IMG/VR virus record: IMGVR_UViG_3300027805_000017
Coordinates: 1 to 56,806 of that record
Length of the DNA stretch: 56,806 nucleotides
Origin: a virus
Lineage: Duplodnaviria > Caudoviricetes
Direction: 5' to 3' (one strand)
Positions within the stretch are counted from its first letter, which is position 1. Every line of letters starts with the position of its first letter. Below the pieces are notes generated by a model. It was given only the letters and a program-made list of their open reading frames with translations. It made no database searches and was not told the DNA's origin. Positions 1 through 56,806 of the stretch are shown here, in pieces. Both the position numbers and the translations under genes were made by a program.

Positions 1-134
1 AGGTAAGGGAGAGAAAGCAGGAACTCCTACTATCCCGAAAGAAGTGACGGCCAGTACGTACTCAAAGAATGAGCCTACCTTCTTCAATATGGCAGGTCGT
101 GGAACAGGTCCAATTAGTGTGGCAAAGCCCTTTG
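1..134. repeat. Terminal direct repeat (assembly overlap of a circular/permuted genome), left copy
   Basis: 1-134 matches 56673-56806 except one mismatch (pos 8 g vs 56680 c); 9-134 is a 126-bp exact match. Confidence 0.95.
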
Positions 135-592
135 TTGCAAAAATTCCACTTATTGGTGGCTTAGTTGATGCAGACAAAGAAATTGAAGCTACTACTTTCT
201 TAAAAACTGCAATTAACCGTGTAACGGCTGCACTGGGTGAAACAGAGCGTTTCGGTTCAGTGGAAAAAGCACAAATCCTAGGTCAACTTGATTTGCTGCC
301 TTCTTTAATTGACCGAAAAGAAGCGTATTGGCAGCGTATTGTTGGCTTGGATACAATGCTTTTAAAGGCATCGAATGAATTGGCATCAACGGCATACAAC
401 AAAGAGCTTCCGCCTGCTACGCAAGGTGATGCTCGAGCCAAGCTTGATCAAATTCGACAAGTTAGAAGTCTATTAGGGGCTCCTCCACGTGTTACTACGC
501 AAGCAGACTTCAATGCACTTGAGATAGGTACGCCATTTATTTTACCAAACGGTAGAATACAGGTTAAATCAGCAGAGCTTCCTAAAAGGTAA
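2..592 (+). CDS. C-terminal part of the ~650-aa putative ejection/internal virion protein starting at 55312 and wrapping through the overlap
   Basis: Same frame as the open frame from ATG 55312 to the window end; position 44 maps to 56716. Confidence 0.85.
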   Translation, partial: GKGEKAGTPTIPKEVTASTYSKNEPTFFNMAGRGTGPISVAKPFVAKIPLIGGLVDADKEIEATTFLKTAINRVTAALGETERFGSVEKAQILGQLDLLPSLIDRKEAYWQRIVGLDTMLLKASNELASTAYNKELPPATQGDARAKLDQIRQVRSLLGAPPRVTTQADFNALEIGTPFILPNGRIQVKSAELPKR

Positions 593-596
593 ATAG

Positions 597-3500
597 ATGA
601 ACGAAGACGATCTCTTAGCCATTGAACAAGCATCTGCTCCTTTGACCGAGGTAGGCGAGCCGAGTATTGATCCAGCTATCCTTGCTGCTAGTACTCCTGC
701 CTCGCCTGAGTCTACAGGAAAAATAGCTGCTATTGGAGCAGGAGCAGCAGAGGGTGCAGCAGGGGTAGGTTTGCCCTTGGCGGGTGCCATGGTAGGAGCT
801 AAAACAGGAATGCTTCTCGGTGCTCCATTGGGTCCTGCTGGTGTTGGAATCGGTGGCGTATTAGGAATGGGAACGGGGTTTTTTGCCGGTCGTCAGGCTT
901 CCAGTGCCATCAAGGAACTTTTGCCACCAAAACCTACTGACCCTGAGTTAGTTCCATATCGTGAGGGCGGCAAGACATTTGGTGAAACAATGGCCATCGC
1001 TCCGATGGCTTTTGGCATTCCGATTAAGAGTGCGCAGCAGATTTCTGGTTACATCAGCAACATGTCTCCGGTCTTGGCCAATGTGCCAGGCGGTGTTGCA
1101 TCGGGTCAGCTAGGTAAATTTATTGCAGATACGGCAGCTCTGATTGGTCAGACTGCACAGAAATACCCTAAATCGTTTCTTGGCGCAGAGTTTTTTGGAG
1201 CAGTAGGTGCAGGAATTGGCGGTGGGGTCGCGGAAACGATGGCTCCCGGTGAAGCCGGTCCTAAATTCGTGGGCGAAGTCGCAGGAGGCTTTTTATTTCC
1301 TGGACGCATGGTGTTGTCTGCCTCTGGTTCTGCAAAGGACTTTGTTGGAACGGTTGCGCAAAGCTTGTCCAAAGATTCACGGGAAGGTCGTGCTGCCAAT
1401 AAACTTTTTTCTATTCTTGAAGAGTCAGGCGAGGACATCCCTGCGCTGATCAAGAAGCTTTCCAAGCCTGATGTGGATGGAGTTGTTCCGTCTGCGGCAC
1501 AGAAGACAGGTTCTAAAACTTTGAGCGTGCTTGAAACCACGCTTGCAAAGAACAACGCGCAGTATGGCGCAGATGTCTTAAAGCAGGGCGAAGAGTCCCT
1601 TAAAGCATATAAGCTTCTTGCACAACGCTTGCAAGACATTGGTACGCCAGAGTCCTTGGCAAAAGCGGCAGAGCTGCGACAGAATTATTTTGATGGAATG
1701 TTGGACACGCGCTTGAAGCTCGCAGATGCAGAGGCTGCAAGACGTGTTGCCAAGATTACAAAGGACACGCCACAGTCTCGCGTCCAGATCGGAAATATTG
1801 TCAAGACGCAAACTGATGATGCACTGAAGGATGCGCGCGAGCATGAGCGCTTCTTGTGGCAAAACGCATTTAAGGATTCAGTCGAGACCACTACAAAAGG
1901 CGGAAAGACCACGCTGAAGTACAAGGAAGTCACACCTGCCTCGACAGGCGAAGAGTTCTTGAACATTGCAACTTCCATGACGCCTGAGCGCTTTAATGCG
2001 CGCATGCCTGCAGAAGTGCGCAAGATTATGGCACGCTTAGGTATTGATGATGCTGCAATTAAGCGCTATGAGCAGGGTAAGCAGACGCAGGAATATCTTG
2101 AAACAGGAAAAGTTCCGGCGGAGTATTTAACACGCACAACACCTGCCCCAAAAAGCTCCTTGGAACTTCCTCCAAGAGTGTCTCCTGTCATTGGAGTAGG
2201 TGAACAAAAGACTGTTTTCAAAGACACCAACGTCAATGATCTGATCAATATTCGCAGTGACCTCTTGTCCTTTGCTCGCGATGCAGCAGCGCGTGGTGAA
2301 GCAGCAAATGCAAACTTTTACGGACGTCTTGCAGAATCTACATTGCAGGATCTGAACACGCTGCAAAGCCCTGCGTATGACGCCGCACGTCAGTTTTCAC
2401 GTACGTTAAATGATACGTTTACCCGCACTTATGCGGGAGACGTGGCAACAGGCGTGACCAAGACGGGTGCAGAGAAGATTCCTGCCGAAATCCTTGTATC
2501 GCGCGCCTTTGGCAGCAACGCAGATGTCACGGCACTTCGGATGCAGGAGATACAAGACGCTGTGGGCATGATGCGTACTCAGTATGATGATGCCATCGCA
2601 CGCTTCGGACCAGATAGCGCAGAAGCGGCACAACTCAAGCCTTTTGCTGACCTGGCCACACAGCGAGTGGACTCCATTGGCGATGCGCAGCAACGTGTGT
2701 TGCGTCTGGCTGCTGCCAAGACTGTTGATCCGGTTACTGGACGCGTCAACCCACGTCAGCTCACGAACTTTGTTAACGAAAACCGTGGGATGCTGGACAA
2801 GTTTGGTGTAACCAACGATCTACAGGATGCGCTAAAAGCAGAGAATGCTTTCCAAGCGGTCAGCCAACAGAATAGTTTTGCAAACAAAAAGCTTCGCAAA
2901 GAAACTGCCTTCTCTCAAGTCTTGCAAAGTGAGAATCCAACTCGGGCAATAACAGACGTTTTAAATAGTCGTTACCCTGTCAAGAACTTCACCAATGTCG
3001 CCAAGCTTGCTAAGTCCGGTGGACCTGAGGCGGTGGATGGCTTGAAGTCCATCGTCTATGATTATGCCTTCACCAAGGCAGGAGGCATGGATAAGTTTGA
3101 TGTGACTAAATTCCGTGCCGCTCTTTTTGATCCGATGGCCAAGGATCAGCCTTCTGTTTTGAACATGATGCGTAGCCAAGGATTGATCAGTAATACTGAA
3201 GTAAGAAACCTGCTGTCCATTGTCCGTCCCATGGAGAAAGTTGAAAAGGCCATGGGCACCAAGCAGATGATGGATGAAGTTGTCCAAGGTGCGGATGCGG
3301 TAACAGAACTCGCCATGCGTGTGGTCGGTGCAAGAATTGGTACTGCGGCCTCGGGCGGCGGTCCAGGCGCTCTGATTGCAGCCTCTGCTGGATCGAAGGC
3401 CGTGCGAAATATCTTTGACAAGATGCCTACCATGATGATTCGTGGCATCATTGAGCAAGCCACACAAGACCCACAAATGATGGCAATGTTGCTTAAGAAA

Positions 3501-3821
3501 GGCGTGACAGAAGGCGAGCGTATTCTGATGGCGCGCCAACTCCATGCCTACTTAGGTGCCGCAGGCTTGAATTATGCAGACTTTGAAGAGCCCCCTCCAG
3601 AGCCACAAGCTGCCCCTAAGCCAACCGCGCGCCAGATGCTGTATAACGCAAGGTCGCCAACACCCACGCGTGGCACACCAGGGCTCATGAACCAAGCGCC
3701 AGGGCAACCCCCTAGCGCACCACCGCCCGCGGCTCTCGGACCACAAGGCGCTGCCCCTTCGCAGAGCCGCCAGATGCTCGCCGCCCTCTTCCCAGAGGAC
3801 CGTATGTTGCCAGGAGCTTAG
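597..3821 (+). CDS. Large internal virion / DNA ejection protein (1074 aa)
   Basis: Gly/Ala-rich hydrophobic N-terminal segments, helical body, P/Q-rich tail; follows other ejection-type genes. Confidence 0.65.
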   Translation: MNEDDLLAIEQASAPLTEVGEPSIDPAILAASTPASPESTGKIAAIGAGAAEGAAGVGLPLAGAMVGAKTGMLLGAPLGPAGVGIGGVLGMGTGFFAGRQASSAIKELLPPKPTDPELVPYREGGKTFGETMAIAPMAFGIPIKSAQQISGYISNMSPVLANVPGGVASGQLGKFIADTAALIGQTAQKYPKSFLGAEFFGAVGAGIGGGVAETMAPGEAGPKFVGEVAGGFLFPGRMVLSASGSAKDFVGTVAQSLSKDSREGRAANKLFSILEESGEDIPALIKKLSKPDVDGVVPSAAQKTGSKTLSVLETTLAKNNAQYGADVLKQGEESLKAYKLLAQRLQDIGTPESLAKAAELRQNYFDGMLDTRLKLADAEAARRVAKITKDTPQSRVQIGNIVKTQTDDALKDAREHERFLWQNAFKDSVETTTKGGKTTLKYKEVTPASTGEEFLNIATSMTPERFNARMPAEVRKIMARLGIDDAAIKRYEQGKQTQEYLETGKVPAEYLTRTTPAPKSSLELPPRVSPVIGVGEQKTVFKDTNVNDLINIRSDLLSFARDAAARGEAANANFYGRLAESTLQDLNTLQSPAYDAARQFSRTLNDTFTRTYAGDVATGVTKTGAEKIPAEILVSRAFGSNADVTALRMQEIQDAVGMMRTQYDDAIARFGPDSAEAAQLKPFADLATQRVDSIGDAQQRVLRLAAAKTVDPVTGRVNPRQLTNFVNENRGMLDKFGVTNDLQDALKAENAFQAVSQQNSFANKKLRKETAFSQVLQSENPTRAITDVLNSRYPVKNFTNVAKLAKSGGPEAVDGLKSIVYDYAFTKAGGMDKFDVTKFRAALFDPMAKDQPSVLNMMRSQGLISNTEVRNLLSIVRPMEKVEKAMGTKQMMDEVVQGADAVTELAMRVVGARIGTAASGGGPGALIAASAGSKAVRNIFDKMPTMMIRGIIEQATQDPQMMAMLLKKGVTEGERILMARQLHAYLGAAGLNYADFEEPPPEPQAAPKPTARQMLYNARSPTPTRGTPGLMNQAPGQPPSAPPPAALGPQGAAPSQSRQMLAALFPEDRMLPGA

Positions 3822-3824
3822 TAA

Positions 3825-5339
3825 ATGGCACAAGCAAAGAAGATGCTGTCAAAGCTCAAGCGCTTTCAAGAAGGAGGCGAGGTACAAGACGAGTTTCCTG
3901 AAGAAGCGGGCGTCATGCCTGGACAAAACCCTTCCGAGGCCGCCAAGCAGATGCTGTTTTACAAGAAAACGGCTGCACCAACGCCACCAACGGATTTGAC
4001 TCGCTTAGGCAAACAAGCAGGACTCATTGGCTTGGGCTTTGCACCTGGCTCCGGTGTAGCGGACTATTTCGGAAAGTTTCCTGCGGTAGAGGGCGGTACT
4101 GAGCCGAGCGCCGTGGAGAATTTTCAAAAAGGTAATTACGGTACCGCCGCCCTACAGGGCTTGGGCGCTATGGGTGACCTAGCCATGGCGGTGCCTGTTG
4201 CGGGTGCCGCGATTGGAAGCGTGATGAAAGCTCCGCGAACCGCGCAGCGTATTCTTTCATCAAGCACCACGGCCAAGGATGATTTGGTGAAGCTGTTAGG
4301 CTACAGCGAAGACATTCCCAACGAAAAATGGCTTGCTGGAAAGGTAGAAGATGCTGTATCCGGCGGGACAAATTCTTTTGGTGTTCCAAGACGAATGGGC
4401 TCGACTACGGGCTACTTTGGGAAACCAGTGGAAGTTCCTGTTGAAATACTGGCTAAATTACCTGGAGAAAGGGCAGAGCAAAGTAATGTCCGTAAAGACT
4501 CATTGGATTACATCCGCAAGAATTGGGATACGGTGTCAAAAGAGGCACCATATATTGAAGTAGATCCGTTTGGTAAAGCTTGGGTCAGCGAAGGTAACCA
4601 TAGAATTATGGTGGCCAAGGAAAAAGGTTTGAAAACACTTCCGGTAGAGATTCGTTACTTTAGCGGTGGCCAACGTAATGCAGGCGAGCTTGCTCCAGAG
4701 AAAATACTTGAGTACAACTTGCCGAGCACCACCACGGCCAAGGATGATTTGGCGAAGGTGCCAAAAGCACCAAAAGCGGAAAATGATGAAAGCCTAAATA
4801 AAATGCTTGAGAAAAGCGTGGTGAAAGAACCTGTGTATCACGCATCAAAGGCAGATGTAAAAACCTTTTCTCCCGAATACAAAACAGAGCTCTCAAGCAT
4901 GGGATATCACTTCGGCACAGCAGATCAGGCAAATTTTAGAACAGGGCAATACGACTTCTCTGGCGATAACGTGAACATTGGGAAGTATTATTTAGACATC
5001 AAGAACCCATTAGAAACATCTCATATGGGGTCTTTTGCGCCTGACCACTTGGCTGATCAGATGATGGAGATGGGTATACTCGACCCAGCTAAGTACGATG
5101 CGCTTGCAAGCAAACTTAATTATGAATCCGTGCCTTTAGGAAATGCGTTGGTAAAGATTCTTAAAAAGAATGGTTATGATGGCTTGAAGTATGCAAACGA
5201 AAGGGAGGGAGAAGGTTTCTCTTTTGTGCCTTTTGACGCAACACAAATAAAATCAGCTACAGGAAACCGTGGCACATACGATCCTACAACTCCTGACATA
5301 ACGATGGCCAAAGGCGGAGAAGTACGTAAACCCAAATGA
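3825..5339 (+). CDS. Multidomain effector: Gly-rich N-region, ParB/Srx-like domain, ADP-ribosyltransferase-like domain (ART-PolyVal type)
   Basis: PYIEV..WVSEGNHRIMVAKEKGLKTLPVEI (ParB-N G-x-H-R motif); VYHAS..GYHFGT..YYLDIKNPL..GYDGLKY..FDATQIKSATGNRGTYDP (polyvalent-protein ART signature). Confidence 0.75.
   Translation: MAQAKKMLSKLKRFQEGGEVQDEFPEEAGVMPGQNPSEAAKQMLFYKKTAAPTPPTDLTRLGKQAGLIGLGFAPGSGVADYFGKFPAVEGGTEPSAVENFQKGNYGTAALQGLGAMGDLAMAVPVAGAAIGSVMKAPRTAQRILSSSTTAKDDLVKLLGYSEDIPNEKWLAGKVEDAVSGGTNSFGVPRRMGSTTGYFGKPVEVPVEILAKLPGERAEQSNVRKDSLDYIRKNWDTVSKEAPYIEVDPFGKAWVSEGNHRIMVAKEKGLKTLPVEIRYFSGGQRNAGELAPEKILEYNLPSTTTAKDDLAKVPKAPKAENDESLNKMLEKSVVKEPVYHASKADVKTFSPEYKTELSSMGYHFGTADQANFRTGQYDFSGDNVNIGKYYLDIKNPLETSHMGSFAPDHLADQMMEMGILDPAKYDALASKLNYESVPLGNALVKILKKNGYDGLKYANEREGEGFSFVPFDATQIKSATGNRGTYDPTTPDITMAKGGEVRKPK
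4265..4752 (+). repeat. 23-bp direct repeat CACCACGGCCAAGGATGATTTGG (4265-4287, 4730-4752) bracketing the ParB-like domain
   Basis: Exact in-frame repeat; both copies encode TTAKDDL. Confidence 0.9.
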
Positions 5340-5557
5340 AAACTATCGTCCACGTCAATCAGCATGTGATTAAGTCAAACCGTAAGAACAAGGTTGAAGA
5401 TCCTGTTCTTACGGTCAAAACCTACAAGGACAACCGCTACGCACATGAAGTGGAAATATTGGGTCCGTCAAAAATAATCTATAGCCCTGACAAGCCCTTG
5501 TCCTGCGGCGCGCACGTCTGGATAGAAACAGAAGGTGAAGTTGTGGTGCTGCGCTGA
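5336..5557 (+). CDS. Conserved phage hypothetical protein (73 aa)
   Basis: ATGA coupling to upstream gene; HVNQHVI..PLSCGAxVWIET resembles a small phage family. Confidence 0.7.
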   Translation: MKTIVHVNQHVIKSNRKNKVEDPVLTVKTYKDNRYAHEVEILGPSKIIYSPDKPLSCGAHVWIETEGEVVVLR

Positions 5558-6243
5558 GTGCTGAGATAACCCTCCACACGCCTCATCCACTCCGCCTTGT
5601 ACTGCTGAAACTCTCGGCCAGAAGTTGTAAATTCCTGCGTTGTGCCGTCCTGCACCGAGATCAGCACAGCGCCCTGATCAATTGACGTGCCGTGAACCGT
5701 GTCGTGCGCTAAAGCGTACGCGGCCAACTGATGGAAGTAGTCACGAATCCACTCTTTTTTCTTAGGCTTGACGGATTGCTTAAAGTCCACGATACAAGGC
5801 TTATTGCGATATACGCACACCATATCCGCGGTCCCCGCATACTTTTCGGGGTAATACAATGACACTTCCGACCCCCAGATCTCATCGACATTAGGAAAGA
5901 ACGTATTAATCAGCCGATACCCCATCTCGTAGCCTCTGAGCATCAACCAGTTGGTGGGGCGCGGCAAGTCACGACACGCGATCATTCTGTCCATCACCAT
6001 GTGCATGTGTGTGCCAACGCTTGCGGCCTCGTTCTTAATCGTAGCAGCCTTTTCCTGCCCTACGCGCTCGGCCCACGCGTCAAGCTCCTTGTTGTCCTTT
6101 GTGGCAGAAAGGATGGCTGTCACGCTCGGTAGCTTGGTGCTTCCGTACACGTATACACGCCCCGAGGGTAGATCTTCGCGGACCAAGGATTCGTACTTGT
6201 ACTTCTTGCGCACGGGGATAATGTCTATCATTTCTTGAGCCAT
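5479..6243 (-). CDS. PD-(D/E)XK exonuclease (phage/MGME1-like)
   Basis: LPSVTAIL, GTHMH, YAGTADMV..IVDFKQS, QLAAYA motifs; start may be 6231. Confidence 0.85.
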   Translation of the reverse strand: MAQEMIDIIPVRKKYKYESLVREDLPSGRVYVYGSTKLPSVTAILSATKDNKELDAWAERVGQEKAATIKNEAASVGTHMHMVMDRMIACRDLPRPTNWLMLRGYEMGYRLINTFFPNVDEIWGSEVSLYYPEKYAGTADMVCVYRNKPCIVDFKQSVKPKKKEWIRDYFHQLAAYALAHDTVHGTSIDQGAVLISVQDGTTQEFTTSGREFQQYKAEWMRRVEGYLSTQRSTTTSPSVSIQTCAPQDKGLSGL

Positions 6244-7682
6244 TCTTTTGCCTTCTCTCCCATCACTTCGTTAGCCACATCCATCTTCTGCAAGAGGGCA
6301 GCAACAATCTTCTCGTCCACCGTCTTTGGTGATACGAGGTCAATGTAAGTCATTTTGTTCACCTGACCAAAACGGTCAATACGTGCCTCAGACTGCAAGC
6401 GCACTTCCAAGTCATATCCGTTGGAGTAGTAGATCATCGTATGCGCCTCGGTGAGCGTAAGCCCATAACCGCCCGTGCGAGGCTGTCCAACAAAAAAGCG
6501 CAACTCGCTCTTAGGGTCTTGGAATTTTGCAACAATCTCTGGGCGCTCGTCCGCTGGCGTATCCCCGTAGTATGTAGCTACACTATTCATGCCGTACTCT
6601 TTCTGAAGCGCCACTTTAATGGCGTCAATATCATGCCTGAAGTGTGCCCAGATAATAATCTTGCCACTGGACTCCTCAATCGCCGCAAAAAGCTCATTCA
6701 TGCGGTGATTAGGCAGACTTACCACTTCCCCAGAATCAAGGGTCACGTGCCCGCATACGATCTGCTGCAAGCGCATGATTTGTGTCAAGGCATTCACGGT
6801 GGAGGTCAACCCTTGGTCAAACGTGGCTAAGGCCAACAAGCGCATCTGCTCATAGGCGCGCTTTTGCTCAGTCGTTAACTCCACTTCTCTTTTCAAAAAC
6901 ACCTTGTCAGGCAAGTCCAAGCACTGCTCCTTGGTCACGCGAAACGAGAACTTACTCAAGCGCTCCTGCAATTCGTCCAAGTTCCGATAACCAAGGATCT
7001 GCTTAAATGAATGGGTCGCTAAGTTACGTTCTTGTGTAATTGCGTAGCGGTTTTGGAAGGTAAAGTAACTGCAGTGGCCAAGAAGCTTCTGATCCAAGAA
7101 GGCGCACTGTTGGTATAAGTCCATCGGACTTTTCGTGACAGGCGAGCCTGTCATGATGCGTCGGTATTTGGCGTTGCGCGCAGCCTTCAAGGCGTTCTTA
7201 GAGCGTTGCGCACGGGTGTTTTTAATGGTGGTGCTTTCATCCACGGCAATAAAACTTTCGTGTGCAAGAAGGAATCTGCTTGCAAACTTCGTGCCCTTGT
7301 CGGTTGAGAACGCCTCGATGTTCATGACAAGAATCTTTAGATCCTCTGTCACCATGAACAGATCGCTTAACGCGTTCGCTTCTTTTTTGTTTGGACTAGG
7401 GTCCCAGAGCGCCATCCGATACTCCACATGCGCAGGCATGTGCTTGGGGATTTCTACGCTATACCAGTTCCGGTATACACCCTTGGGTGCGATGATGACA
7501 GCGGCATTTATTTCGCCTTTGTCGTATAACATAGCTAGGTTATTGATGACCATATAGGACTTACCCGTACCCATGTCTGCAAAAAGCGCAGAGTAGCGTT
7601 TGTCCCAAAAGCGTTGCAAATAGGCCTCCTGGTGAAGGAATGGCTTATTTTTATAGGGATAGTTAGCTAAGTATTCGTCCAT
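6228..7682 (-). CDS. SNF2-family (SF2) helicase
   Basis: DMGTGKS Walker A, DEST box, MTGSP, GGYGLTL, QSEARIDRFGQ. Confidence 0.92.
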   Translation of the reverse strand: MDEYLANYPYKNKPFLHQEAYLQRFWDKRYSALFADMGTGKSYMVINNLAMLYDKGEINAAVIIAPKGVYRNWYSVEIPKHMPAHVEYRMALWDPSPNKKEANALSDLFMVTEDLKILVMNIEAFSTDKGTKFASRFLLAHESFIAVDESTTIKNTRAQRSKNALKAARNAKYRRIMTGSPVTKSPMDLYQQCAFLDQKLLGHCSYFTFQNRYAITQERNLATHSFKQILGYRNLDELQERLSKFSFRVTKEQCLDLPDKVFLKREVELTTEQKRAYEQMRLLALATFDQGLTSTVNALTQIMRLQQIVCGHVTLDSGEVVSLPNHRMNELFAAIEESSGKIIIWAHFRHDIDAIKVALQKEYGMNSVATYYGDTPADERPEIVAKFQDPKSELRFFVGQPRTGGYGLTLTEAHTMIYYSNGYDLEVRLQSEARIDRFGQVNKMTYIDLVSPKTVDEKIVAALLQKMDVANEVMGEKAKEWLKK

Positions 7683-7704
7683 TTTCTTTTCTTTCTAAAA
7701 AAAG

Positions 7705-7733
7705 TTGCACATATGCAAAATGAAGTATACACT
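7705..7733 (+). promoter_or_regulatory. Sigma70-like promoter for the rightward replication operon
   Basis: TTGCAC-17 bp-TACACT in the divergent gap; TTGCA-N4-TGCAA palindrome overlaps -35; AGGAG RBS downstream. Confidence 0.6.
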
Positions 7734-7764
7734 TCGATTTAATTTCTAGAAAGGAGAAATCAAA

Positions 7765-8112
7765 GTGCCCAAAGTTTACGTTGTATCGGAAACTGCACAA
7801 CACAATATTACGTCTGCCATGGCTTTTGGTGACATAGAAACGCTCTTGCCTCCCAACGCACAGATTGCTTTTTCCGTGGTGCCAACCGTTCGTCGCATTC
7901 AACGTAAGCTTGAAAAGTTTACCGATGACGATTATCTTCTGTTTATTGGTGATCCTACAGCTATTGCTATTATTAGCTCTATTGCATCAGCAAAGAATCA
8001 CGGACGGTACAAGTGTTTGAAGTGGGATAAGTTTGAACGGATGTATATCCCCATCCAAGTTGACCTCAATCCAAAGAAAGGAGAATTTGATGACTTTGAC
8101 GAATTTGTTTGA
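7765..8112 (+). CDS. Conserved phage hypothetical protein, small alpha/beta fold
   Basis: GTG start with strong AAGGAG RBS; first gene of operon. Confidence 0.75.
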   Translation: MPKVYVVSETAQHNITSAMAFGDIETLLPPNAQIAFSVVPTVRRIQRKLEKFTDDDYLLFIGDPTAIAIISSIASAKNHGRYKCLKWDKFERMYIPIQVDLNPKKGEFDDFDEFV

Positions 8113-8644
8113 AACCGATTCGGAAGCCTTTGCGCTTGCCGATGACCAGTTGTCCAGCATCGCCGCTCTTGGCCGACGCGCAAAGCTTCTTGAAAAAGAG
8201 CTCGAGGAGTTTGAGCTTGAATTCAAGAAACGCAAAGAGCAGTATCGCAAAATGATTGAAGAGTCTATCCCCGAGGCACTCACTAGCTTAGGGATGAAAT
8301 CATTCAAAATGGATGACGGCTCCTCCATCGAGATCAAACCGTTCTACAGCGCCAGCATCACAGACGCCCGCCGTGCAGAGGCGTTTGAGTGGCTGCGTGA
8401 AAACGGCTTTGATGACATCATTAAAAACACCGTGAGCGTGCGCTTTGGCCGCGGTGAAGACGAGCTCTGCGCTCGCCTACTGAATCTGCTTGGTGAGAAA
8501 GGCTATCCCGCTGATCAAGCCGAGAAGATCGAACCAATGACCTTAAAAGCATTTGTTCGTGAACAGGTGGAACGAGGAAACGAGTTTCCCACCGAACTTT
8601 TTGGCGTCTACATCGGCCAGAAAGCAACCATTAAATCCGTTTAA
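8090..8644 (+). CDS. Conserved replication-module hypothetical protein (184 aa)
   Basis: RBS AAAGGAG before ATG 8090; coiled coil then AFEWLRENGFDDIIKN..TLKAFVRE. Confidence 0.75.
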   Translation: MTLTNLFETDSEAFALADDQLSSIAALGRRAKLLEKELEEFELEFKKRKEQYRKMIEESIPEALTSLGMKSFKMDDGSSIEIKPFYSASITDARRAEAFEWLRENGFDDIIKNTVSVRFGRGEDELCARLLNLLGEKGYPADQAEKIEPMTLKAFVREQVERGNEFPTELFGVYIGQKATIKSV

Positions 8645-8674
8645 CGACGTTTAACGAATCAAGGATCAAGAATC

Positions 8675-9445
8675 ATGTCAAAATCTGACTCAGCAGTAGC
8701 AGTAAAAGGTACCTCCGCTCTGGCCATGGCACCCTCGTTTGAAGACGATGCACATGCCGGTTTTGATGGTATGAATCAAGACGATTTTGCACTACCTTTT
8801 CTACGACTTCTGACAAATGTGTCGCCCGAAGTCGGTGAAGTAGAAGGTGCAATGCCAGGTATGATCTACAACACCGTTTCCGGTGAACTGTATGATGGCA
8901 AGAAGGGTATCTTGGTTGTTCCTACGGTATACAACCGTGTCTACATCGAGTGGGCACCACGTGGTAGCGGCAGCGGCGCACCTATTGGTATTTACCCTAG
9001 CACTAGCGACATCTTGTCTAAGACTCACCGCGAACCTGGTGAGAACAAAGACTATCTCGACAATGGAAATTACATTGAAAACACCGCCAATCACTACGTG
9101 ATGGTGTTGGATGACAATGGTATACCTAATCCTGCGTTGATTGTTATGAAGTCCACACAACTGAAGAAGTCCAGAAAGTGGAATTCTATGGCGATGTCTG
9201 TCAAACTGCAGGGTAAGAACGGCCTGTACACTCCTCCGATTTACAGTCAAATATATCGACTGACCACGGTCCAAGAGTCTAACGACAAGGGTAAGTGGTT
9301 TGGTTGGGAGATTGAACGAGTAGGCACGATTGAGGACGCAAGCGTCTATCAAGCTGCTAAACTTTTTGCTGCATCGGTTAGCTCCGGTGAAGTGAAAGTC
9401 AAGCATCATGACGAAGCGTCAACAGTAGAAACCAACCCGTTCTAA
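8675..9445 (+). CDS. Probable single-stranded DNA-binding protein
   Basis: Position before primase; beta-rich; acidic/aromatic C-terminus (VETNPF). Confidence 0.65.
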   Translation: MSKSDSAVAVKGTSALAMAPSFEDDAHAGFDGMNQDDFALPFLRLLTNVSPEVGEVEGAMPGMIYNTVSGELYDGKKGILVVPTVYNRVYIEWAPRGSGSGAPIGIYPSTSDILSKTHREPGENKDYLDNGNYIENTANHYVMVLDDNGIPNPALIVMKSTQLKKSRKWNSMAMSVKLQGKNGLYTPPIYSQIYRLTTVQESNDKGKWFGWEIERVGTIEDASVYQAAKLFAASVSSGEVKVKHHDEASTVETNPF

Positions 9446-9451
9446 GGTTCT

Positions 9452-9479
9452 GGGGGTGGGGTAATCCCTACCCCCTTTT
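9452..9479 (+). terminator. Intrinsic terminator/attenuator after SSB
   Basis: GGGGGTGGGG-TAAT-CCCTACCCCC followed by TTTT. Confidence 0.7.
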
Positions 9480-9494
9480 GATAGAGAAAGAAGA

Positions 9495-11024
9495 ATGACC
9501 GACATAACACGGTTCAAGGCAATCTTCTCCGGCCTAGATATTGCCTACGGCACCTACAGAATTGAGAAGTCGAAAGACAACGGCAAGCAGGCAGGCAAGG
9601 CCGTCGTCGTTCGCAAAGAGCCCACAGATGATCTCTGGGTCAAACACCTACAGGGCGTAGAACCGAGCCTTGGCATCATTCCTATCCGCGCGGATAACTC
9701 CTGCATTTGGGGTTGCGTGGACATTGACCAGTACCCGTTAGACTTGGCAGGACTTGTCAAGAAAGTGCGTCACTTAAATCTTCCTCTCGTCGTGTGCCGC
9801 AGCAAGTCTGGTGGCGCGCACGTGTTCCTGTTTACCACCGTCCCCGTCTCTGCATACGACATGCAGCGGTATCTCAAGACTGCGGCCGCCTTACTGGGTG
9901 AAGCAGGACGAGAGATTTTCCCCAAGCAAACAGAAATCCTGGTTGAGCGGGGTGATACGGGTAACTTTCTGAACCTGCCGTACTTTGGCGGCGATGATGG
10001 TCTGCGTTACGGTATCAAAGATGATGGCACTTCTGCCAGCATGGAAGAGTTCTACGAGATGTACGATAAGTACGTCCAGACGCCTCCTCTTGCGTTTCCA
10101 GAAGAGCCAAAGCAGGCAGAGCATCCGATCAAAGACGGTCCCCCATGCTTGCAAGCCCTTTGTGCACAAGGCTTTCCTGAAGGCACACGGAACAATGGCC
10201 TCTTTAACGTGGGCATCTATCTCAAGCGCGCAGTAGACGGCGGTTGGGAAGATAAACTCATGGAACACAACATGAAATACTTTGACCCGCCGCTTGGCAT
10301 GTCAGAGATTGGCCTCATCACCAAGCAATTACAAAAGAAAGACTACAAGTACAAGTGTAAAGACGCACCCATTAATTCGTTTTGCAATTCAGGGCTTTGC
10401 CGTACACGCAAGTTTGGCGTGGGGGCGGACGCACCCGATGCGCCACAACTCAGTTCCCTGTCAAAGTACAACAGCGAGCCGCCACTCTGGTTTCTGGATA
10501 TTAACGGCAAGCGCATAGAGCTTGAAACAGAAGCGCTCTTTAATCAACTGGCGTTTCAAAAAGCGTGTATCGAGAAGATCAATACGCTGCCACCGACCCT
10601 GCGCAAGCAAGATTGGGAGACTATGCTTAACGCTTTGCTACGTGAGATGGTAGAGCTCGAGCAGATCATTGAAGCGTCAGGCGATACAAGCATCTCTGGC
10701 AAGTTCTCTGACCTGGTAGAGGAGTTCTGCACGCACTTACAACAGGCCATGGACCGCGATGAAATTCTCTTGGGACGCCCATGGACGAATGAAGATGAAG
10801 GCAAGGTCTATTTCCGAATCAAGGATCTCGAACCCTTCCTGCGTCGCAATAACTTCGTCGGACTGTCTTCGCCTAAGATGGCGCAGCGCTTGCGTGAGAT
10901 GGGCGGCGAGCCGTTTAGCTTGTTTTTGAAAGGGCGCACCACCCGCACTTGGCGCCTTCCTTTGTTTGACAGGCAAGACGCACCCTTCGAGACACCGGAG
11001 ATGAAGAAGGGTACACCTTTTTGA
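9495..11024 (+). CDS. Primase (AEP/PrimPol-type) with PriCT-like region
   Basis: GCVDID (DxD), RSKSGGAHVFLF, GNFLNLPYF, PPCLQ..EGTRNNGLF. Confidence 0.82.
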   Translation: MTDITRFKAIFSGLDIAYGTYRIEKSKDNGKQAGKAVVVRKEPTDDLWVKHLQGVEPSLGIIPIRADNSCIWGCVDIDQYPLDLAGLVKKVRHLNLPLVVCRSKSGGAHVFLFTTVPVSAYDMQRYLKTAAALLGEAGREIFPKQTEILVERGDTGNFLNLPYFGGDDGLRYGIKDDGTSASMEEFYEMYDKYVQTPPLAFPEEPKQAEHPIKDGPPCLQALCAQGFPEGTRNNGLFNVGIYLKRAVDGGWEDKLMEHNMKYFDPPLGMSEIGLITKQLQKKDYKYKCKDAPINSFCNSGLCRTRKFGVGADAPDAPQLSSLSKYNSEPPLWFLDINGKRIELETEALFNQLAFQKACIEKINTLPPTLRKQDWETMLNALLREMVELEQIIEASGDTSISGKFSDLVEEFCTHLQQAMDRDEILLGRPWTNEDEGKVYFRIKDLEPFLRRNNFVGLSSPKMAQRLREMGGEPFSLFLKGRTTRTWRLPLFDRQDAPFETPEMKKGTPF

Positions 11025-11296
11025 ACCACAAGGTCATCATGCTGGAAGGCTTTAATGAAGCCATCGTGGGGTTTTGCTCCACGTGGCATGGTGACATCTT
11101 GGTGGATCGCGTGGTGTATGACGGAGAAGAGCTTGTCGATATCTTGCTCAGTATGCGAAAAGATATCCCAGAAGAAGAGGCTTATGAGTTTATTGAAAAC
11201 ACAATCATCAACACGTACTTGGGCGTAGGTGCGCCTGTAGTCATGTGGAAAGCTTCGCTGTTTGACATAGAAAGGTATACAGACGATGGTTATTAA
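11021..11296 (+). CDS. Conserved phage hypothetical protein
   Basis: GFNEAIVG..VVYD..EEAYEFIENTIINTYLG motif; overlaps both neighbours. Confidence 0.7.
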   Translation: MNHKVIMLEGFNEAIVGFCSTWHGDILVDRVVYDGEELVDILLSMRKDIPEEEAYEFIENTIINTYLGVGAPVVMWKASLFDIERYTDDGY

Positions 11297-12785
11297 TAAG
11301 GTGTTCGGTCCTCCCGGCTCAGGCAAAACGACCTACCTGCTTAACGTCGCACAAGCAGAGCTAGAGCGGGGGATTCCGCCACAACGTATTGGCTACTTTT
11401 CCTTTACGCGCAAAGCGGCCAACGAGGCCAAAGAGCGCGCCATTGCAAAGTTCCCAGAGCTGCAAGAAGACACAGACTTCCCGTGGTACCGCACGCTGCA
11501 TAGTCTTGCCTACCGATGCTTAGGCATCGGGCTTAAAGACATGATGACCCCCGAGCACTACAAAGAGTTTGCCAAAGAAGCGGGCATTGACCTGAACGTG
11601 GAAACAGGAGAAGAAGACTACGTCGTGCGCGCAGATCACCCTGTGCTCAATGAGATCAACATTGCACGCATTCGTGGCGAGGATCTACGTACCTACTACA
11701 ACCGCTCGGTGATGGAGATTGAGTGGTACCACTTTGAGTACGTCGAGCGCTGCTACCGTCACTATAAGCAAGCCAATAACCTACTGGACTTTACCGACCT
11801 GCTTGAGCGCTTACTGCTCGAGCCGCACCGCTTGCCAAGCCTAGAGACCGTCATCATTGACGAAGCACAAGACCTCTCACGCCTGCAGTGGGACTTGGTG
11901 CTAGAGTTGGCCGCCAGGTGCAACCAGGTCTATGTGGCCGGTGATGACGACCAAGCCTGTTTTAATTGGGCTGGGGCAGATGTACAGAGTTTTTTGGGCA
12001 TTGAAGGTAACATAAAAGTTCTCGAGCAATCCTATCGAGTCCCCGCCAAGGTACACAAGCTTGCCAATAGTGTCGTGCGCCGCATCCGCACAAGGCAAGA
12101 GAAGTCTTGGAACCCTAGAGACACCGAGGGCGATGTGCAGTACTACAATCACTTCGAGCAGGTGGATGTCACCCAAGGCGAGTGGCTCATCATGGCCGCC
12201 ACCAACTACATGCTCAACGACATGTATGCATGGCTCAAGAGCCAAGGACTATTGTTCGAGCGTAATGGGCAAAAAAGTATTTCGGACGCTATACTGACTG
12301 CCGTGCTCGGATGGGAGGCGTTGCGAAAGGGTAAAGAAGTGCCTTTCTCTGTGGTCAAACAGATCTATAAGTACCTTGGTTCTGAGTGTATCAAAAGAGG
12401 CTTCAAAACACTAATGGGGGCAGACCCTGAAGCCTTGTACAATATGGAAACCCTGCGCGAGAAGCATGGCCTCGCCTCTGACGACATCTGGCACGCAGCA
12501 CTCTCCAAAATAGGCGAGGATAAGCGCGATTACTTGATCGCGTTGTTGCGACGCGGCACACGGGTCACGGGCAAGGTCCGCGTGAAACTGTCCACGATCC
12601 ACGGCGCCAAAGGCGGTGAGGCCGACAACGTCTTGCTGCTCACGGATCTGTCCACGAAGTTTGCCCGCGAATACGACCGCAATGCTGACGATATACATCG
12701 CTTGTTTTATGTTGGACTGACCAGGGCTCGCGAATCACTGCACATTGTGCTACCCAAGAATGAACAAAAAGGTTTCAGACTGTGA
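11286..12785 (+). CDS. UvrD/REP-family (SF1) DNA helicase
   Basis: GPPGSGKT, IIDEAQD, AGDDDQA, LEQSYR, STIHGAKGGE, FYVGLTRAR. Confidence 0.93.
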   Translation: MVINKVFGPPGSGKTTYLLNVAQAELERGIPPQRIGYFSFTRKAANEAKERAIAKFPELQEDTDFPWYRTLHSLAYRCLGIGLKDMMTPEHYKEFAKEAGIDLNVETGEEDYVVRADHPVLNEINIARIRGEDLRTYYNRSVMEIEWYHFEYVERCYRHYKQANNLLDFTDLLERLLLEPHRLPSLETVIIDEAQDLSRLQWDLVLELAARCNQVYVAGDDDQACFNWAGADVQSFLGIEGNIKVLEQSYRVPAKVHKLANSVVRRIRTRQEKSWNPRDTEGDVQYYNHFEQVDVTQGEWLIMAATNYMLNDMYAWLKSQGLLFERNGQKSISDAILTAVLGWEALRKGKEVPFSVVKQIYKYLGSECIKRGFKTLMGADPEALYNMETLREKHGLASDDIWHAALSKIGEDKRDYLIALLRRGTRVTGKVRVKLSTIHGAKGGEADNVLLLTDLSTKFAREYDRNADDIHRLFYVGLTRARESLHIVLPKNEQKGFRL

Positions 12786-14647
12786 AGACAACACCCATGT
12801 TTCCCTCCCACTCAGAGTGGCTGCCCCCGCAGTCCTTCCCCGACTTATCAGAAGCAAAGGAAATCGCAATTGATCTCGAAACCTGTGACCCAAATCTGGA
12901 AAAGTTTGGACCTGGATGGCCAAGAAGAGACGGCTACATTGTCGGTTACGCCCTCGCTGTTGACGGATGGAAAGGGTACTTTCCTGTTGCTCATCAGGGC
13001 GGAGGGAACTTGGACAAGGGGCTCGTCGAGCGGTACATTCGAAAAGTCTTGGAAACAAACGCTGACAAAGTCATGCACAACGCCGCCTACGACTACGGAT
13101 GGCTCTTGGCTCACGGATTTACCATTAATGGCCGCGTCTACGACACCATGCTCGCCGCAGCCGTCTTGGATGAGAACCGTTACTCGTACGCTCTCAACAG
13201 TCTGGGCTTTGATTACCTCAAGGAAGTCAAGTCAGAGCAAGGGCTAAAGGAGGCGGCTGCCGACTTTGGCGTACACCCAAAAAAGGACATGTGGAAACTC
13301 CCCGCCATGTACGTCGGGGACTACGCCGAGCAGGACGCAGCGCTTACGCTCAAGCTCTGGAACCACTTTAAGATTCTCCTGCGCAAAGAAGAAGTCGAAT
13401 CCATCTTTGAACTGGAGACAAACCTCCTCCCCGTTCTCGTCAAAATGACCTTTAGAGGCATCCGTTTTGACCGTCTTCGTGCAGAAAACTGCATAAAAGA
13501 CATGAAAACGCGCGAAGACGCCCTCCAAAAGGAGATTAAAGCCGCGGCAGGCATGCCCGTTGACATGTGGGCGGCTGTCAGTATTGCCCGCGCATTTGAC
13601 AAGCTTGGCGTGGCCTATCCGCGCTCCCAGACGGGACTGCCGAGCTTTACAAAGTCGTTTCTTGACTCTAACCCCCATCCGCTGTCCAAGATGATCTTGG
13701 AAGCACGCGAGCTCAACAAGACACACAACACGTTCCTGCAGCCCTACCTTGACTTCTCGGACGTAGACGGGCGCATCCACCCCCACGTCAACCAACTACG
13801 CTCCGATGACGGAGGTACTGTGACAGGGCGCTTGTCCATGGCCACCCCCAACTTGCAGCAAGTGCCCGCACGCCACGAAGTGATCGGTCCCATGGTCAGA
13901 TCCCTCTTCCTACCAGAAGAAGGGCAGATGTGGGCAGCAAATGACTTCTCGAGCCAAGAACCGCGGTTGCTCGTCCATTACGCAACGCTTCTGAACCTAC
14001 CTGGTGCCGAAAAGATGGCTCAGGCATATAAGGATAACCCCGACACCGACTTTCACCAGATGGTGGCAGACATGGCCGGCATCCAGCGTAAGGCCGCCAA
14101 GACCATAGGCTTAGGCCTGATGTACGGCATGGGCAAGAATAAGCTTGCAGGGCAACTCGACATGCAGGTGGACGAAGCCTCAGAGCTTATCTCCACCTTC
14201 CACCAGAAGGTGCCCTTTCTGCGTGGCACAGTGGATGCCGTCATGCGCCGTATAGAACACCCCGCCTCGGGTGGCAGCATCCGCACGCTCTTGGGCCGCA
14301 AGTGCCGCTTCCCGCTATGGGAACCCACGGCATGGGGCATAAACAAGGCGCTGCCCTACGAACAAGCCATGGTGGAGTACGGCCCACGGATCAAGCGCGC
14401 AATGACCTACAAGGGCTTGAACAAGCTTATCCAAGGCTCGGCCGCCGATCAGACCAAGGCCGCTATGGTCGCACTCGACAAAGCAGGATTCAGAGTATTG
14501 CTCCAAGTTCACGACGAACTGGCCGTCAGTGTCAGCACCCGTGAGGAAGCAGAAGAGGCCGCCCGCATTATGTGCGCTGCGGTGGAGTTGGAAGTACCTT
14601 CCAGAGTAGACGTGGAGCTCGGCCCTTCATGGGGTGAGGCGAAATAA
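12782..14647 (+). CDS. polA: Family A DNA polymerase with 3'-5' exonuclease
   Basis: IDLET/HNAAYD/YAEQDA exo motifs; TGRLS, DFSSQEPR, KTIGLGLMYG, LLQVHDEL. Confidence 0.95.
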   Translation: MKTTPMFPSHSEWLPPQSFPDLSEAKEIAIDLETCDPNLEKFGPGWPRRDGYIVGYALAVDGWKGYFPVAHQGGGNLDKGLVERYIRKVLETNADKVMHNAAYDYGWLLAHGFTINGRVYDTMLAAAVLDENRYSYALNSLGFDYLKEVKSEQGLKEAAADFGVHPKKDMWKLPAMYVGDYAEQDAALTLKLWNHFKILLRKEEVESIFELETNLLPVLVKMTFRGIRFDRLRAENCIKDMKTREDALQKEIKAAAGMPVDMWAAVSIARAFDKLGVAYPRSQTGLPSFTKSFLDSNPHPLSKMILEARELNKTHNTFLQPYLDFSDVDGRIHPHVNQLRSDDGGTVTGRLSMATPNLQQVPARHEVIGPMVRSLFLPEEGQMWAANDFSSQEPRLLVHYATLLNLPGAEKMAQAYKDNPDTDFHQMVADMAGIQRKAAKTIGLGLMYGMGKNKLAGQLDMQVDEASELISTFHQKVPFLRGTVDAVMRRIEHPASGGSIRTLLGRKCRFPLWEPTAWGINKALPYEQAMVEYGPRIKRAMTYKGLNKLIQGSAADQTKAAMVALDKAGFRVLLQVHDELAVSVSTREEAEEAARIMCAAVELEVPSRVDVELGPSWGEAK

Positions 14648-14699
14648 AGCAACATAGATATTCCCTATCGGTAATTATTTCTAATAAAGAAATTTGTTC

Positions 14700-14740
14700 A
14701 AAAGTCCAGAAAATGTATGTTTTTTTTCTGGACTTTTTTT
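14700..14740. terminator. 14-bp inverted repeat after polA, probable terminator
   Basis: AAAAGTCCAGAAAA (14700-14713) / TTTTCTGGACTTTT (14724-14737), T tract follows. Confidence 0.55.
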
Positions 14741-14803
14741 ATGAAAAGGATTTATGATAAATCCAGTCCAGTAACGTATCATATTTAATTAGGAAGGAGA
14801 AAG

Positions 14804-15094
14804 ATGACGTACAACCAGAAGAAATATCCACGCCCCTTGTGGAAAAACAAACCAAGCTCCCCTGCAAATCGCAAGGAAGCGTGGGTCACGATCATGATCC
14901 GCAGCACCTTCTACGCCATGCTTCGTGAGCTCGCAGAGTTTCACAACATCACCATCGGTCAGGCCGCCATGTTTGCCATAGAAAAGGATTTCAGAGAAGT
15001 CTTGGAGAACAAACAAGGTCCTATGGAAAATCCCCCACCGCCCACGCGCCGCGGGCGCCCTAAAACAAAGGTGCTTTATGTCCCGAAGTTCTAA
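14804..15094 (+). CDS. Putative DNA-binding protein (RHH-like region plus AT-hook RRGRPK)
   Basis: WVTIMIRSTFYAMLRELAE pattern; strong RBS GGAAGGAG. Confidence 0.55.
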   Translation: MTYNQKKYPRPLWKNKPSSPANRKEAWVTIMIRSTFYAMLRELAEFHNITIGQAAMFAIEKDFREVLENKQGPMENPPPPTRRGRPKTKVLYVPKF

Positions 15095-15323
15095 GTCCGC
15101 GTACCTCTCTTCACGGCTCACGGTGGATGTTGTGATGCAGTACGAGATTCTGCCCCCAGAAGAGGATATACCACTACAAATTGATATCACCGCCCTGTAC
15201 CTAAACCTTGTAACCCCTAACCCAGAGAAGTTTCGCCGTATCAACATACTAAATGCAATATCTGAATCAGAGATTATTAACCTAGAGGACGAAATCCTCA
15301 CCCAAATCGGAGAATTACCATGA
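15078..15323 (+). CDS. Hypothetical protein (81 aa)
   Basis: Overlap-coupled ORF in co-oriented cluster. Confidence 0.6.
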   Translation: MSRSSKSAYLSSRLTVDVVMQYEILPPEEDIPLQIDITALYLNLVTPNPEKFRRINILNAISESEIINLEDEILTQIGELP

Positions 15324-15484
15324 CTTTATTTCTTAAAAAGTACGTAATCGCAGCAATCCTGGCGCTTACCACCACCGCCGCTTATGCCGCATGTGTCACC
15401 AACACCGTGGTCGGTCCCCGCGGACAGATGGTCATATGCACCACCTGCTGCCTAAACGGGTCATGCACGACCACCTGCATGTAA
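15320..15484 (+). CDS. Secreted cysteine-rich miniprotein (54 aa; signal peptide plus 31-aa, 6-Cys mature peptide), not in the ORF track
   Basis: Manual translation MTLFLKKYVIAAILALTTTAAYA-ACVTNTVVGPRGQMVICTTCCLNGSCTTTCM; GGAG RBS; ATGA coupling. Confidence 0.8.
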   Translation: MTLFLKKYVIAAILALTTTAAYAACVTNTVVGPRGQMVICTTCCLNGSCTTTCM

Positions 15485-15508
15485 TCCAACAAATCCAAGG
15501 AGAAAACT

Positions 15509-15733
15509 ATGGAATGCAAAGTTCGGATAGGAATTGCCTATGAGCCAAAGTGGTTCGAGCGCCGCCAGACAAACGGATGGTACTCGGCCAAGAACCCTGT
15601 GCTCGACAATGATGCTACGTTGCTACAAAACATGTTAATCGGGGTTCAACAACGACGCAGAGGCAAGAAGATTGCCTTGGTCAGCATTGCGTGGATTGCG
15701 GGTGCCGTGGCTTACTTCTCTTTCTTTATGTGA
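15509..15733 (+). CDS. Hypothetical protein with C-terminal transmembrane segment
   Basis: AAGGAG RBS; hydrophobic IALVSIAWIAGAVAYFSFFM. Confidence 0.65.
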   Translation: MECKVRIGIAYEPKWFERRQTNGWYSAKNPVLDNDATLLQNMLIGVQQRRRGKKIALVSIAWIAGAVAYFSFFM

Positions 15734-15740
15734 GGGCAAC

Positions 15741-15920
15741 ATGAACCAGACAATGATTAACTTTTTAAGGATCTTGGACCACGGCGCGGTGTTGACCGCC
15801 CAGGAGATGCGTGACCTGCATTCAGGAATTCGAGAGCTGCAAATGCAACTCGCCTACTGGAAAGACATCGCCGAGGATCGCAAGCGCATGCTCAACATGG
15901 TGCTGGAGACAAAGAAATGA
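15741..15920 (+). CDS. Hypothetical protein (59 aa)
   Basis: ATG 15741 after GAGG; coiled-coil-like. Confidence 0.55.
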   Translation: MNQTMINFLRILDHGAVLTAQEMRDLHSGIRELQMQLAYWKDIAEDRKRMLNMVLETKK

Positions 15921-16087
15921 AATCAATGAACAACGAATGGATAATCGAAGCACTTGAGAAAGACGATTTTGTTTATATCGAAGACAATGTTTTTCTACGT
16001 CTGAAATCTGTTGCTGGTCTTACTCTGGTAGCAGAATTAAAAGCTAGATGGATACGAGATGACTTGATTGAAGAGAGGAAAACATAA
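15917..16087 (+). CDS. Hypothetical protein (56 aa)
   Basis: Manual translation MKSMNNEWII..ERKT; ATGA and TAATG coupling. Confidence 0.55.
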   Translation: MKSMNNEWIIEALEKDDFVYIEDNVFLRLKSVAGLTLVAELKARWIRDDLIEERKT

Positions 16088-16248
16088 TGGCACTGACAAC
16101 AAAACAAATGGCAGAAAGTGTATTAAAGATTCTTGATAAATGTGTAGAGCATTACCCTGAAGAAGAGCGTGAGGAAGCTAAGGTCGTACTGTTGAATGCG
16201 CTTTCTGGTCAGATGTTTAGCATGGGCATGAGGGAGAAAGAGAAATGA
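16087..16248 (+). CDS. Hypothetical protein (53 aa)
   Basis: Manual translation MALTTKQMAE..EKEK; coupled at both ends. Confidence 0.55.
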   Translation: MALTTKQMAESVLKILDKCVEHYPEEEREEAKVVLLNALSGQMFSMGMREKEK

Positions 16249-16487
16249 AGCCAAAGGACTACCACAAAGAACACGAAGTGGGTATCCGACTCACTGGCAC
16301 TGAGTACAAGATTCAATCAAGCGAAGGTAGCTTCATGCTGTGGAAAGAGAGTTGTTGGGATGAGAGCATGGCAGACCAAACCAAAGTGGTCGTGGATGGT
16401 GAGGTTATGACATCGGCACAAGCCAAACGGAAGCATTTACATGACAGGCTTGATATGTGGATGGACAACAATTGGAGACTTGAATGA
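16245..16487 (+). CDS. Hypothetical protein (80 aa)
   Basis: ATGA-coupled ORF. Confidence 0.6.
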   Translation: MKPKDYHKEHEVGIRLTGTEYKIQSSEGSFMLWKESCWDESMADQTKVVVDGEVMTSAQAKRKHLHDRLDMWMDNNWRLE

Positions 16488-16783
16488 AAAACAAACACTA
16501 CGACATGATTGTTGCTTGGGCTGAGGGTAAACAGATCCAAAATTTCAATGAAAACACGGGGGAATGGCAAGACTTGATTGCACCCCCGTACTGGATCAAA
16601 AACTTTCAGTACCGCATTAAGCCCGAAGAAAAGCAACCTGTGGTGCGGTGGTTGTGGGCTATAGATAAGGGGAATGGTTTTGAACTGCATCCACGGTTTG
16701 TTAGTGATGAAAAGATTCCATATCCTGCAATGCGGTATGCAGCAATTCGCCTTGACTGGTCACGCACGGAGTTTCCAGAATGA
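16484..16783 (+). CDS. Conserved phage hypothetical protein
   Basis: IVAWAEGKQIQ..W.D..P.W..YRIKP motif common in phage accessory ORFs. Confidence 0.7.
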   Translation: MKNKHYDMIVAWAEGKQIQNFNENTGEWQDLIAPPYWIKNFQYRIKPEEKQPVVRWLWAIDKGNGFELHPRFVSDEKIPYPAMRYAAIRLDWSRTEFPE

Positions 16784-17184
16784 ACATGAAAGAAATCAAC
16801 GAAGACTTTGACCGTGAGTACGAGCGGTACAGTCGTGAGCATAAAGAGGGGTTCGTAAAGATCAAGCACTCTGACGAAGACTTAAAGGCTGCGGTACTCA
16901 AGGAAAGAGAGGCTTGTGCGGAGATTGCAAGGTTTGCAAGGATGCATTCAATAGCCGATGCAATTATGAAAAGAGGCAGGAATATGTCTACAAAACAGGA
17001 AAATATCGACACATCCGAAGAACGTGTACACGAAACGGACAAATCTATACATGATGACGATGACATCCAAGAATACAAAAGACCTTGGGTAGGGCTGTCT
17101 GATGTGGAGATTGTCGCTTGTGGTTGGTGTGATTTAAGATTTGCCCGTGCCATCGAAGCCAAGCTACGGGAGCGCAACACATGA
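16780..17184 (+). CDS. Mosaic hypothetical protein
   Basis: EREACA..IADAI and PWVGLSD..FARAIEAKL modules. Confidence 0.65.
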   Translation: MNMKEINEDFDREYERYSREHKEGFVKIKHSDEDLKAAVLKEREACAEIARFARMHSIADAIMKRGRNMSTKQENIDTSEERVHETDKSIHDDDDIQEYKRPWVGLSDVEIVACGWCDLRFARAIEAKLRERNT

Positions 17185-17363
17185 TCCCGCCACTAACTGA
17201 CGCAGACCCAGAGTGGTGTACCGACATGGCAGCAGCACCGCATGGACGTAAACTGATTGCCTTGAACCCAAGTGGTGTTGCTGTCTTTGCTGTGCTGTCT
17301 GCAAGGAACCTGAAAGATTTCCATGCGTGGTACCCATTACCAAAACTGAAGGACAAGATATGA
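17181..17363 (+). CDS. Hypothetical protein (60 aa)
   Basis: ATGA-coupled; AWYPLP C-terminal motif. Confidence 0.6.
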   Translation: MIPPLTDADPEWCTDMAAAPHGRKLIALNPSGVAVFAVLSARNLKDFHAWYPLPKLKDKI

Positions 17364-17857
17364 TTAGCCGTAAACAACAACAAGTGCTTGACATCCTCGC
17401 AACCCGAGAGAACATGACAGCCGCAGAGATTGCCTTCGGGGTAGTGTCAGAGGTAAAAGCCACCTCCAAGCACCTGCGCCTACTGGAGGACATGGGCAAG
17501 ATTTTTGTATGCGAATGGCGTAAGGGCAAGTATGGTGTGCCCACCAAGGTATACAAGCTTGGCGAGGGGGAGTCCGTGGTGCTCGTCAATAAGCGCAAGA
17601 AGTCTGAGGCCAACGCAATACAGGACGCTGCGCGCAAAGCATTTAATAAGCGCAACCTGTACGATATCTCCGCGCCCATCATGCCCAACACCGGATGGGT
17701 GTCCACGATACACTCACGTGACTACGTCATGCAGCATGGTGACCATATTAAATTCATGGAGCGCTTCAAACCCCACGCGGACCACGCCTCCGAATGGCTT
17801 TTTAACAACCCCAAAGTAGAACTACTAGGAGCAAGATATGATCTCGTACAAGGATGA
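17360..17857 (+). CDS. Putative winged-helix DNA-binding protein
   Basis: QQVLDIL..MTAAEIA..SKHLRLLEDMGKI; start taken at ATG 17360. Confidence 0.6.
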   Translation: MISRKQQQVLDILATRENMTAAEIAFGVVSEVKATSKHLRLLEDMGKIFVCEWRKGKYGVPTKVYKLGEGESVVLVNKRKKSEANAIQDAARKAFNKRNLYDISAPIMPNTGWVSTIHSRDYVMQHGDHIKFMERFKPHADHASEWLFNNPKVELLGARYDLVQG

Positions 17858-18014
17858 AGGCCGCCCCCCACGCCAAGGGCTTAACATTTACTCAAGCACC
17901 GATCCCTACAGCAAAGGTTTTGAGATCAGGATTTGGCGAGGCGTACTGAGCGTGCGCTACAGTAAGATCGTCAAGCGTTGGAAAATAAAAACTTTTTGGC
18001 TCAGGAGCATATGA
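17838..18014 (+). CDS. Hypothetical protein (58 aa)
   Basis: Manual translation MISYKDEG..WLRSI; AGGAG RBS. Confidence 0.5.
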   Translation: MISYKDEGRPPRQGLNIYSSTDPYSKGFEIRIWRGVLSVRYSKIVKRWKIKTFWLRSI

Positions 18015-18172
18015 TGGTCAAGGCACTACAGAAGGTTCCACCCATCACGGGCACACCCTTTAAGCCCTATAACCCGAACCGCATTCCCGTCGTGCACCGC
18101 CGGTCCCCGATCCAAGACGCACCCAGCATGATCAGCGGTAAACTATACCCCGCCCCCAAGGAGAGAAAATGA
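18011..18172 (+). CDS. Hypothetical protein (53 aa)
   Basis: AGGAG RBS before ATG 18011; coupled downstream. Confidence 0.5.
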   Translation: MMVKALQKVPPITGTPFKPYNPNRIPVVHRRSPIQDAPSMISGKLYPAPKERK

Positions 18173-18402
18173 ATCTAGATGCAAATGCAACCCCAGAAGA
18201 CGAGGCCTTCGCAGAGATGGAGGAGCGCATGAAAAACAGGGTTGTTGAGCGCTACGTCCAACGCGCCCAGATTGAGGCCGCACGCTTTATCCAAGATAAT
18301 AAGGATCTGCTAGGCTTGATGACAGTCAGAAAAGCCTTTGAGCTCGGCTACCGCCATGGTTATAGCGACGCACAAGGAGAGAAGTCATGTACACGCCCTT
18401 AG
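18169..18402 (+). CDS. Hypothetical protein (77 aa)
   Basis: AAGGAG RBS; ATGA coupling. Confidence 0.6.
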   Translation: MNLDANATPEDEAFAEMEERMKNRVVERYVQRAQIEAARFIQDNKDLLGLMTVRKAFELGYRHGYSDAQGEKSCTRP

Positions 18403-18749
18403 ACAAGCTATTCACGCCCGACGAGGTCTACATCTTGGAGGAGCACAAGAAGGCCATAGAAGAGCGCCGCGGCTCTATCGAGCATGAGGTCAAGACCGCC
18501 AACGCCAAGCTCTCCGCCAGACTCACCGCCAACGCCAAGCAAGTAGGTGGCACGCACTACAAAGACATGGGCGTGCAGCCCTGGGATGTTGTAGACACAT
18601 GGCCATATGAGCAGCGCATCGGCTATTACCGTGGCGGAGCGCTGAAGTACGTCATGCGAAGCGGCAGGAAGGATGAAGAAATACAAGAAGCAGGAAAAGC
18701 CCTCCATTACCTAGAAAAACTCATCGAAACTTTAAAGGAAAAATCATGA
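18387..18749 (+). CDS. DUF3310 (SaV-like / T7 gp1.7-related) protein
   Basis: QVGGTHYK..QPWD..GGALKYVMRSGRK..KALHYLEKLIE. Confidence 0.85.
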   Translation: MYTPLDKLFTPDEVYILEEHKKAIEERRGSIEHEVKTANAKLSARLTANAKQVGGTHYKDMGVQPWDVVDTWPYEQRIGYYRGGALKYVMRSGRKDEEIQEAGKALHYLEKLIETLKEKS

Positions 18750-18997
18750 GCACAAACCTCACCCACTACGGCTTCTCACAACAGGCCTTCCCCACTTGGG
18801 TCGCCGATGACAGCATGATGCCAGGCATGTCCTTGGTCGATTACTTCGCCACCCAAGCCTTGGCCATCGCCTCCAAAGACACCCCCAACCACTTTGAGGC
18901 CGCAAGGAATGCCTACGAGATGGCAGGCGCTATGATGGTCGCGCGCCACGAATACCACAAAAAGCACCACGTGCCTGCAGCACCATCCTCACCATGA
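18746..18997 (+). CDS. Small helical protein of the GMxLRDYFA..AYxMADAML family, copy 1
   Basis: AFP..GMSLVDYFATQAL..AYEMAGAMMVAR. Confidence 0.7.
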   Translation: MSTNLTHYGFSQQAFPTWVADDSMMPGMSLVDYFATQALAIASKDTPNHFEAARNAYEMAGAMMVARHEYHKKHHVPAAPSSP

Positions 18998-19212
18998 ATG
19001 ACCAAGACTTGACCGACCTCTTCGCAGGCATGGCCATCCAAGGGCTTCTGGCGGCCGACACCCGCACGCCCTTGGTCAGCGAACTCGCAGAGTATGCCTA
19101 CGACATCGCCGAAGCCATGGTCGAGGAACGCGCTTCACGGACCAAGGACCACGGCTCAGGGATCATGGCCACCAAAAAGTACACCCGCAAATCCAAAAAA
19201 GTCGTAGAATAA
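18994..19212 (+). CDS. Small helical protein of the same family, copy 2
   Basis: LTDLFAGMAIQGLLA..AYDIAEAMVEER. Confidence 0.7.
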   Translation: MNDQDLTDLFAGMAIQGLLAADTRTPLVSELAEYAYDIAEAMVEERASRTKDHGSGIMATKKYTRKSKKVVE

Positions 19213-19252
19213 AAGCGTGAAACAAAATCTCCTTGGTTCAACCCCAGTTTCG

Positions 19253-19405
19253 CTGACACCCCGGAACAGACGGGGGCTTACATGTCTGGTGCTTGGGCAA
19301 CAGGCACTAGTCATGTAGGCGCCTGGTGTTAGCGACCAGGAAGTACCGAGCGGTATAAGCAGACCTGGGTACCTTGGCGGGCACCCGCACTCTTCGCCGC
19401 TTTTT
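19253..19405 (+). ncRNA. Candidate structured RNA: five consecutive hairpins ending in a U tract
   Basis: CCCCG/CGGGG; ~19-bp stem 19276-19320; CCTGGT/ACCAGG; GTACC/GGTAC; GCGG/CCGC+TTTTT; no credible ORF. Confidence 0.45.
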
Positions 19406-19534
19406 ACGAGTGTTTGATTTTCTATGTCACGGAAAACCCTGCTTTATGGGACGCCTACTTCATATGTAAAAAGCCCCACCAAGGCGCTAATCGCAAAAGT
19501 GGGGCTTTGGTACGTCTGGGGCAAGAAAACGCCG

Positions 19535-19738
19535 CTACGGGGCTTCTGGAGGCTCCGCGGCCATGTTAAGACGTGCCTCGTACTGCATTCCAAGCTGGAT
19601 GTAGTAAAAAGCCTGGGAGCTCACGCTCCTCAACGACTCTTCAGCCAACACCGCTAAGTCATCACGGAAGGCCTGCGTCACACGCAGAGTCAGGAAAACA
19701 TCCTTGCGGGGGGAGGTAGGGGTGGGTATACGGCTCAT
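19535..19738 (-). CDS. Arc-like ribbon-helix-helix regulator (67 aa)
   Basis: FLTLRVTQAFRDDLAVLAEESLRSVSSQ matches the Arc pattern; GGAG RBS before ATG 19738. Confidence 0.7.
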   Translation of the reverse strand: MSRIPTPTSPRKDVFLTLRVTQAFRDDLAVLAEESLRSVSSQAFYYIQLGMQYEARLNMAAEPPEAP

Positions 19739-19996
19739 TTCACTTCTCCATTTGGTGTAATTTAAGGCCCAACCAAGGGTCAGGAAGTAAGGGATAATGT
19801 ACCACGAATATAGCACAAGTGTGACGTAATGTGCAACGCGTAAGGAGAGGTGCGGACAGGGTAGGTCGCAGGACGGAAAAAGGAGGGAGGAGGGCGGGAA
19901 AAGTAGGTGGGATAAGGGTTCGAGGATCACGGACCACGGACCGCGGAATTATTACGTTGAAATTTTAGAAAGCAGGATTATTACGTCTAGCCCCCC

Positions 19997-20221
19997 CTAT
20001 TAACGGATACTTCCCACGAAAAAAAATGAAATTATTTTTTTGAACAAAAAGTATCTAAGTAAGCGTAATACCGTAAGGAACTACTGTTTATGCGGTTCTT
20101 TTATTACGTAAAGGAATATTTAAGTGTGAGGTGTAAGCTTTTTCAGGAAGTTTACGGGGTGCGCGCGCGGTCTCATTTTTTAGTAATTTTTTTTTTTTTC
20201 GTGGGAAGTATCCGTTAATAG
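19997..20221. repeat. Perfect 30-bp inverted repeat around an AT-rich spacer; putative replication origin
   Basis: CTATTAACGGATACTTCCCACGAAAAAAAA (19997-20026) and its reverse complement (20192-20221); TTATTACGT copies nearby. Confidence 0.8.
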
Positions 20222-20302
20222 AATTGAATAATTGGTTTTGAAAAGCTTGCTAAAAGCGGGATAGTAGGATACTCTACGTGGATACTCAGAAAGGAGGTTG
20301 AA

Positions 20303-20560
20303 ATGCCTGTAAGAGATGAGGTGGTGGGGTTGGTTGGAATCACTCAAAGACAGCATTACATGCGTCGCAGCTCAACAAGTAAGAGGATTAGATATCCGTT
20401 CAAGGCCATGATCCGTGGTGACTACTTCTTGTGTGAGTCACCTCTGGAAGTGGAAAACATCAGAAGCGCATTAAAATCGTTCTACCGGCGCTACCCGACA
20501 AGGCGGTTTACTGTCAGGCAGGGTGAGGAAGATGGTCTTTGGATCGTGAGGAGGGTTTAG
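20303..20560 (+). CDS. Small basic, putative DNA-binding protein
   Basis: AAAGGAGG RBS; RYPFKAMIRGDYF..FTVR..IVRRV motif. Confidence 0.7.
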   Translation: MPVRDEVVGLVGITQRQHYMRRSSTSKRIRYPFKAMIRGDYFLCESPLEVENIRSALKSFYRRYPTRRFTVRQGEEDGLWIVRRV

Positions 20561-20562
20561 AC

Positions 20563-21363
20563 ATGGCTTTGTCAAAAGAACAGCGAGCGGAGCGTCGCAA
20601 GGCTGCGCGGTCGCTTCAAAAGCCTCCTACGCTGCTTAAAGCGTCCCTGGCGGCACGTTTAAATGAGCCTGTACCCAAGCCTAAGGGGGGTCGATTTAAA
20701 GCGCTGAGCGAGCGGGAATGGCGTTTTGTGCATGAGCTGGTGTCTGGCGAGGGCCAGGTCACGATGAAAGAGGCTGCAATACGTGCGGGGTATTCTGAAG
20801 CCTCAGCAACAAGCATGGCCACCGCATTAACAAGTCCTGAATCGCACCCCCACGTTGTGGCCGCTATACAGGAATTTAGGCGTGAGATAGCAGAAAAATA
20901 CGGCACCACGTTCGAGCGGCACATGAGGGACATGCAGATTATTCGTGACAGGGCACTCGAGGCGGGCAATTACGGCGCCGCGGTGGCTGCTGAATATAGG
21001 CGTGGGCAGGCGCTCGGGACTATCTACATTGATCGCAAAGAAATCCGGCACGGTACGATTGACAGCATGTCTAAAGAGGAAGTTATGCGTAAGCTTACAG
21101 AGATTAAAAAACTCTATGGTGGCTCGCCTGGTGGGGTGTTGGATATTGAAGTCAATCAAATTGAGGAGGTAAGCGATGCCGATGAAACCGGAAGCAGCGC
21201 TCTCGAAAAAGTTAAGCGAAAATTTGCCGCAAGCCCTGATCACGAAGATCGAGAACCGGGTGAACCTCGGGATTCCGGATCTTCTGATAGCTTTGGATTC
21301 TCCTTCGATGTTCGTAATGATGGAGTTGAAGATAGTCAAGACAGGACTAAAGATAAACCTTAG
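20563..21363 (+). CDS. terS: Terminase small subunit
   Basis: LSEREWRFVHEL..EAAIRAGYSEASA HTH typical of TerS; start taken at ATG 20563. Confidence 0.8.
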   Translation: MALSKEQRAERRKAARSLQKPPTLLKASLAARLNEPVPKPKGGRFKALSEREWRFVHELVSGEGQVTMKEAAIRAGYSEASATSMATALTSPESHPHVVAAIQEFRREIAEKYGTTFERHMRDMQIIRDRALEAGNYGAAVAAEYRRGQALGTIYIDRKEIRHGTIDSMSKEEVMRKLTEIKKLYGGSPGGVLDIEVNQIEEVSDADETGSSALEKVKRKFAASPDHEDREPGEPRDSGSSDSFGFSFDVRNDGVEDSQDRTKDKP

Positions 21364-21595
21364 TCCCCATCAATACAGTTTTCACCTAAAGCACGCCAGC
21401 ATGGGGTGCCCGACTTTTATACTCGTTCAGTACTACCCGCCTGAGTCTTCGGGAGATAAACCCTTATTAAAGCTCTACAGAGGCGCTCAGGCGCTTTTTC
21501 TGTTCGATGAAGGGGTAAGGGTACCCCCCATCGCGCAATGGCCTGTGAGGGCTGTAGACTGGTCCGAGATGCGTGCTTTGTTGGCCGATGGGTAA
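21176..21595 (+). CDS. VRR-NUC / Holliday junction resolvase-like PD-(D/E)XK nuclease
   Basis: PEAAL..RVNLGIPDLL..MELK..LSPHQ. Confidence 0.75.
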   Translation: MPMKPEAALSKKLSENLPQALITKIENRVNLGIPDLLIALDSPSMFVMMELKIVKTGLKINLSPHQYSFHLKHASMGCPTFILVQYYPPESSGDKPLLKLYRGAQALFLFDEGVRVPPIAQWPVRAVDWSEMRALLADG

Positions 21596-21598
21596 GAA

Positions 21599-21621
21599 AA
21601 AGCCCTGACTAGCAGGGCTTT
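21599..21621. terminator. Bidirectional intrinsic terminator between convergent units
   Basis: AAAGCCCTG-ACTAG-CAGGGCTTT at the convergence point. Confidence 0.7.
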
Positions 21622-21726
21622 AGGGTTACTTGTTTTTCTTATCTCTGTTCATAAAGGCCTGAAAAACTGCAAACATAAGAAGACGTGAGATTAGTTTGAA
21701 CATTCCTGGATTTGTAGGCGTTGTTT

Positions 21727-21951
21727 TCATGGTGCGACAGTTTCCAGAATGTTCTTAAATAGTGGGTGCACATTGTCCCAGTAGGCGCCGATGTCCTTCG
21801 GGAAAACCCGTATCTGTTCTCTTATTTCGTCCATACTGGTGACAGTTATCACGCCAGAGCTCGGGTAGGTAGAGCTCACAAAGTAGGCGTGGTTTTTGAC
21901 GTGCACAATGTCACCACATTCCACTGGCTGGCCATTCAAGTACTTAATCAT
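21727..21951 (-). CDS. Hypothetical protein (74 aa)
   Basis: Coupled ORF in leftward cluster. Confidence 0.6.
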   Translation of the reverse strand: MIKYLNGQPVECGDIVHVKNHAYFVSSTYPSSGVITVTSMDEIREQIRVFPKDIGAYWDNVHPLFKNILETVAP

Positions 21952-22208
21952 ATAAACCCCTTCAATTCTGTTTTGAGTGCTTCGACAAGCTCCCTATATT
22001 CTGGCTTATTGCGACCCTTAGTGATAATGACCACCAGGTGAAATAATGCATCAGTATCCGCGAGCTCCTTTATCCAGTAGCTCGCGTCAGGCCCATTGTC
22101 CGCGATTAAACTCATTAAATCGTCGGTGCTCTGTTCGTTTATTTCGTTCTGATAATCTTCGTCTCCATGTACGTCGTCATAGCGACCTGGCCATGTATTA
22201 AAGTTCAT
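21948..22208 (-). CDS. Acidic hypothetical protein (86 aa)
   Basis: AAGGA RBS; ATGA coupling. Confidence 0.6.
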   Translation of the reverse strand: MNFNTWPGRYDDVHGDEDYQNEINEQSTDDLMSLIADNGPDASYWIKELADTDALFHLVVIITKGRNKPEYRELVEALKTELKGFI

Positions 22209-22293
22209 GATAGTCCTTTATAAGTAATTAGCTAAAATGATTGTCGTGGCGCCCAGTACGGCCGCGATTGTGGCGTGTATTTTTTCGCTCATG

Positions 22294-22545
22294 TTATTTA
22301 ATCCCTAACATTGTTTTAATCTCGGCCTTGATGCGTCGTGCTTCAGGTCCGCGCCATGTTCCTGAATTGGCCAAAAAATATACCAAGATTGTGCGCGCGT
22401 CGTCATACCCGTAATTGTCATCAAGGTCAGACAATGCGAGCATTGATCGGATATAAGGTAGCGCGCCAAAATACGGCCGTTTCCAATTGTCCAAGATATC
22501 GTTAGCTATGCTATATATCTTACGATCTACAATAGTGTTTTCCAT
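22294..22545 (-). CDS. Conserved phage hypothetical protein (83 aa)
   Basis: W.RPYFGA.PY..YG.DD..YFLAN..TWRG..ARRIKAE motif; start taken at 22545. Confidence 0.7.
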   Translation of the reverse strand: MENTIVDRKIYSIANDILDNWKRPYFGALPYIRSMLALSDLDDNYGYDDARTILVYFLANSGTWRGPEARRIKAEIKTMLGIK

Positions 22546-22594
22546 TATTTTCTTCCTGTATAGGTGGCCGCGATACCCTCGCGGCATAGGGTTT

Positions 22595-22777
22595 TTACTC
22601 TGTCAATTGTGCGAGGGATTCTACTAGGCCGTCGTGATAACCATCAGAGTATCCGGCGCGCGCAGTATCCCCAAAGGGTTTAGCGCAAGGTTTACCCTGT
22701 AGCGCGTCGCGTTTCCCTTGTTTATATGCTGTGTCGTATCGTAGTTGATTTGTATTAGTTTGCATTTGGTTACTCAT
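22595..22777 (-). CDS. Hypothetical protein with weak ribosome-modulation-factor-like motif
   Basis: AYKQGKRDALQGK..PF..GYSDGYHDG. Confidence 0.5.
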   Translation of the reverse strand: MSNQMQTNTNQLRYDTAYKQGKRDALQGKPCAKPFGDTARAGYSDGYHDGLVESLAQLTE

Positions 22778-23427
22778 GCTGTTTGCTCCAATTTAATTAT
22801 CCGAATAACTTTATGCATACTGACACCATGCGCAGGGTATGCAATAACTGTTACCTTTTTGTCGTAGCACGCGCGACAACCCTTACACTTTCCACCATTG
22901 GCATATGCTTCGCACAATTTCATACCCTTTTTTATGTCTTGTGGTGTAGGGATAATCACTGAACCATGTAGTTTTTTAGTGTATTCGCCTGTTACGCTAT
23001 CGCTACTGAATCGGACCGATACATTAGGCAAGCTTGCCATGGCCTGAAGCACTAGCGCAAACTTGGGGAATTTATGCATTCTTGTGGGTAACCAATGCGA
23101 CACCCAAGGGGTGCGTTTCATAACTTCTAGCATTTTCTCGGCCAAACCTAGCGCGTACATATCACCACTATCAAACCAGCGAAAGAATTGGTCCTTGTTT
23201 AATTCTGCAACCATGTCGTCAACCCACTCCAGGCGCTGCCAATCTTCTTTATTGTGGCGTCTAGGTGCTTTCACATTCTCAAAGCGATAATTTCCCGTTG
23301 TCGCATAGCAGCCCTTACATGCTGGCACTAATTCACCAGGTGAAGCTATTGAGCCAGGGCAAGTGTCTAAAGCTTGAAGGGACCAAGAGCGGATCCCGTC
23401 TAATTTTGAAGTCACTGAAATTTTCAT
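22774..23427 (-). CDS. GP88-family (radical-SAM-like, Cys-rich) protein
   Basis: TCPGS..CKGCYA, FRWFDSGD, WLPTR, C-terminal C..CKGCRACY. Confidence 0.8.
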   Translation of the reverse strand: MKISVTSKLDGIRSWSLQALDTCPGSIASPGELVPACKGCYATTGNYRFENVKAPRRHNKEDWQRLEWVDDMVAELNKDQFFRWFDSGDMYALGLAEKMLEVMKRTPWVSHWLPTRMHKFPKFALVLQAMASLPNVSVRFSSDSVTGEYTKKLHGSVIIPTPQDIKKGMKLCEAYANGGKCKGCRACYDKKVTVIAYPAHGVSMHKVIRIIKLEQTA

Positions 23428-23463
23428 GATCTATTTCTCTCTGTATGTGTAGATAATAATTAA

Positions 23464-23634
23464 TTAATCTTCTTCGCCTGCATATGGGTCAAACCCTGAA
23501 TCATTGCCATGTCTCTGCGCCCACTCCCTGCGCTGGATCTCTTGCAAAGCAAAAGCATAATTTTCTATATCTTTTTCTAATTGTGCTTTATGTCCTTTTT
23601 CCTCTGACTTCCAATCAAATGGTTCGTAGATCAT
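23464..23634 (-). CDS. Hypothetical protein (56 aa), first gene of leftward cluster
   Basis: Manual translation MIYEPFDWKS..AGEED; GGAG RBS. Confidence 0.55.
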   Translation of the reverse strand: MIYEPFDWKSEEKGHKAQLEKDIENYAFALQEIQRREWAQRHGNDSGFDPYAGEED

Positions 23635-23851
23635 TTTTAGCTCCGGTTTGTTTTCGTTTGCTTGTACTGCGCGTTAAGTGTAACAACAAAACACCACAAA
23701 ACACCACGCCCACAACATGATATTTTTTAATCAGAATAGATAACTAATAGTTTTCTTTTAATAGTGTTTAGACGTGTTTTAAGGCCTTTTGAGCGTGTTT
23801 AGTGGTTCTTGAGGCCTATACATAGGGCAAAACAACGCTTGTTTTTATGCG

Positions 23852-23867
23852 TGTTCCACGTGGAACA
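23852..23867. promoter_or_regulatory. parS: parS-like palindrome TGTTCCACGTGGAACA, copy 1
   Basis: Perfect 16-bp palindrome matching the chromosomal parS consensus TGTTNCACGTGNAACA. Confidence 0.75.
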
Positions 23868-24059
23868 ATAGGGGAAAAAACTGTATCATAATTAAAAAAC
23901 AGTGAATTTCACTACAAAAGAATGTTTATACATTTGTTATAACTGCCCGCACGAAAAAAAGGATAAACCAGGCCCGCGGTCCGCGGCCCGTTTTCCCTGG
24001 TAAGTTTCCCGAGCTCGCGGCCCGTGATCCGTGATCCGTGTTGCTTGGTCCGCGGCCAT

Positions 24060-24075
24060 TGTTCCACGTGGAACA
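24060..24075. promoter_or_regulatory. parS: parS-like palindrome, copy 2
   Basis: Identical 16-mer, extending to a 22-bp palindrome 24057-24078. Confidence 0.75.
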
Positions 24076-24165
24076 ATGCGCGGCCGGTGGTGCGTGGTGC
24101 ATGCCTGGTGGCCGGTGGTCAATGATGCGCGGCCCGCGGCCAGGGATCCTAGGTGCATGTTGATT

Positions 24166-24181
24166 TGTTCCACGTGGAACA
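24166..24181. promoter_or_regulatory. parS: parS-like palindrome, copy 3
   Basis: Identical 16-mer, part of a 27-bp direct repeat with copy 2. Confidence 0.75.
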
Positions 24182-24533
24182 ATGCGCGGCCCGCGGGCCC
24201 TGGTACATGGACCATGTCACCAGGCCCGAGCACCGATAGCCAGGCGCTATGCATTACGGGCAACGATAGGCGCTAGCTATCCAAGAGCCGCGGCTCAGGG
24301 TTAACCCTCAGGGTACCTTGGGGTGATCGGGTTTACCCTAGGTTAGTGGGCACTCACTCACAGAAAATAGGCCTACCTTCGCGCCTGCGGCAGCTTGAGC
24401 CCTATTTCACACAAAATATCACCGCCAGATCGTAAATGACTAAGAAGACCTTACTGTCGTCCCGTGAACCACCCCCCTTTGTTTTAAAAACGCATATGCC
24501 TAAAAATTTTTTAAAATTTCAAACGCAAATGAC

Positions 24534-24553
24534 TTTGTGACATAGATCACAAA
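24534..24553. promoter_or_regulatory. CRP/CAP-type box upstream of terL
   Basis: TTTGTGA-CATAGA-TCACAAA = TGTGA-N6-TCACA with palindromic flanks. Confidence 0.55.
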
Positions 24554-24619
24554 CTTATATTCACTGCACACAAAGTCTCGGTTATAGAAACCTTCTGTGC
24601 TGCGTGATATCATCGCGCC

Positions 24620-26098
24620 ATGAACCTTGCACATAGTTCCCATGCGGCTGAGATAGAATCCGAGAAGCTCAGGCTCGAGTTGCGTCTTTCGATGTTGGAT
24701 GCCCAAGAGAAAGCCCGTGAGCATTTCATCGACTTTGTTCGTTATGTCTGGCCATCCGCGATCCTCGGAGAGCATCACCGAATCATGGCTAATGCTTTTG
24801 ACCGCATTGCCAAGGGTACGCTCAAGCGCTTGATCATCAACATGCCACCGAGACACACCAAGTCCGAGTTTGCATCCTATCTTCTGCCTGCCTTTTTGAT
24901 GGGCCTTGATCCGCGGACCAAGGCAATTGAGGCGACACACAACAGCGAGTTAGCCGTAAGGTTTGGCCGTAAGGTGCGAGACTTGATGGATACGCAGGGG
25001 TACAAGGAATTGTTTCCTGATGTGTTGCTCAAGCAAGATAGCAAGGCGGCGGGTCGGTGGGACACGAATAAGGGCGGGGAATACTTTGCGGTCGGCGTGG
25101 GGGGTGCGATGACGGGTCGCGGTGCGGATGTCTTGATTATTGACGACCCGCACTCGGAGCAGGATGCGATGAGTGATTTGGCGTTGGACAATGCGTGGGA
25201 GTGGTATAGCTCGGGTCCTCGCACGCGCTTGCAGCCTGGTGGTTCGATTGTGGTGGTGATGACACGGTGGGGGACGAAGGATTTGACGGCGCGGTTGTTA
25301 AATGCGCAGAAATCGCGGAACGCGGATCAGTGGGAGGTGATTGAGTTTCCTGCTATTTTGCCAAGCGGGCGGGCGTTGTGGCCGGAGTTTTGGAAGTTAG
25401 AGGAGTTGGAGGGTGTGCGGGCATCTTTGTCTGTGCAGAAGTGGAACGCGATGTACCAGCAGCAGCCTACCAATGACGAGGGTGCAATTCTCAAGCGCGA
25501 GTGGTGGAAGGTGTGGCAGCACGATGAGCCGCCACAAGCGGACTATGTGATTCAGAGTTACGACACGGCGTACTCCAAGAAGGAGACGGCGGACTTTTCT
25601 GTCATCACGACATGGGGCGTGTTTCACCCAACCATGGACGACGGGCCAAACATCATCTTGATGTCTGTCAAGAAGGGGCGGTGGGACTTTCCTGAATTAA
25701 AGAGAATAGCGATAGAGGAGTACAGGTACTGGCAGCCGGACAATGTGCTGATTGAGGCGAAAGCGACGGGAACGACCTTGCAGCAGGAGTTGCGACGCGT
25801 CGGGATTCCTGTGACGATGTACTCGCCGGGCGGTCGTAGAACCGGGCAGGACAAGGTATCGCGAGCAAACTCGGTAGCCCCGATCCTTGAGTCTGGGTTA
25901 GTGTGGGCGCCTGACACACAATGGGCCGAGGAGCTTGTCGAGGAATGCGCGGCCTTTCCTAACGGGGATCATGACGACCAGGTGGACAGCACGATACAGG
26001 CGCTGATGCGGTTTCGCTCGGGCAACTTCATTACTCTGGGCACGGACGAGCCGTGGGAGGACAAAACGGATGCGGGGGTTGTGCCGGAGTATTATTGA
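24620..26098 (+). CDS. terL: Terminase large subunit
   Basis: NMPPRHTKS, GRGADVLIIDDP, SYDTAY..ADFS, IEAKATG, FPNGDHDDQVDS. Confidence 0.95.
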   Translation: MNLAHSSHAAEIESEKLRLELRLSMLDAQEKAREHFIDFVRYVWPSAILGEHHRIMANAFDRIAKGTLKRLIINMPPRHTKSEFASYLLPAFLMGLDPRTKAIEATHNSELAVRFGRKVRDLMDTQGYKELFPDVLLKQDSKAAGRWDTNKGGEYFAVGVGGAMTGRGADVLIIDDPHSEQDAMSDLALDNAWEWYSSGPRTRLQPGGSIVVVMTRWGTKDLTARLLNAQKSRNADQWEVIEFPAILPSGRALWPEFWKLEELEGVRASLSVQKWNAMYQQQPTNDEGAILKREWWKVWQHDEPPQADYVIQSYDTAYSKKETADFSVITTWGVFHPTMDDGPNIILMSVKKGRWDFPELKRIAIEEYRYWQPDNVLIEAKATGTTLQQELRRVGIPVTMYSPGGRRTGQDKVSRANSVAPILESGLVWAPDTQWAEELVEECAAFPNGDHDDQVDSTIQALMRFRSGNFITLGTDEPWEDKTDAGVVPEYY

Positions 26099-26138
26099 GG
26101 GCTGACAAAAGTTATAGGGGTTGTGCCGGAGTATTATT
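26075..26138 (+). repeat. 22-bp direct repeat duplicating the terL 3' end
   Basis: GGGGTTGTGCCGGAGTATTATT at 26075-26096 and 26117-26138. Confidence 0.9.
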
Positions 26139-26210
26139 AAGAGATACAATCAGGCGAAGAGTATTGATATACTCACGCTATTACTCGCATGTATGCGATA
26201 AGGACATAAC

Positions 26211-28373
26211 ATGGCCACAAAAACTCTTGCTGACGTATATGACCAATATCTTGGACGCGCGCCGGATGCGGCGGGTGCAGAGTATTGGAATCAGCAGTTG
26301 GCGGGTGGCTCAAGCCTTGCGGATGTAGAGCGCGCTATTGCGGCGTCTTCTGAGGCGTCGAAGTTAGCGGCTGCACCGCGAAAAGCTGCTGTCAATAACC
26401 CTACTTTTCAGGAAGCGAACAGGGACGTAGAGTTTGCCAAGCCGATGAAGGTGACTGCCGCTGCGGTCAGTAATGTCTTGCGGGATCTGCAGGGCGGAAA
26501 AACGCAAGGCGAGTGGGTGCCTGAACGGGTTCTGTCTAACGGACAGATTAAATATAAGTTTGTGGGCGATTTAGGTACGCCTAAGTTGGCGGACGTATAC
26601 GGAATTTATGCAAGTCTGCCTGACACCGTATCTTCTTGGGGTGAATTGGCTGACCAGATTTCGTACTTACAGGCTAACCCACAGCAGCAGTTAACTGCCC
26701 CTCCTGCGGATCAGTCGCGGGGCTACTACGGTTCGTTGGCCTTGGCTATGGATGCATCACCCACGGGACAATTAACGCGTGAGCAGCAGCGTGCAATTGC
26801 GGCGCCTTACTACGCAATGACCACGGACGCGGAAGGCAATCGTACCCGCACAATGAAGGATTTGATGTACCTTCAACCTGGCACAGATTATTATCAACAG
26901 ATTCGGAATGCGGGCACGGCTGCGCAGCAATTGCAGCAGTTAAACAATACCTCGATGCAGCCGGTTAACTACGGCACAGCAGCAGGCACTACCTCTGGCT
27001 ACAACCCTGCTCAAATCACAGGTGCGCAGACCGTGGAAGTCCCATCGTATGGTTCGTCTACTCCTACACAAAACGGCTATGGCACAACCCCTGGCGCATA
27101 TCGCCCCGTGACCCCGCTGCCCTTTGGTGATGTATTGAGTCAGACCATGCAACCTGCGTCCACACCCTTTACGATGCCACAGCAGCAGCCTGTGTTTGGA
27201 GGACCGGTTAACGTACCGAGCACCAATCCTTTTGACACAACCTACACGCAGCCTGAGACTTTTGTATATCCCGCACAAACGCAACTTCCTCCCATGCAGT
27301 ACGCTAACCCCTTTGAGCCTGCGATGTTTGCAGAGGGCGGGGAAGTCAATCAGACTGGGTTTATGGAAGTAGGCACGCCTGGCTTTATGTCGCAGGCCAT
27401 GTCTGGGCAAATGCCGACTTATCAATACCCAGCTTACGGCGGAATGCCGCAGGACGTGTTTGATTGGACGGCGCCACGTGTCTCGCAAGGCAAACTCATT
27501 CAGCCTCCTCGCCAAGCGCCCGCGCAGTTTGTGGCGCCTCTGTATACTGCCTCTACTATGCCCCTCTTTGGTGGAAGCCCGACAAACACTGTTATTGGTG
27601 GTACGGGCAACGACATCTTTGCCCCAACCCCCATTACTCCGGTAGACACCGTTACGGGTGGCACGGGCAACGACATAATTACTACCCCGCCTGTAGACTA
27701 CACCCCTGCGATTACACAAGCCTACAGCGACATTCTCGGGCGAACGCCTGATGCAGCGGGCTTGAGTTATTGGTCAAACTTGGCCAACCAAGGCGTAAGC
27801 ATGGACGATATTCGTCGTGATATCCAGCTTAATGAGAACCAACTGATTTCGCAAGCGTACAAGGACATTCTTGGCCGTGATGAGGTTGACGCTCCGGGTT
27901 TGGCTTACTGGGCTAACAGTGGCCAAGACATGGACACGATCCGTCGCAATATACAGCTTAACAAAGAACAGCAAGGCATCGCAGCATTGCCCGTGGCCCA
28001 AGGAACTACAACGCCTGTTGCGGAAACGGCACCTGTTGTTGCGCCCGTAGCACCCGTAATTGCGCCCCCAGTCCCCAGACAATATTTCCAGACTACAAAC
28101 TATGAGTCTGGCGAGGGGTATATGGTCGATCTTCCAACCCCAATGGCGGGTTTTGAAGCCGACGCTTCTGGCGGTAGTTGGTACAACTCAAGCGACAGCA
28201 GTGGTGCTGTTGGCGCAAATGCTGGCGCAGAGGCAGCCGCCGCCGCTGCTGATGCCGCAGCCTCCGCAGCTAATAATGATGGCCCCGGTGATGGAGTAGG
28301 ATCAGCCGGTAATGACGCAGGCGCCGCTGGTCAAGGCGCGGGAACCGGGGCGGAAGGTACTGGTAACGAATAA
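26211..28373 (+). CDS. 720-aa low-complexity protein with three DUF4214-like repeats and two GGTGND motifs
   Basis: YDQYLGRAPDAAGAEYW, YSDILGRTPDAAGLSYW, YKDILGRDEVDAPGLAYW; AAGGA RBS. Confidence 0.75.
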   Translation: MATKTLADVYDQYLGRAPDAAGAEYWNQQLAGGSSLADVERAIAASSEASKLAAAPRKAAVNNPTFQEANRDVEFAKPMKVTAAAVSNVLRDLQGGKTQGEWVPERVLSNGQIKYKFVGDLGTPKLADVYGIYASLPDTVSSWGELADQISYLQANPQQQLTAPPADQSRGYYGSLALAMDASPTGQLTREQQRAIAAPYYAMTTDAEGNRTRTMKDLMYLQPGTDYYQQIRNAGTAAQQLQQLNNTSMQPVNYGTAAGTTSGYNPAQITGAQTVEVPSYGSSTPTQNGYGTTPGAYRPVTPLPFGDVLSQTMQPASTPFTMPQQQPVFGGPVNVPSTNPFDTTYTQPETFVYPAQTQLPPMQYANPFEPAMFAEGGEVNQTGFMEVGTPGFMSQAMSGQMPTYQYPAYGGMPQDVFDWTAPRVSQGKLIQPPRQAPAQFVAPLYTASTMPLFGGSPTNTVIGGTGNDIFAPTPITPVDTVTGGTGNDIITTPPVDYTPAITQAYSDILGRTPDAAGLSYWSNLANQGVSMDDIRRDIQLNENQLISQAYKDILGRDEVDAPGLAYWANSGQDMDTIRRNIQLNKEQQGIAALPVAQGTTTPVAETAPVVAPVAPVIAPPVPRQYFQTTNYESGEGYMVDLPTPMAGFEADASGGSWYNSSDSSGAVGANAGAEAAAAAADAAASAANNDGPGDGVGSAGNDAGAAGQGAGTGAEGTGNE

Positions 28374-28391
28374 CACAACAAGGTCATACAT

Positions 28392-30755
28392 ATGTCAGTA
28401 GATAAGGCAATAAATCCTGCGCCGTTGACGGTTGAGATTGAACAACCGGACATGCCTGACGTTGAGATCATCCTTGAGGATGACGGCAGTGCTGTCATTG
28501 AGATAGGCGACGAGGATGAGGTTGGTTTTTACGGCAACTTAGCCGAGGTCATTGATGAGGGCGAGTTGGCTCACGTCTCCATTGAGCTCATGGCGATGTT
28601 TGATGCTGACAAATCCGGCCGTGGTGACTGGGAACAGATGTACTCCAAGGGCTTGGAGTTGCTGGGGCTCAAGATTGAGGAGCGCACGAAGCCATTCCGA
28701 GGTGCGGCGGGTGCGGTGCATCCCATGCTGACCGAGGCGATTGTGCAGTTCCAGTCCCAAGCTATGAAGGAATTGATGCCGGCGGGCGGCCCTGTGCGTA
28801 CACAGATCGTGGGCAAAGAGACTTTAGACAAGTCGCAGCAAGCGGCGCGCGTGCAAGACTTCATGAACTACCAGATTACGTCTGTCATGAAGGAATACAC
28901 GCCTGAGTTTGACCAGTTGCTCTTCTACACGGGCTACGGCGGCTCGGCATTTAAGAAGATTTACTACGACGAGCAGCTCGAGCGCATGGTGAGCAAGCTC
29001 TGTTTGCCTGATGACGTGTACATCCCGTATTGGGGATCGAGTGTCATGAGCGAATGCCCACGGATCACGCATCGTATTGCGATGGATTCCAACGCATTTC
29101 GCAAGCGCGTGGTTTCCGGCGAGTACTTAGATACGCTTGTTTCGCCGAATACGAGTTCTGGGGATGCCAGTCAGATCCGTTATTCGATTGACAAGCAGAC
29201 AGGGGTTGTGGAATCCGGTGCGCCAGAAGAGCTTTTCCTGTTGGAGTTCCAAGTAGACTTGGATATTCCTGGCTTTGAGGATTTGGATGAGGACGGCGAG
29301 CCCACGGGTATCAAGCTTCCTTACGTTGTGACTATTGAAGAGAACAGCGGTTCGGTCATCGCGGTTCGTCGCAATTGGGTCGAGGGCGATCCGAAATGCT
29401 GCCGACGCGAATACTTCGTGCATTACGTCTTGGTTGAGGGTTTGGGTGCTTATGGCTTGGGTTTTGTTCACCTAATAGGTGGATTGTCCAAGACTGCGAC
29501 TGCGGCCCTTCGTCAATTGCTTGATGCGGGTACACTCTCGAACCTACCGGCAGGCTTTAAGGCTAAAGGCGCGCGGATCGCGGACGATGATCAACCGATT
29601 CAGCCAGGTGAGTGGCGTGATATTGACGCGGGTGGCGCAGAACTAAGCTCTTCGCTCTTACCTTTGCCGTACAAAGAGCCTTCACAGACCTTGATGCAGC
29701 TTCTTGGCTTTACGGTCGAGGCAGGAAAGCGTCTGGCAAGCACGGCTGACATGCAAGTGGGTGATGGCAACCAAGCTGCGGCGGTGGGAACTACGATTGC
29801 ACTGCTTGAGCGTGGCTCGATGGTGATGTCTGCCATCCACAAGCGCATGCATTATGCTCAGAAAATGGAATTTGAGATGCTGGCCAGAGGTTTTGGCGAG
29901 TATCTGCCTGATGAGTATCCATATGACGTGCCTGGCGCATCACGGAGCATCAAAAAGCGCGACTTTAACAACATGGTTGCGGTCTTGCCTGTTGCGGATC
30001 CTAACATTTTCTCTGCTGCACAGCGTATTTCTCTGGCTCAGACGCAATTACAGTTGGCGCAAAGCGCGCCACAGATGCATAACATGTACGAAGCGTATTA
30101 TCGCGTGTACGCATCGCTGAATGTGCGTGATATTGACGGTATTTTGCGCCCTCAGAACTCACAAATGCCCAAGGATCCGTCAACCGAGAACGCTGACGTG
30201 TTGGACGGCATGCAATTAAAGGCGTTTGCTGGCCAACAGCACGATGCGCACATTGCAACGCACCTGATGATGGGTCTGTCCCCAATTATTGGGTCGCAGC
30301 CCATGGCGGCCATGGCTTTGCAGAAGCATATTCTTGAGCACGTACGTCTGAAAGCCGAAGAGGACACAGAAGTCGATCTCTTTAAGCAATACGGCATTGA
30401 TCCTGGTCAGATGGTTTCTGAAATCCAGCGTGAAGGCATGATTGCCATCAAGTGTGCGCAGTACATGCAGCAAGTGCGTGATCTGCAAAACCAGTTGGCA
30501 GGCGGTGGTGGTCAAACCGATCCGGTGGTCGCGCTCAAGGAACAGGAACTCAAGCAGCAAGCGGCCAAGGATGAGGCTGATTTGCAGATTGACCAACAGC
30601 AGTTGGCCATTGACCGTGAAAAGATTGCACAGTCCGAGAAATCAAACCAAATGCGTGTTCAAACACAGCAAAACATCGCTGATCAGCGTGCGGAAGTCGC
30701 ACGTGAGCGCGCACGAATCCTGCAACAGGGTATGGAGAGACGTAATGCCAATTAA
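28392..30755 (+). CDS. Portal protein
   Basis: 787 aa after terL; HPMLTEAIVQFQ, GSAFKKIYYD, YGLGFVHL, Q-rich coiled-coil C-terminus like P22-type portals. Confidence 0.88.
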   Translation: MSVDKAINPAPLTVEIEQPDMPDVEIILEDDGSAVIEIGDEDEVGFYGNLAEVIDEGELAHVSIELMAMFDADKSGRGDWEQMYSKGLELLGLKIEERTKPFRGAAGAVHPMLTEAIVQFQSQAMKELMPAGGPVRTQIVGKETLDKSQQAARVQDFMNYQITSVMKEYTPEFDQLLFYTGYGGSAFKKIYYDEQLERMVSKLCLPDDVYIPYWGSSVMSECPRITHRIAMDSNAFRKRVVSGEYLDTLVSPNTSSGDASQIRYSIDKQTGVVESGAPEELFLLEFQVDLDIPGFEDLDEDGEPTGIKLPYVVTIEENSGSVIAVRRNWVEGDPKCCRREYFVHYVLVEGLGAYGLGFVHLIGGLSKTATAALRQLLDAGTLSNLPAGFKAKGARIADDDQPIQPGEWRDIDAGGAELSSSLLPLPYKEPSQTLMQLLGFTVEAGKRLASTADMQVGDGNQAAAVGTTIALLERGSMVMSAIHKRMHYAQKMEFEMLARGFGEYLPDEYPYDVPGASRSIKKRDFNNMVAVLPVADPNIFSAAQRISLAQTQLQLAQSAPQMHNMYEAYYRVYASLNVRDIDGILRPQNSQMPKDPSTENADVLDGMQLKAFAGQQHDAHIATHLMMGLSPIIGSQPMAAMALQKHILEHVRLKAEEDTEVDLFKQYGIDPGQMVSEIQREGMIAIKCAQYMQQVRDLQNQLAGGGGQTDPVVALKEQELKQQAAKDEADLQIDQQQLAIDREKIAQSEKSNQMRVQTQQNIADQRAEVARERARILQQGMERRNAN

Positions 30756-30984
30756 AAAAGGCAGGAGCGACAAGGTCGTGAGTGGAAATATTTCAGAGAT
30801 TGTGAGAGACTATGACAAATCTGGAACGATAGGCAAAAGCAAACCCGCAAGCAAGGCAAAAGCGGTTAAGCAAGCGGTTGCGATTTCTTTGTCTACAGCA
30901 GGTCGCTCGAAAAAGATGCGTGATGGTGGTGTGGTTCGCACCATTAAGAAACGTGATGGCAATCAGCCCGTAAAAATTTACTAG
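30745..30984 (+). CDS. Small basic protein (79 aa; KQAVAISLS, DUF6496-like)
   Basis: GGAG RBS before ATG 30745; carries MRDGGVV tag. Confidence 0.7.
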   Translation: MPIKKGRSDKVVSGNISEIVRDYDKSGTIGKSKPASKAKAVKQAVAISLSTAGRSKKMRDGGVVRTIKKRDGNQPVKIY

Positions 30985-30993
30985 GAGCATTTT

Positions 30994-31329
30994 ATGCCCA
31001 ACAAGTCCCAAGTTCGTAAGCCTACTGCTGACCAGAAAAAAGAGATGGAGCAGTCACGCCAAAAGCTTCAGCGCGCACAGCGCGAAGAAAACGACCTACT
31101 TAGTAGGATTGCGCCTATGTTTGGCAAAGCTGCGCGTGATGATGCAAAGCAGGCAAAGAAGGACATGGAGGCGGTGCCAAAGGCTGTTCGTGACTACGAA
31201 GACATGGCTGCCTCTGAAGTGCAATACCCCGATGACGGCACAACGCCCATCAAAAAGAGCAAAGGCGGTATGGTCACGGCTCGCGGTCAGGGCTGCGTGA
31301 TGAAAAAGAAATCCACACGAATGTATTGA
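30994..31329 (+). CDS. Hypothetical protein (111 aa)
   Basis: AGGAG RBS; C-terminal KSKGGMVTARGQG. Confidence 0.7.
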   Translation: MPNKSQVRKPTADQKKEMEQSRQKLQRAQREENDLLSRIAPMFGKAARDDAKQAKKDMEAVPKAVRDYEDMAASEVQYPDDGTTPIKKSKGGMVTARGQGCVMKKKSTRMY

Positions 31330-31384
31330 AATTTATGGCCTTCAGACGGTGGCTTGTTACTGTCTGCCTTACATGGAATAGACC

Positions 31385-31576
31385 ATGCTTGAATTTGCAG
31401 AAGCAGTCCTGAAAGAAATCAGGAAACTGCAGCAGGACTCGGAGATGATTGTGCTCAATGGCACAATCGCTGATATGGAACGCTATCGTTTCATGATGGG
31501 TCGCCTCGAAGGTTTAAAAATGGTAGAGAACTCTGTTCGTGAAGTATTGAAGAGGGCTCGACAAGATGATTTTTAA
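31385..31576 (+). CDS. Conserved head-operon hypothetical protein (63 aa)
   Basis: G..DMERYRFMMGRLEGL motif, directly before GroES. Confidence 0.7.
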   Translation: MLEFAEAVLKEIRKLQQDSEMIVLNGTIADMERYRFMMGRLEGLKMVENSVREVLKRARQDDF

Positions 31577-31593
31577 CCAAGAGGGAGTGACCA

Positions 31594-32058
31594 GTGGAAG
31601 CTGAGAAAACGTTAACTGCGCTTGAGCGCAAGTGGCAGCAAGAAGCCTTGGAGAAAGGTCCAAGTCTAGACGACGCCTATACGGCAGACGGGGAATTTGA
31701 TCCCTCGAAGCTTGAAGGCGAAGTAATGGACAGGATTCCAACCCCAACAGGCTGGCGCATGGCCATTTTGCCGTATCGAGGTGCGGAGAAATCCAAAGGC
31801 GGTATTGTTCTTGCCGAAGAAACCCAAAAGCGTACGCAATTAGCCACGACATGTGGCTATGTACTAAAGATGGGTGACTTGGCGTTTAAGGACGAGTCTA
31901 AATTCCCTCACGGTCCGTGGTGCAAGGAGGGGGATTGGATCATCTTTGGTCGTTACGCGGGTTCTAGGATCTCTATTGATGGTGGAGAGATTCGTATCTT
32001 GAACGATGACGAGATTATTGGCGTGCTCAATGATCCTTCTGATATTTTGCATATGTAA
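31594..32058 (+). CDS. groES: Co-chaperonin GroES (Cpn10)-like protein
   Basis: PTGWRMAI..KSKGGIVL..GYVLKMG..KEGDWIIFGRYAGS..RILNDDEIIGV. Confidence 0.88.
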   Translation: MEAEKTLTALERKWQQEALEKGPSLDDAYTADGEFDPSKLEGEVMDRIPTPTGWRMAILPYRGAEKSKGGIVLAEETQKRTQLATTCGYVLKMGDLAFKDESKFPHGPWCKEGDWIIFGRYAGSRISIDGGEIRILNDDEIIGVLNDPSDILHM

Positions 32059-32068
32059 GGGGTAGGGA

Positions 32069-33001
32069 ATGGATAACCAAGAACTAGAGTACAAGATCGG
32101 AGAGGACGAAAAGCCTGCTACGGTCGAGATTTCTTCTGATAACGAGGCGGTCTTGCAAGAAGAGCCTGAGCAGCGGGTCGTGACTCAGGAATCATCGGAC
32201 AAAAATGCTGATGGCGAAGAAGAGCTTGAGGAATACAGCGGCAAGGTCAAGAAGCGTATAGACAAGCTTACGGCTCGCTTACGCGAGACACAGCGCCGTG
32301 AGGAAGCGGCCATTACGTTTGCCAAGAATGTGCAAGCGCGGTCCAAGCAACTTGAGGAGCAGTTCTACCGCACGGACGCCGAGCGCTTGGGGCATGCTAA
32401 GAGTCGCATGGAAACAGAAACCATGACACTTAAGCAGATTATTCGTAAAGCGCGTGAGGAAGGCGACATTGACACAGAGACTGAGGCACAAGAGCGTTTG
32501 ACCTCTCTTTTGTATGATCAGCGTCGTTTATCTGAGGCTACTACACAGCGCCAAGCGCAGATGCAGCAGTACCAACAGCAGCAAGAAGCGTTGCGTCAAC
32601 AGCCTGTTGTCCAGCCGCGGCGCGCGGAGCCTGATCCTCAGGCAGAGGAGTGGGCGGAGCGCAATCAGTGGTTTGGTCGCGACGTGGCCATGACACATGC
32701 TGCTCAGGGGATACACATTCAGCTTGTTAAGAACGAAAAGTTTGACCCAAACTCAAATGAGTATTATGATGAGCTAGACCGACGTATTCAGGAATCCTTT
32801 CCACATAAGTTTTCTGACAACGCCAATCGAAATTCCAGAGCCAATCGACCCGTGCAAACGGTTGCGCCTGCCACCCGATCTTCGGGAGTCAATAATAGTA
32901 GTTCCGCACGCCGCACGGTTAGGTTAAACCCTAGTCAAGTTGCGATTGCTAAAAAATTAGGTGTTCCTCTCGAGGAATATGCCAAGTATGTTAAGGATTA
33001 A
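32069..33001 (+). CDS. Probable scaffolding protein
   Basis: Acidic N-terminus, long coiled coil, C-terminal IAKKLGVPLEEYAK; upstream of capsid genes. Confidence 0.65.
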   Translation: MDNQELEYKIGEDEKPATVEISSDNEAVLQEEPEQRVVTQESSDKNADGEEELEEYSGKVKKRIDKLTARLRETQRREEAAITFAKNVQARSKQLEEQFYRTDAERLGHAKSRMETETMTLKQIIRKAREEGDIDTETEAQERLTSLLYDQRRLSEATTQRQAQMQQYQQQQEALRQQPVVQPRRAEPDPQAEEWAERNQWFGRDVAMTHAAQGIHIQLVKNEKFDPNSNEYYDELDRRIQESFPHKFSDNANRNSRANRPVQTVAPATRSSGVNNSSSARRTVRLNPSQVAIAKKLGVPLEEYAKYVKD

Positions 33002-33004
33002 GCC

Positions 33005-33487
33005 ATGAGTGAAATCAACGTGCCAAAATTGAATCGCAATCCTCGCACAGTGGAAACACGTGAGAAAGATGCGCGCCGTAAACCATGGGCTCCTCCATCA
33101 CGCTTGGATGCGCCTCCTGCCCCAGAGGGGTTCCGTCACCGTTGGATTCGTTCCGAAGTCAATGGCGTGGATGACCGTATTAACGTGTCTTCCAAGCTAC
33201 GTGAAGGATATGAGTTGGTTCGCGCCGACGAACATCCCGAATTCCAGTCTCCCTCGGTAGAAGATGGTCGTCACGCTGGTGTTATCAGCGTAGGTGGCTT
33301 GATGCTTGCACGGATTCCAGAAGAAACAGCAGAGGAACGCAAAGCATATTACGCTGCGCGAACGCATGACCAGTTAAGGTCTGTTGACAATGAACTGTTA
33401 AAGACGAATGCACATTCGTCCATGAAAATTAACAGGCCAGAGAGACAGACAAAAGTATCCTTTGGTGGCCCCAAGGACGACCAATAA
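33005..33487 (+). CDS. Conserved head-operon protein
   Basis: WAPPSRLDAP..RWIR..GGLMLARIP; position. Confidence 0.65.
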   Translation: MSEINVPKLNRNPRTVETREKDARRKPWAPPSRLDAPPAPEGFRHRWIRSEVNGVDDRINVSSKLREGYELVRADEHPEFQSPSVEDGRHAGVISVGGLMLARIPEETAEERKAYYAARTHDQLRSVDNELLKTNAHSSMKINRPERQTKVSFGGPKDDQ

Positions 33488-33509
33488 ACCCTATTAAGGA
33501 AATGACAAA

Positions 33510-34088
33510 ATGGCAAATATCGACAAGCCTTTTGGTCTAAAGCCTCTCGGTAATCTTTCTGCTACTGGCGCACAGAAGCAGTATGGTTACGTGATTGCTG
33601 ATGATCAAGCCGGCGCAATTTTTCAAGGTGACCTCGTTACCGTTTTTGACGGCTACTTGGTTCAATATGATCCCGCTGTGCACACTGCCGCTGTTGGTGT
33701 GTTTAACGGCTGCTTCTACAATGACCCAACTACACAAAAGCCAACTTGGAAAAACTACTACCCAGGTAGCGTGGATGTGACTATCGGCCAGATTCAGGCT
33801 GATGTCATTGATGACCCAAGCCAGCTTTTTATCATTCAAGCTGCGTCTAGCGTCACACAAGCATATGTTGGCTGGAACGCTGACGTGTCTGTTGGCACAG
33901 GCAATACTACGACTGGTGTTTCTGGTATGGAATTGGCGGGTACCCCCGCAAAAACCGCCGCATTGGATCTGAAGATTGTTGGCTTGTACAACGTCCCAGG
34001 CAATGAATTCGGCACCAATGCAGTTGTCGTGGTGAAGATTAACCAACACCTCTACGGCAGCGCTGGTGTTATTGGACAAGGAACCTAA
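33510..34088 (+). CDS. Probable capsid decoration/minor head protein
   Basis: MAN.D.PFGL.P..IFQGDLV beta-rich; immediately upstream of MCP. Confidence 0.65.
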   Translation: MANIDKPFGLKPLGNLSATGAQKQYGYVIADDQAGAIFQGDLVTVFDGYLVQYDPAVHTAAVGVFNGCFYNDPTTQKPTWKNYYPGSVDVTIGQIQADVIDDPSQLFIIQAASSVTQAYVGWNADVSVGTGNTTTGVSGMELAGTPAKTAALDLKIVGLYNVPGNEFGTNAVVVVKINQHLYGSAGVIGQGT

Positions 34089-34090
34089 TC

Positions 34091-34999
34091 ATGGCTATTT
34101 CACGCGCACAACTAGTAAAAGAACTTGAGCCTGGTCTCAACGCCTTGTTTGGCCTTGAGTATAAAAACTACGATCAAGAACACAAAGAGATCTATGACAT
34201 CGAGTCATCTGATCGTGCTTTTGAAGAGGAAGTCATGCTCTCCGGTTTCGGTGAAGCTCCTGTTAAGACCGAAGGTGCAGGTGTCTCTTATGACAATGCA
34301 CAGGAAGTCTACACAGCGCGCTATACACACGAAACGATTGCATTGGCCTTCTCGCTGACCGAGGAAGCCGTTGAGGATAACCTTTACGACCGTCTCGCTG
34401 CTCGTTACACCAAGGCTCTTGCCCGTTCGATGGCTACCACCAAGCAGATCAAAGCTGCTGCAGTGCTCAATGGCGCTTTCACCACCTCCATCGGTGGCGA
34501 CGGTAAGCCTCTTTGCGCTTTGGATCACCCAACACTGGGCGGCCCAGATCTTAAGAACGAGCTTGCAACTCCTGCTGACTTGACAGAAACATCGCTTGAG
34601 CAGTCTCTGATTGACATTGCAGCTTTCACCGACGAACGTGGCCTAAAAATCGCCGTTCAAGGTTTGAAGCTGATTGTTCCAAAAGAGCTCCAGTTCACAG
34701 CCGATCGTATCCTAAAGTCTACACTGCGTGTTGGCACAGCCGATAACGACATCAATGCCATCAAAAACATGGGCATGGTGCCACAAGGCTACAGCGTCAA
34801 CCACTACCTGACTGACCCAGATGCTTTCTTCATCCTGACAGATGCTCCAAACGGCATGAAAATGTTTGAGCGTGTAAGCATGAAGACTGGTTTCGAAGGC
34901 GACTTCGATACAGGCAACGTGCGCTTCAAGGCGCGCGAACGCTACTCGTTTGGTTTTAGCGACGCTAGAGGCATTTTCGGTTCACCCGGAACGCCTTAA
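34091..34999 (+). CDS. Major capsid protein (Mu gpT-like, HK97 fold)
   Basis: AISRAQLVKELEPGLNALFG, DGKPL..DHP, LIVPKEL, FKARERYSFG; followed by terminator. Confidence 0.88.
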   Translation: MAISRAQLVKELEPGLNALFGLEYKNYDQEHKEIYDIESSDRAFEEEVMLSGFGEAPVKTEGAGVSYDNAQEVYTARYTHETIALAFSLTEEAVEDNLYDRLAARYTKALARSMATTKQIKAAAVLNGAFTTSIGGDGKPLCALDHPTLGGPDLKNELATPADLTETSLEQSLIDIAAFTDERGLKIAVQGLKLIVPKELQFTADRILKSTLRVGTADNDINAIKNMGMVPQGYSVNHYLTDPDAFFILTDAPNGMKMFERVSMKTGFEGDFDTGNVRFKARERYSFGFSDARGIFGSPGTP

Positions 35000-35019
35000 T
35001 AAAGCACTTAGGTGATTTA

Positions 35020-35050
35020 GCCCCGCTCACAAGGCGGGGTTTTTCTTTTT
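35020..35050 (+). terminator. Intrinsic terminator after MCP
   Basis: GCCCCGCT-CACAA-GGCGGGGT then TTTTCTTTTT. Confidence 0.8.
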
Positions 35051-35407
35051 CTTCGCCAGTCTTTTTCTTGACCGCTCGTCATGATGATGGATTCTGTGAC
35101 AATTTGAACAAAGCGGGACACATTTTTTTATTTCTTCTAGTGCGGCGGAGAAGTTATTGCAGCGCAGTATTTCAAATATTTTTCTGTCTCCTGGAGACGG
35201 AGACACGTGATGAAAGTCAATTGCCGCCGGATGAGATAGGCCGCACTTGATGCAACTGACGCTTTCTTTGTATTCTATCCATTGCGTTCTAATTGACTTT
35301 TTCCTGGTTTGCGTTCTTTTTATGACTTCACTTTTGTTTGCTTCGTAGTGTTTTCTTGAATACTCACGATGCTTTAGCTTTCGCTTTTCTGGGTCTTTGT
35401 ACGGCAT
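35027..35407 (-). CDS. HNH endonuclease
   Basis: CIKCG..IDFHH..EEIKKCVPLCSNCHRIHH. Confidence 0.88.
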   Translation of the reverse strand: MPYKDPEKRKLKHREYSRKHYEANKSEVIKRTQTRKKSIRTQWIEYKESVSCIKCGLSHPAAIDFHHVSPSPGDRKIFEILRCNNFSAALEEIKKCVPLCSNCHRIHHHDERSRKRLAKKKKNPAL

Positions 35408-35849
35408 CTGCTGCGTCCTTCGAGATATTTAACCGCCAGTATAAGCTATGCTTAAAGCCCCAAGGGATAGACGGTTCATACAACTTAAAACCTTCGCTTA
35501 TTAAACTATTGCTGCTTGCTGGGTTTGCTGTTGTGTCGGTAATAAGCCAGTTCCAGTTTAACTTCTTTGCTTTGTTTACCCTAGCACGAATAAGTTTCTT
35601 CTGTATGCCATGGCCTGTGTACTCAGGCACGACTCCGGCACGGCACATATAGCCTGTGTCCCACCACCTTGAGGAACGGGTCAATCCTGCGAACCCAACA
35701 GGCAGGTTATTTTCCGTATATGCAATCCACCAGTGCCCGTGAGCCACGGCACATGGTTTGTCTGCAGGCAGACATTTCTTTTGCAGATAGAGCAATACAT
35801 TTCGTATTGACATATCCCTTGTATCTACATAGCGTATGTGGAAGCGCAT
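35364..35849 (-). CDS. GNAT-family acetyltransferase
   Basis: PVGFAGL..RAGVVPEYTGHGIQKKLI (motif A)..NPASSNSLISEGF. Confidence 0.85.
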   Translation of the reverse strand: MRFHIRYVDTRDMSIRNVLLYLQKKCLPADKPCAVAHGHWWIAYTENNLPVGFAGLTRSSRWWDTGYMCRAGVVPEYTGHGIQKKLIRARVNKAKKLNWNWLITDTTANPASSNSLISEGFKLYEPSIPWGFKHSLYWRLNISKDAADAVQRPRKAKAKAS

Positions 35850-35887
35850 AATGACTCTCCTAGAGTCTTATTTATAGCGTATTTATG

Positions 35888-35916
35888 TTGCATATTGGAG
35901 GTTAAAAGAGTATAAA
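35888..35916 (+). promoter_or_regulatory. Sigma70-like promoter
   Basis: TTGCAT-17 bp-TATAAA. Confidence 0.65.
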
Positions 35917-35922
35917 TATGAT

Positions 35923-35995
35923 ATCTGGGAACCTCCAGCTTTACTGACCGCCCCAGCGGACGATGCAGAGACAGTAAAGCAAAAGTACTGCATAT
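35923..35995 (+). ncRNA. Structured, possibly pseudoknotted leader RNA; candidate Mu-gpT-DE motif
   Basis: GCTTTACTG/CAGTAAAGC stem, CTGGG/CCCAG and ATGCAG/CTGCAT pairings; downstream of a gpT-like MCP; family name from memory, unverified. Confidence 0.55.
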
Positions 35996-36008
35996 ACAAG
36001 GAATTATC

Positions 36009-36587
36009 ATGGCATTGACCACATTCAGCGGCCCAGTAAAATCGCTTAACGGTTTTGTTTCGGGCACAGATACCGACCCTATCGTTGTAACTACAGCTCA
36101 AAATATTGACTCCGCCTACGCAACATCTTCGGCTACAACCGGCGATACACGTTTAAGTTACTCCCGTTTGACGTTTACTTCGACAGGCTCCGGTGAAACA
36201 ATCCGCGCCTTGACCCGAGTGACTGGCGCCAATGGTGCAACAGGCGGCACAATTAACGGCGCTCACGTCAGCTTGTCAATTAATGGCTCAGGCACCATTT
36301 CTGGTGCTGGTAACGCACTTCGCGCTACATTGGGCGGCAGTTCTACAAACCCCGGCGGCACAATCGCAGCTATTCAAGCTGACTCTGATTTTGCCTCTGG
36401 CGGTACTTGGACTAACGCCTCGTTCATTCGTTTCACAAATAGCGGAACAGGTACGGTTGCTAACTTGTTTAATGTTCCCGCTGGGATGGTAACGGCAAAT
36501 ACGCAGGGTGCTGCTACAAACTCATTGAAGATTGTGGACAGCGCAGGTACTGCTTACTACATTATGTTGACGACAACGAATTCATAA
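36009..36587 (+). CDS. Virion structural protein (192 aa)
   Basis: MALTTFSGPV N-terminus; T/G/S/A-rich beta protein. Confidence 0.7.
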   Translation: MALTTFSGPVKSLNGFVSGTDTDPIVVTTAQNIDSAYATSSATTGDTRLSYSRLTFTSTGSGETIRALTRVTGANGATGGTINGAHVSLSINGSGTISGAGNALRATLGGSSTNPGGTIAAIQADSDFASGGTWTNASFIRFTNSGTGTVANLFNVPAGMVTANTQGAATNSLKIVDSAGTAYYIMLTTTNS

Positions 36588-36754
36588 TGCAGATTACCAA
36601 GGAATTTCTGGAAGCAGAGATTGCCGAGTTGCAGAAAGAGGCGGGGAAGGCTGAAGTCTTCCTCCTTCAATCAAAAGCAACAGTTGCGGCCTATCAAATG
36701 CTTATCAATCGCTTAGAAGCGCCAGAAAAAACGCAAGAAACGCAAGAACAGTAG
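36587..36754 (+). CDS. Small coiled-coil protein (55 aa)
   Basis: Manual translation MQITKEFLEAEIAEL..QEQ; TAATG coupling. Confidence 0.6.
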   Translation: MQITKEFLEAEIAELQKEAGKAEVFLLQSKATVAAYQMLINRLEAPEKTQETQEQ

Positions 36755-36763
36755 GAGCTAATT

Positions 36764-37069
36764 ATGAGCTTTGCAAGCGATATCTCGGCGGTCAGCAAGA
36801 CTGCGACTGGGCAAGCGGTTAATGGACGTACACGCCTTGCGGGCATGTACTTTACACATACTGTCACACCTGCCACCATTACATTGCGTAGCGGTGGCGG
36901 ATCCGGTACTGTTTTGCTTACTATGACCTCTCCTGCTGCGGCAGGATCTCAGGATATGATTATCCCTGACAATGGCATCCTGTTTACGGACGGCATCCAC
37001 ATTACGCTCAGTAGCGCTGAAATTACCAGCGTAACACTACTGTTCGTCGGCGGCGGCGCTGTTGCATAA
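36764..37069 (+). CDS. Probable virion structural protein (101 aa)
   Basis: AGGAG RBS; IPDNGILFTDG motif. Confidence 0.65.
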   Translation: MSFASDISAVSKTATGQAVNGRTRLAGMYFTHTVTPATITLRSGGGSGTVLLTMTSPAAAGSQDMIIPDNGILFTDGIHITLSSAEITSVTLLFVGGGAVA

Positions 37070-37338
37070 TGGCTAAGAAAACCCCCTCCCTATCAATTGG
37101 ACGCGGGGAAAAGTTACCTGTGTCCAAGGGAGCGGGCTTAACTGCCAAAGGCCGTGCCAAAATGAATGCGGCAACGGGCTCTAATTTAAAAGCACCGGCA
37201 CCAAACCCAAAAACCAAGGCAGATGCAGGGCGTAAGAAATCTTTTTGTTCACGCATGGGGGGTATGCCGGGCCCTATGAAGGACGAAAAGGGTCGCCCTA
37301 CTCGTAAAGCCGCTGCTCTTAAACGATGGAAATGTTGA
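37069..37338 (+). CDS. Small basic protein (DUF6321-like)
   Basis: GLTAKGRA..LKAP..RKKSFCSRM..ALKRWKC. Confidence 0.7.
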   Translation: MAKKTPSLSIGRGEKLPVSKGAGLTAKGRAKMNAATGSNLKAPAPNPKTKADAGRKKSFCSRMGGMPGPMKDEKGRPTRKAAALKRWKC

Positions 37339-37339
37339 T

Positions 37340-37579
37340 ATGGAAGACTTAGTCAAAACAGCCCGTGAGTTAGCCACACACGCAAGCGAAATCAAACATC
37401 TCCAGTCTGATATGGACAGGGTGTTAGTAGAACTTAACGCCATGAAAGAGACGGTAGATTCTATTAACCAAAAGCTTGATAAAGCCGAAGGCGGATGGAA
37501 AACCTTGATTTGGATTGGTGGTATTGCAAGTAGCGTAACTGGTTTTATTGGTTTTATTATCGGGTATTTCCGAGGTTGA
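37340..37579 (+). CDS. Coiled-coil protein with C-terminal transmembrane helix
   Basis: Heptad region then WIGGIASSVTGFIGFIIGYF. Confidence 0.65.
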   Translation: MEDLVKTARELATHASEIKHLQSDMDRVLVELNAMKETVDSINQKLDKAEGGWKTLIWIGGIASSVTGFIGFIIGYFRG

Positions 37580-37580
37580 A

Positions 37581-38246
37581 ATGTATCTTACAAGTAACAT
37601 TCCGTACTTCAAGTGCTGGGTAAGAAAAGAGTTTACCAATGGGCATCAGAAGTACCAGGGTGAGTATATTCACGCATTGGCAGTAGCGGTAACTACAATT
37701 CCAGACCGAAGTTTAAGCTTTCAAGTGATTTTTACGGGCTGCGAAGCAGATGATGGCAGTCAAGAAAACGTGCATGGCGGAGCGATGTGGGCAAGAATGC
37801 CTTTAGCCGCTTTGGTGGGAGACATTCCACTAGAAAACTGGCCTGATCGCATGCTAAATCATTTGTCGCAACCTTGGGATTGCAATTCATACAACCACTC
37901 AATTATTAGTTTGGAGAGAGCAAAACCCTCTCCATGGTTATGCAAGATCAATAACGAATTTTTTACTGGCAGATACTTGTTTACGGTTGATTATGCAGAG
38001 AGCGAAGTGTCGGAAGACCCCTCACAGCATAAACAAAGCCATGTATTGATTCTGACGGATGCAGGGAAGTGGACGGGTAATGTGGTTGCATTACCAAATA
38101 ACCGTGTACGGGTGACAAGCCCTGCATACTGGGTAACGGGCAAAGGTGCGCCCGACTTTAGGCCGAACCAATGGATACATTGTGCCGAGCAGGATGATTC
38201 GTACATGGATCCGCAACAAACTTTCAATAATTTATACAAGGATTAG
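37581..38246 (+). CDS. Conserved hypothetical protein (221 aa)
   Basis: GAGG RBS before ATG 37581; GGAMWARMP, QPWDC, HKQSHV, ALPNNR motifs. Confidence 0.7.
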   Translation: MYLTSNIPYFKCWVRKEFTNGHQKYQGEYIHALAVAVTTIPDRSLSFQVIFTGCEADDGSQENVHGGAMWARMPLAALVGDIPLENWPDRMLNHLSQPWDCNSYNHSIISLERAKPSPWLCKINNEFFTGRYLFTVDYAESEVSEDPSQHKQSHVLILTDAGKWTGNVVALPNNRVRVTSPAYWVTGKGAPDFRPNQWIHCAEQDDSYMDPQQTFNNLYKD

Positions 38247-38251
38247 TTAAA

Positions 38252-38506
38252 ATGATGAATTCAAAGATGATGGCAGCAGGCGGCATGATGAAAAAAGGCT
38301 ACGCTGCGGGTGGTGCTGTTAAGAAAAAGGAAGCGGCAGGCGGCGCTATGAAAATGGTCGAAAAGAACGGCAAGAAAGTTCCTGCTTTTGCGGCTGATGG
38401 GGTAGGTAAAATGGCCAAAGGCGGCATGGCAAAGTCAAAGATGATGGCGTCTGGCGGCATGATGAAAAAAGGTGCTGCTTCAGGTGGTGCTAAGGGTAAA
38501 AAGTAA
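38252..38506 (+). CDS. M/K/A/G-rich protein built from six xAxGG repeats
   Basis: MAAGGMM, YAAGGAV, EAAGGAM, MAKGGMA, MASGGMM, AASGGAK. Confidence 0.75.
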   Translation: MMNSKMMAAGGMMKKGYAAGGAVKKKEAAGGAMKMVEKNGKKVPAFAADGVGKMAKGGMAKSKMMASGGMMKKGAASGGAKGKK

Positions 38507-38562
38507 TGACAAAAACAGCCCCGTAAGTTATTCTGACAGGGCTGTGTTTAAAAGGCGAGGCC

Positions 38563-38847
38563 ATGAAAACTTGTCGTGGAATGGGCGTAATTTTAGCTTC
38601 CAAAATGCCAAAGGGTAAGGAAAAAACTCGCCCAGATGACATGGAAGTTTTAACGTATGCCAAAGGCGGCGAAGCCAAGTCCAAAGTAAACGAGTCGGGT
38701 AACTACACCAAGCCTGGGATGCGCAAGCGGATGTTTAACAGCATCAAAGCGGCTGCGGTACAAGGCACAGGTGCAGGCCAGTGGAGCGGGCGCAAGGCAC
38801 AGCTTTTGGCCAAACGCTATAAGGCCGGCGGCGGAGGCTATAAGTGA
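38563..38847 (+). CDS. Basic protein, N-half of DUF5872-like domain
   Basis: NYTKPGMRKR..GQWSGRKAQLLAKRYKAGGGGYK; YAKGGEA tag. Confidence 0.7.
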   Translation: MKTCRGMGVILASKMPKGKEKTRPDDMEVLTYAKGGEAKSKVNESGNYTKPGMRKRMFNSIKAAAVQGTGAGQWSGRKAQLLAKRYKAGGGGYK

Positions 38848-39086
38848 AAGCTCCGCAAAAATCCTTAAAGGCTTGGGGCGATGCTGATTGGCAAACAAAA
38901 AGTGGCAAGAAGTCGTCTGAAACAGGTGAGCGATACCTTCCAAAGGCCGCAATTAAGGCCTTAACTCCTGCTGAATATGCCGCAACTACGCGTGCAAAAC
39001 GCAAGGGTAAGGCAGCAGGAAAGCAGTTTGTAGCACAACCGAAACGCATTAGTAAGAAGGTTAAACCCTTCCGCAAAGTTACTTAA
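38844..39086 (+). CDS. Basic protein, C-half of DUF5872-like domain
   Basis: QKSLKAW..WQTKSG..RYLPKAA; GTGA overlap. Confidence 0.7.
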   Translation: MKAPQKSLKAWGDADWQTKSGKKSSETGERYLPKAAIKALTPAEYAATTRAKRKGKAAGKQFVAQPKRISKKVKPFRKVT

Positions 39087-39110
39087 ATACTACTTTACAA
39101 GGAAATAATC

Positions 39111-39299
39111 ATGGCCGGACGTGGAATGGGTGCTGCAATTAAAGGCGGCGGAGCAGTAGGAACGGGTCCTCGGAACAAGATGCTGAGTGAAACATCGCAG
39201 ACTACGGGTCCTGTCATGATGAAAAACGGTGGCGCTGTTAACCAACACAAGCGCATGGCCATGGGCAAAAAGCTCAAAAAAGGCGGGATGGTTAAATAA
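39111..39299 (+). CDS. Small basic protein with GG tags (62 aa)
   Basis: AAGGA RBS; MKNGGAV, LKKGGMV. Confidence 0.7.
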   Translation: MAGRGMGAAIKGGGAVGTGPRNKMLSETSQTTGPVMMKNGGAVNQHKRMAMGKKLKKGGMVK

Positions 39300-39964
39300 T
39301 GGCCACTTCAGGAACGACTGACTTCAACCTACAGATCGACGATCTGATTGAAGAAAGCTTCGAGAGATGCGGGATGAGGATGACCAATGGTTATCAGTTG
39401 ACCAGTGCTCGTCGTTCCTTGAATCTGTTGTTCTTGGATTGGGCAAGCCGCGGATTGAACCTTTGGACTATTGAGGAAGCGACATTCCCTCTTGTTCAGG
39501 GTTCGCGGGAATTAGTGCTTGCCGCGGATACTGTCAACGTCTTGTCCGCCGTTATTCGTCTAAGCAATTCGGGTCCTAGTACGGACATCACGATTGATCG
39601 CATTAGCCGTGAAGAGTACTTGAACGTGCCTGACAAGACGACGCAAGCGCGCCCTTCTCAGTACTACGTCCAACGCTCTAATCCAACGACGGTATACCTG
39701 TATCCCGCTTCGGATCAAATCTACACCTTTGTCTATTACCGTATACGACGTATCGAAGATGCTGGGGATTACACCAACACGGCGGATGTTAACTTCCGTT
39801 TCCTGCCTTGTTTGGCAAGTGGTTTGGCGTACATGCTCTCATTAAAGTACGCGCCCGATCGTGCGGCGGCTTTAAAGCAAATCTATGAAGAGGATTTCCA
39901 ACGCGCCGCACTCGCTGACCGCGATACTGCGAGTGTGCATTTTGTCCCTGATGTAGGGTACTAA
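39299..39964 (+). CDS. Head-tail adaptor / tail tubular-type protein
   Basis: Position; ARRSLNLL..W.SRGLNLW, RPSQYY, LPCLASGLAY. Confidence 0.6.
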   Translation: MATSGTTDFNLQIDDLIEESFERCGMRMTNGYQLTSARRSLNLLFLDWASRGLNLWTIEEATFPLVQGSRELVLAADTVNVLSAVIRLSNSGPSTDITIDRISREEYLNVPDKTTQARPSQYYVQRSNPTTVYLYPASDQIYTFVYYRIRRIEDAGDYTNTADVNFRFLPCLASGLAYMLSLKYAPDRAAALKQIYEEDFQRAALADRDTASVHFVPDVGY

Positions 39965-39965
39965 A

Positions 39966-40316
39966 ATGTCTTTTGCAACCGGAAAATTCTCGTATGCACT
40001 GTGTGACTACTGTGGCCAACGCTACGAGTACAACACGTTGCGCAAGAATTGGCGCGGTTTTATGGTGTGTCCAGAAGACTACGAGCCTAAAGAGCCGCAG
40101 CTTGAACCGTTAAAATACAGAGGGGACTCGATTGCGTTGCGTAATCCTCGTCCAGACCGCATTGAACCTGTTTCAGTCTTTGTTGGATCGCCTGGATTCT
40201 CGGCCTTTCAAAGTTTTGGCAGCGCCAATGGTGGCACAAACATGCAGCCTTATCCTCCTACCAAAGCGGTAGTGGGAGTGGGTAAGATTGGTTCAGTTAC
40301 AGTGGTGACATCATGA
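39966..40316 (+). CDS. Hypothetical protein with CxxC motif
   Basis: ALCDYCG..VCPEDYEPKEPQL. Confidence 0.65.
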   Translation: MSFATGKFSYALCDYCGQRYEYNTLRKNWRGFMVCPEDYEPKEPQLEPLKYRGDSIALRNPRPDRIEPVSVFVGSPGFSAFQSFGSANGGTNMQPYPPTKAVVGVGKIGSVTVVTS

Positions 40317-40969
40317 CATATGACGAGCTCGTCACGAACTTACGCAATTACACTGAGGTAGACGCAAACGTCTTCTCCCCTTCTGTCATCAACACGTTTA
40401 TTACGATGGCTGAAAATCGTATTTTGCGTGACATTGATTTGGATGTATTTAAGGTAGAGGCTACAGCCAACACCACTTCGGGCAATAAGTTTTTAACTGC
40501 CCCTAGTGATATCCTGACCCATCGTTATTTAATGTTAACGTCAGGCACGGATCAGATTTTTCTTGATTTCCGTGACACGTCGTTTATGAAAGAGTATTGG
40601 TCAAATGGTGCTGAGACAGGAGTACCTAAGTACTATTCCGTCTGGAATCAGAATACGTTTTATCTGGCGCCTACACCTAACGCAAGCTTTACTGTTGAGC
40701 TTGGGTACATTTACCGTCCTACTCAGCTTTCTCCAGCTACTCCAACAACGTGGATTAGTAACAACGCGCCTGAAGCATTGCTTTATGCTTGCCTGATCCA
40801 AGCGTATAGTTACACTAAGGGTCCGTTGGAGATGCTGCAGTACTTTGAAAACAGCTATAAGCAGGCTGTACAGGGTCTGGGCATTGAGCAGCAAGGACGC
40901 CGCCGTCGCGATGAGTACAGAGACGGCATGATTCGTTTACCCATTAAGTCGGAGAGCCCTGGGCCATGA
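40313..40969 (+). CDS. Head completion/connector protein
   Basis: FITMAENRI..GVPKYY..LAPTP..APEALLYACL pattern. Confidence 0.6.
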   Translation: MTYDELVTNLRNYTEVDANVFSPSVINTFITMAENRILRDIDLDVFKVEATANTTSGNKFLTAPSDILTHRYLMLTSGTDQIFLDFRDTSFMKEYWSNGAETGVPKYYSVWNQNTFYLAPTPNASFTVELGYIYRPTQLSPATPTTWISNNAPEALLYACLIQAYSYTKGPLEMLQYFENSYKQAVQGLGIEQQGRRRRDEYRDGMIRLPIKSESPGP

Positions 40970-41253
40970 ACATAGGACAAGCGCCAGTACTGTTGAATAA
41001 AGTCAAGGTTGCGACCACGAATGATCGTGGTCATACGCCTGAAGAACTTGCGCAACGCATGGTGGACAAGATTATTTCGGTAGGCAATAACAGCCATCCG
41101 GCTATTCGTGACCAAGCAATCGCTTTTCAGAGTGCTGTGAAGAACGTAGCGCTTGTTTATTTAAAGGAAGCAGTCAATCAGCACAATGCAACCATTGCAA
41201 TTAGGCTGACAAAGGCTGGACATTCAAATTTAGTACACCTTTTAGGGGAATAA
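40966..41253 (+). CDS. Hypothetical protein (95 aa)
   Basis: Coupled ORF in structural operon. Confidence 0.65.
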   Translation: MNIGQAPVLLNKVKVATTNDRGHTPEELAQRMVDKIISVGNNSHPAIRDQAIAFQSAVKNVALVYLKEAVNQHNATIAIRLTKAGHSNLVHLLGE

Positions 41254-41255
41254 TT

Positions 41256-41702
41256 ATGGCTTTTACCGGAAATTTCATGTGTACCAGTTTCAAGACGCAG
41301 TTAATGGAGGCCGTACATGACTTCCGCACTGCTGGCGGAGACACTTTTAAGCTTGCTTTGTACGACGATAGCGCTGCGTTTACTGCGGCTACGACTGCGT
41401 ACACGGTGACAAACGAAGTGGCCAACTCGGGCACTTATGCGGCAGGTGGTGGAACGCTTGTAAACGTGACGCCAACTTCTAGCGGCACGACTGCATTCAC
41501 AGACTTTGCTGACCTGTCGTTTACGAGTGCCACAATCACCGCATATGGTGCGTTGATTTACAACAGCACGCCTACGCACACTTACACAAACCCTACTGTT
41601 TGCGTTCTTGACTTTGCTGGAGCAAAAACCTCTACCAACGGAACGTTTACAATTATTTTCCCGACGGCTGATGCAACTGACGCCATTATCCGTATCGCCT
41701 AA
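41256..41702 (+). CDS. Virion structural protein (148 aa)
   Basis: SFK..HDF..FKLALY..YAAGG..GALIYN. Confidence 0.65.
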   Translation: MAFTGNFMCTSFKTQLMEAVHDFRTAGGDTFKLALYDDSAAFTAATTAYTVTNEVANSGTYAAGGGTLVNVTPTSSGTTAFTDFADLSFTSATITAYGALIYNSTPTHTYTNPTVCVLDFAGAKTSTNGTFTIIFPTADATDAIIRIA

Positions 41703-41714
41703 TAGGACGGAAAT

Positions 41715-42578
41715 GTGGCTGATGTACAGATCGCACTTGGCGGATTCGGATCCGAAGGCTGGGGAGTCGCAGCTTGGGGTGAAGGAAACAATTCTGTCTC
41801 GGCAACGGGAGAGGTTGGCGTTGTTGCGGTTACGGGTAATGCAGAGGCATTACTTACAGGCGTTTCGGCGACAGGAGAAGTAGGGCAAGTAGATGTAGTG
41901 TCGGCGATCGATGTACTGGTTACAGGGGTTGAAGGCACTGGACAGGTTGGAAGTGCTGTTGTTGCTGCAGGTGCGGATGTTTCTGTTACTGGTGCAGCGG
42001 GTACGGGCGAAGTTGGAAGTGTTACGGTTGAGCTTGTCCAAGCCGTTACGGTTACTGGCGTTTCGGCAACAGGACAGATAGGTAATGTTGCCATTACCGG
42101 AGGTGCTGAAATCTCCGTAACTGGAGTTAGTGCTTCTGCGTTACTTGGTGATGTTATTGCGGTAACAGGAACGGTAGTTGATCTTGTAGGCGTAGAGGGT
42201 ACAACAGAACTCGGTATAGTATCTTTTAGCCTTGGAGCAACGGTTGACGTAATTGGCGTACAAGCCTCAGGACAGGTGGGAACAACAGTTATTACTGCCG
42301 ATTCCTCCGTTACCCTAACAGGGGTGAGCGCTACTGCCGAACTAGGAAGCAACAGTGTTGTTATTTCGGTTGCAGTCAACGTAACAGGCGTTCAGGCTTT
42401 CGCCTCTGTGGGATTGGTACAAGTTGGAGCAGGGGTAGGCGTCAACGTAATAGGTGTCCAAGCAGTAGGACTTATTAATCCAACCATTGTCTGGGGCATT
42501 GTAAATGACAGCCAGAATGCAAATTGGCAAGTTGTAAATGACGCACAGGCGGGTATCTGGACTAAAATAGCAGCATAA
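41715..42578 (+). CDS. V/G/A/T-rich repetitive tail-associated protein
   Basis: Repeated VTGVSATGxVG units; GWG motifs at N-terminus. Confidence 0.65.
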   Translation: MADVQIALGGFGSEGWGVAAWGEGNNSVSATGEVGVVAVTGNAEALLTGVSATGEVGQVDVVSAIDVLVTGVEGTGQVGSAVVAAGADVSVTGAAGTGEVGSVTVELVQAVTVTGVSATGQIGNVAITGGAEISVTGVSASALLGDVIAVTGTVVDLVGVEGTTELGIVSFSLGATVDVIGVQASGQVGTTVITADSSVTLTGVSATAELGSNSVVISVAVNVTGVQAFASVGLVQVGAGVGVNVIGVQAVGLINPTIVWGIVNDSQNANWQVVNDAQAGIWTKIAA

Positions 42579-42591
42579 AGGGAATATTGAC

Positions 42592-44160
42592 ATGACGATT
42601 AATTACACTACTCTTTTGGGATTTGCCCAGCCAGTACCCGGTACTGAAGCCAATACTTGGGGAACCGTTGTTAACGACAGCATCACTGAGTTAGTCGAAG
42701 ACGCCATCGCAGGCAGCGCTACAGCAAGCGTAACCTCCGCTGATTGGACACTCACGACTACAGGTTCTGGCGCAGCTAACCAAGCCAGAAGTGCGATTCT
42801 TATTCCAACAGGAACGCCCGGTGTCTCACGTAATATCATTGTTCCATCATCAAGTAAAGCTTACATCGTAGACAATCAGTCTAATGCAGCCGTGGTGGTT
42901 AAGGGTTCTGCTACGACGGGCGTGTCAATTGCTACGAATACTGCGGCGCTTGTTGCTTGGGATGGTGCGGACTTTGTATTGGTCGCTCAAGACTTGGCTA
43001 ACGTCACGGGTGTTCTTGCTGTGGCTAAGGGTGGAACAGGTATTACGTCATTTGGTGCGGGTGTAGCTACATTCCTTGGTACGCCCTCTTCAGCAAACCT
43101 AGCTGCGGCTGTTACAGACGAGACAGGATCGGGGGCATTGGTTTTTGCAACATCTCCCACTCTAGTAACACCCGCTCTAGGAACACCATCTTCTGGCACA
43201 CTTACAAATGCCACAGGGTTGCCTATTGTTGCGGGTACAACGGGTACATTATCTGTTGCTCGTGGCGGTACAGGGGATACAACGTACACCAACGGTCAAC
43301 TGCTGATAGGTAACACCACAGGAAATACGCTGGCTAAAGCAACACTAACTGCTGGTTCAGGTGTCACTATTACTAATGGTGCAGGGTCTATTACGATTGC
43401 CGCCGCAGGTTCGGGTGGCACGGTAACTTCGGTTGCTTCAGGCACTGGGCTAACAGGTGGCCCGATTACTACTACAGGCACGTTATCCGTTGCTACCAAC
43501 GGGATTTCTGACACCCTTTTGCGGGACTCAGCAGCGCTTTCTGTGATTGGTCGTTCTGCAAACTCTACAGGCGACCCAGCGGATATTGCAGCGGCGTCTG
43601 ACCATCAAGTGCTTCGTCGTTCAGGTACAGCGCTTGGATTCGGTGCAGTTGCGTTAAATCAAACAAACGCCATAACAGGCACACTCCCCGTAGCCAACGG
43701 TGGTACGGGCATCACTTCACTAGGTTCAGGTGTAGCTACGTTCTTGGGTACGCCATCCTCTGCAAACTTAGCGGCGGCGGTTACGGGTGAAACAGGCTCA
43801 GGTGCTTTGGTTTTTGGCACATCCCCGACCCTAGCCAGCCCGACATTTAACGATGGCTACACAGAAGAAGTGTTTGCTGTGTCGGGTACGACTCCTGCGC
43901 TATCACCTGCTGACGGCTCGATTCAGACTTGGACGCTCTCTGGTAACAGCACACCTACCGCAGGCACATGGAACGCAGGGCAGTCTATTACGCTGATGAT
44001 TGACGATGGAAGTGCTTATACAGTCACTTGGTCATCGCTTGCGGTAACGTGGAAGACTGACGGCGGTAACGCACCTACGCTTAACACCACAGGGTTTACT
44101 GTGATTACGCTGTGGAAGGTTAGTACGACTATTTACGGCGCTCGTGTGGGAGATGCGTAA
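42592..44160 (+). CDS. Tail fibre protein
   Basis: T/G/A-rich; VAxGGTG repeats; duplicated ~48-aa block (about 43021-43164 and 43690-43833). Confidence 0.75.
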   Translation: MTINYTTLLGFAQPVPGTEANTWGTVVNDSITELVEDAIAGSATASVTSADWTLTTTGSGAANQARSAILIPTGTPGVSRNIIVPSSSKAYIVDNQSNAAVVVKGSATTGVSIATNTAALVAWDGADFVLVAQDLANVTGVLAVAKGGTGITSFGAGVATFLGTPSSANLAAAVTDETGSGALVFATSPTLVTPALGTPSSGTLTNATGLPIVAGTTGTLSVARGGTGDTTYTNGQLLIGNTTGNTLAKATLTAGSGVTITNGAGSITIAAAGSGGTVTSVASGTGLTGGPITTTGTLSVATNGISDTLLRDSAALSVIGRSANSTGDPADIAAASDHQVLRRSGTALGFGAVALNQTNAITGTLPVANGGTGITSLGSGVATFLGTPSSANLAAAVTGETGSGALVFGTSPTLASPTFNDGYTEEVFAVSGTTPALSPADGSIQTWTLSGNSTPTAGTWNAGQSITLMIDDGSAYTVTWSSLAVTWKTDGGNAPTLNTTGFTVITLWKVSTTIYGARVGDA

Positions 44161-46208
44161 TGTTAGCGTCTAAAGGATTGATGGCGAGTCAGGGGGCGGG
44201 GAATAAGCCGCAAGCTATTGCTGTGGGGAACGCTGTTTCACCTTTTATTGCCGTATATAACTGGGGAGCAACGGGTTTTGGTGGGGTTTATAGCAATCCT
44301 GCTACTTTACCCACTGGTACTGGAAGAGGCGTAGCCTTTAGCCCCTCCGAAAATGCTATAGCGGTAGCTCACGGTACAACACCTTTCATAACCGTCTACC
44401 CTTGGTCTGCCAGCGGGTTTGGAACTAAATACGCTAACCCAGCAACCTTACCTACAGGTAGTACTACGCAGAGCGTAGCATTCAGTCCTGACGGTTCTGC
44501 TATTGCTGTAGTTCATGATTCATCTCCATTCGTAACTGCTTACCCTTGGAGTGTTTCTGGCTTTGGAACAAAATATACTAATCCCGCTACTCTACCTGCT
44601 GGTGCTGGAAACGGCGTAGCCTTTAGCCCTTCTGGAAATGCTATAGCGGTAGCTCACAGTACAACACCTTTCATAACCGCCTACCCTTGGTCAGGCTCAG
44701 GTTTTGGTACAAAATATGCTAATCCAGCTACATTACCTACTGGTCAAGGAAATAAAGTATCTTTTAGTCCAAACAGTTCTGCCATTGTTGTGACTCACGA
44801 AACAACGCCTTTTGTAACAGCTTACCCTTGGTCAGGCTCAGGTTTTGGTACAAAGTACGCTAACCCTGCAACATTACTTACTGGCACTGGGCGAGGCGTA
44901 GCATTCAGTCCTGATGGTTCTGCGATAGCTGTAGCTCACATTAATTCACCTTATATTACTGCCTACCCTTGGAGCGGCGCTGGGTTCGGTACAAAGTATA
45001 CCGATCCAGCTACCTTGCCTACTAGTGCTGGAAGTGGTGTAGCTTTTAGTTCTGATAGTTCTGCTATTGCTGTTGCTCACTCTGGATCACCATACATTAC
45101 AGCATACCCTTGGTCAGGTTCAGGGTTTGGCACTAAATATGCTGACCCTGCTATTCTTCCTACTGGAAATGCGACAAGCGTAGCATGGAGTACAGTAGGC
45201 GATCCGCCACCACCTATTTATAGTGTTGCTGTGGCTCACGCCGATACTCCGTTTGTTACAGCCTATCCGTGGAGTGTTTCTGGGTTTGGAACTAAATACG
45301 CTAACCCAGCTACGTTACCTACTGAATATGGATTTGGTGTGGCGTTTAGTCCTTCTGGAAATGCCATCGCTGTAGCGCATGATGTATCGCCTCGTATTAC
45401 GGCATACCCTTGGTTTAGCTCAGGATTTGGTACTAAATTTGCTAACCCAGCAACTTTACCTACAGGAACTGGATATGGCGTATCCTTTAGTCCTGATGGT
45501 TCTGCTATTGCCGTATCACATGACGCATCACCCCGCATAACCGCCTATCCTTGGTCTAGTAGTGGATTCGGAACCCAGTATTCCAACCCAGCAACTTTTC
45601 CTGCTGGTACTGGACAAGGCGTAGCATTTAGCCCAGATGGGTCTGCTATTGCTGTAGCTCACACTACATCACCAAACATCTCAGCTTACCCTTGGTCTGG
45701 TTCTGGATTTGGTACTAAGTACGCTAACCCTGCTACTTTACCTGCTGGTACTGGAAATGGTGTGGCATTCAGTCCTGACGGTTCTGCTATTGCTGTTGCT
45801 CATGATTCATCTCCATTCGTAACTGCTTATCCGTGGTCAGGATCGGGTTTCGGTACAAAATACGCCGATCCTGCTACTTTACCTGCGGGAACAGGAACTG
45901 CTGTAGCATTTAGTCCGAACGGTTCTGCCATAGCTGTAGCTCACTTTACATCGCCGTTTATTACCGCATATCCTTGGTCAGGTTCTGGTTTCGGGACGAA
46001 ATTTGCTAATCCTGCTACTTTACCACCTAACTTTTTATATGGCGTATCCTTTAGCCCCGATAGTTCTGCTATAACTTTAGCTAATGTTTCATCACCATTT
46101 ATCACGGCATATCCTTGGAGCGGCTCAGGCTTTGGAACTAAATATGCTGACCCAGCAACATTACCTGCCGGAACTGGGCGAGGCGTAGCTTTCGGTAAAA
46201 TCAACTAA
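44160..46208 (+). CDS. Tandem WD40-like beta-propeller (14 repeats of ~45 aa, 7+7); probable receptor-binding protein
   Basis: Unit VAFSPDGSAIAVAH..PFITAYPWSGSGFGTKYANPATLP; GDPPPP linker after repeat 7. Confidence 0.8.
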   Translation: MLASKGLMASQGAGNKPQAIAVGNAVSPFIAVYNWGATGFGGVYSNPATLPTGTGRGVAFSPSENAIAVAHGTTPFITVYPWSASGFGTKYANPATLPTGSTTQSVAFSPDGSAIAVVHDSSPFVTAYPWSVSGFGTKYTNPATLPAGAGNGVAFSPSGNAIAVAHSTTPFITAYPWSGSGFGTKYANPATLPTGQGNKVSFSPNSSAIVVTHETTPFVTAYPWSGSGFGTKYANPATLLTGTGRGVAFSPDGSAIAVAHINSPYITAYPWSGAGFGTKYTDPATLPTSAGSGVAFSSDSSAIAVAHSGSPYITAYPWSGSGFGTKYADPAILPTGNATSVAWSTVGDPPPPIYSVAVAHADTPFVTAYPWSVSGFGTKYANPATLPTEYGFGVAFSPSGNAIAVAHDVSPRITAYPWFSSGFGTKFANPATLPTGTGYGVSFSPDGSAIAVSHDASPRITAYPWSSSGFGTQYSNPATFPAGTGQGVAFSPDGSAIAVAHTTSPNISAYPWSGSGFGTKYANPATLPAGTGNGVAFSPDGSAIAVAHDSSPFVTAYPWSGSGFGTKYADPATLPAGTGTAVAFSPNGSAIAVAHFTSPFITAYPWSGSGFGTKFANPATLPPNFLYGVSFSPDSSAITLANVSSPFITAYPWSGSGFGTKYADPATLPAGTGRGVAFGKIN

Positions 46209-46224
46209 CTATAAAGGAAGTCAA

Positions 46225-46479
46225 ATGACTGACAAAGTACAAACCCGTGAAGAAATCCTAAACTCCGCACTTGAAGCAAGAGTGCAAGAGGTGATGCATT
46301 ATCAGATCAACATCGACAACTATGCTTTGGCATTGCAGCAAATTTCTAGTCTGCCTGCTGATGAGCAAGTTGATTTGTCTGCATTTGCGGAGCAGCTTCG
46401 TGGTTTGTTGGCATCTGAAAAGATTGAACAAAAGAAAGCCAAGATTATGATGGCTGTCTTACAGGCACAGGTGAGCTAA
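46225..46479 (+). CDS. Small helical protein (84 aa), possible fibre chaperone
   Basis: AAAGGA RBS; position. Confidence 0.6.
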   Translation: MTDKVQTREEILNSALEARVQEVMHYQINIDNYALALQQISSLPADEQVDLSAFAEQLRGLLASEKIEQKKAKIMMAVLQAQVS

Positions 46480-46986
46480 ATGTACGCACTCATTGAAAAC
46501 GGCGCTGTGGTGCAATACCCATACAGCGTTAGTAATCTAATACAAGACAACCCCGAAACAAGTTTTCCTGCTGACATTAGCAACGCTACGCTGGAATCTT
46601 TTGGTGTGTATATCGTCTACAACACAACCCCTCCCGTCATTACAAACGACCAGTATCTGCAAGAGGGTACGCCCGTTTATAACGATGAAGATCAACGCTG
46701 GGAGCAAGTCTGGATTGTGGTTGACATGACACCAGAGCAGATTGCACAGCGTGATGAGTCGGATAGACAGGCTAATAAAGCACAGGCAGAAACCTTGTTG
46801 CAGCAGACAGATTGGACAACCATCCCTGACGTCTCTGACCCAGCGGTATCCGACCCATACCTGACGAACTCCGCTGAATTTGCTGCTTACCGCAGTAATG
46901 TCAGAAAGATTGCTGTTAACCCGCCTGTGACGGTAGACGTATGGCCTGTCGAGCCTGAAGAGGTTTGGGCGTATACAGATGCCTAA
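46480..46986 (+). CDS. Tail fibre assembly chaperone
   Basis: LLQQTDWTTIPD..AAYRSNVRKI..VWP. Confidence 0.75.
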   Translation: MYALIENGAVVQYPYSVSNLIQDNPETSFPADISNATLESFGVYIVYNTTPPVITNDQYLQEGTPVYNDEDQRWEQVWIVVDMTPEQIAQRDESDRQANKAQAETLLQQTDWTTIPDVSDPAVSDPYLTNSAEFAAYRSNVRKIAVNPPVTVDVWPVEPEEVWAYTDA

Positions 46987-47275
46987 TGAGATAGACCGCT
47001 GGAAGAACCGCAGGCATATGGCTTGGGTCTGTATGGTCGCAGGCATAGGCTACCCCCTGCTGGTTCTTGGCACAAACTCCCGTGAGCTTGGCGAGATAGC
47101 GGTTCCTTTCTATATGTTCATCGCAAGTGTAGTGGGTGCGTACATCGGTTTTGCGGCGTGGGATGATCGCAATGTTATGGTAAGCAAGCGAAAAGACTAC
47201 CAGTACGACGACCCCATGAGCCGCAGTGGGCGTGATTACCGTAACAACATAGACTACACAAATGCTAGATTTTAA
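46979..47275 (+). CDS. Putative holin (two TM segments)
   Basis: RWKNRRHMAW plus two hydrophobic helices; first in lysis cassette. Confidence 0.6.
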   Translation: MPNEIDRWKNRRHMAWVCMVAGIGYPLLVLGTNSRELGEIAVPFYMFIASVVGAYIGFAAWDDRNVMVSKRKDYQYDDPMSRSGRDYRNNIDYTNARF

Positions 47276-47717
47276 GACGACCGTAATCGCTGCCGCTGCC
47301 GCCCTTGTGATTGGTGCATTGGGTGGATGGACTGCGAACGGATGGCGCTTAAACGGCAAGATTGACCAGATGATTGCCCGTCACAGTCAGGACTTATCCA
47401 AAGCCACAGAAGCCGCCTTAGCTGAGACGGTCAGACTCCAAAAGGTGAAAGATGATGCTCTCGAAGAAGCTAACAAACTGGCACAGAAGAATGCTAATTC
47501 TGCTGCCTCTGCTCGCTCTGAGCTTAGTCGGGTGCGCAAACAACTTGCCAATAGCGTCACCATCGGCAGTAGTACCTGCGCCTCCACCCGTAACTATGCC
47601 TCAACTCTCTCTGTCGTATTCGGAGAGTGTTCAACTCGACTTGTTGAGATGGCAAAAGATGCTGACGGACACGCCTCTGATTCCAGAACCTTCCAACGTG
47701 CATGGCCTAGGAAATAA
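47262..47717 (+). CDS. Inner-membrane spanin (Rz-like)
   Basis: N-terminal TM, GWTANGWR, periplasmic coiled coil. Confidence 0.8.
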   Translation: MLDFKTTVIAAAAALVIGALGGWTANGWRLNGKIDQMIARHSQDLSKATEAALAETVRLQKVKDDALEEANKLAQKNANSAASARSELSRVRKQLANSVTIGSSTCASTRNYASTLSVVFGECSTRLVEMAKDADGHASDSRTFQRAWPRK

Positions 47718-47721
47718 ATAA
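47491..47721 (+). CDS. Outer-membrane spanin lipoprotein (Rz1-like) overlapping Rz
   Basis: Lipobox LSLVGC, Pro-rich mature part, shifted frame within Rz. Confidence 0.75.
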   Translation: MLILLPLLALSLVGCANNLPIASPSAVVPAPPPVTMPQLSLSYSESVQLDLLRWQKMLTDTPLIPEPSNVHGLGNK

Positions 47722-48338
47722 TGTTGGTAACCACCCCCATGCTGCACTGCATCACAACCCCTGAGCTTGCCGACAAGTGGGTAAACGCATTAAACGAGAC
47801 CTGTGAAGAGTTTGCAATTGACACACCGTTCAGGATTGCGGGGTTCTTGAGTAACGTGGCGCATGAGAGCGCAGGCTTTAAGTTTGTCAAAGAGAACTTG
47901 AACTACTCCGCTGCGAGCCTGATGCGTGTCTGGCCTAGCCGTTTCCCGAATGTGGAGATAGCTCAAAGATACGCCATGCAGCCAGAAAAGATTGCCAACC
48001 GTGCCTACGCTGACAGGATGGGCAATGGGGACGAAGCCTCTGGAGATGGAGCTAAGTTTTTGGGCAGGGGTCTGATCCAGTTGACTGGCAAAAATAACTA
48101 TGTCGCCTACAGTATGGCTTGCGATAACGAAGCCTTGCAGCACCCTGAAATCGTCGAGCAGCCCAAGTACGCTGCCGAATCTGCTGGATGGTTCTGGAAT
48201 GTGAACAGGCTTAACACGCTGGCTGACGCTCAGGACGTGGGTGGGATGTGTAAAAGGATTAACGGCGGTTTTAACGGGCTAGATGACCGTCAAATGAAGT
48301 ACTCCAAGCTCATGGACTACTTTGACCAAGCCAGTTAA
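47721..48338 (+). CDS. Endolysin, glycoside hydrolase family 19
   Basis: AHESAGF..ENLNYS, GRGLIQLTGKNNY, SAGWFW, KRINGG.NGLDDR. Confidence 0.92.
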   Translation: MLVTTPMLHCITTPELADKWVNALNETCEEFAIDTPFRIAGFLSNVAHESAGFKFVKENLNYSAASLMRVWPSRFPNVEIAQRYAMQPEKIANRAYADRMGNGDEASGDGAKFLGRGLIQLTGKNNYVAYSMACDNEALQHPEIVEQPKYAAESAGWFWNVNRLNTLADAQDVGGMCKRINGGFNGLDDRQMKYSKLMDYFDQAS

Positions 48339-48363
48339 AATCGGAAGAAAATAGGGTTTTATC

Positions 48364-50229
48364 ATGGCATACATACGTTTAGCGCTTACACCTGGCATTG
48401 ATAAACAAAACACCGAATATGGTGCCGAAGGCGGCTGGACGGATTGCGACCACGTACGGTTTCGTTACGGTTTGCCAGAAAAATTAGGCGGTTGGACACC
48501 CTTTGACCAAAATGAAACGTACCTAATTGGCCTTGCAAGCGACACGTTTACATGGAATGCGCTAGACGGTACAGCGCATATGATCATTGGTACCACCCGT
48601 AAACTCTACGTTTTTGCCAGCGGCACATGGGCAGATATCACCCCGATTCGCGCAACTTCAGACCCAGGCGACGCTACATTTGTGGCTGTCGATGGCTCTA
48701 CAACCCTTACGGTTACCCAGGTTGATCACGGCGCTATTACGGGCGATTTTGTTACCTTTTCTGCGGCAGTGTCCTTGGGAGGTGTAATTACGGCTCCTGT
48801 ATTAAACCAAGAGTACGAGATTACGCTGGTTGTGGACGATGATACCTATGAAATCACCGCACCAATTGCGGCGAATGCGTCAGATACAGGTGATGGTGGC
48901 GCCGCTACTGTAGCTACATATCAGATTAACGTAGGTACAGATATTAACTATTTTGACTTTGGGTGGGGCGTCGGTACTTGGGGCTTGTCTACATGGGGTA
49001 CACCCCGTCCTGCCTCTGTTGCCAACCAGATTACATCAAGAATATGGCAGTTAGATGCCTTTGGTGAGGACGTGGTTTGCCAATTGGTGGATGGTCCTGC
49101 TTACTTGTATGACACCTCCGCGGGCCTCGCTACGCGGGCCACGATCATTGCAGGAGCACCCACCAAGAGTAAGTATGCGCTTATATCCACCCCCGACAGG
49201 CATTTTGTTTGTTTCGGCACGGAGTCTACGATTGGTGTACCAAGCACTCAGGATCCGATGTTTGTGCGGTTCTCTGACCAAGAAAACTTAAACGATTTTG
49301 TAGAGACTGCGACCAATACGGCGGGCGGTCAGCGCTTGACGGACGGTAGTCGGATTGTTTCTGCAATCCGTTCACGTGGTCAGATTCTGATTTTCACAGA
49401 TACATCGCTGCATGGTATGCAGTTTGTAGGTCCGCCATTTGTTTTTGGTTTCCAGCAATTGGGTGCTAACTGCGGCTGTATCGGGGCTCACGCGGCTGTT
49501 GATGTCAACGGTATTGCGTTCTGGATGGGTCCAGAGGCTTTTTACATGTTTGACGGAACGGTCAAGAAAATGGCATGTACGGTCCAAGACTTTGTGTTCA
49601 AGGATCTGAACTTGGTGCAAGGGTCTAAGTTCCACGCCGGTGTAAACTCACAATTTAACGAAGTGACGTGGTGGTATAGCTCCTTTACCTCTGACTATAA
49701 CGATCGGTTTGTAACGTATAACTACCTTGAAAACGTCTGGTCGATTGGCTCAATGCCACGTAGTGCATGGACAGATATTGGTACTTATCGCAGACCCATT
49801 GCGACTGAGTATTTGGTTAATAGTACAGAGCCTAGTCTGACAACAATTCAGGGACTAACTGCAGGACGCAGCATTGCGTACAACCAAGAAGACGGGTTTG
49901 ACGCAAACGGACAGCCCATTGACGCGTACATTGTCTCGGGTTATTTTGACTTAGGCGATGGCGATAACATGCTCTTTATGAAGCGCTTTATCCCTGACTT
50001 TAAGAATCAAGTGGGGAATCTGACCGTGCGCTGCTTACTGCGCCCATATCCGCAGGCAACGGCGAGCCCAAGCTCGCTAGATCCTTACGTCATTACGCCT
50101 ACCACACAAAAGGTGGATACGCGCGCACGCGGGCGACAGATTCAGTTGCGCATTGAGAGCGTGGATTTGAACACAAACTGGCGCTTTGGTACGCTTAGAA
50201 TTGATGCTCAACCTGACGGCTTGCGGTAA
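48364..50229 (+). CDS. Tail hub / DNA stabilization protein (P22 gp10 / tail tubular B-like)
   Basis: 621 aa, beta-rich; VRFSDQE, GCIG..AV, RARGRQI. Confidence 0.65.
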   Translation: MAYIRLALTPGIDKQNTEYGAEGGWTDCDHVRFRYGLPEKLGGWTPFDQNETYLIGLASDTFTWNALDGTAHMIIGTTRKLYVFASGTWADITPIRATSDPGDATFVAVDGSTTLTVTQVDHGAITGDFVTFSAAVSLGGVITAPVLNQEYEITLVVDDDTYEITAPIAANASDTGDGGAATVATYQINVGTDINYFDFGWGVGTWGLSTWGTPRPASVANQITSRIWQLDAFGEDVVCQLVDGPAYLYDTSAGLATRATIIAGAPTKSKYALISTPDRHFVCFGTESTIGVPSTQDPMFVRFSDQENLNDFVETATNTAGGQRLTDGSRIVSAIRSRGQILIFTDTSLHGMQFVGPPFVFGFQQLGANCGCIGAHAAVDVNGIAFWMGPEAFYMFDGTVKKMACTVQDFVFKDLNLVQGSKFHAGVNSQFNEVTWWYSSFTSDYNDRFVTYNYLENVWSIGSMPRSAWTDIGTYRRPIATEYLVNSTEPSLTTIQGLTAGRSIAYNQEDGFDANGQPIDAYIVSGYFDLGDGDNMLFMKRFIPDFKNQVGNLTVRCLLRPYPQATASPSSLDPYVITPTTQKVDTRARGRQIQLRIESVDLNTNWRFGTLRIDAQPDGLR

Positions 50230-50232
50230 CCC

Positions 50233-51192
50233 ATGGCCAAGATATTTAACACCCGTCTGCCCAACGCCAATCCTGTTCAATACAGCCCTGAGCAGTTTGA
50301 CCAGTTGGTGCGCTCACTTGAGCAGGTCGTGTTGCAGCTTAATACGAGCTACACGCCCACGGCCTCTGACAATATTGCAGGGGCTAATGCGTGGTTCGCG
50401 GGCGGCGGCGGGAGTGCCGCGGGCGGTTTTGCTGGAGGCGTGCGGGGGTTTCAGCCAAGCAGTGGTATTTTGCTGCCCTACGGCATGTTTATGGATACGC
50501 TGGATCATAAGAGCTTGGGCACCACCTCAGAGAATATAGTGACGTTTAACACGCCTATTTTTGGTAATGGCGTGCGCGTAGGTAATCATTTGGCAAGCTT
50601 TACGGCAACCATTAACGATGGCACGCCACCTGGTGCGGGAACCGTGATGACTGTATCGGCAGTCTCGTCTGGCACTATTTTGAATGGCATGACGATTAGC
50701 GGCACGGGCGTGACGGCGGGCACAAAGATTGCTGCACAAGTCAGCGGTACCACGGGTGGGGTGGGTGTATACACGGTAGATACCTCGCAAGAAGTCGCAA
50801 GCATCACGATCCAAGGATCACGGGCCTCGAAGCTTTTGTTTGACTACGCGGGACAGTATCTGATTAACGTGAGTATTCAAGTGGCAAACCATGAGAACAC
50901 TATTTCAGAATTTGAGCTTTGGGCAAAGAACACGGGGGTAAATTACCCGCTTAGTAACACAAGGTTTGATTTACCCCCACGCAAAAGCGCATCAATTTGG
51001 GGACATGCCACACCTGCAATTGCGGGGATTTTTACGGTCACCAACCCGACAAGTGAGTATTTAGAGATGGCGTGGTGGGCGGAATTAGCGGACGTATATC
51101 TTGAGCATTATGCGGCAGGAACAAGCCCGACGCGCCCTGAAATACCGACAGTTATTCTGACTGCGGCGTTTGTTTCTGCAGAAGGAAATTGA
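50233..51192 (+). CDS. Tail-associated structural protein (319 aa)
   Basis: Position; T/G-rich middle. Confidence 0.6.
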
Positions 51193-51193
51193 T

Positions 51194-51526
51194 ATGGCAA
51201 ATAAATACCTACGTAAGCATTTGATCCCTGCAGCGGCGGCCGAAGAAACCTTGTATACGGTACCGGCGGCCAACACGGCGATTGCTTCTTCCTTGCGCAT
51301 TACGAATGCAAATTCAACAAGCTCGGTATTGGACGTGATTGTCTATCCCTTGGGGGGTGCGACCCCGTATTATCTGTTGCGTTCATACTCTTTGCCGGTT
51401 AATGGCACGATGGACGCATTAAGTGGAGTTTCCCTAGTTCTTGAGTCTTCAGATGAGCTTGCAATAGAGTCCTCGGAGGCGGATGTTACCTTCTATTTAT
51501 CGTATTTAGAAGTAGACAGAAACTAG
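51194..51526 (+). CDS. Structural protein (110 aa)
   Basis: GAAGGA RBS; LYTVPAA..LVLESSDEL. Confidence 0.65.
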   Translation: MANKYLRKHLIPAAAAEETLYTVPAANTAIASSLRITNANSTSSVLDVIVYPLGGATPYYLLRSYSLPVNGTMDALSGVSLVLESSDELAIESSEADVTFYLSYLEVDRN

Positions 51527-51614
51527 GTTTTTGGAGCATAATGAGCCAATCTCCGCGTCGGTTGCTGGCGCGCGGCCCTGTGTGGTCTATGGCTAAAATT
51601 TAAAGGTATAGAAC

Positions 51615-53894
51615 ATGGCAGACGCGATGCAAGGCATTATGGCGCTTCCCCAAGCGCCCGAACAAGCAAGTACCCCTCCTGTAGACCCGATGGCGGGCGT
51701 TGATCCTGCGGCATTAGCTGCGTTTGAAGAAGCGCGCGCCACGGCTGATCCAGTCCAGGTAGGTACAGAGCTCCTGAAGGAAGGCGAAAAGGCGGATCCT
51801 GCAACGGTTTCTGAGTTGCGCCGAACGCTTAAAAGCGCCAATCTTCCTCCCCAAATTCTAGACGCAATTGGCCAGATGGTCGATGCGATTATGGCAGAGC
51901 CTGAAAAGTACCAAGAACTGCGTGCAGGATTCTTGGCTGAAGGCGTACCTGAGGACTTGTTGCCTGCGCAGTTTGATGCGGAGTTTTTCGGCGCATTGAA
52001 CTTAGTTCTCGATCAAATGAACACGGGTTATCCCCAAGAGCAAGCACCTGAGGCAGGTGGTATTGCCTCCATGCCCATGGGGGCGGTGGAGCCTGGTGCA
52101 CCACAAGCGTTTGCTCAGGGTGGTATTGCGGGTCTGAAGCCCTTGGCGGCTGAAATGGCCAAGATGGGACGTCGTGGCGACACGATGCTTGCGCACATCA
52201 CGCCCTCTGAGGCACGTATGCTGCGTCGCCGTGGCGGTAGCGGCACAATTAACCCGTCTACAGGACTGCCAGAATTCTTTTTAGGCAAGCTTTTTAAATC
52301 AGTTGGTAACGCATTTAAATCGGTGGGTAAAGCCATTGTTAGTGGTGTAAAAGCCATTGCTCGCGGAGTCAAGAAGTTTGCCAGCAGTACTGTGGGCAAG
52401 GTTGTGACTGCGGTTGCACTGGGTTTCTTTTTAGGACCCGCTGCGGCTGGACTTTTGGGCGTGACCTCCACGGCCGGAGTGGCTGCAGTTAGCGGCTTTG
52501 TTGGTGGTTTTGGCTCTTCCATGTTGGCGGGTCAAGGTATTGGCGCTGCGTTGAAAATGGGCGCAATTGGTGGTTTGGGTGCAGGACTGGGTGCAGGTGT
52601 CTTAGGTGGCGCAAATGCGTTTGCCGCAGGCAGCTACGCAGGTCCAACAACTGTCGCTGGGCAGTGGGATAGTCTTGTATCTGGGGCTAAAAACCTAGTC
52701 GGTGCAGGAACACCTACTTCTACCAGCACCGCAGGCTACGCTGATTTAGGTAGCTATGGCGATATGGCGCCCGCCTCTATAGCGCCCCCATCAGCGCCTA
52801 GCGTTACACCTAGCGTTACACCTACAGGTGCGCAGACCTTCCCTGTTGCTCCACCTACGGGCGGAACCATTACATCGCCGCCCTTTACGCCTAGCTACGA
52901 GGTGTCGCAAGGTGCGGTGGGTGGAACCAGTGTTCCTCAGGTCGATTTAGCTAACTTAGACGTGGGTTCTGTTGGCAGTCGTTATGGAGGGATAGGTGGT
53001 GGTCCAGGCTCAGAAATTCAGTATGGTAGTACGGCTACTGCACCCGCACCCGCACCCGCACCCGCTCCTACTGTTGCCGCTCCTACTGTTAGCTCTGATT
53101 ATGTCCCGCCTGCTAATTATGCTGGAAAAACAGCAGGCGCATTTATTGGCGAATATGGAGATGCCCCTAACTTGCTTCAGCAAGCACAGCAAGGTCTTTT
53201 GGACACGCAACAAGGTGCAACAGGACTGTTTGATAGGGCAAAGAACTTCTTCTTGCCAGAAGCACCTTCTACTGCGGATTTAATTGCAAAAGGAGAGGCT
53301 GCTGTAAGAGCATTAGGACCTAATGCTTCTGAGTATGCAAAAAAATTAGCTTTTGAAACCGCATCTAAAGCACCCAGCGCTATTCGTCAGTATCTACCTC
53401 TTGCTGCAGCCGGCTTAGGCATCATGTCTCTTGCGGGTGGCTTTAAAACCCCTGAATCAGTCAAACCAGGACTGATTCCACAGCAAACAGGATATGACTT
53501 ATACAAGCAGGATCCTGAGCGTTACGGGGTAACAGTCCCCGCAGCGACGACCACCTACGCCCCTACCTCTTACGAGAATATGTACTCAACACCGCTTGTG
53601 CGTAGAATGCCTGCACAATACATGCCGCAACAGAATGTGCGTCGCTTTGCAGAAGGCGGTTCGGCGCAGGAGCCTGACTACCCGACTGACATGGATGAAT
53701 ACATCCCCATGGACGGTCCGATTGACGGTCCAGGAACCGGCACTTCTGACTCTATTCCCGCCATGCTCTCGGACGGCGAATTTGTGATGACCGCAAGCGC
53801 TGTTAGGGGCGCGGGCAACGGCTCACGGCGCGAGGGTGCTAAACGCATGTACGCCCTAATGAAACAACTCGAAGAGGCCAATAATGGCAACTGA
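51615..53894 (+). CDS. Putative ejection/internal virion protein (759 aa)
   Basis: FAQGG..GRRGDTMLAHI..INPSTGLPEF; Gly-rich TM-like region; C-terminal GPGTGTSDSIPAMLSDGEFV. Confidence 0.7.
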   Translation: MADAMQGIMALPQAPEQASTPPVDPMAGVDPAALAAFEEARATADPVQVGTELLKEGEKADPATVSELRRTLKSANLPPQILDAIGQMVDAIMAEPEKYQELRAGFLAEGVPEDLLPAQFDAEFFGALNLVLDQMNTGYPQEQAPEAGGIASMPMGAVEPGAPQAFAQGGIAGLKPLAAEMAKMGRRGDTMLAHITPSEARMLRRRGGSGTINPSTGLPEFFLGKLFKSVGNAFKSVGKAIVSGVKAIARGVKKFASSTVGKVVTAVALGFFLGPAAAGLLGVTSTAGVAAVSGFVGGFGSSMLAGQGIGAALKMGAIGGLGAGLGAGVLGGANAFAAGSYAGPTTVAGQWDSLVSGAKNLVGAGTPTSTSTAGYADLGSYGDMAPASIAPPSAPSVTPSVTPTGAQTFPVAPPTGGTITSPPFTPSYEVSQGAVGGTSVPQVDLANLDVGSVGSRYGGIGGGPGSEIQYGSTATAPAPAPAPAPTVAAPTVSSDYVPPANYAGKTAGAFIGEYGDAPNLLQQAQQGLLDTQQGATGLFDRAKNFFLPEAPSTADLIAKGEAAVRALGPNASEYAKKLAFETASKAPSAIRQYLPLAAAGLGIMSLAGGFKTPESVKPGLIPQQTGYDLYKQDPERYGVTVPAATTTYAPTSYENMYSTPLVRRMPAQYMPQQNVRRFAEGGSAQEPDYPTDMDEYIPMDGPIDGPGTGTSDSIPAMLSDGEFVMTASAVRGAGNGSRREGAKRMYALMKQLEEANNGN

Positions 53895-55302
53895 AATCGT
53901 CGAACAAATAGTCCGCGAAGCACCGGACATTGAAGCCTACAAGATAGGCTTATTAAAGGCTGCGAAAGATCAAATAGCTATACCTATGAATCTGCCCGCG
54001 TACCAAGCGGCAGGACTCTCGCCCACGCAACAGCAGGCCTCACAACTTGCGCAGTACGGTCTTGGCTCCTATCAGCCGTACCTTGAGGCCGCAGGGATGG
54101 GGATTTCGCAGGGTCAAAACCTTGCCCAAACCGGCGCTCGAGGCCTAGCAGGCATTAACGTCGCCCCTGAGTTCATGGCCGCACAACAAGCCATGCAAAC
54201 AGGCTTGTCCGCAGCGGGGCAGCTTCCTGCCTATGCGCAGGCCGCGGGCTACGGCTACGATCAGATTGGACGTGGCGCACAAACCCTTGCACAAGGGGTG
54301 GCCGGCGCAGGTGGAATTACTGCGGCAGGAATGCCAGGACAACAGCTTGCACAGCAAACCGTTGGACAGGGCATTGGTGGTTTGTTGGGCAGCGCTCAAG
54401 CGTATGACCCAACACGTACGCAAGAATTCATGAACCCCTACCAGCAAATGGTCACGCAACAAGCCACGCAGGAAATGCGCAGGCAAGCGGACATTGCACG
54501 CCAACAGATGGCTGCGCAAGCGGCTAGAACAGGCGCCTTTGGTGGCACAAGAGAAGGTGTTCAGCGCGCAGAAACAGAGCGTGGCTTACAAGACATCATG
54601 TCGCAGCGTATCTTCCAAGACTACTCACAAAATTACTTGCAAGCGCAGCAAGCAGGCATGGGCAGCTTTGAGCAACAGCAGCAACGCCAATTAGCCGCCT
54701 CCCAAGGCTTGGGTCAGATGGGTGGATTGCAAAGCCAAATCGGATCGCAGCAAGCAAACCTGATTGCACAACAAGCAGGACTACAAGGTCAACTCGGCTC
54801 GCAACAAGCGCAGATGGGGCTTTTACCTGCTCAAATCGCATCGCAACAAGCCGCTATTGCGGGTCAGGGCGCACAGCTCTACGGCTCGCTTGGACAAGGC
54901 ATTGGCGCGCTTGGCGCACAACGCGCAGGTGTTGACTACCAGACGGGCATGGGCCTTGGTCAGTTGGGCTCGACGATTGGGCAGTTGGGTATCCAGCAAG
55001 CCGCTCTTGGACAAGCGCAGCAGCAATTGGGTGCGGCAGACGTCAGCATGTTGTCACAGCTTGGTGGAATCGAGCAGCAGAATGTGCAGCAGCAGCTTGA
55101 AGCACGCCGTGCCACGGAACTCCAGAAGGCCATGTCGCCGTATCAGCAGTTGGGCTTCTTGTCGGACATCTACAAGGGTGCGCCTTCGAGCCAGATGACG
55201 CTTTCTGCACAAACTGCGCCGAGTGTAAGCCCCCTTGCGCAGGCGGTGGGTCTAGGTATCTCTGGCTTGTCGGCAGCGGGTGCGGCCTCGAAGTTATTCT
55301 AA
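53884..55302 (+). CDS. Q/G/A-rich DNA ejection (pilot-like) protein (472 aa)
   Basis: FMNPYQQMV..GAFGGTR motif; long Q-rich helix. Confidence 0.7.
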   Translation: MATEIVEQIVREAPDIEAYKIGLLKAAKDQIAIPMNLPAYQAAGLSPTQQQASQLAQYGLGSYQPYLEAAGMGISQGQNLAQTGARGLAGINVAPEFMAAQQAMQTGLSAAGQLPAYAQAAGYGYDQIGRGAQTLAQGVAGAGGITAAGMPGQQLAQQTVGQGIGGLLGSAQAYDPTRTQEFMNPYQQMVTQQATQEMRRQADIARQQMAAQAARTGAFGGTREGVQRAETERGLQDIMSQRIFQDYSQNYLQAQQAGMGSFEQQQQRQLAASQGLGQMGGLQSQIGSQQANLIAQQAGLQGQLGSQQAQMGLLPAQIASQQAAIAGQGAQLYGSLGQGIGALGAQRAGVDYQTGMGLGQLGSTIGQLGIQQAALGQAQQQLGAADVSMLSQLGGIEQQNVQQQLEARRATELQKAMSPYQQLGFLSDIYKGAPSSQMTLSAQTAPSVSPLAQAVGLGISGLSAAGAASKLF

Positions 55303-55311
55303 GGAATCGCA

Positions 55312-56806
55312 ATGAAATCAAAAGTATTGAGCAGACCGATGTTTAATAAAGGGGGTATGGCCGAGCCGATCCCTGAGGATATGGTCGAGAACGTAGGCAT
55401 CATGCAGGGTTTTATGGATGATGACGCTGAAGACTTTGAGGCCGAGGAAATGGATGAGCGCGCGCCTAATTCACCAGAAATTCTGATGAATAACTTGCGT
55501 GGCGACATGCGCTCGGTTGATGCGCGCGTGGACGAATTGGCCAATCTCGTAGGTGAAGAGGTTGCCATGGACACACCCACCGAAGTATTGGCGCTGTTGC
55601 AGCCCGTGCTTGCCGCACAGAGCGGAATTGGTGCGCTGCCCGCGGGTATGCCCCCAGGGATGCCACCCGGTATGCCACCGGGTATGCCTCCAGAAATGGG
55701 CATGCCACCTGGTATGCCTCCAGAAATGGGCATGCCACCTGGTATGCCTCCAGAAATGGGTATGCCCCCTGTACCACCCGGTGCAGAAGGTGGTATCGGC
55801 GCATTAATGGCGCCTCCCGCTCCACCGCCCACGGCCCAAGCGCCAATTAACATGGCCAAGGGTGGATACGTCCAAGTTCAGCGTTTTCAAGAGGGGTCCG
55901 GTGAGGAGGGCGTGACCCCAGCTACTACTTACCCTCCAGAGTTAGTTAAGTATGCGCAAGAACAACTGATGGCGCAGCGCGGCGCAGGAAACTTAAAGCA
56001 GTCTGTGGAAGATGTGATGCCTGTTTACCGAGAAATCCTCGGTGGCGGGGATCGTCGCACGATGCAAGGTCAGGCCTTGTTGGATATTGCGCAGGCCGGT
56101 TTAAATCTTGCCTCGGGACGTAATGCACAAGGTGCGAATGTGGCGGGCGGATCGTTTGCCTCGCAACTCGCTTCTGCAGCACAAGGCTTACCCGCAAAGC
56201 TTGCCGAGCGCGCCGGACAGTTTCAGCAAGAAGAGCGTGCTATTAAATTAGCGGCGCTTAAATCTGCTGAGTCGAATGTGGAAAGTCAGCGTAAGCTCTT
56301 TTCACAAATTGTGAAGAGCTCAGGGCAGAGTCCTTTTGGTAAGGGTGACTGGGATTGGGCAGTATTAAACCGTCCTGGTTTGCTGCAAAAGTGGACGGAA
56401 GGTAACGTCACGGCTGAAGAGGACATGTTGGTTCAGTCGGCAATTACAAAGATGCAGTCGCCAAAAACAGAATTTAAGACAGACCCTGTTACAAAACTAC
56501 CCTATCCAGTCCAAGTTCCTGGAGTCCTGCCACCTTTTGTAGCAGAAGCTGTTAATAAACGTGGAGGCATAAGAACGACTGGTGGAACTACGACTGGTGG
56601 AACTACGACCGCGGATAAGATTACAGCAATAACTGATCCTAATGATCCACTTCGCCGAGATGAGGAACAAGCAGGTAAGCGAGAGAAAGCAGGAACTCCT
56701 ACTATCCCGAAAGAAGTGACGGCCAGTACGTACTCAAAGAATGAGCCTACCTTCTTCAATATGGCAGGTCGTGGAACAGGTCCAATTAGTGTGGCAAAGC
56801 CCTTTG
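55312..56806 (+). CDS. N-terminal part of the ~650-aa ejection/internal virion protein (continues to 592); absent from the ORF track because there is no stop before the window end
   Basis: AAGGA RBS; MKSKVLSRPMFNKGGMA..; open to the end and in frame with 44-592. Confidence 0.85.
   Translation, partial: MKSKVLSRPMFNKGGMAEPIPEDMVENVGIMQGFMDDDAEDFEAEEMDERAPNSPEILMNNLRGDMRSVDARVDELANLVGEEVAMDTPTEVLALLQPVLAAQSGIGALPAGMPPGMPPGMPPGMPPEMGMPPGMPPEMGMPPGMPPEMGMPPVPPGAEGGIGALMAPPAPPPTAQAPINMAKGGYVQVQRFQEGSGEEGVTPATTYPPELVKYAQEQLMAQRGAGNLKQSVEDVMPVYREILGGGDRRTMQGQALLDIAQAGLNLASGRNAQGANVAGGSFASQLASAAQGLPAKLAERAGQFQQEERAIKLAALKSAESNVESQRKLFSQIVKSSGQSPFGKGDWDWAVLNRPGLLQKWTEGNVTAEEDMLVQSAITKMQSPKTEFKTDPVTKLPYPVQVPGVLPPFVAEAVNKRGGIRTTGGTTTGGTTTADKITAITDPNDPLRRDEEQAGKREKAGTPTIPKEVTASTYSKNEPTFFNMAGRGTGPISVAKPF
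55681..55770 (+). repeat. Three 30-bp tandem repeats (GMPPEMGMPP), preceded by 12-bp GMPP units
   Basis: GGTATGCCTCCAGAAATGGGCATGCCACCT twice exact, third copy near-exact. Confidence 0.9.
56673..56806. repeat. Terminal direct repeat, right copy
   Basis: Matches 1-134 with one mismatch. Confidence 0.95.

Follow-up and report, generated by a model that had tools for sequence, protein, structure and literature searches.

Why does a phage that brings no partition proteins of its own carry three perfect copies of the centromere site of bacterial chromosomes? Partition systems are thought to keep replicons separate by private specificity, and the phages that use them, such as P1 and N15, bring their own proteins. 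A virulent-type phage equipped with only the centromere of its host's chromosome would differ from that case.

The window analyzed here is a whole IMG/VR virus record of 56,806 bases. Bases 1-134 repeat bases 56673-56806 at 99.25% identity. This 134-base terminal overlap indicates that the genome, of ∼56.7 kb, is closed and that nothing is missing; consequently, the open frames at the two ends of the record represent one gene. The phage is podovirus-like, with a family A polymerase, a primase, UvrD- and SNF2-type helicases, an SU10-type adaptor, and an HK97-like capsid. The gene for the large terminase subunit, terL (24620..26098, plus strand; phrog_38, 1.2e-113; Terminase_6C and Terminase_6N), heads a rightward structural operon, where it is followed by the genes for a DUF4214 protein and the portal. 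A terminase small subunit-like gene (20539..21363, plus strand; phrog_51, 5.4e-10) is located 3.3 kb upstream of terL, and the gene syntenic with it in the metagenome-assembled phage DSL-LC04 is annotated as terminase small subunit. TerL is 77% identical to that of DSL-LC04 and 57-61% identical to those of HTVC023P-type pelagiphages; a protein search of 50,697 phage records did not reveal any cultured kin closer than these pelagiphages. Near-identical pieces of the genome are present in metagenomes of soil, wastewater, freshwater sediment, wetlands, and oil sands (20 runs, 10 studies). The window contains no tRNA genes. No repressor or plasmid replication family was found by Pfam among its 62 distinct ORFs, many of which have no family. 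No lysogeny genes were found, and the phage appears to be of the virulent type.

Sequence and position of the three palindromes

A scan of all 56,806 bases gave exactly three perfect matches to TGTTCCACGTGGAACA, at positions 23852-23867, 24060-24075, and 24166-24181, and no further match even when up to three mismatches were allowed. In 100 dinucleotide-preserving shuffles, matches numbered 0.25 on average and two at most, and none of the shuffles (0/100) contained three. The three sites are clustered inside 330 bp, all of them in a 985-bp non-coding gap upstream of terL.

Judged by its sequence, this 16-mer is the origin-proximal centromere site of bacterial chromosomes, parS. TGTTCCACGTGGAACA is given as the parS of P. 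putida in Table 1 of the review PMC7022226; in the same table, the entry for P. aeruginosa is TGTTCCACGtGGAACa, that for Myxococcus is TGTTCCACGTGGAACG, and most other species have TGTTNCACGTGAAACA, with lineage-specific forms in Streptomyces and Thermus, for example. The 16-mer also meets the P. aeruginosa entry at the level of the consensus. In a set with one genome per prokaryote species, at least 138 stretches, spread over many phyla, contained the exact 16-mer, and clusters of two to four copies were frequent. According to Pfam searches of the flanking ORFs, 31 of 45 bacterial loci have gidA, gidB, parA, parB, recF, gyrB, dnaN, or mnmE within 2 kb, and 63 of 80 bacterial 16-mer loci were matched by tblastn with origin-marker proteins. 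An earlier note on this DNA had described three perfect sites in 330 bp of non-coding DNA with none elsewhere, and had equated the palindrome with the conserved chromosomal parS. The former was confirmed by the mismatch scan and the shuffles, and the latter is borne out by the identical P. putida string and by the par/gid linkage of the bacterial loci.

The phage sites vary only at positions 1/16 and at the Y/R pair 5/12, as does the chromosomal consensus. For example, aligned sites read TTCCAC..GTGGAA in the window, TTCCAC..GTGAAA in L131, and TTTCAC..GTGAAA in L132 (two related loci described below), which is exactly the variation that the consensus allows. GTTYCAC half-sites occur 28 times in the window, but an enrichment of such half-sites was rejected: six of the 28 sit in full sites, leaving 22 outside of them versus 16.2 +/- 4.3 expected.

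The non-coding region (23635..24619) separates two divergent transcription units. The leftward unit starts with a 56-aa gene without a family (23464..23634, minus strand), next to which lies a GP88-like gene. No credible gene could be recognized between positions 23635 and 24619, which is the sole large intergenic gap near the packaging genes, and when it is aligned with L131 and L132, indels occur whose lengths are not divisible by three. The left part of the gap is AT-rich and holds the first perfect 16-bp palindrome (23852..23867), a short distance downstream of a sigma-70-like consensus match that points leftward (23912-23885). This copy is lineage-specific: the alignment places no site at the corresponding position of L131 and L132. 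A metagenome contig (X7) skips positions 23836-23963, the stretch that holds it. The second (24060..24075) and third (24166..24181) copies both lie within a G+C-rich array (23960..24260) whose units are degenerate 7-base repeats (GGCCCGC, CCGTGAT, and related sequences). Copy 2 aligns with sites of L131 (TGTTCCACGTGAAACA) and L132 (TGTTTCACGTGAAACA), with differences only at positions 5 and 12, and copy 3 aligns with an identical site of L131. Flanks included, 27 bases are common to copies 2 and 3, and 18 to all three copies. With respect to metagenome variation, none of the 40 best-supported base differences (325 more are unlisted) and none of the 12 listed indels (18 more are unlisted) hit the 48 parS bases, an observation to which we give no weight.

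The gap contains additional elements. Similar repeat arrays are found upstream of terL in DSL-LC04 and in relatives, and the 7-base array is conserved in kind across the family. We infer that it is a candidate binding array for a phage protein, acting at pac or an origin. It is followed by a near-invariant block with nested short palindromes (24288..24359), defined by the invariant columns in the alignment of the window with L131 and L132. In three of four metagenome runs (X1, X5, where it was tied, and X7, but not X2), this block had the top summed contig depth. Closer to terL, the alignment with relatives revealed a conserved A+T-rich block (24472..24533, plus strand). It is the counterpart of a promoter-like block in the relatives (TTGTCA, 17 bases, CAAAAT), a promoter reading that was made by eye; a sigma-70-like consensus scan marks positions 24585-24613 instead, and promoter consensus matches are no more frequent than in shuffles. 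An RNA element was rejected, because Rfam gave no family above its threshold in the 23635-24619 gap and the RNA fold of positions 24270-24420 was no better than that of shuffles (z = -0.63).

parS sites in related and unrelated phages

Scanning related phages for the palindrome had been proposed as a check in the earlier note. We took the best 80 of 218 TerL relatives in viral contigs together with their flanks (579 kb). At least one perfect NGTTYCACGTGRAACN was present in 36 of the 80 terL-relative loci, with 41 sites overall and in many independent contexts. As a control, 300 palindromes with permuted half-sites were searched in the same DNA: 297 gave no match, one gave a single match, and two that overlap parS itself gave nine each. 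Including the three sites of the window, the resulting 44 sites fall into 17 flank clusters, corresponding to ∼12 unrelated contexts if the arrays of the window clade are counted once.

A perfect site is located within 700 bases upstream of terL in 26 of the 72 loci with enough upstream DNA. For 24 of these 26, the distance to the terL start is ∼80-100 bases, which is ∼30-35 bases upstream of the by-eye promoter-like block. Other sites of the relatives were found at -10, at -417 to -770, just 3' of terL, and at other intergenic spots, and long ORFs (1262 and 772 codons) also contain sites, in linker-like segments of low conservation. Placement therefore varies among the relatives, and a fixed position relative to the terminase genes, of the pac type, was not observed. 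Because sites occur in genes as well as in many intergenic places, their function seems to be independent of position.

In the TerL tree, the window groups with L131 and L132 with a support of 100. Both have three sites, 417-543 bases upstream of terL. The presence of parS on this tree needs at least 13 gains or losses on well-supported branches, where "none" denotes that no site is found within a locus of at most 9.4 kb; the loci L190 and L194 stop short of the place where near-identical kin carry a site. Phages with identical TerL can differ in parS (L126/L128 and L169/L171). Counts from whole genomes agree with a scattered occurrence: besides the window with its three sites, the complete relatives G001, G002, and G003 as well as G004 have one site each, while G005, G007, G009, G012, G016, and DSL-LC04 have none, that is, parS was found in 4 of 10 further (near-)complete genomes of the group. 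The cultured pelagiphage HTVC023P and the uncultured 023Pt_psg01 are without a site even with up to two mismatches allowed. This patchy distribution characterizes parS as a dispensable, accessory trait rather than a core one. The repeated gain of sites by relatives suggests that the phage borrows the DNA-partition protein of its host. In the alignment of site-bearing loci, 1 of 14 core columns is variable versus 72 of 125 flank columns, but since a site was the criterion for including a row, this comparison is biased, and we did not use it as evidence for selection.

The sequence of the sites gives no pointer to the host. The same 16-mer occurs in many bacterial phyla, and among the relatives the parS variant does not follow G+C. 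The only in-silico hint concerns DSL-LC04, for which Pseudomonas was predicted as the host according to PMC10611076 but which has no parS.

We also searched for the exact 16-mer in 2.9 million viral contigs, where it was present in at least 121 stretches. Three composition-matched control palindromes were found in only 2, 3, and 9 stretches of the same contigs, so that the 16-mer is at least 13- to 60-fold commoner. Among the first 80 viral loci, 14 belong to distant kin of the phage and have terL, portal, or capsid genes near the site. The remaining ones adjoin baseplate, polymerase, HNH, terminase, portal, tail-sheath, and microvirus pilot genes. The G+C of these first 80 loci ranges from 0.21 to 0.73, and 30 of their 82 sites are intergenic. 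An origin-marker gene was detected by tblastn near none of the first 80 viral loci, versus the 63 of 80 bacterial loci mentioned above. Therefore, host contamination does not explain the viral sites. ParB_N was found in 2 of the first 50 viral records and in none of the seven of these that are at least 90% complete. These sequence data suggest that orphan parS sites reach far beyond this phage.

Search for a phage-encoded binding protein

If the sites were part of a complete partition system, the phage should encode the cognate proteins. Six-frame HMM searches of the closed genome did not detect ParB_N (PF02195) or HTH_ParB (PF17762) at E<=10, nor ParA-type AAA_31 (PF13614) or Phage_integrase at E<=1; the same searches were positive in 10 to 14 control genomes. 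Likewise, Pfam did not assign any of the 62 distinct ORFs to ParB, ParA, or integrase. ParB_N was also missing from the records of all 50 relatives searched, eight of which are at least 90% complete.

A binder of some other kind might be expected to occur together with its site. However, no gene co-varied with parS when all ORFs were compared between (near-)complete genomes with the site (four) and without it (five), although the power of such a comparison is limited with nine genomes. One candidate, a 51-aa ORF present in all parS-bearing genomes, was rejected as an alternative-frame artefact within a Pam3 gp33-like gene; this 51-codon frame also weakly matches two parS-free genomes.

The only protein with any resemblance to ParB is a polyvalent-type protein encoded by ORF 3825 (3825..5339, plus strand). 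It contains an ART-PolyVal domain (aa 336-484), the only domain that Pfam recognizes, and a putative ParB/sulfiredoxin-fold module at approximately aa 150-300. Homologues of the protein have a common module of ∼140 residues, and residues ∼150-300 were modelled with pLDDT values of 83-97. In a Foldseek search against the PDB, the first 15 matches are all of the ParB/sulfiredoxin fold (among them ParB, Srx, pNOB8 ParB-N, SbnI, PadC, KorB, and Noc), with weak E values of 0.07-0.26 and none at or below 0.001. Leads from the structure atlas scored 0.78-0.79, which is under the bar of 0.9, and ParB_N matched 1 of 26 homologues, again weakly (E = 0.022). A profile search of the PDB with the module gave no match, and no HTH_ParB was found in the protein. 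Moreover, none of the eight other (near-)complete genomes of the group, including three with parS, has the gene. It can therefore not encode the binder of the family, and we rejected ORF 3825 as a parS-binding protein for this reason and for its lack of an HTH.

With these results, the description of the phage as one without parAB or integrase, given in the earlier note, stands for the closed genome. The note had also considered that a phage protein might turn out to be the cognate binder, and we found neither an encoded ParB or HTH_ParB nor a co-varying gene. Its statement on ORF 3825 proved correct for the missing HTH, while the ParB-like domain is weakly borne out, by fold matches with E values of 0.07 or more to which Pfam is blind.

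Possible functions of the phage parS sites

ParB is present in most bacteria, and binding of the phage sites by the ParB of the host is probable. The recruitment of host ParB through cis-only sites, which the earlier note had put forward as its interpretation, is supported at the level of sequence, but sequence cannot choose among positioning, segregation, shielding, and titration as the benefit. As a tentative best explanation, we propose to regard the three palindromes as orphan parS of the chromosome type: cis-only sites on which host ParB is loaded for partition or positioning. According to published work, parS is the site at which ParB nucleates; from there, ParB spreads in the form of a CTP clamp, and it engages ParA and loads SMC. 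By analogy, once the phage DNA has been injected and while it replicates, host ParB dimers would nucleate on its parS, form closed CTP clamps, and spread onto the adjoining DNA. Phage genomes would thereby become cargo of the host ParA machinery and, where present, of SMC. The likeliest benefit would be that phage DNA is placed over the nucleoid and inherited by both daughters when lysis is delayed, as may happen in slow-growing or starved hosts or in carrier states. The cost of such a site would amount to 16 bases and zero genes, and competition of the phage with the host origin for ParB would be an unavoidable side effect. That partition or positioning is the main benefit to the phage is plausible, but we would not be surprised if it were otherwise: the full lytic replication module of this phage family (family A polymerase, primase, and helicases) and the lack of signs of a plasmid-like lifestyle make the need for partition a conjecture.

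Two other readings also assume that host ParB binds. Hundreds of replicating genomes with one to three high-affinity sites each could titrate ParB from the host origin and so disturb segregation, ParA-linked replication initiation, or division, the benefit being host takeover; MipZ-type systems, for instance, couple cell division to ParB. We consider this unlikely, although it draws on the same sequence evidence as partition and although the position independence of the sites suits a sink as well as a centromere. The window clade, moreover, tripled the site, by which its capacity would be raised. The parS mimics of SGI1 are reported to displace the helper plasmid as well (PMC10954446), and plasmid ParBs normally avoid cross-talk with the chromosomal site, as stated in PMC13245405, so that sharing this site should be disruptive. 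On the other hand, a sink should favor many sites, whereas most relatives have a single one, and parB is listed as non-essential for many bacteria in Table 1 of PMC7022226. A drain of ParB need therefore not harm the host within one latent period. The action of bound ParB might instead be local: it might regulate or obstruct the divergent promoters in the gap, or assist at a packaging start (pac) next to terL. The 26 relatives with a perfect site at most 700 bases upstream of terL would fit such a local regulatory or packaging role, above all the 24 with a spacing of ∼80-100 bases, as would the location of copy 1 just downstream of a leftward promoter-like match and that of copies 2 and 3 in repeats resembling a binding array. 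A precedent is described in PMC5521831, where P. aeruginosa ParB represses promoters beside the intergenic sites parS3 and parS4. Nevertheless, sites also lie within long ORFs, 3' of terL, and in other intergenic places, distant kin carry them near portal and capsid genes, phages of identical TerL exist with and without the site (L126/L128 and L169/L171), and the promoter calls are consensus matches that are no more frequent than in shuffles. We thus regard a local role as quite improbable. Position independence makes a role tied to a promoter or to pac less likely than a general function in cis, be it that of a centromere or that of a sink, and because a single site is the commonest arrangement, we rank partition or positioning above both titration and local help in regulation or packaging.

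Alternatively, host ParB may not be the relevant protein. The palindromes could be bound by the small terminase, by a regulator of unrecognized fold, or by a ParB mimic that targets the parS of the host too. Many ORFs of the window have no family, the region is rich in other short repeats that are probably bound by a phage protein, and ORF 3825 has a putative ParB/Srx-fold module. But neither HTH_ParB nor ParB_N is encoded in any of the six frames, ORF 3825 lacks an HTH and is missing from the eight other (near-)complete genomes (three with parS), and no gene co-varies with the site in four genomes with versus five without it. In addition, sites from ∼12 independent contexts all conform to the chromosomal consensus, including the positions at which variation is permitted, and unrelated phages have the same 16-mer beside unrelated genes. 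Such exact agreement with the host consensus would not be expected for a private phage protein, and a binder of this kind appears about as improbable as a local role of ParB. Finally, the sites could lack any function, having arisen by chance, as neutral debris, or from the mis-assembly of host DNA into viral contigs, as their dispensability in many relatives might indicate. This is very hard to reconcile with the data: not one of 100 shuffles contains three copies, the 579 kb of the relatives are virtually devoid of permuted palindromes, at least 121 viral stretches contrast with 2, 3, and 9 for the control palindromes, origin-marker genes accompany 0 of the first 80 viral loci versus 63 of 80 bacterial ones, and the sites of the window are flanked by terL and phage genes in a closed genome.

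Recruitment of host ParB for partition or positioning could be part of a more general phenomenon. It is conceivable, if rather speculative, that orphan parS is a widespread device, evolved repeatedly and independently, of virulent phages in ParABS-bearing hosts, with one to a few perfect sites per genome drawing ParB-CTP clamps onto phage DNA. ParA, SMC, or division regulators would then follow ParB, and the replicating phage pool would be organized or partitioned while the host origin is uncoupled from its segregation machinery. Such a 16-base, gene-free element for takeover and persistence might be gained or lost according to the host. If this is true, host ParB would be a routine target or tool of phage infection. 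It could also explain how non-temperate phages persist in slowly dividing cells, and it would represent a gene-free manipulation of the host that is invisible to gene-based annotation.

A search of full texts, largely those outside subscription journals, did not find a published description of natural host-type parS in ParB-less phages. It yielded only engineered ParB/parS phage tags, phage-encoded ParABS systems, and SGI1. The phage sites have the same 16-bp sequence as the parS of chromosomal ParABS systems (consensus TGTTNCACGTGAAACA; TGTTCCACGTGGAACA being the P. putida/P. aeruginosa variant), they cluster like origin-proximal parS in bacteria, and they tolerate variation at the same positions. 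Unlike chromosomal parS, they are found in a genome without parA, parB, or origin-region genes, and the cognate protein must come from another replicon. In this respect the phage resembles SGI1, a mobile element that, as described in PMC10954446, carries mimics of the IncC parS and uses the ParABS of the plasmid; its own contribution is the cis site alone, the partition system being encoded on another replicon. According to the same source, experiments demonstrated that SGI1 exploits the ParB/ParA of the owner for its own maintenance and disturbs the owner. By analogy, the phage sites may represent a centromere hijack of the SGI1 kind. The two cases differ in that SGI1 is an integrative mobilisable island with a helper plasmid as its victim (PMC10954446), while here a virulent-type phage presumably exploits the chromosomal system of its host; SGI1 also makes a helper protein, Sci, for which no counterpart was found in the phage.

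Centromere sites of the ParB family on a phage genome are also known from P1 (parABS) and N15 (sop), although in the present case loading of ParB is inferred. P1 and N15 are described as plasmid prophages whose ParA and ParB are phage-encoded and have a private site specificity (PMC7156551; PMC12704722). The phage studied here, in contrast, uses the chromosomal site and has no lysogeny genes, and since parA and parB were searched for and are absent, the locus is not a partition locus of the P1/N15 type. In work by Lin and Grossman from 1998 and in later studies, a single chromosomal parS reportedly stabilized an unstable plasmid in a Spo0J/Soj (ParB/ParA)-dependent manner. That case was a laboratory plasmid construct, whereas the element described here is a natural one, a phage.

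Variants and possible losses of parS next to terL

Among the best 80 of the 218 terL loci of relatives, we found several forms of the region in which the 16-bp parS palindrome most often lies, about 80-100 bases before terL. A full site is missing in seven relatives (L138, L141, L147, L152, L153, L154 and L159), which share GGTTTCACGTGGATCC 40 bases before terL. This sequence consists of one perfect parS half-site and a broken second half and is possibly a decayed or half-functional parS. At the usual parS place, 88 bases before terL, L150 and L151 carry GGTTTCCCGTGGAACA with an A-to-C exchange at core position 7, the change given for the Thermus thermophilus parS in Table 1 of PMC7022226. Finally, about 260 bases before terL, L126, L155, L158, L167 and L172 have an open reading frame that encodes Cys-x-x-Cys and His-His motifs. 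It adjoins terL where other relatives have the promoter-like block and parS, and appears HNH-like by eye. Because this frame occupies the place of these two elements, parS may have been replaced in these relatives by an insertion of the homing type. In metagenome run X7, one contig joins position 23835 of the window to 23964, skipping 23836-23963. Therefore, a natural variant lacks, or has replaced, the stretch holding the first parS copy (23852).

Repeat array and conserved block upstream of terL

Degenerate 7-base repeats (GGCCCGC, CCGTGAT; a part of them contain GATC) form a G+C-rich array that occupies the gap before terL (window 23960-24260). The array resembles a set of binding sites for a protein of the phage, as at a pac site or an origin. 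A similar G+C-rich array is present in locus L209 (5210-5680). Such arrays also lie upstream of terL in L131 and L132, which belong to the TerL-tree group of the window, and in other relatives throughout the phage family, including the parS-free relative DSL-LC04. In many relatives the contig ends at most about 560 bases from terL.

Positions 24288-24359 form a block that is near-invariant across the window, L131 and L132 and contains the nested short palindromes GGGTTAACCC and ACCCTCAGGGT. Summed contig depth peaks at this block in three of four metagenome runs (X1, X5, where it is tied, and X7), but is not highest there in X2. Its RNA fold was no better than those of shuffled sequences (z = -0.63).

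Host-type parS in unrelated viral contigs

Orphan host-type parS sites (exact 16-mer) occur in many unrelated viral contigs. Among the matches listed (L004-L083), G+C content ranges from 0.21 to 0.73, and the neighbours of parS include baseplate, polymerase, tail-sheath, portal and microvirus pilot genes. ParB_N was found in only two of the first 50 records.

Genome ends and other genes

Positions 1-134 and 56673-56806 overlap with a single mismatch. The genome is therefore closed, though the record reads 'linear, 96% complete', so that reading frames 55312-56805 and 2-592 together make up a single gene. A 1074-codon reading frame that belongs to no family precedes a 504-codon gene of the polyvalent type (together 597-5339), whose product combines a predicted ParB/Srx-fold module with ART-PolyVal. 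This gene is missing in all eight other (near-)complete genomes of the phage group; in homologues, the ParB/Srx-fold module is fused to GNAT, nucleotidyltransferase, chitinase-like and PBECR1 nuclease domains. The replication region holds a trio of Pam3 gp32/gp33/gp34-like genes (7765-9445), and the structural operon a GroES-like (Cpn10) gene (31594-32058), which is annotated in DSL-LC04 as well.

What the first reader, a model, noticed from the sequence alone, without database searches (positions are those of the whole stretch)
38252..38506. Shared [MFY]-x-x-G-G-x-[VIAM] tag on nine unrelated late proteins: candidate cargo-loading/processing system
Seen: FQEGGEV (3864) and MAKGGEV (5304) in the ART effector; FAEGGEV (27327); MRDGGVV (30916); KSKGGMV (31255); six copies making up most of this 84-aa ORF; YAKGGEA (38656); MKNGGAV and LKKGGMV (ORF 39111); FAQGGIA (52110) and FAEGGSA (53646); FNKGGMA (55342) and MAKGGYV (55852). 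Codons differ, so conservation is at protein level. Tags sit at termini or domain boundaries in disordered regions, and I did not see them in the replication enzymes. Established analogies: T4 capsid-targeting sequence; double-glycine cleavage sites. Inference: a portable signal that loads ejection proteins, basic core proteins and accessory effectors into the head, or marks maturation cleavage. The tag-only polymer could be a multivalent hub. I recognised no prohead protease; the adjacent ORF 37581, the scaffold and ORF 33005 are candidate readers.
Basis: partly seen in the sequence, partly recalled or inferred. Interest (0 to 1): 0.85.

Follow-up and report, generated by a model that had tools for sequence, protein, structure and literature searches.

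The report
Portable GG peptide tag on phage cargo
A seven-residue peptide (hydrophobic-x-x-Gly-Gly-x-Val/Ala) recurs on about ten virion-cargo proteins of this podophage, is also found in the tape-measure proteins of many long-tailed phages including lambda, and probably acts as a docking signal, though what binds it is unknown.

Summary
All 18 motif copies sit at the stated coordinates. The strict pattern occurs 15 times in 82 proteins against 3.6 in shuffles (0 of 300 reach it). A matrix trained only on outside homologues still finds 8 hits against 0.8 expected (0 of 200). There are no hits in the 39 early or replication proteins. ORF84 is a real gene, with 22 synonymous against 6 non-synonymous codon differences to its orthologue.

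The tag is not specific to this clade. In the 759-aa ejection protein it flanks a box (GPGTGTSDSIPAMLSDGEFV) that also occurs in 591 phage records, mostly tape-measure proteins. Lambda gpH carries the same tag-box-tag module.

Homologues of the ADP-ribosyltransferase (ART) protein show the tag as a movable leader, trailer and module-boundary cassette on differing bodies.

Most likely it is a docking peptide for proteins that leave the virion with the DNA. No reader protein and no protease were found. Cleavage and capsid-shell loading remain rival explanations.

The parts
38252..38506 (+). ORF84: an 84-aa Met/Gly/Lys-rich protein made of six tag copies (MAAGGMM, YAAGGAV, EAAGGAM, MAKGGMA, MASGGMM, AASGGAK). 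Its two halves are an internal duplication.
   Evidence: Coding: 22 synonymous against 6 non-synonymous codon differences to the L007 orthologue. Duplication: 75 nt, 38258-38332 against 38432-38506, 77% identical. No Pfam or PHROG family.
39111..39299 (+). ORF39111: a 62-aa small basic protein with a conserved N-terminal part and two C-terminal tags (MKNGGAV, LKKGGMV). Its stop overlaps the start of the adaptor gene.
   Evidence: The family is found in 52 of 80 related loci. 50 of 51 orthologues carry strict tags, 124 in all, and the last tag ends 0-2 residues from the C-terminus in 34 of 51. Copy number varies, up to 8.
38563..38847 (+). 94-aa protein with tag YAKGGEA at residue 32.
   Evidence: phrog_17747; matrix score 12.0.
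30745..30984 (+). 79-aa basic protein directly after the portal gene, with tag MRDGGVV.
   Evidence: 26 of 45 orthologues carry a strict tag. The DSL-LC04 counterpart has MKSGGSV.
30994..31329 (+). 111-aa basic protein with a tag-like KSKGGMV near the C-terminus.
   Evidence: The DSL-LC04 orthologue has YAKGGLV at the same place. 8 of 9 orthologues carry a strict tag.
51615..53894 (+). 759-aa tape-measure-like ejection protein. Tag 1 is FAQGGIA (residue 166) and tag 2 is FAEGGSA (678). The C-terminal box GPGTGTSDSIPAMLSDGEFV (705-724) is followed by a helix.
   Evidence: In 73 aligned sequences A167, G169, G170 and G681 are invariant. Both tags have pLDDT below 50. The box matches tape-measure proteins in PDB entries 8zdo and 8rk3 and 591 phage records.
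55312..56805 (+). Ejection protein, open at the window end, with an N-terminal tag FNKGGMA (residue 11) and MAKGGYV (181).
   Evidence: DSL-LC04 has MANGGIV followed by the same QRFQEGS stretch. The 023Pt counterpart starts with MFRGGPV at residue 9.
3825..5339 (+). 504-aa ART-PolyVal cargo protein with a leader tag FQEGGEV (14) and a trailer tag MAKGGEV (494 of 504).
   Evidence: PF18760, E 2.4e-14. The leader and trailer cassettes occur on differing bodies in homologues.
26211..28373 (+). 720-aa DUF4214 protein in the slot before the portal gene, with tag FAEGGEV (373) between its domains.
   Evidence: Non-homologous proteins in the same slot carry tags in DSL-LC04 (3 N-terminal) and 023Pt (3, one C-terminal).

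Best explanation
The motif phi-x-x-G-G-x-[V/A/I/M] (phi = F, M or Y) is a genuine short linear motif in disordered segments. It marks the proteins that this podophage carries in the virion and sends into the cell with its DNA. These are the tape-measure-like ejection protein, a second ejection protein, four or five small basic proteins, and modular effector proteins such as the ADP-ribosyltransferase.

The motif is shared with the C-terminal module of tape-measure proteins. There, one tag sits just before a conserved hairpin box (GPGTGxSDSIPAxLSxGEFV) and another often follows the next helix, as in lambda gpH.

Inferred mechanism: the tag is a docking peptide that folds on binding. It attaches its bearer to a common partner in the DNA-delivery apparatus, so that varied cargo is co-assembled and leaves with the DNA. 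ORF84 and ORF39111, with 2-8 tags about 10 residues apart, would be multivalent linkers.

Shown: the motif, its conservation, its portability and its link to tape-measure proteins. Inferred: binding, the partner, and virion residence of the cargo.
For: - Enrichment holds with an independently trained matrix.
- The strict pattern is absent from 39 early proteins. Across 80 related loci it is also absent from the capsid protein (0 of 79), scaffold (0 of 68), ORF33005 (0 of 73) and adaptor (0 of 39). In the same loci it is present in 50 of 51 ORF39111, 26 of 45 ORF30745 and 8 of 9 ORF30994 orthologues.
- A167, G169 and G170 are invariant in 73 sequences while the flanks vary.
- The tags of the 759-aa protein lie in predicted disorder.
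- Tags sit at the extreme C-terminus, with 0-2 residues after the motif in 34 of 51 ORF39111 relatives. Caulobacter phage RW's protein ends in YMDGGRV. This suits a terminal docking peptide better than a cleavage site.
- The leader and trailer cassettes occur on differing bodies.
- A tag lies directly before the box in 4 of 8 fetched tape-measure or ejection loci, and further tags lie downstream in 3 of 8.
- Lambda gpH has three tags around the homologous box. The last one (842-848) lies within residues 818-849, which are modelled in the mature tail tip next to gpI (passages read in PMC12617516 and PMC10721106).
- Neighbours in the same spread: DSL-LC04 has 10 strict hits against 3.7 expected (2 of 200 shuffles reach it), and 023Pt has 14 against 3.2 (0 of 200).
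Against: - No binding partner was identified.
- No virion proteomics exists for this clade. The CRP-901 paper (PMC10149686) contains no match for 'mass spectrometry' or 'SDS-PAGE'.
- Tags at every module boundary of long cargo proteins look like polyprotein punctuation.
- Lambda gpH is cut by an unknown agent in the Gly-rich stretch just before its first tag.
- More distant relatives show no proteome-wide excess: HTVC023P 3 against 3.45 expected, CRP-901 4 against 2.9, Pag-Yong1 4 against 2.6, Alcaligenes phage 3 against 2.2, Caulobacter RW 3 against 1.7.
- Tag 2 is looser than tag 1. Only 48 of 108 box-bearing homologues have a strict tag within 60 residues upstream, although all 108 have a GG there.
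- T7 and P22 ejection proteins lack the tag, so it is not general to podophages.
Confidence: 0.42

Rival explanations
1. Processing site. The tags are cleavage sites for a Gly-Gly-directed endopeptidase, either a host enzyme or an unrecognised phage one. Cleavage would trim leaders and trailers, cut modular cargo into separate effectors, and chop ORF84 and ORF39111 into short basic peptides.
For: - The same cassette lies at each module boundary and at both ends of 600-1300-aa cargo proteins.
- Lambda gpH loses a ~14 kDa C-terminal piece in its Gly-rich region, with site and enzyme unknown (PMC12617516 passages). That region lies just before tag FATGGFT at 733.
- The P22 record notes that a host peptidase removes 20 N-terminal residues of ejection protein gp7.
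- GG-directed maturation sites in adenovirus and other large DNA viruses are recalled, not tested here.
Against: - No peptidase of any family was found in the window by Pfam or PHROGs.
- Hosts of tag-bearing phages span several phyla, so a shared host enzyme would be needed.
- Many tags end 0-2 residues before the C-terminus, where cutting would remove almost nothing.
- Lambda tag 842-848 is intact in the modelled mature particle.
- T5 tape-measure cleavage is after R1127, which is not stated to be a GG site.
Confidence: 0.2
2. Capsid cargo-loading peptide. The tag would bind the inner capsid shell, the scaffold or the portal, like the T4 capsid-targeting sequence or encapsulin cargo peptides. 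It would thereby load proteins into the procapsid.
For: - The tagged proteins are of the kinds expected inside a podophage head: ejection proteins, basic proteins and effectors.
- Tags lie at termini.
- A separate scaffold protein and no protease fit a tag that stays on the protein.
Against: - The same tag-box module is found in tape-measure proteins of long-tailed phages. By established knowledge of lambda assembly, these proteins are built into tails, not heads.
- The ~10-residue spacing of tags in ORF84 and ORF39111 is short for reaching neighbouring capsid subunits (inference).
- No partner was tested successfully.
Confidence: 0.15
3. No dedicated reader. The tag is a flexible hinge or a weakly self-sticking element that keeps proteins extended for passage through the tail channel, or lets them clump together.
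For: - The tags lie in predicted disorder.
- Small proteins carry many copies with variable copy number.
- Positions -1 and +1 are highly variable.
Against: - Position -3 is almost always F, Y or M, position -2 is invariably A at tag 1, and +2 is A, V or I across 37 distinct sequences. That is tighter than a hinge needs.
- T7 and P22 ejection proteins manage without the tag.
Confidence: 0.12
4. Mimic of the GroES mobile loop. The tags would bind host GroEL, in a phage group that always encodes its own GroES in the head module.
For: - The phage GroES loop reads K[ST]KGGI[VIL]L in 7 of 8 aligned phage GroES sequences (the window and six relatives; the Alcaligenes phage differs).
- It resembles tags such as KSKGGMV and TKAKGGEV.
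Against: - In the tags the residue after GG is often charged (E, R, D) and +3 is polar, so the hydrophobic triplet of the loop is missing.
- Tape-measure tags occur in phages without GroES, such as lambda.
Confidence: 0.04

Closest known systems
C-terminal module of tape-measure proteins (lambda gpH residues ~733-790 and 842-848; JBD30 gp46; mycobacteriophage Douge gp16)
   Same: Tag, hairpin box (xGEFVxTxxA), helix and a second tag in the same order. The box matched by sequence. The module sits near the C-terminus of a protein that leaves through the tail.
   Different: In those phages the tag is confined to the tape measure: lambda as a whole has 2 strict hits against 1.56 expected. Here it has spread to about ten proteins. 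The window protein lacks the downstream tag and has ~20 extra residues between tag and box. The module's function is unknown in lambda too, and it is unresolved in the structures.
T4 capsid-targeting sequence
   Same: A short portable peptide that can carry unrelated proteins into a virion (recalled; reviews appeared in the listing but were not read).
   Different: The T4 signal is N-terminal only and is removed by the prohead protease. Here tags are N-terminal, internal and C-terminal, and no protease was found.
Polyvalent proteins with MuF or portal fusions (Iyer et al. 2017, PMC5512222, passages read)
   Same: ART-PolyVal and LPD23 modules in shuffled orders, encoded among late genes and predicted to be injected.
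   Different: No MuF domain here. The tag cassette takes the places where an addressing domain would be expected. The words 'glycine' and 'tape measure' do not occur in that paper.
Encapsulin cargo-loading peptides
   Same: A short Gly-containing terminal peptide on varied cargo of an HK97-fold shell (recalled).
   Different: A different consensus. Binding to the shell was not tested here, and the link to tape-measure proteins argues for another partner.
Adenovirus-type GG maturation sites
   Same: A hydrophobic residue a few positions before GG, and basic core proteins (recalled).
   Different: The hydrophobic residue is one position further from GG, and no cysteine protease is encoded.

Membership tests
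Tape-measure C-terminal module (lambda gpH type) | Conserved box GPGTGxSDSIPAxLSxGEFV or its lambda form, followed by a helix | tested here: met
   Window residues 705-757. PDB tape-measure hits E 1.1e-5 and 4.4e-4; 591 phage records; lambda alignment by eye; hairpin plus helix in the model.
Tape-measure C-terminal module (lambda gpH type) | phi-x-x-GG-x-[VIA] directly before the box | tested here: met
   Seen in 4 of 8 fetched loci. In the window family a GG lies within 60 residues upstream in 108 of 108 box-bearing homologues, and it is a strict tag in 48.
Tape-measure C-terminal module (lambda gpH type) | The protein sets tail length inside a long tail tube | tested here: not met
   The window has podophage-type genes (SU10-type adaptors, no tail tube or sheath). 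The 759-aa protein is therefore tape-measure-like, not a tape measure.
T4-type capsid-targeting sequence | N-terminal position only | tested here: not met
   Tags are at N-termini, C-termini and internal sites.
T4-type capsid-targeting sequence | Removed by a phage prohead protease | tested here: not met
   No peptidase family among 76 window proteins scanned with Pfam or 52 scanned with PHROGs. Cleavage itself is not testable with these tools.
Double-glycine leader with C39 peptidase exporter | N-terminal leader ending in GG, with a C39 peptidase-transporter nearby | tested here: not met
   No C39 family or transporter in the window. Tags are not confined to leaders.
Polyvalent (virion-delivered) effector proteins | Effector modules of the polyvalent set | tested here: met
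   ART-PolyVal, 54.7 bits against a cut-off of 31.2. LPD23 and ART-PolyVal in homologues.
Polyvalent (virion-delivered) effector proteins | MuF or portal fusion for head incorporation | tested here: not met
   No MuF hit in the ART protein or in 38 homologues.
GroES mobile loop | GG followed by three hydrophobic residues, within a Cpn10 fold | tested here: not met
   Met only by the phage's own GroES (PF00166; loop). Tags have charged or polar residues at +1 and +3.
Encapsulin-type cargo-loading peptide | Binds the inner face of the HK97-fold shell protein | not tested

The most novel reading that the evidence does not exclude
A seven-residue address code, inherited from the docking end of tape-measure proteins, lets HTVC023P-type podophages attach arbitrary cargo to their ejection machinery without a MuF domain. 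The cargo includes ADP-ribosyltransferases, other polyvalent modules and basic DNA-associated proteins. Tag-only proteins such as ORF84 act as multivalent couplers. The same code would explain the unassigned, unresolved region of lambda gpHC, and would let injected effectors be picked out of metagenomes by their tags.
Probability: 0.3. Interest if true: 0.8.

Novelty: new variant of a known kind. Interest (0 to 1): 0.66.

Why it matters
Phages inject proteins along with their DNA, but for most phages it is not known how those proteins are chosen for the virion. A short portable tag would give a rule for this in a phage group that includes the widespread HTVC023P-type pelagiphages (named as widespread in the abstract of PMC9599517, seen in the listing).

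It would also:
- flag injected effectors in metagenomes;
- give a handle for loading foreign proteins into particles;
- point to a testable role for a conserved but unexplained stretch of lambda gpH. The authors of PMC12617516 say the cleavage site and cleaving agent of gpH are unknown.

I found no description of the motif. Searches for the box strings and the tag strings returned no phage paper, and the polyvalent-protein paper does not mention it. Subscription journals are outside the library searched.

Tried and rejected
- **Complex prediction.** Three copies of residues 660-759 of the 759-aa protein were folded with ORF84 as partner. Result: no answer, score 0.00 against a mark of 0.32, controls not run. 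This counts neither for nor against binding. Only this one pair was tried, because the cap is one job.
- **ORF33005 as reader or hidden protease.** AlphaFold2 model from 40 sequences: mean pLDDT 69.7, pTM 0.46. Foldseek against the PDB gave no match at E <= 0.001; the best was E 0.44. The protein atlas gave only unnamed viral clusters.
- **ORF37581 as reader.** Rejected on distribution.
- **S24/S26 serine-peptidase likeness of the box.** I noticed this from memory. It is not supported: no Pfam hit at E <= 10, and the segment is modelled as a hairpin plus helix.
- **Solved structures of close relatives.** None found for the capsid protein or the portal.
- **Pfam PF27499**, precomputed on one homologue, is not in the local library.
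- **Hits dropped as chance matches in conserved structured stretches.** 023Pt terminase FRQGGFV, portal MPAGGPV, and terminase LQPGGSI in the window.
- **Earlier scan notes.** Nothing relevant.
- **Related loci for the 1074-aa protein.** The search gave only 2 loci, with no tagged neighbours.
- **Technical.** timed out and was rerun.

Full report
**What the window is.** The 56.8-kb window is most of a podophage genome of the HTVC023P / DSL-LC04 type.
- Its capsid protein is 90% identical to that of Phage DSL-LC04 and 70% identical to that of Pelagibacter phage HTVC023P.
- The late genes run: terminase, a large variable protein, portal, small basic proteins, GroES, scaffold, two unknowns, capsid protein, further small genes, two SU10-type adaptors, tail genes, lysis genes, then a row of large ejection proteins.
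- The last ORF (55312-56805) runs off the window. The first ORF (2-592) matches the C-terminal part of the same DSL-LC04 protein.

**Check of the observation.**
- MRDGGVV lies in a 79-aa gene (30745-30984) that starts at the portal stop codon with a ribosome-binding site.
- The strict pattern occurs 15 times in 82 curated proteins against 3.6+-1.8 in per-protein shuffles (0 of 300 reach it). Without ORF84 it occurs 11 times against 3.3 (0 of 300).
- Because that pattern was written after seeing the data, I trained a matrix on 37 distinct 10-mers taken only from outside homologues of one tag site. I then scanned the other window proteins: 8 hits against 0.8 expected (0 of 200).
- The 39 early or replication proteins have no strict hit. 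The 43 late ones have 15.
- Codons differ between copies.
- Three strict hits are not tags. In the portal site the GG is not conserved in relatives. The GroES site is the co-chaperonin mobile loop. FVGGGAV at the end of ORF36764 is uncertain.

**ORF84 is a gene.**
- Against its orthologue in locus L007 (about 83% nucleotide identity in that stretch) there are 22 synonymous and 6 non-synonymous codon differences.
- Its two halves are a 75-nt internal duplication.
- A full-length orthologue was found only in L007. The other 17 loci hit by tblastn match only its repeats.

**ORF39111 is the widespread relative.**
- It is present in 52 of 80 related loci.
- It has a conserved N-terminal part and a C-terminal tail of 2-8 tags spaced about 10 residues apart.
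- 50 of 51 orthologues carry strict tags. The last tag ends 0-2 residues from the C-terminus in 34 of 51.

**Family specificity across the 80 loci**.
- No strict tag: capsid protein 0 of 79, scaffold 0 of 68, GroES 0 of 54, ORF33005 0 of 73, first adaptor 0 of 39.
- With tags: ORF30745 relatives 26 of 45, ORF30994 relatives 8 of 9.

**Whole genomes of relatives.**
- DSL-LC04 has 10 strict hits against 3.7 expected (2 of 200). 023Pt_psg01 has 14 against 3.2 (0 of 200). HTVC023P has 3 against 3.45, although its three hits look like true tags.
- More distant relatives show no excess (CRP-901, Pag-Yong1, Alcaligenes phage, Caulobacter phage RW). They keep tags in the expected proteins, for example Caulobacter RW MARGGYA directly before the box and YMDGGRV as the last seven residues.

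**The turn in the story: a link to tape-measure proteins.**
- The 759-aa ejection protein has 72 full-length homologues, aligned (40-88% identity).
- At tag 1, A167, G169 and G170 are invariant while the flanks vary. At tag 2, G681 is invariant.
- AlphaFold2 places both tags in segments with pLDDT below 50.
- Downstream of tag 2 lies a highly conserved box, GPGTGTSDSIPAMLSDGEFV, then a helix.
- This box matches the tape-measure proteins of mycobacteriophage Douge and Pseudomonas phage JBD30 in the PDB sequence set. It also matches 591 phage records, mostly tape-measure proteins of phages of Gordonia, Mycobacterium, Pseudomonas, Arthrobacter and Burkholderia.
- In neither structure paper is that region resolved (passages read).
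- In 8 fetched examples a tag sits directly before the box in 4: LATGGAV, FASGGHI, YATGGPV and FAEGGLV. Two more have GG with a non-hydrophobic residue at -3. Two have a tag-like string 12-14 residues upstream. Three have a further tag after the helix.

**Lambda gpH has the same module.**
- Its sequence reads FATGGFT (733), then a homologous box and helix, then YATGGYV (778), and MRDGGLF (842) near the end.
- According to PMC12617516 (passages read), this region is gpHC, the ~14 kDa piece cut from gpH in its Gly-rich stretch. The site and the agent are unknown. Residues ~690-817 are unresolved, and 818-849 are modelled next to gpI.
- PMC10721106 likewise built residues 818-849. So the last lambda tag survives intact in the mature particle.

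**The tag is confined in other model phages.**
- Lambda as a whole has 2 strict hits against 1.56 expected.
- T7 and P22 structural and ejection proteins have essentially none, even with a relaxed pattern.
- So the tag is old and sits in tape-measure-type proteins. Its spread to about ten proteins is peculiar to this podophage lineage.

**Portability.**
- The ART-PolyVal protein has 90 homologues at E <= 1e-5, most sharing only part of its length.
- 30 of 90 carry a tag within the first 40 residues, typically in a shared basic leader followed by the tag and an acidic stretch. 14 of 90 carry one in the last 25 residues by pattern match, and several more have K at position -3.
- The bodies differ: ART-PolyVal at various positions, LPD23, or no known family.
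- A search of 1.84 billion representative proteins with the 62-aa leader found 14 clusters. The leader is at the N-terminus in 7 and inside longer proteins in the others.
- In six of those proteins, inspected in detail (267-1284 aa), the tag recurs at internal module boundaries; five have two or three copies, four of them with one at or near the C-terminus.
- The slot before the portal gene holds non-homologous proteins in the window, DSL-LC04 and 023Pt. All of them are tagged.

**Mechanism.**
- The tag-bearers are tape-measure proteins, podophage ejection proteins and polyvalent-type effectors. What they share is that they leave the particle through the tail with the DNA. This is established for tape measures. 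For polyvalent proteins it is a prediction (PMC5512222). For the window proteins it is inferred.
- I therefore read the tag as a docking peptide of the DNA-delivery apparatus.
- Three observations favour binding over cutting: the extreme C-terminal placement, the intact lambda tag, and the lack of any peptidase.
- Two observations keep processing alive: the boundary punctuation in cargo proteins, and the unexplained gpH cleavage next to tag 1.
- The two readings could be combined, as in T4, where the targeting peptide is later removed (recalled).

**The reader protein is unknown.**
- ORF37581 is ruled out by distribution.
- ORF33005 has no recognisable fold.
- The one complex prediction gave no answer.

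**Limits.**
- Gene sets of relatives were called by a greedy longest-ORF rule, not taken from annotation.
- Disorder was modelled for one protein only.
- There is no proteomic evidence for any member of the clade.
- The literature search covers open-access papers and preprints only.

Noticed in passing
window 53727-53786 (residues 705-724 of the 759-aa protein): The box GPGTGTSDSIPAMLSDGEFV is among the most widespread short motifs of tape-measure proteins (591 phage records). It has no Pfam family in the local library and no resolved structure. Its first part resembles, from memory, the catalytic-serine strand of S24/S26 peptidases, but no profile supports this.
   Followed up: partly
L101/L102 (lambda), gene K 14276-14875: The record annotates gpK as a C40-family peptidase. 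One paper says gpK is needed for tail assembly and its location is unknown; another did not detect it in virions by mass spectrometry. It is an untested candidate for the unknown agent that cuts gpH next to its first tag.
   Followed up: no
window 30745-30984, 30994-31329; HTVC023P 18717-19322: Three small basic proteins near the portal gene end in a similar C-terminal [K/R]-x-[I/M]-Y (…PVKIY, …STRMY, …PTKMY). The large terminases of the window and three relatives end in YY. This may be a second terminal motif.
   Followed up: no
window 37069-37338: The 89-aa DUF6321 protein matches the C-terminal ends of much longer PHROG families (positions 438-525 of 525 and 859-928 of 928), so it behaves like a detachable C-terminal domain. 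Its HTVC023P counterpart carries tag FKRGGDV at residue 13.
   Followed up: no
window 31594-32058: A GroES homologue with a ~50-residue N-terminal extension sits between the portal and scaffold genes. It is conserved at that place in all seven relatives examined.
   Followed up: partly
window 35364-35849 (- strand): A GNAT acetyltransferase lies on the opposite strand in the middle of the late operon. GNAT genes are also annotated among the structural or ejection genes of CRP-901 and the Alcaligenes phage.
   Followed up: no
window 52170-52280 (residues ~185-222 of the 759-aa protein): Directly after tag 1 lies a second conserved disordered stretch, consensus GRNGDTMLAHITPxEARMLRRxGGSGTINPxTGLPEFF, with many invariant residues. 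No family is assigned to it.
   Followed up: no
window 55312-56805 and 2-592: Both ends of the window match one 645-aa DSL-LC04 protein. Joining the window ends in frame gives a stop after 513 residues. So the window is a permuted, nearly whole genome with a gap at the junction.
   Followed up: partly
window 55600-55770: The protein starting at 55312 has a run of MPPG / PPEMG repeats (about residues 110-160) between its two tags.
   Followed up: no
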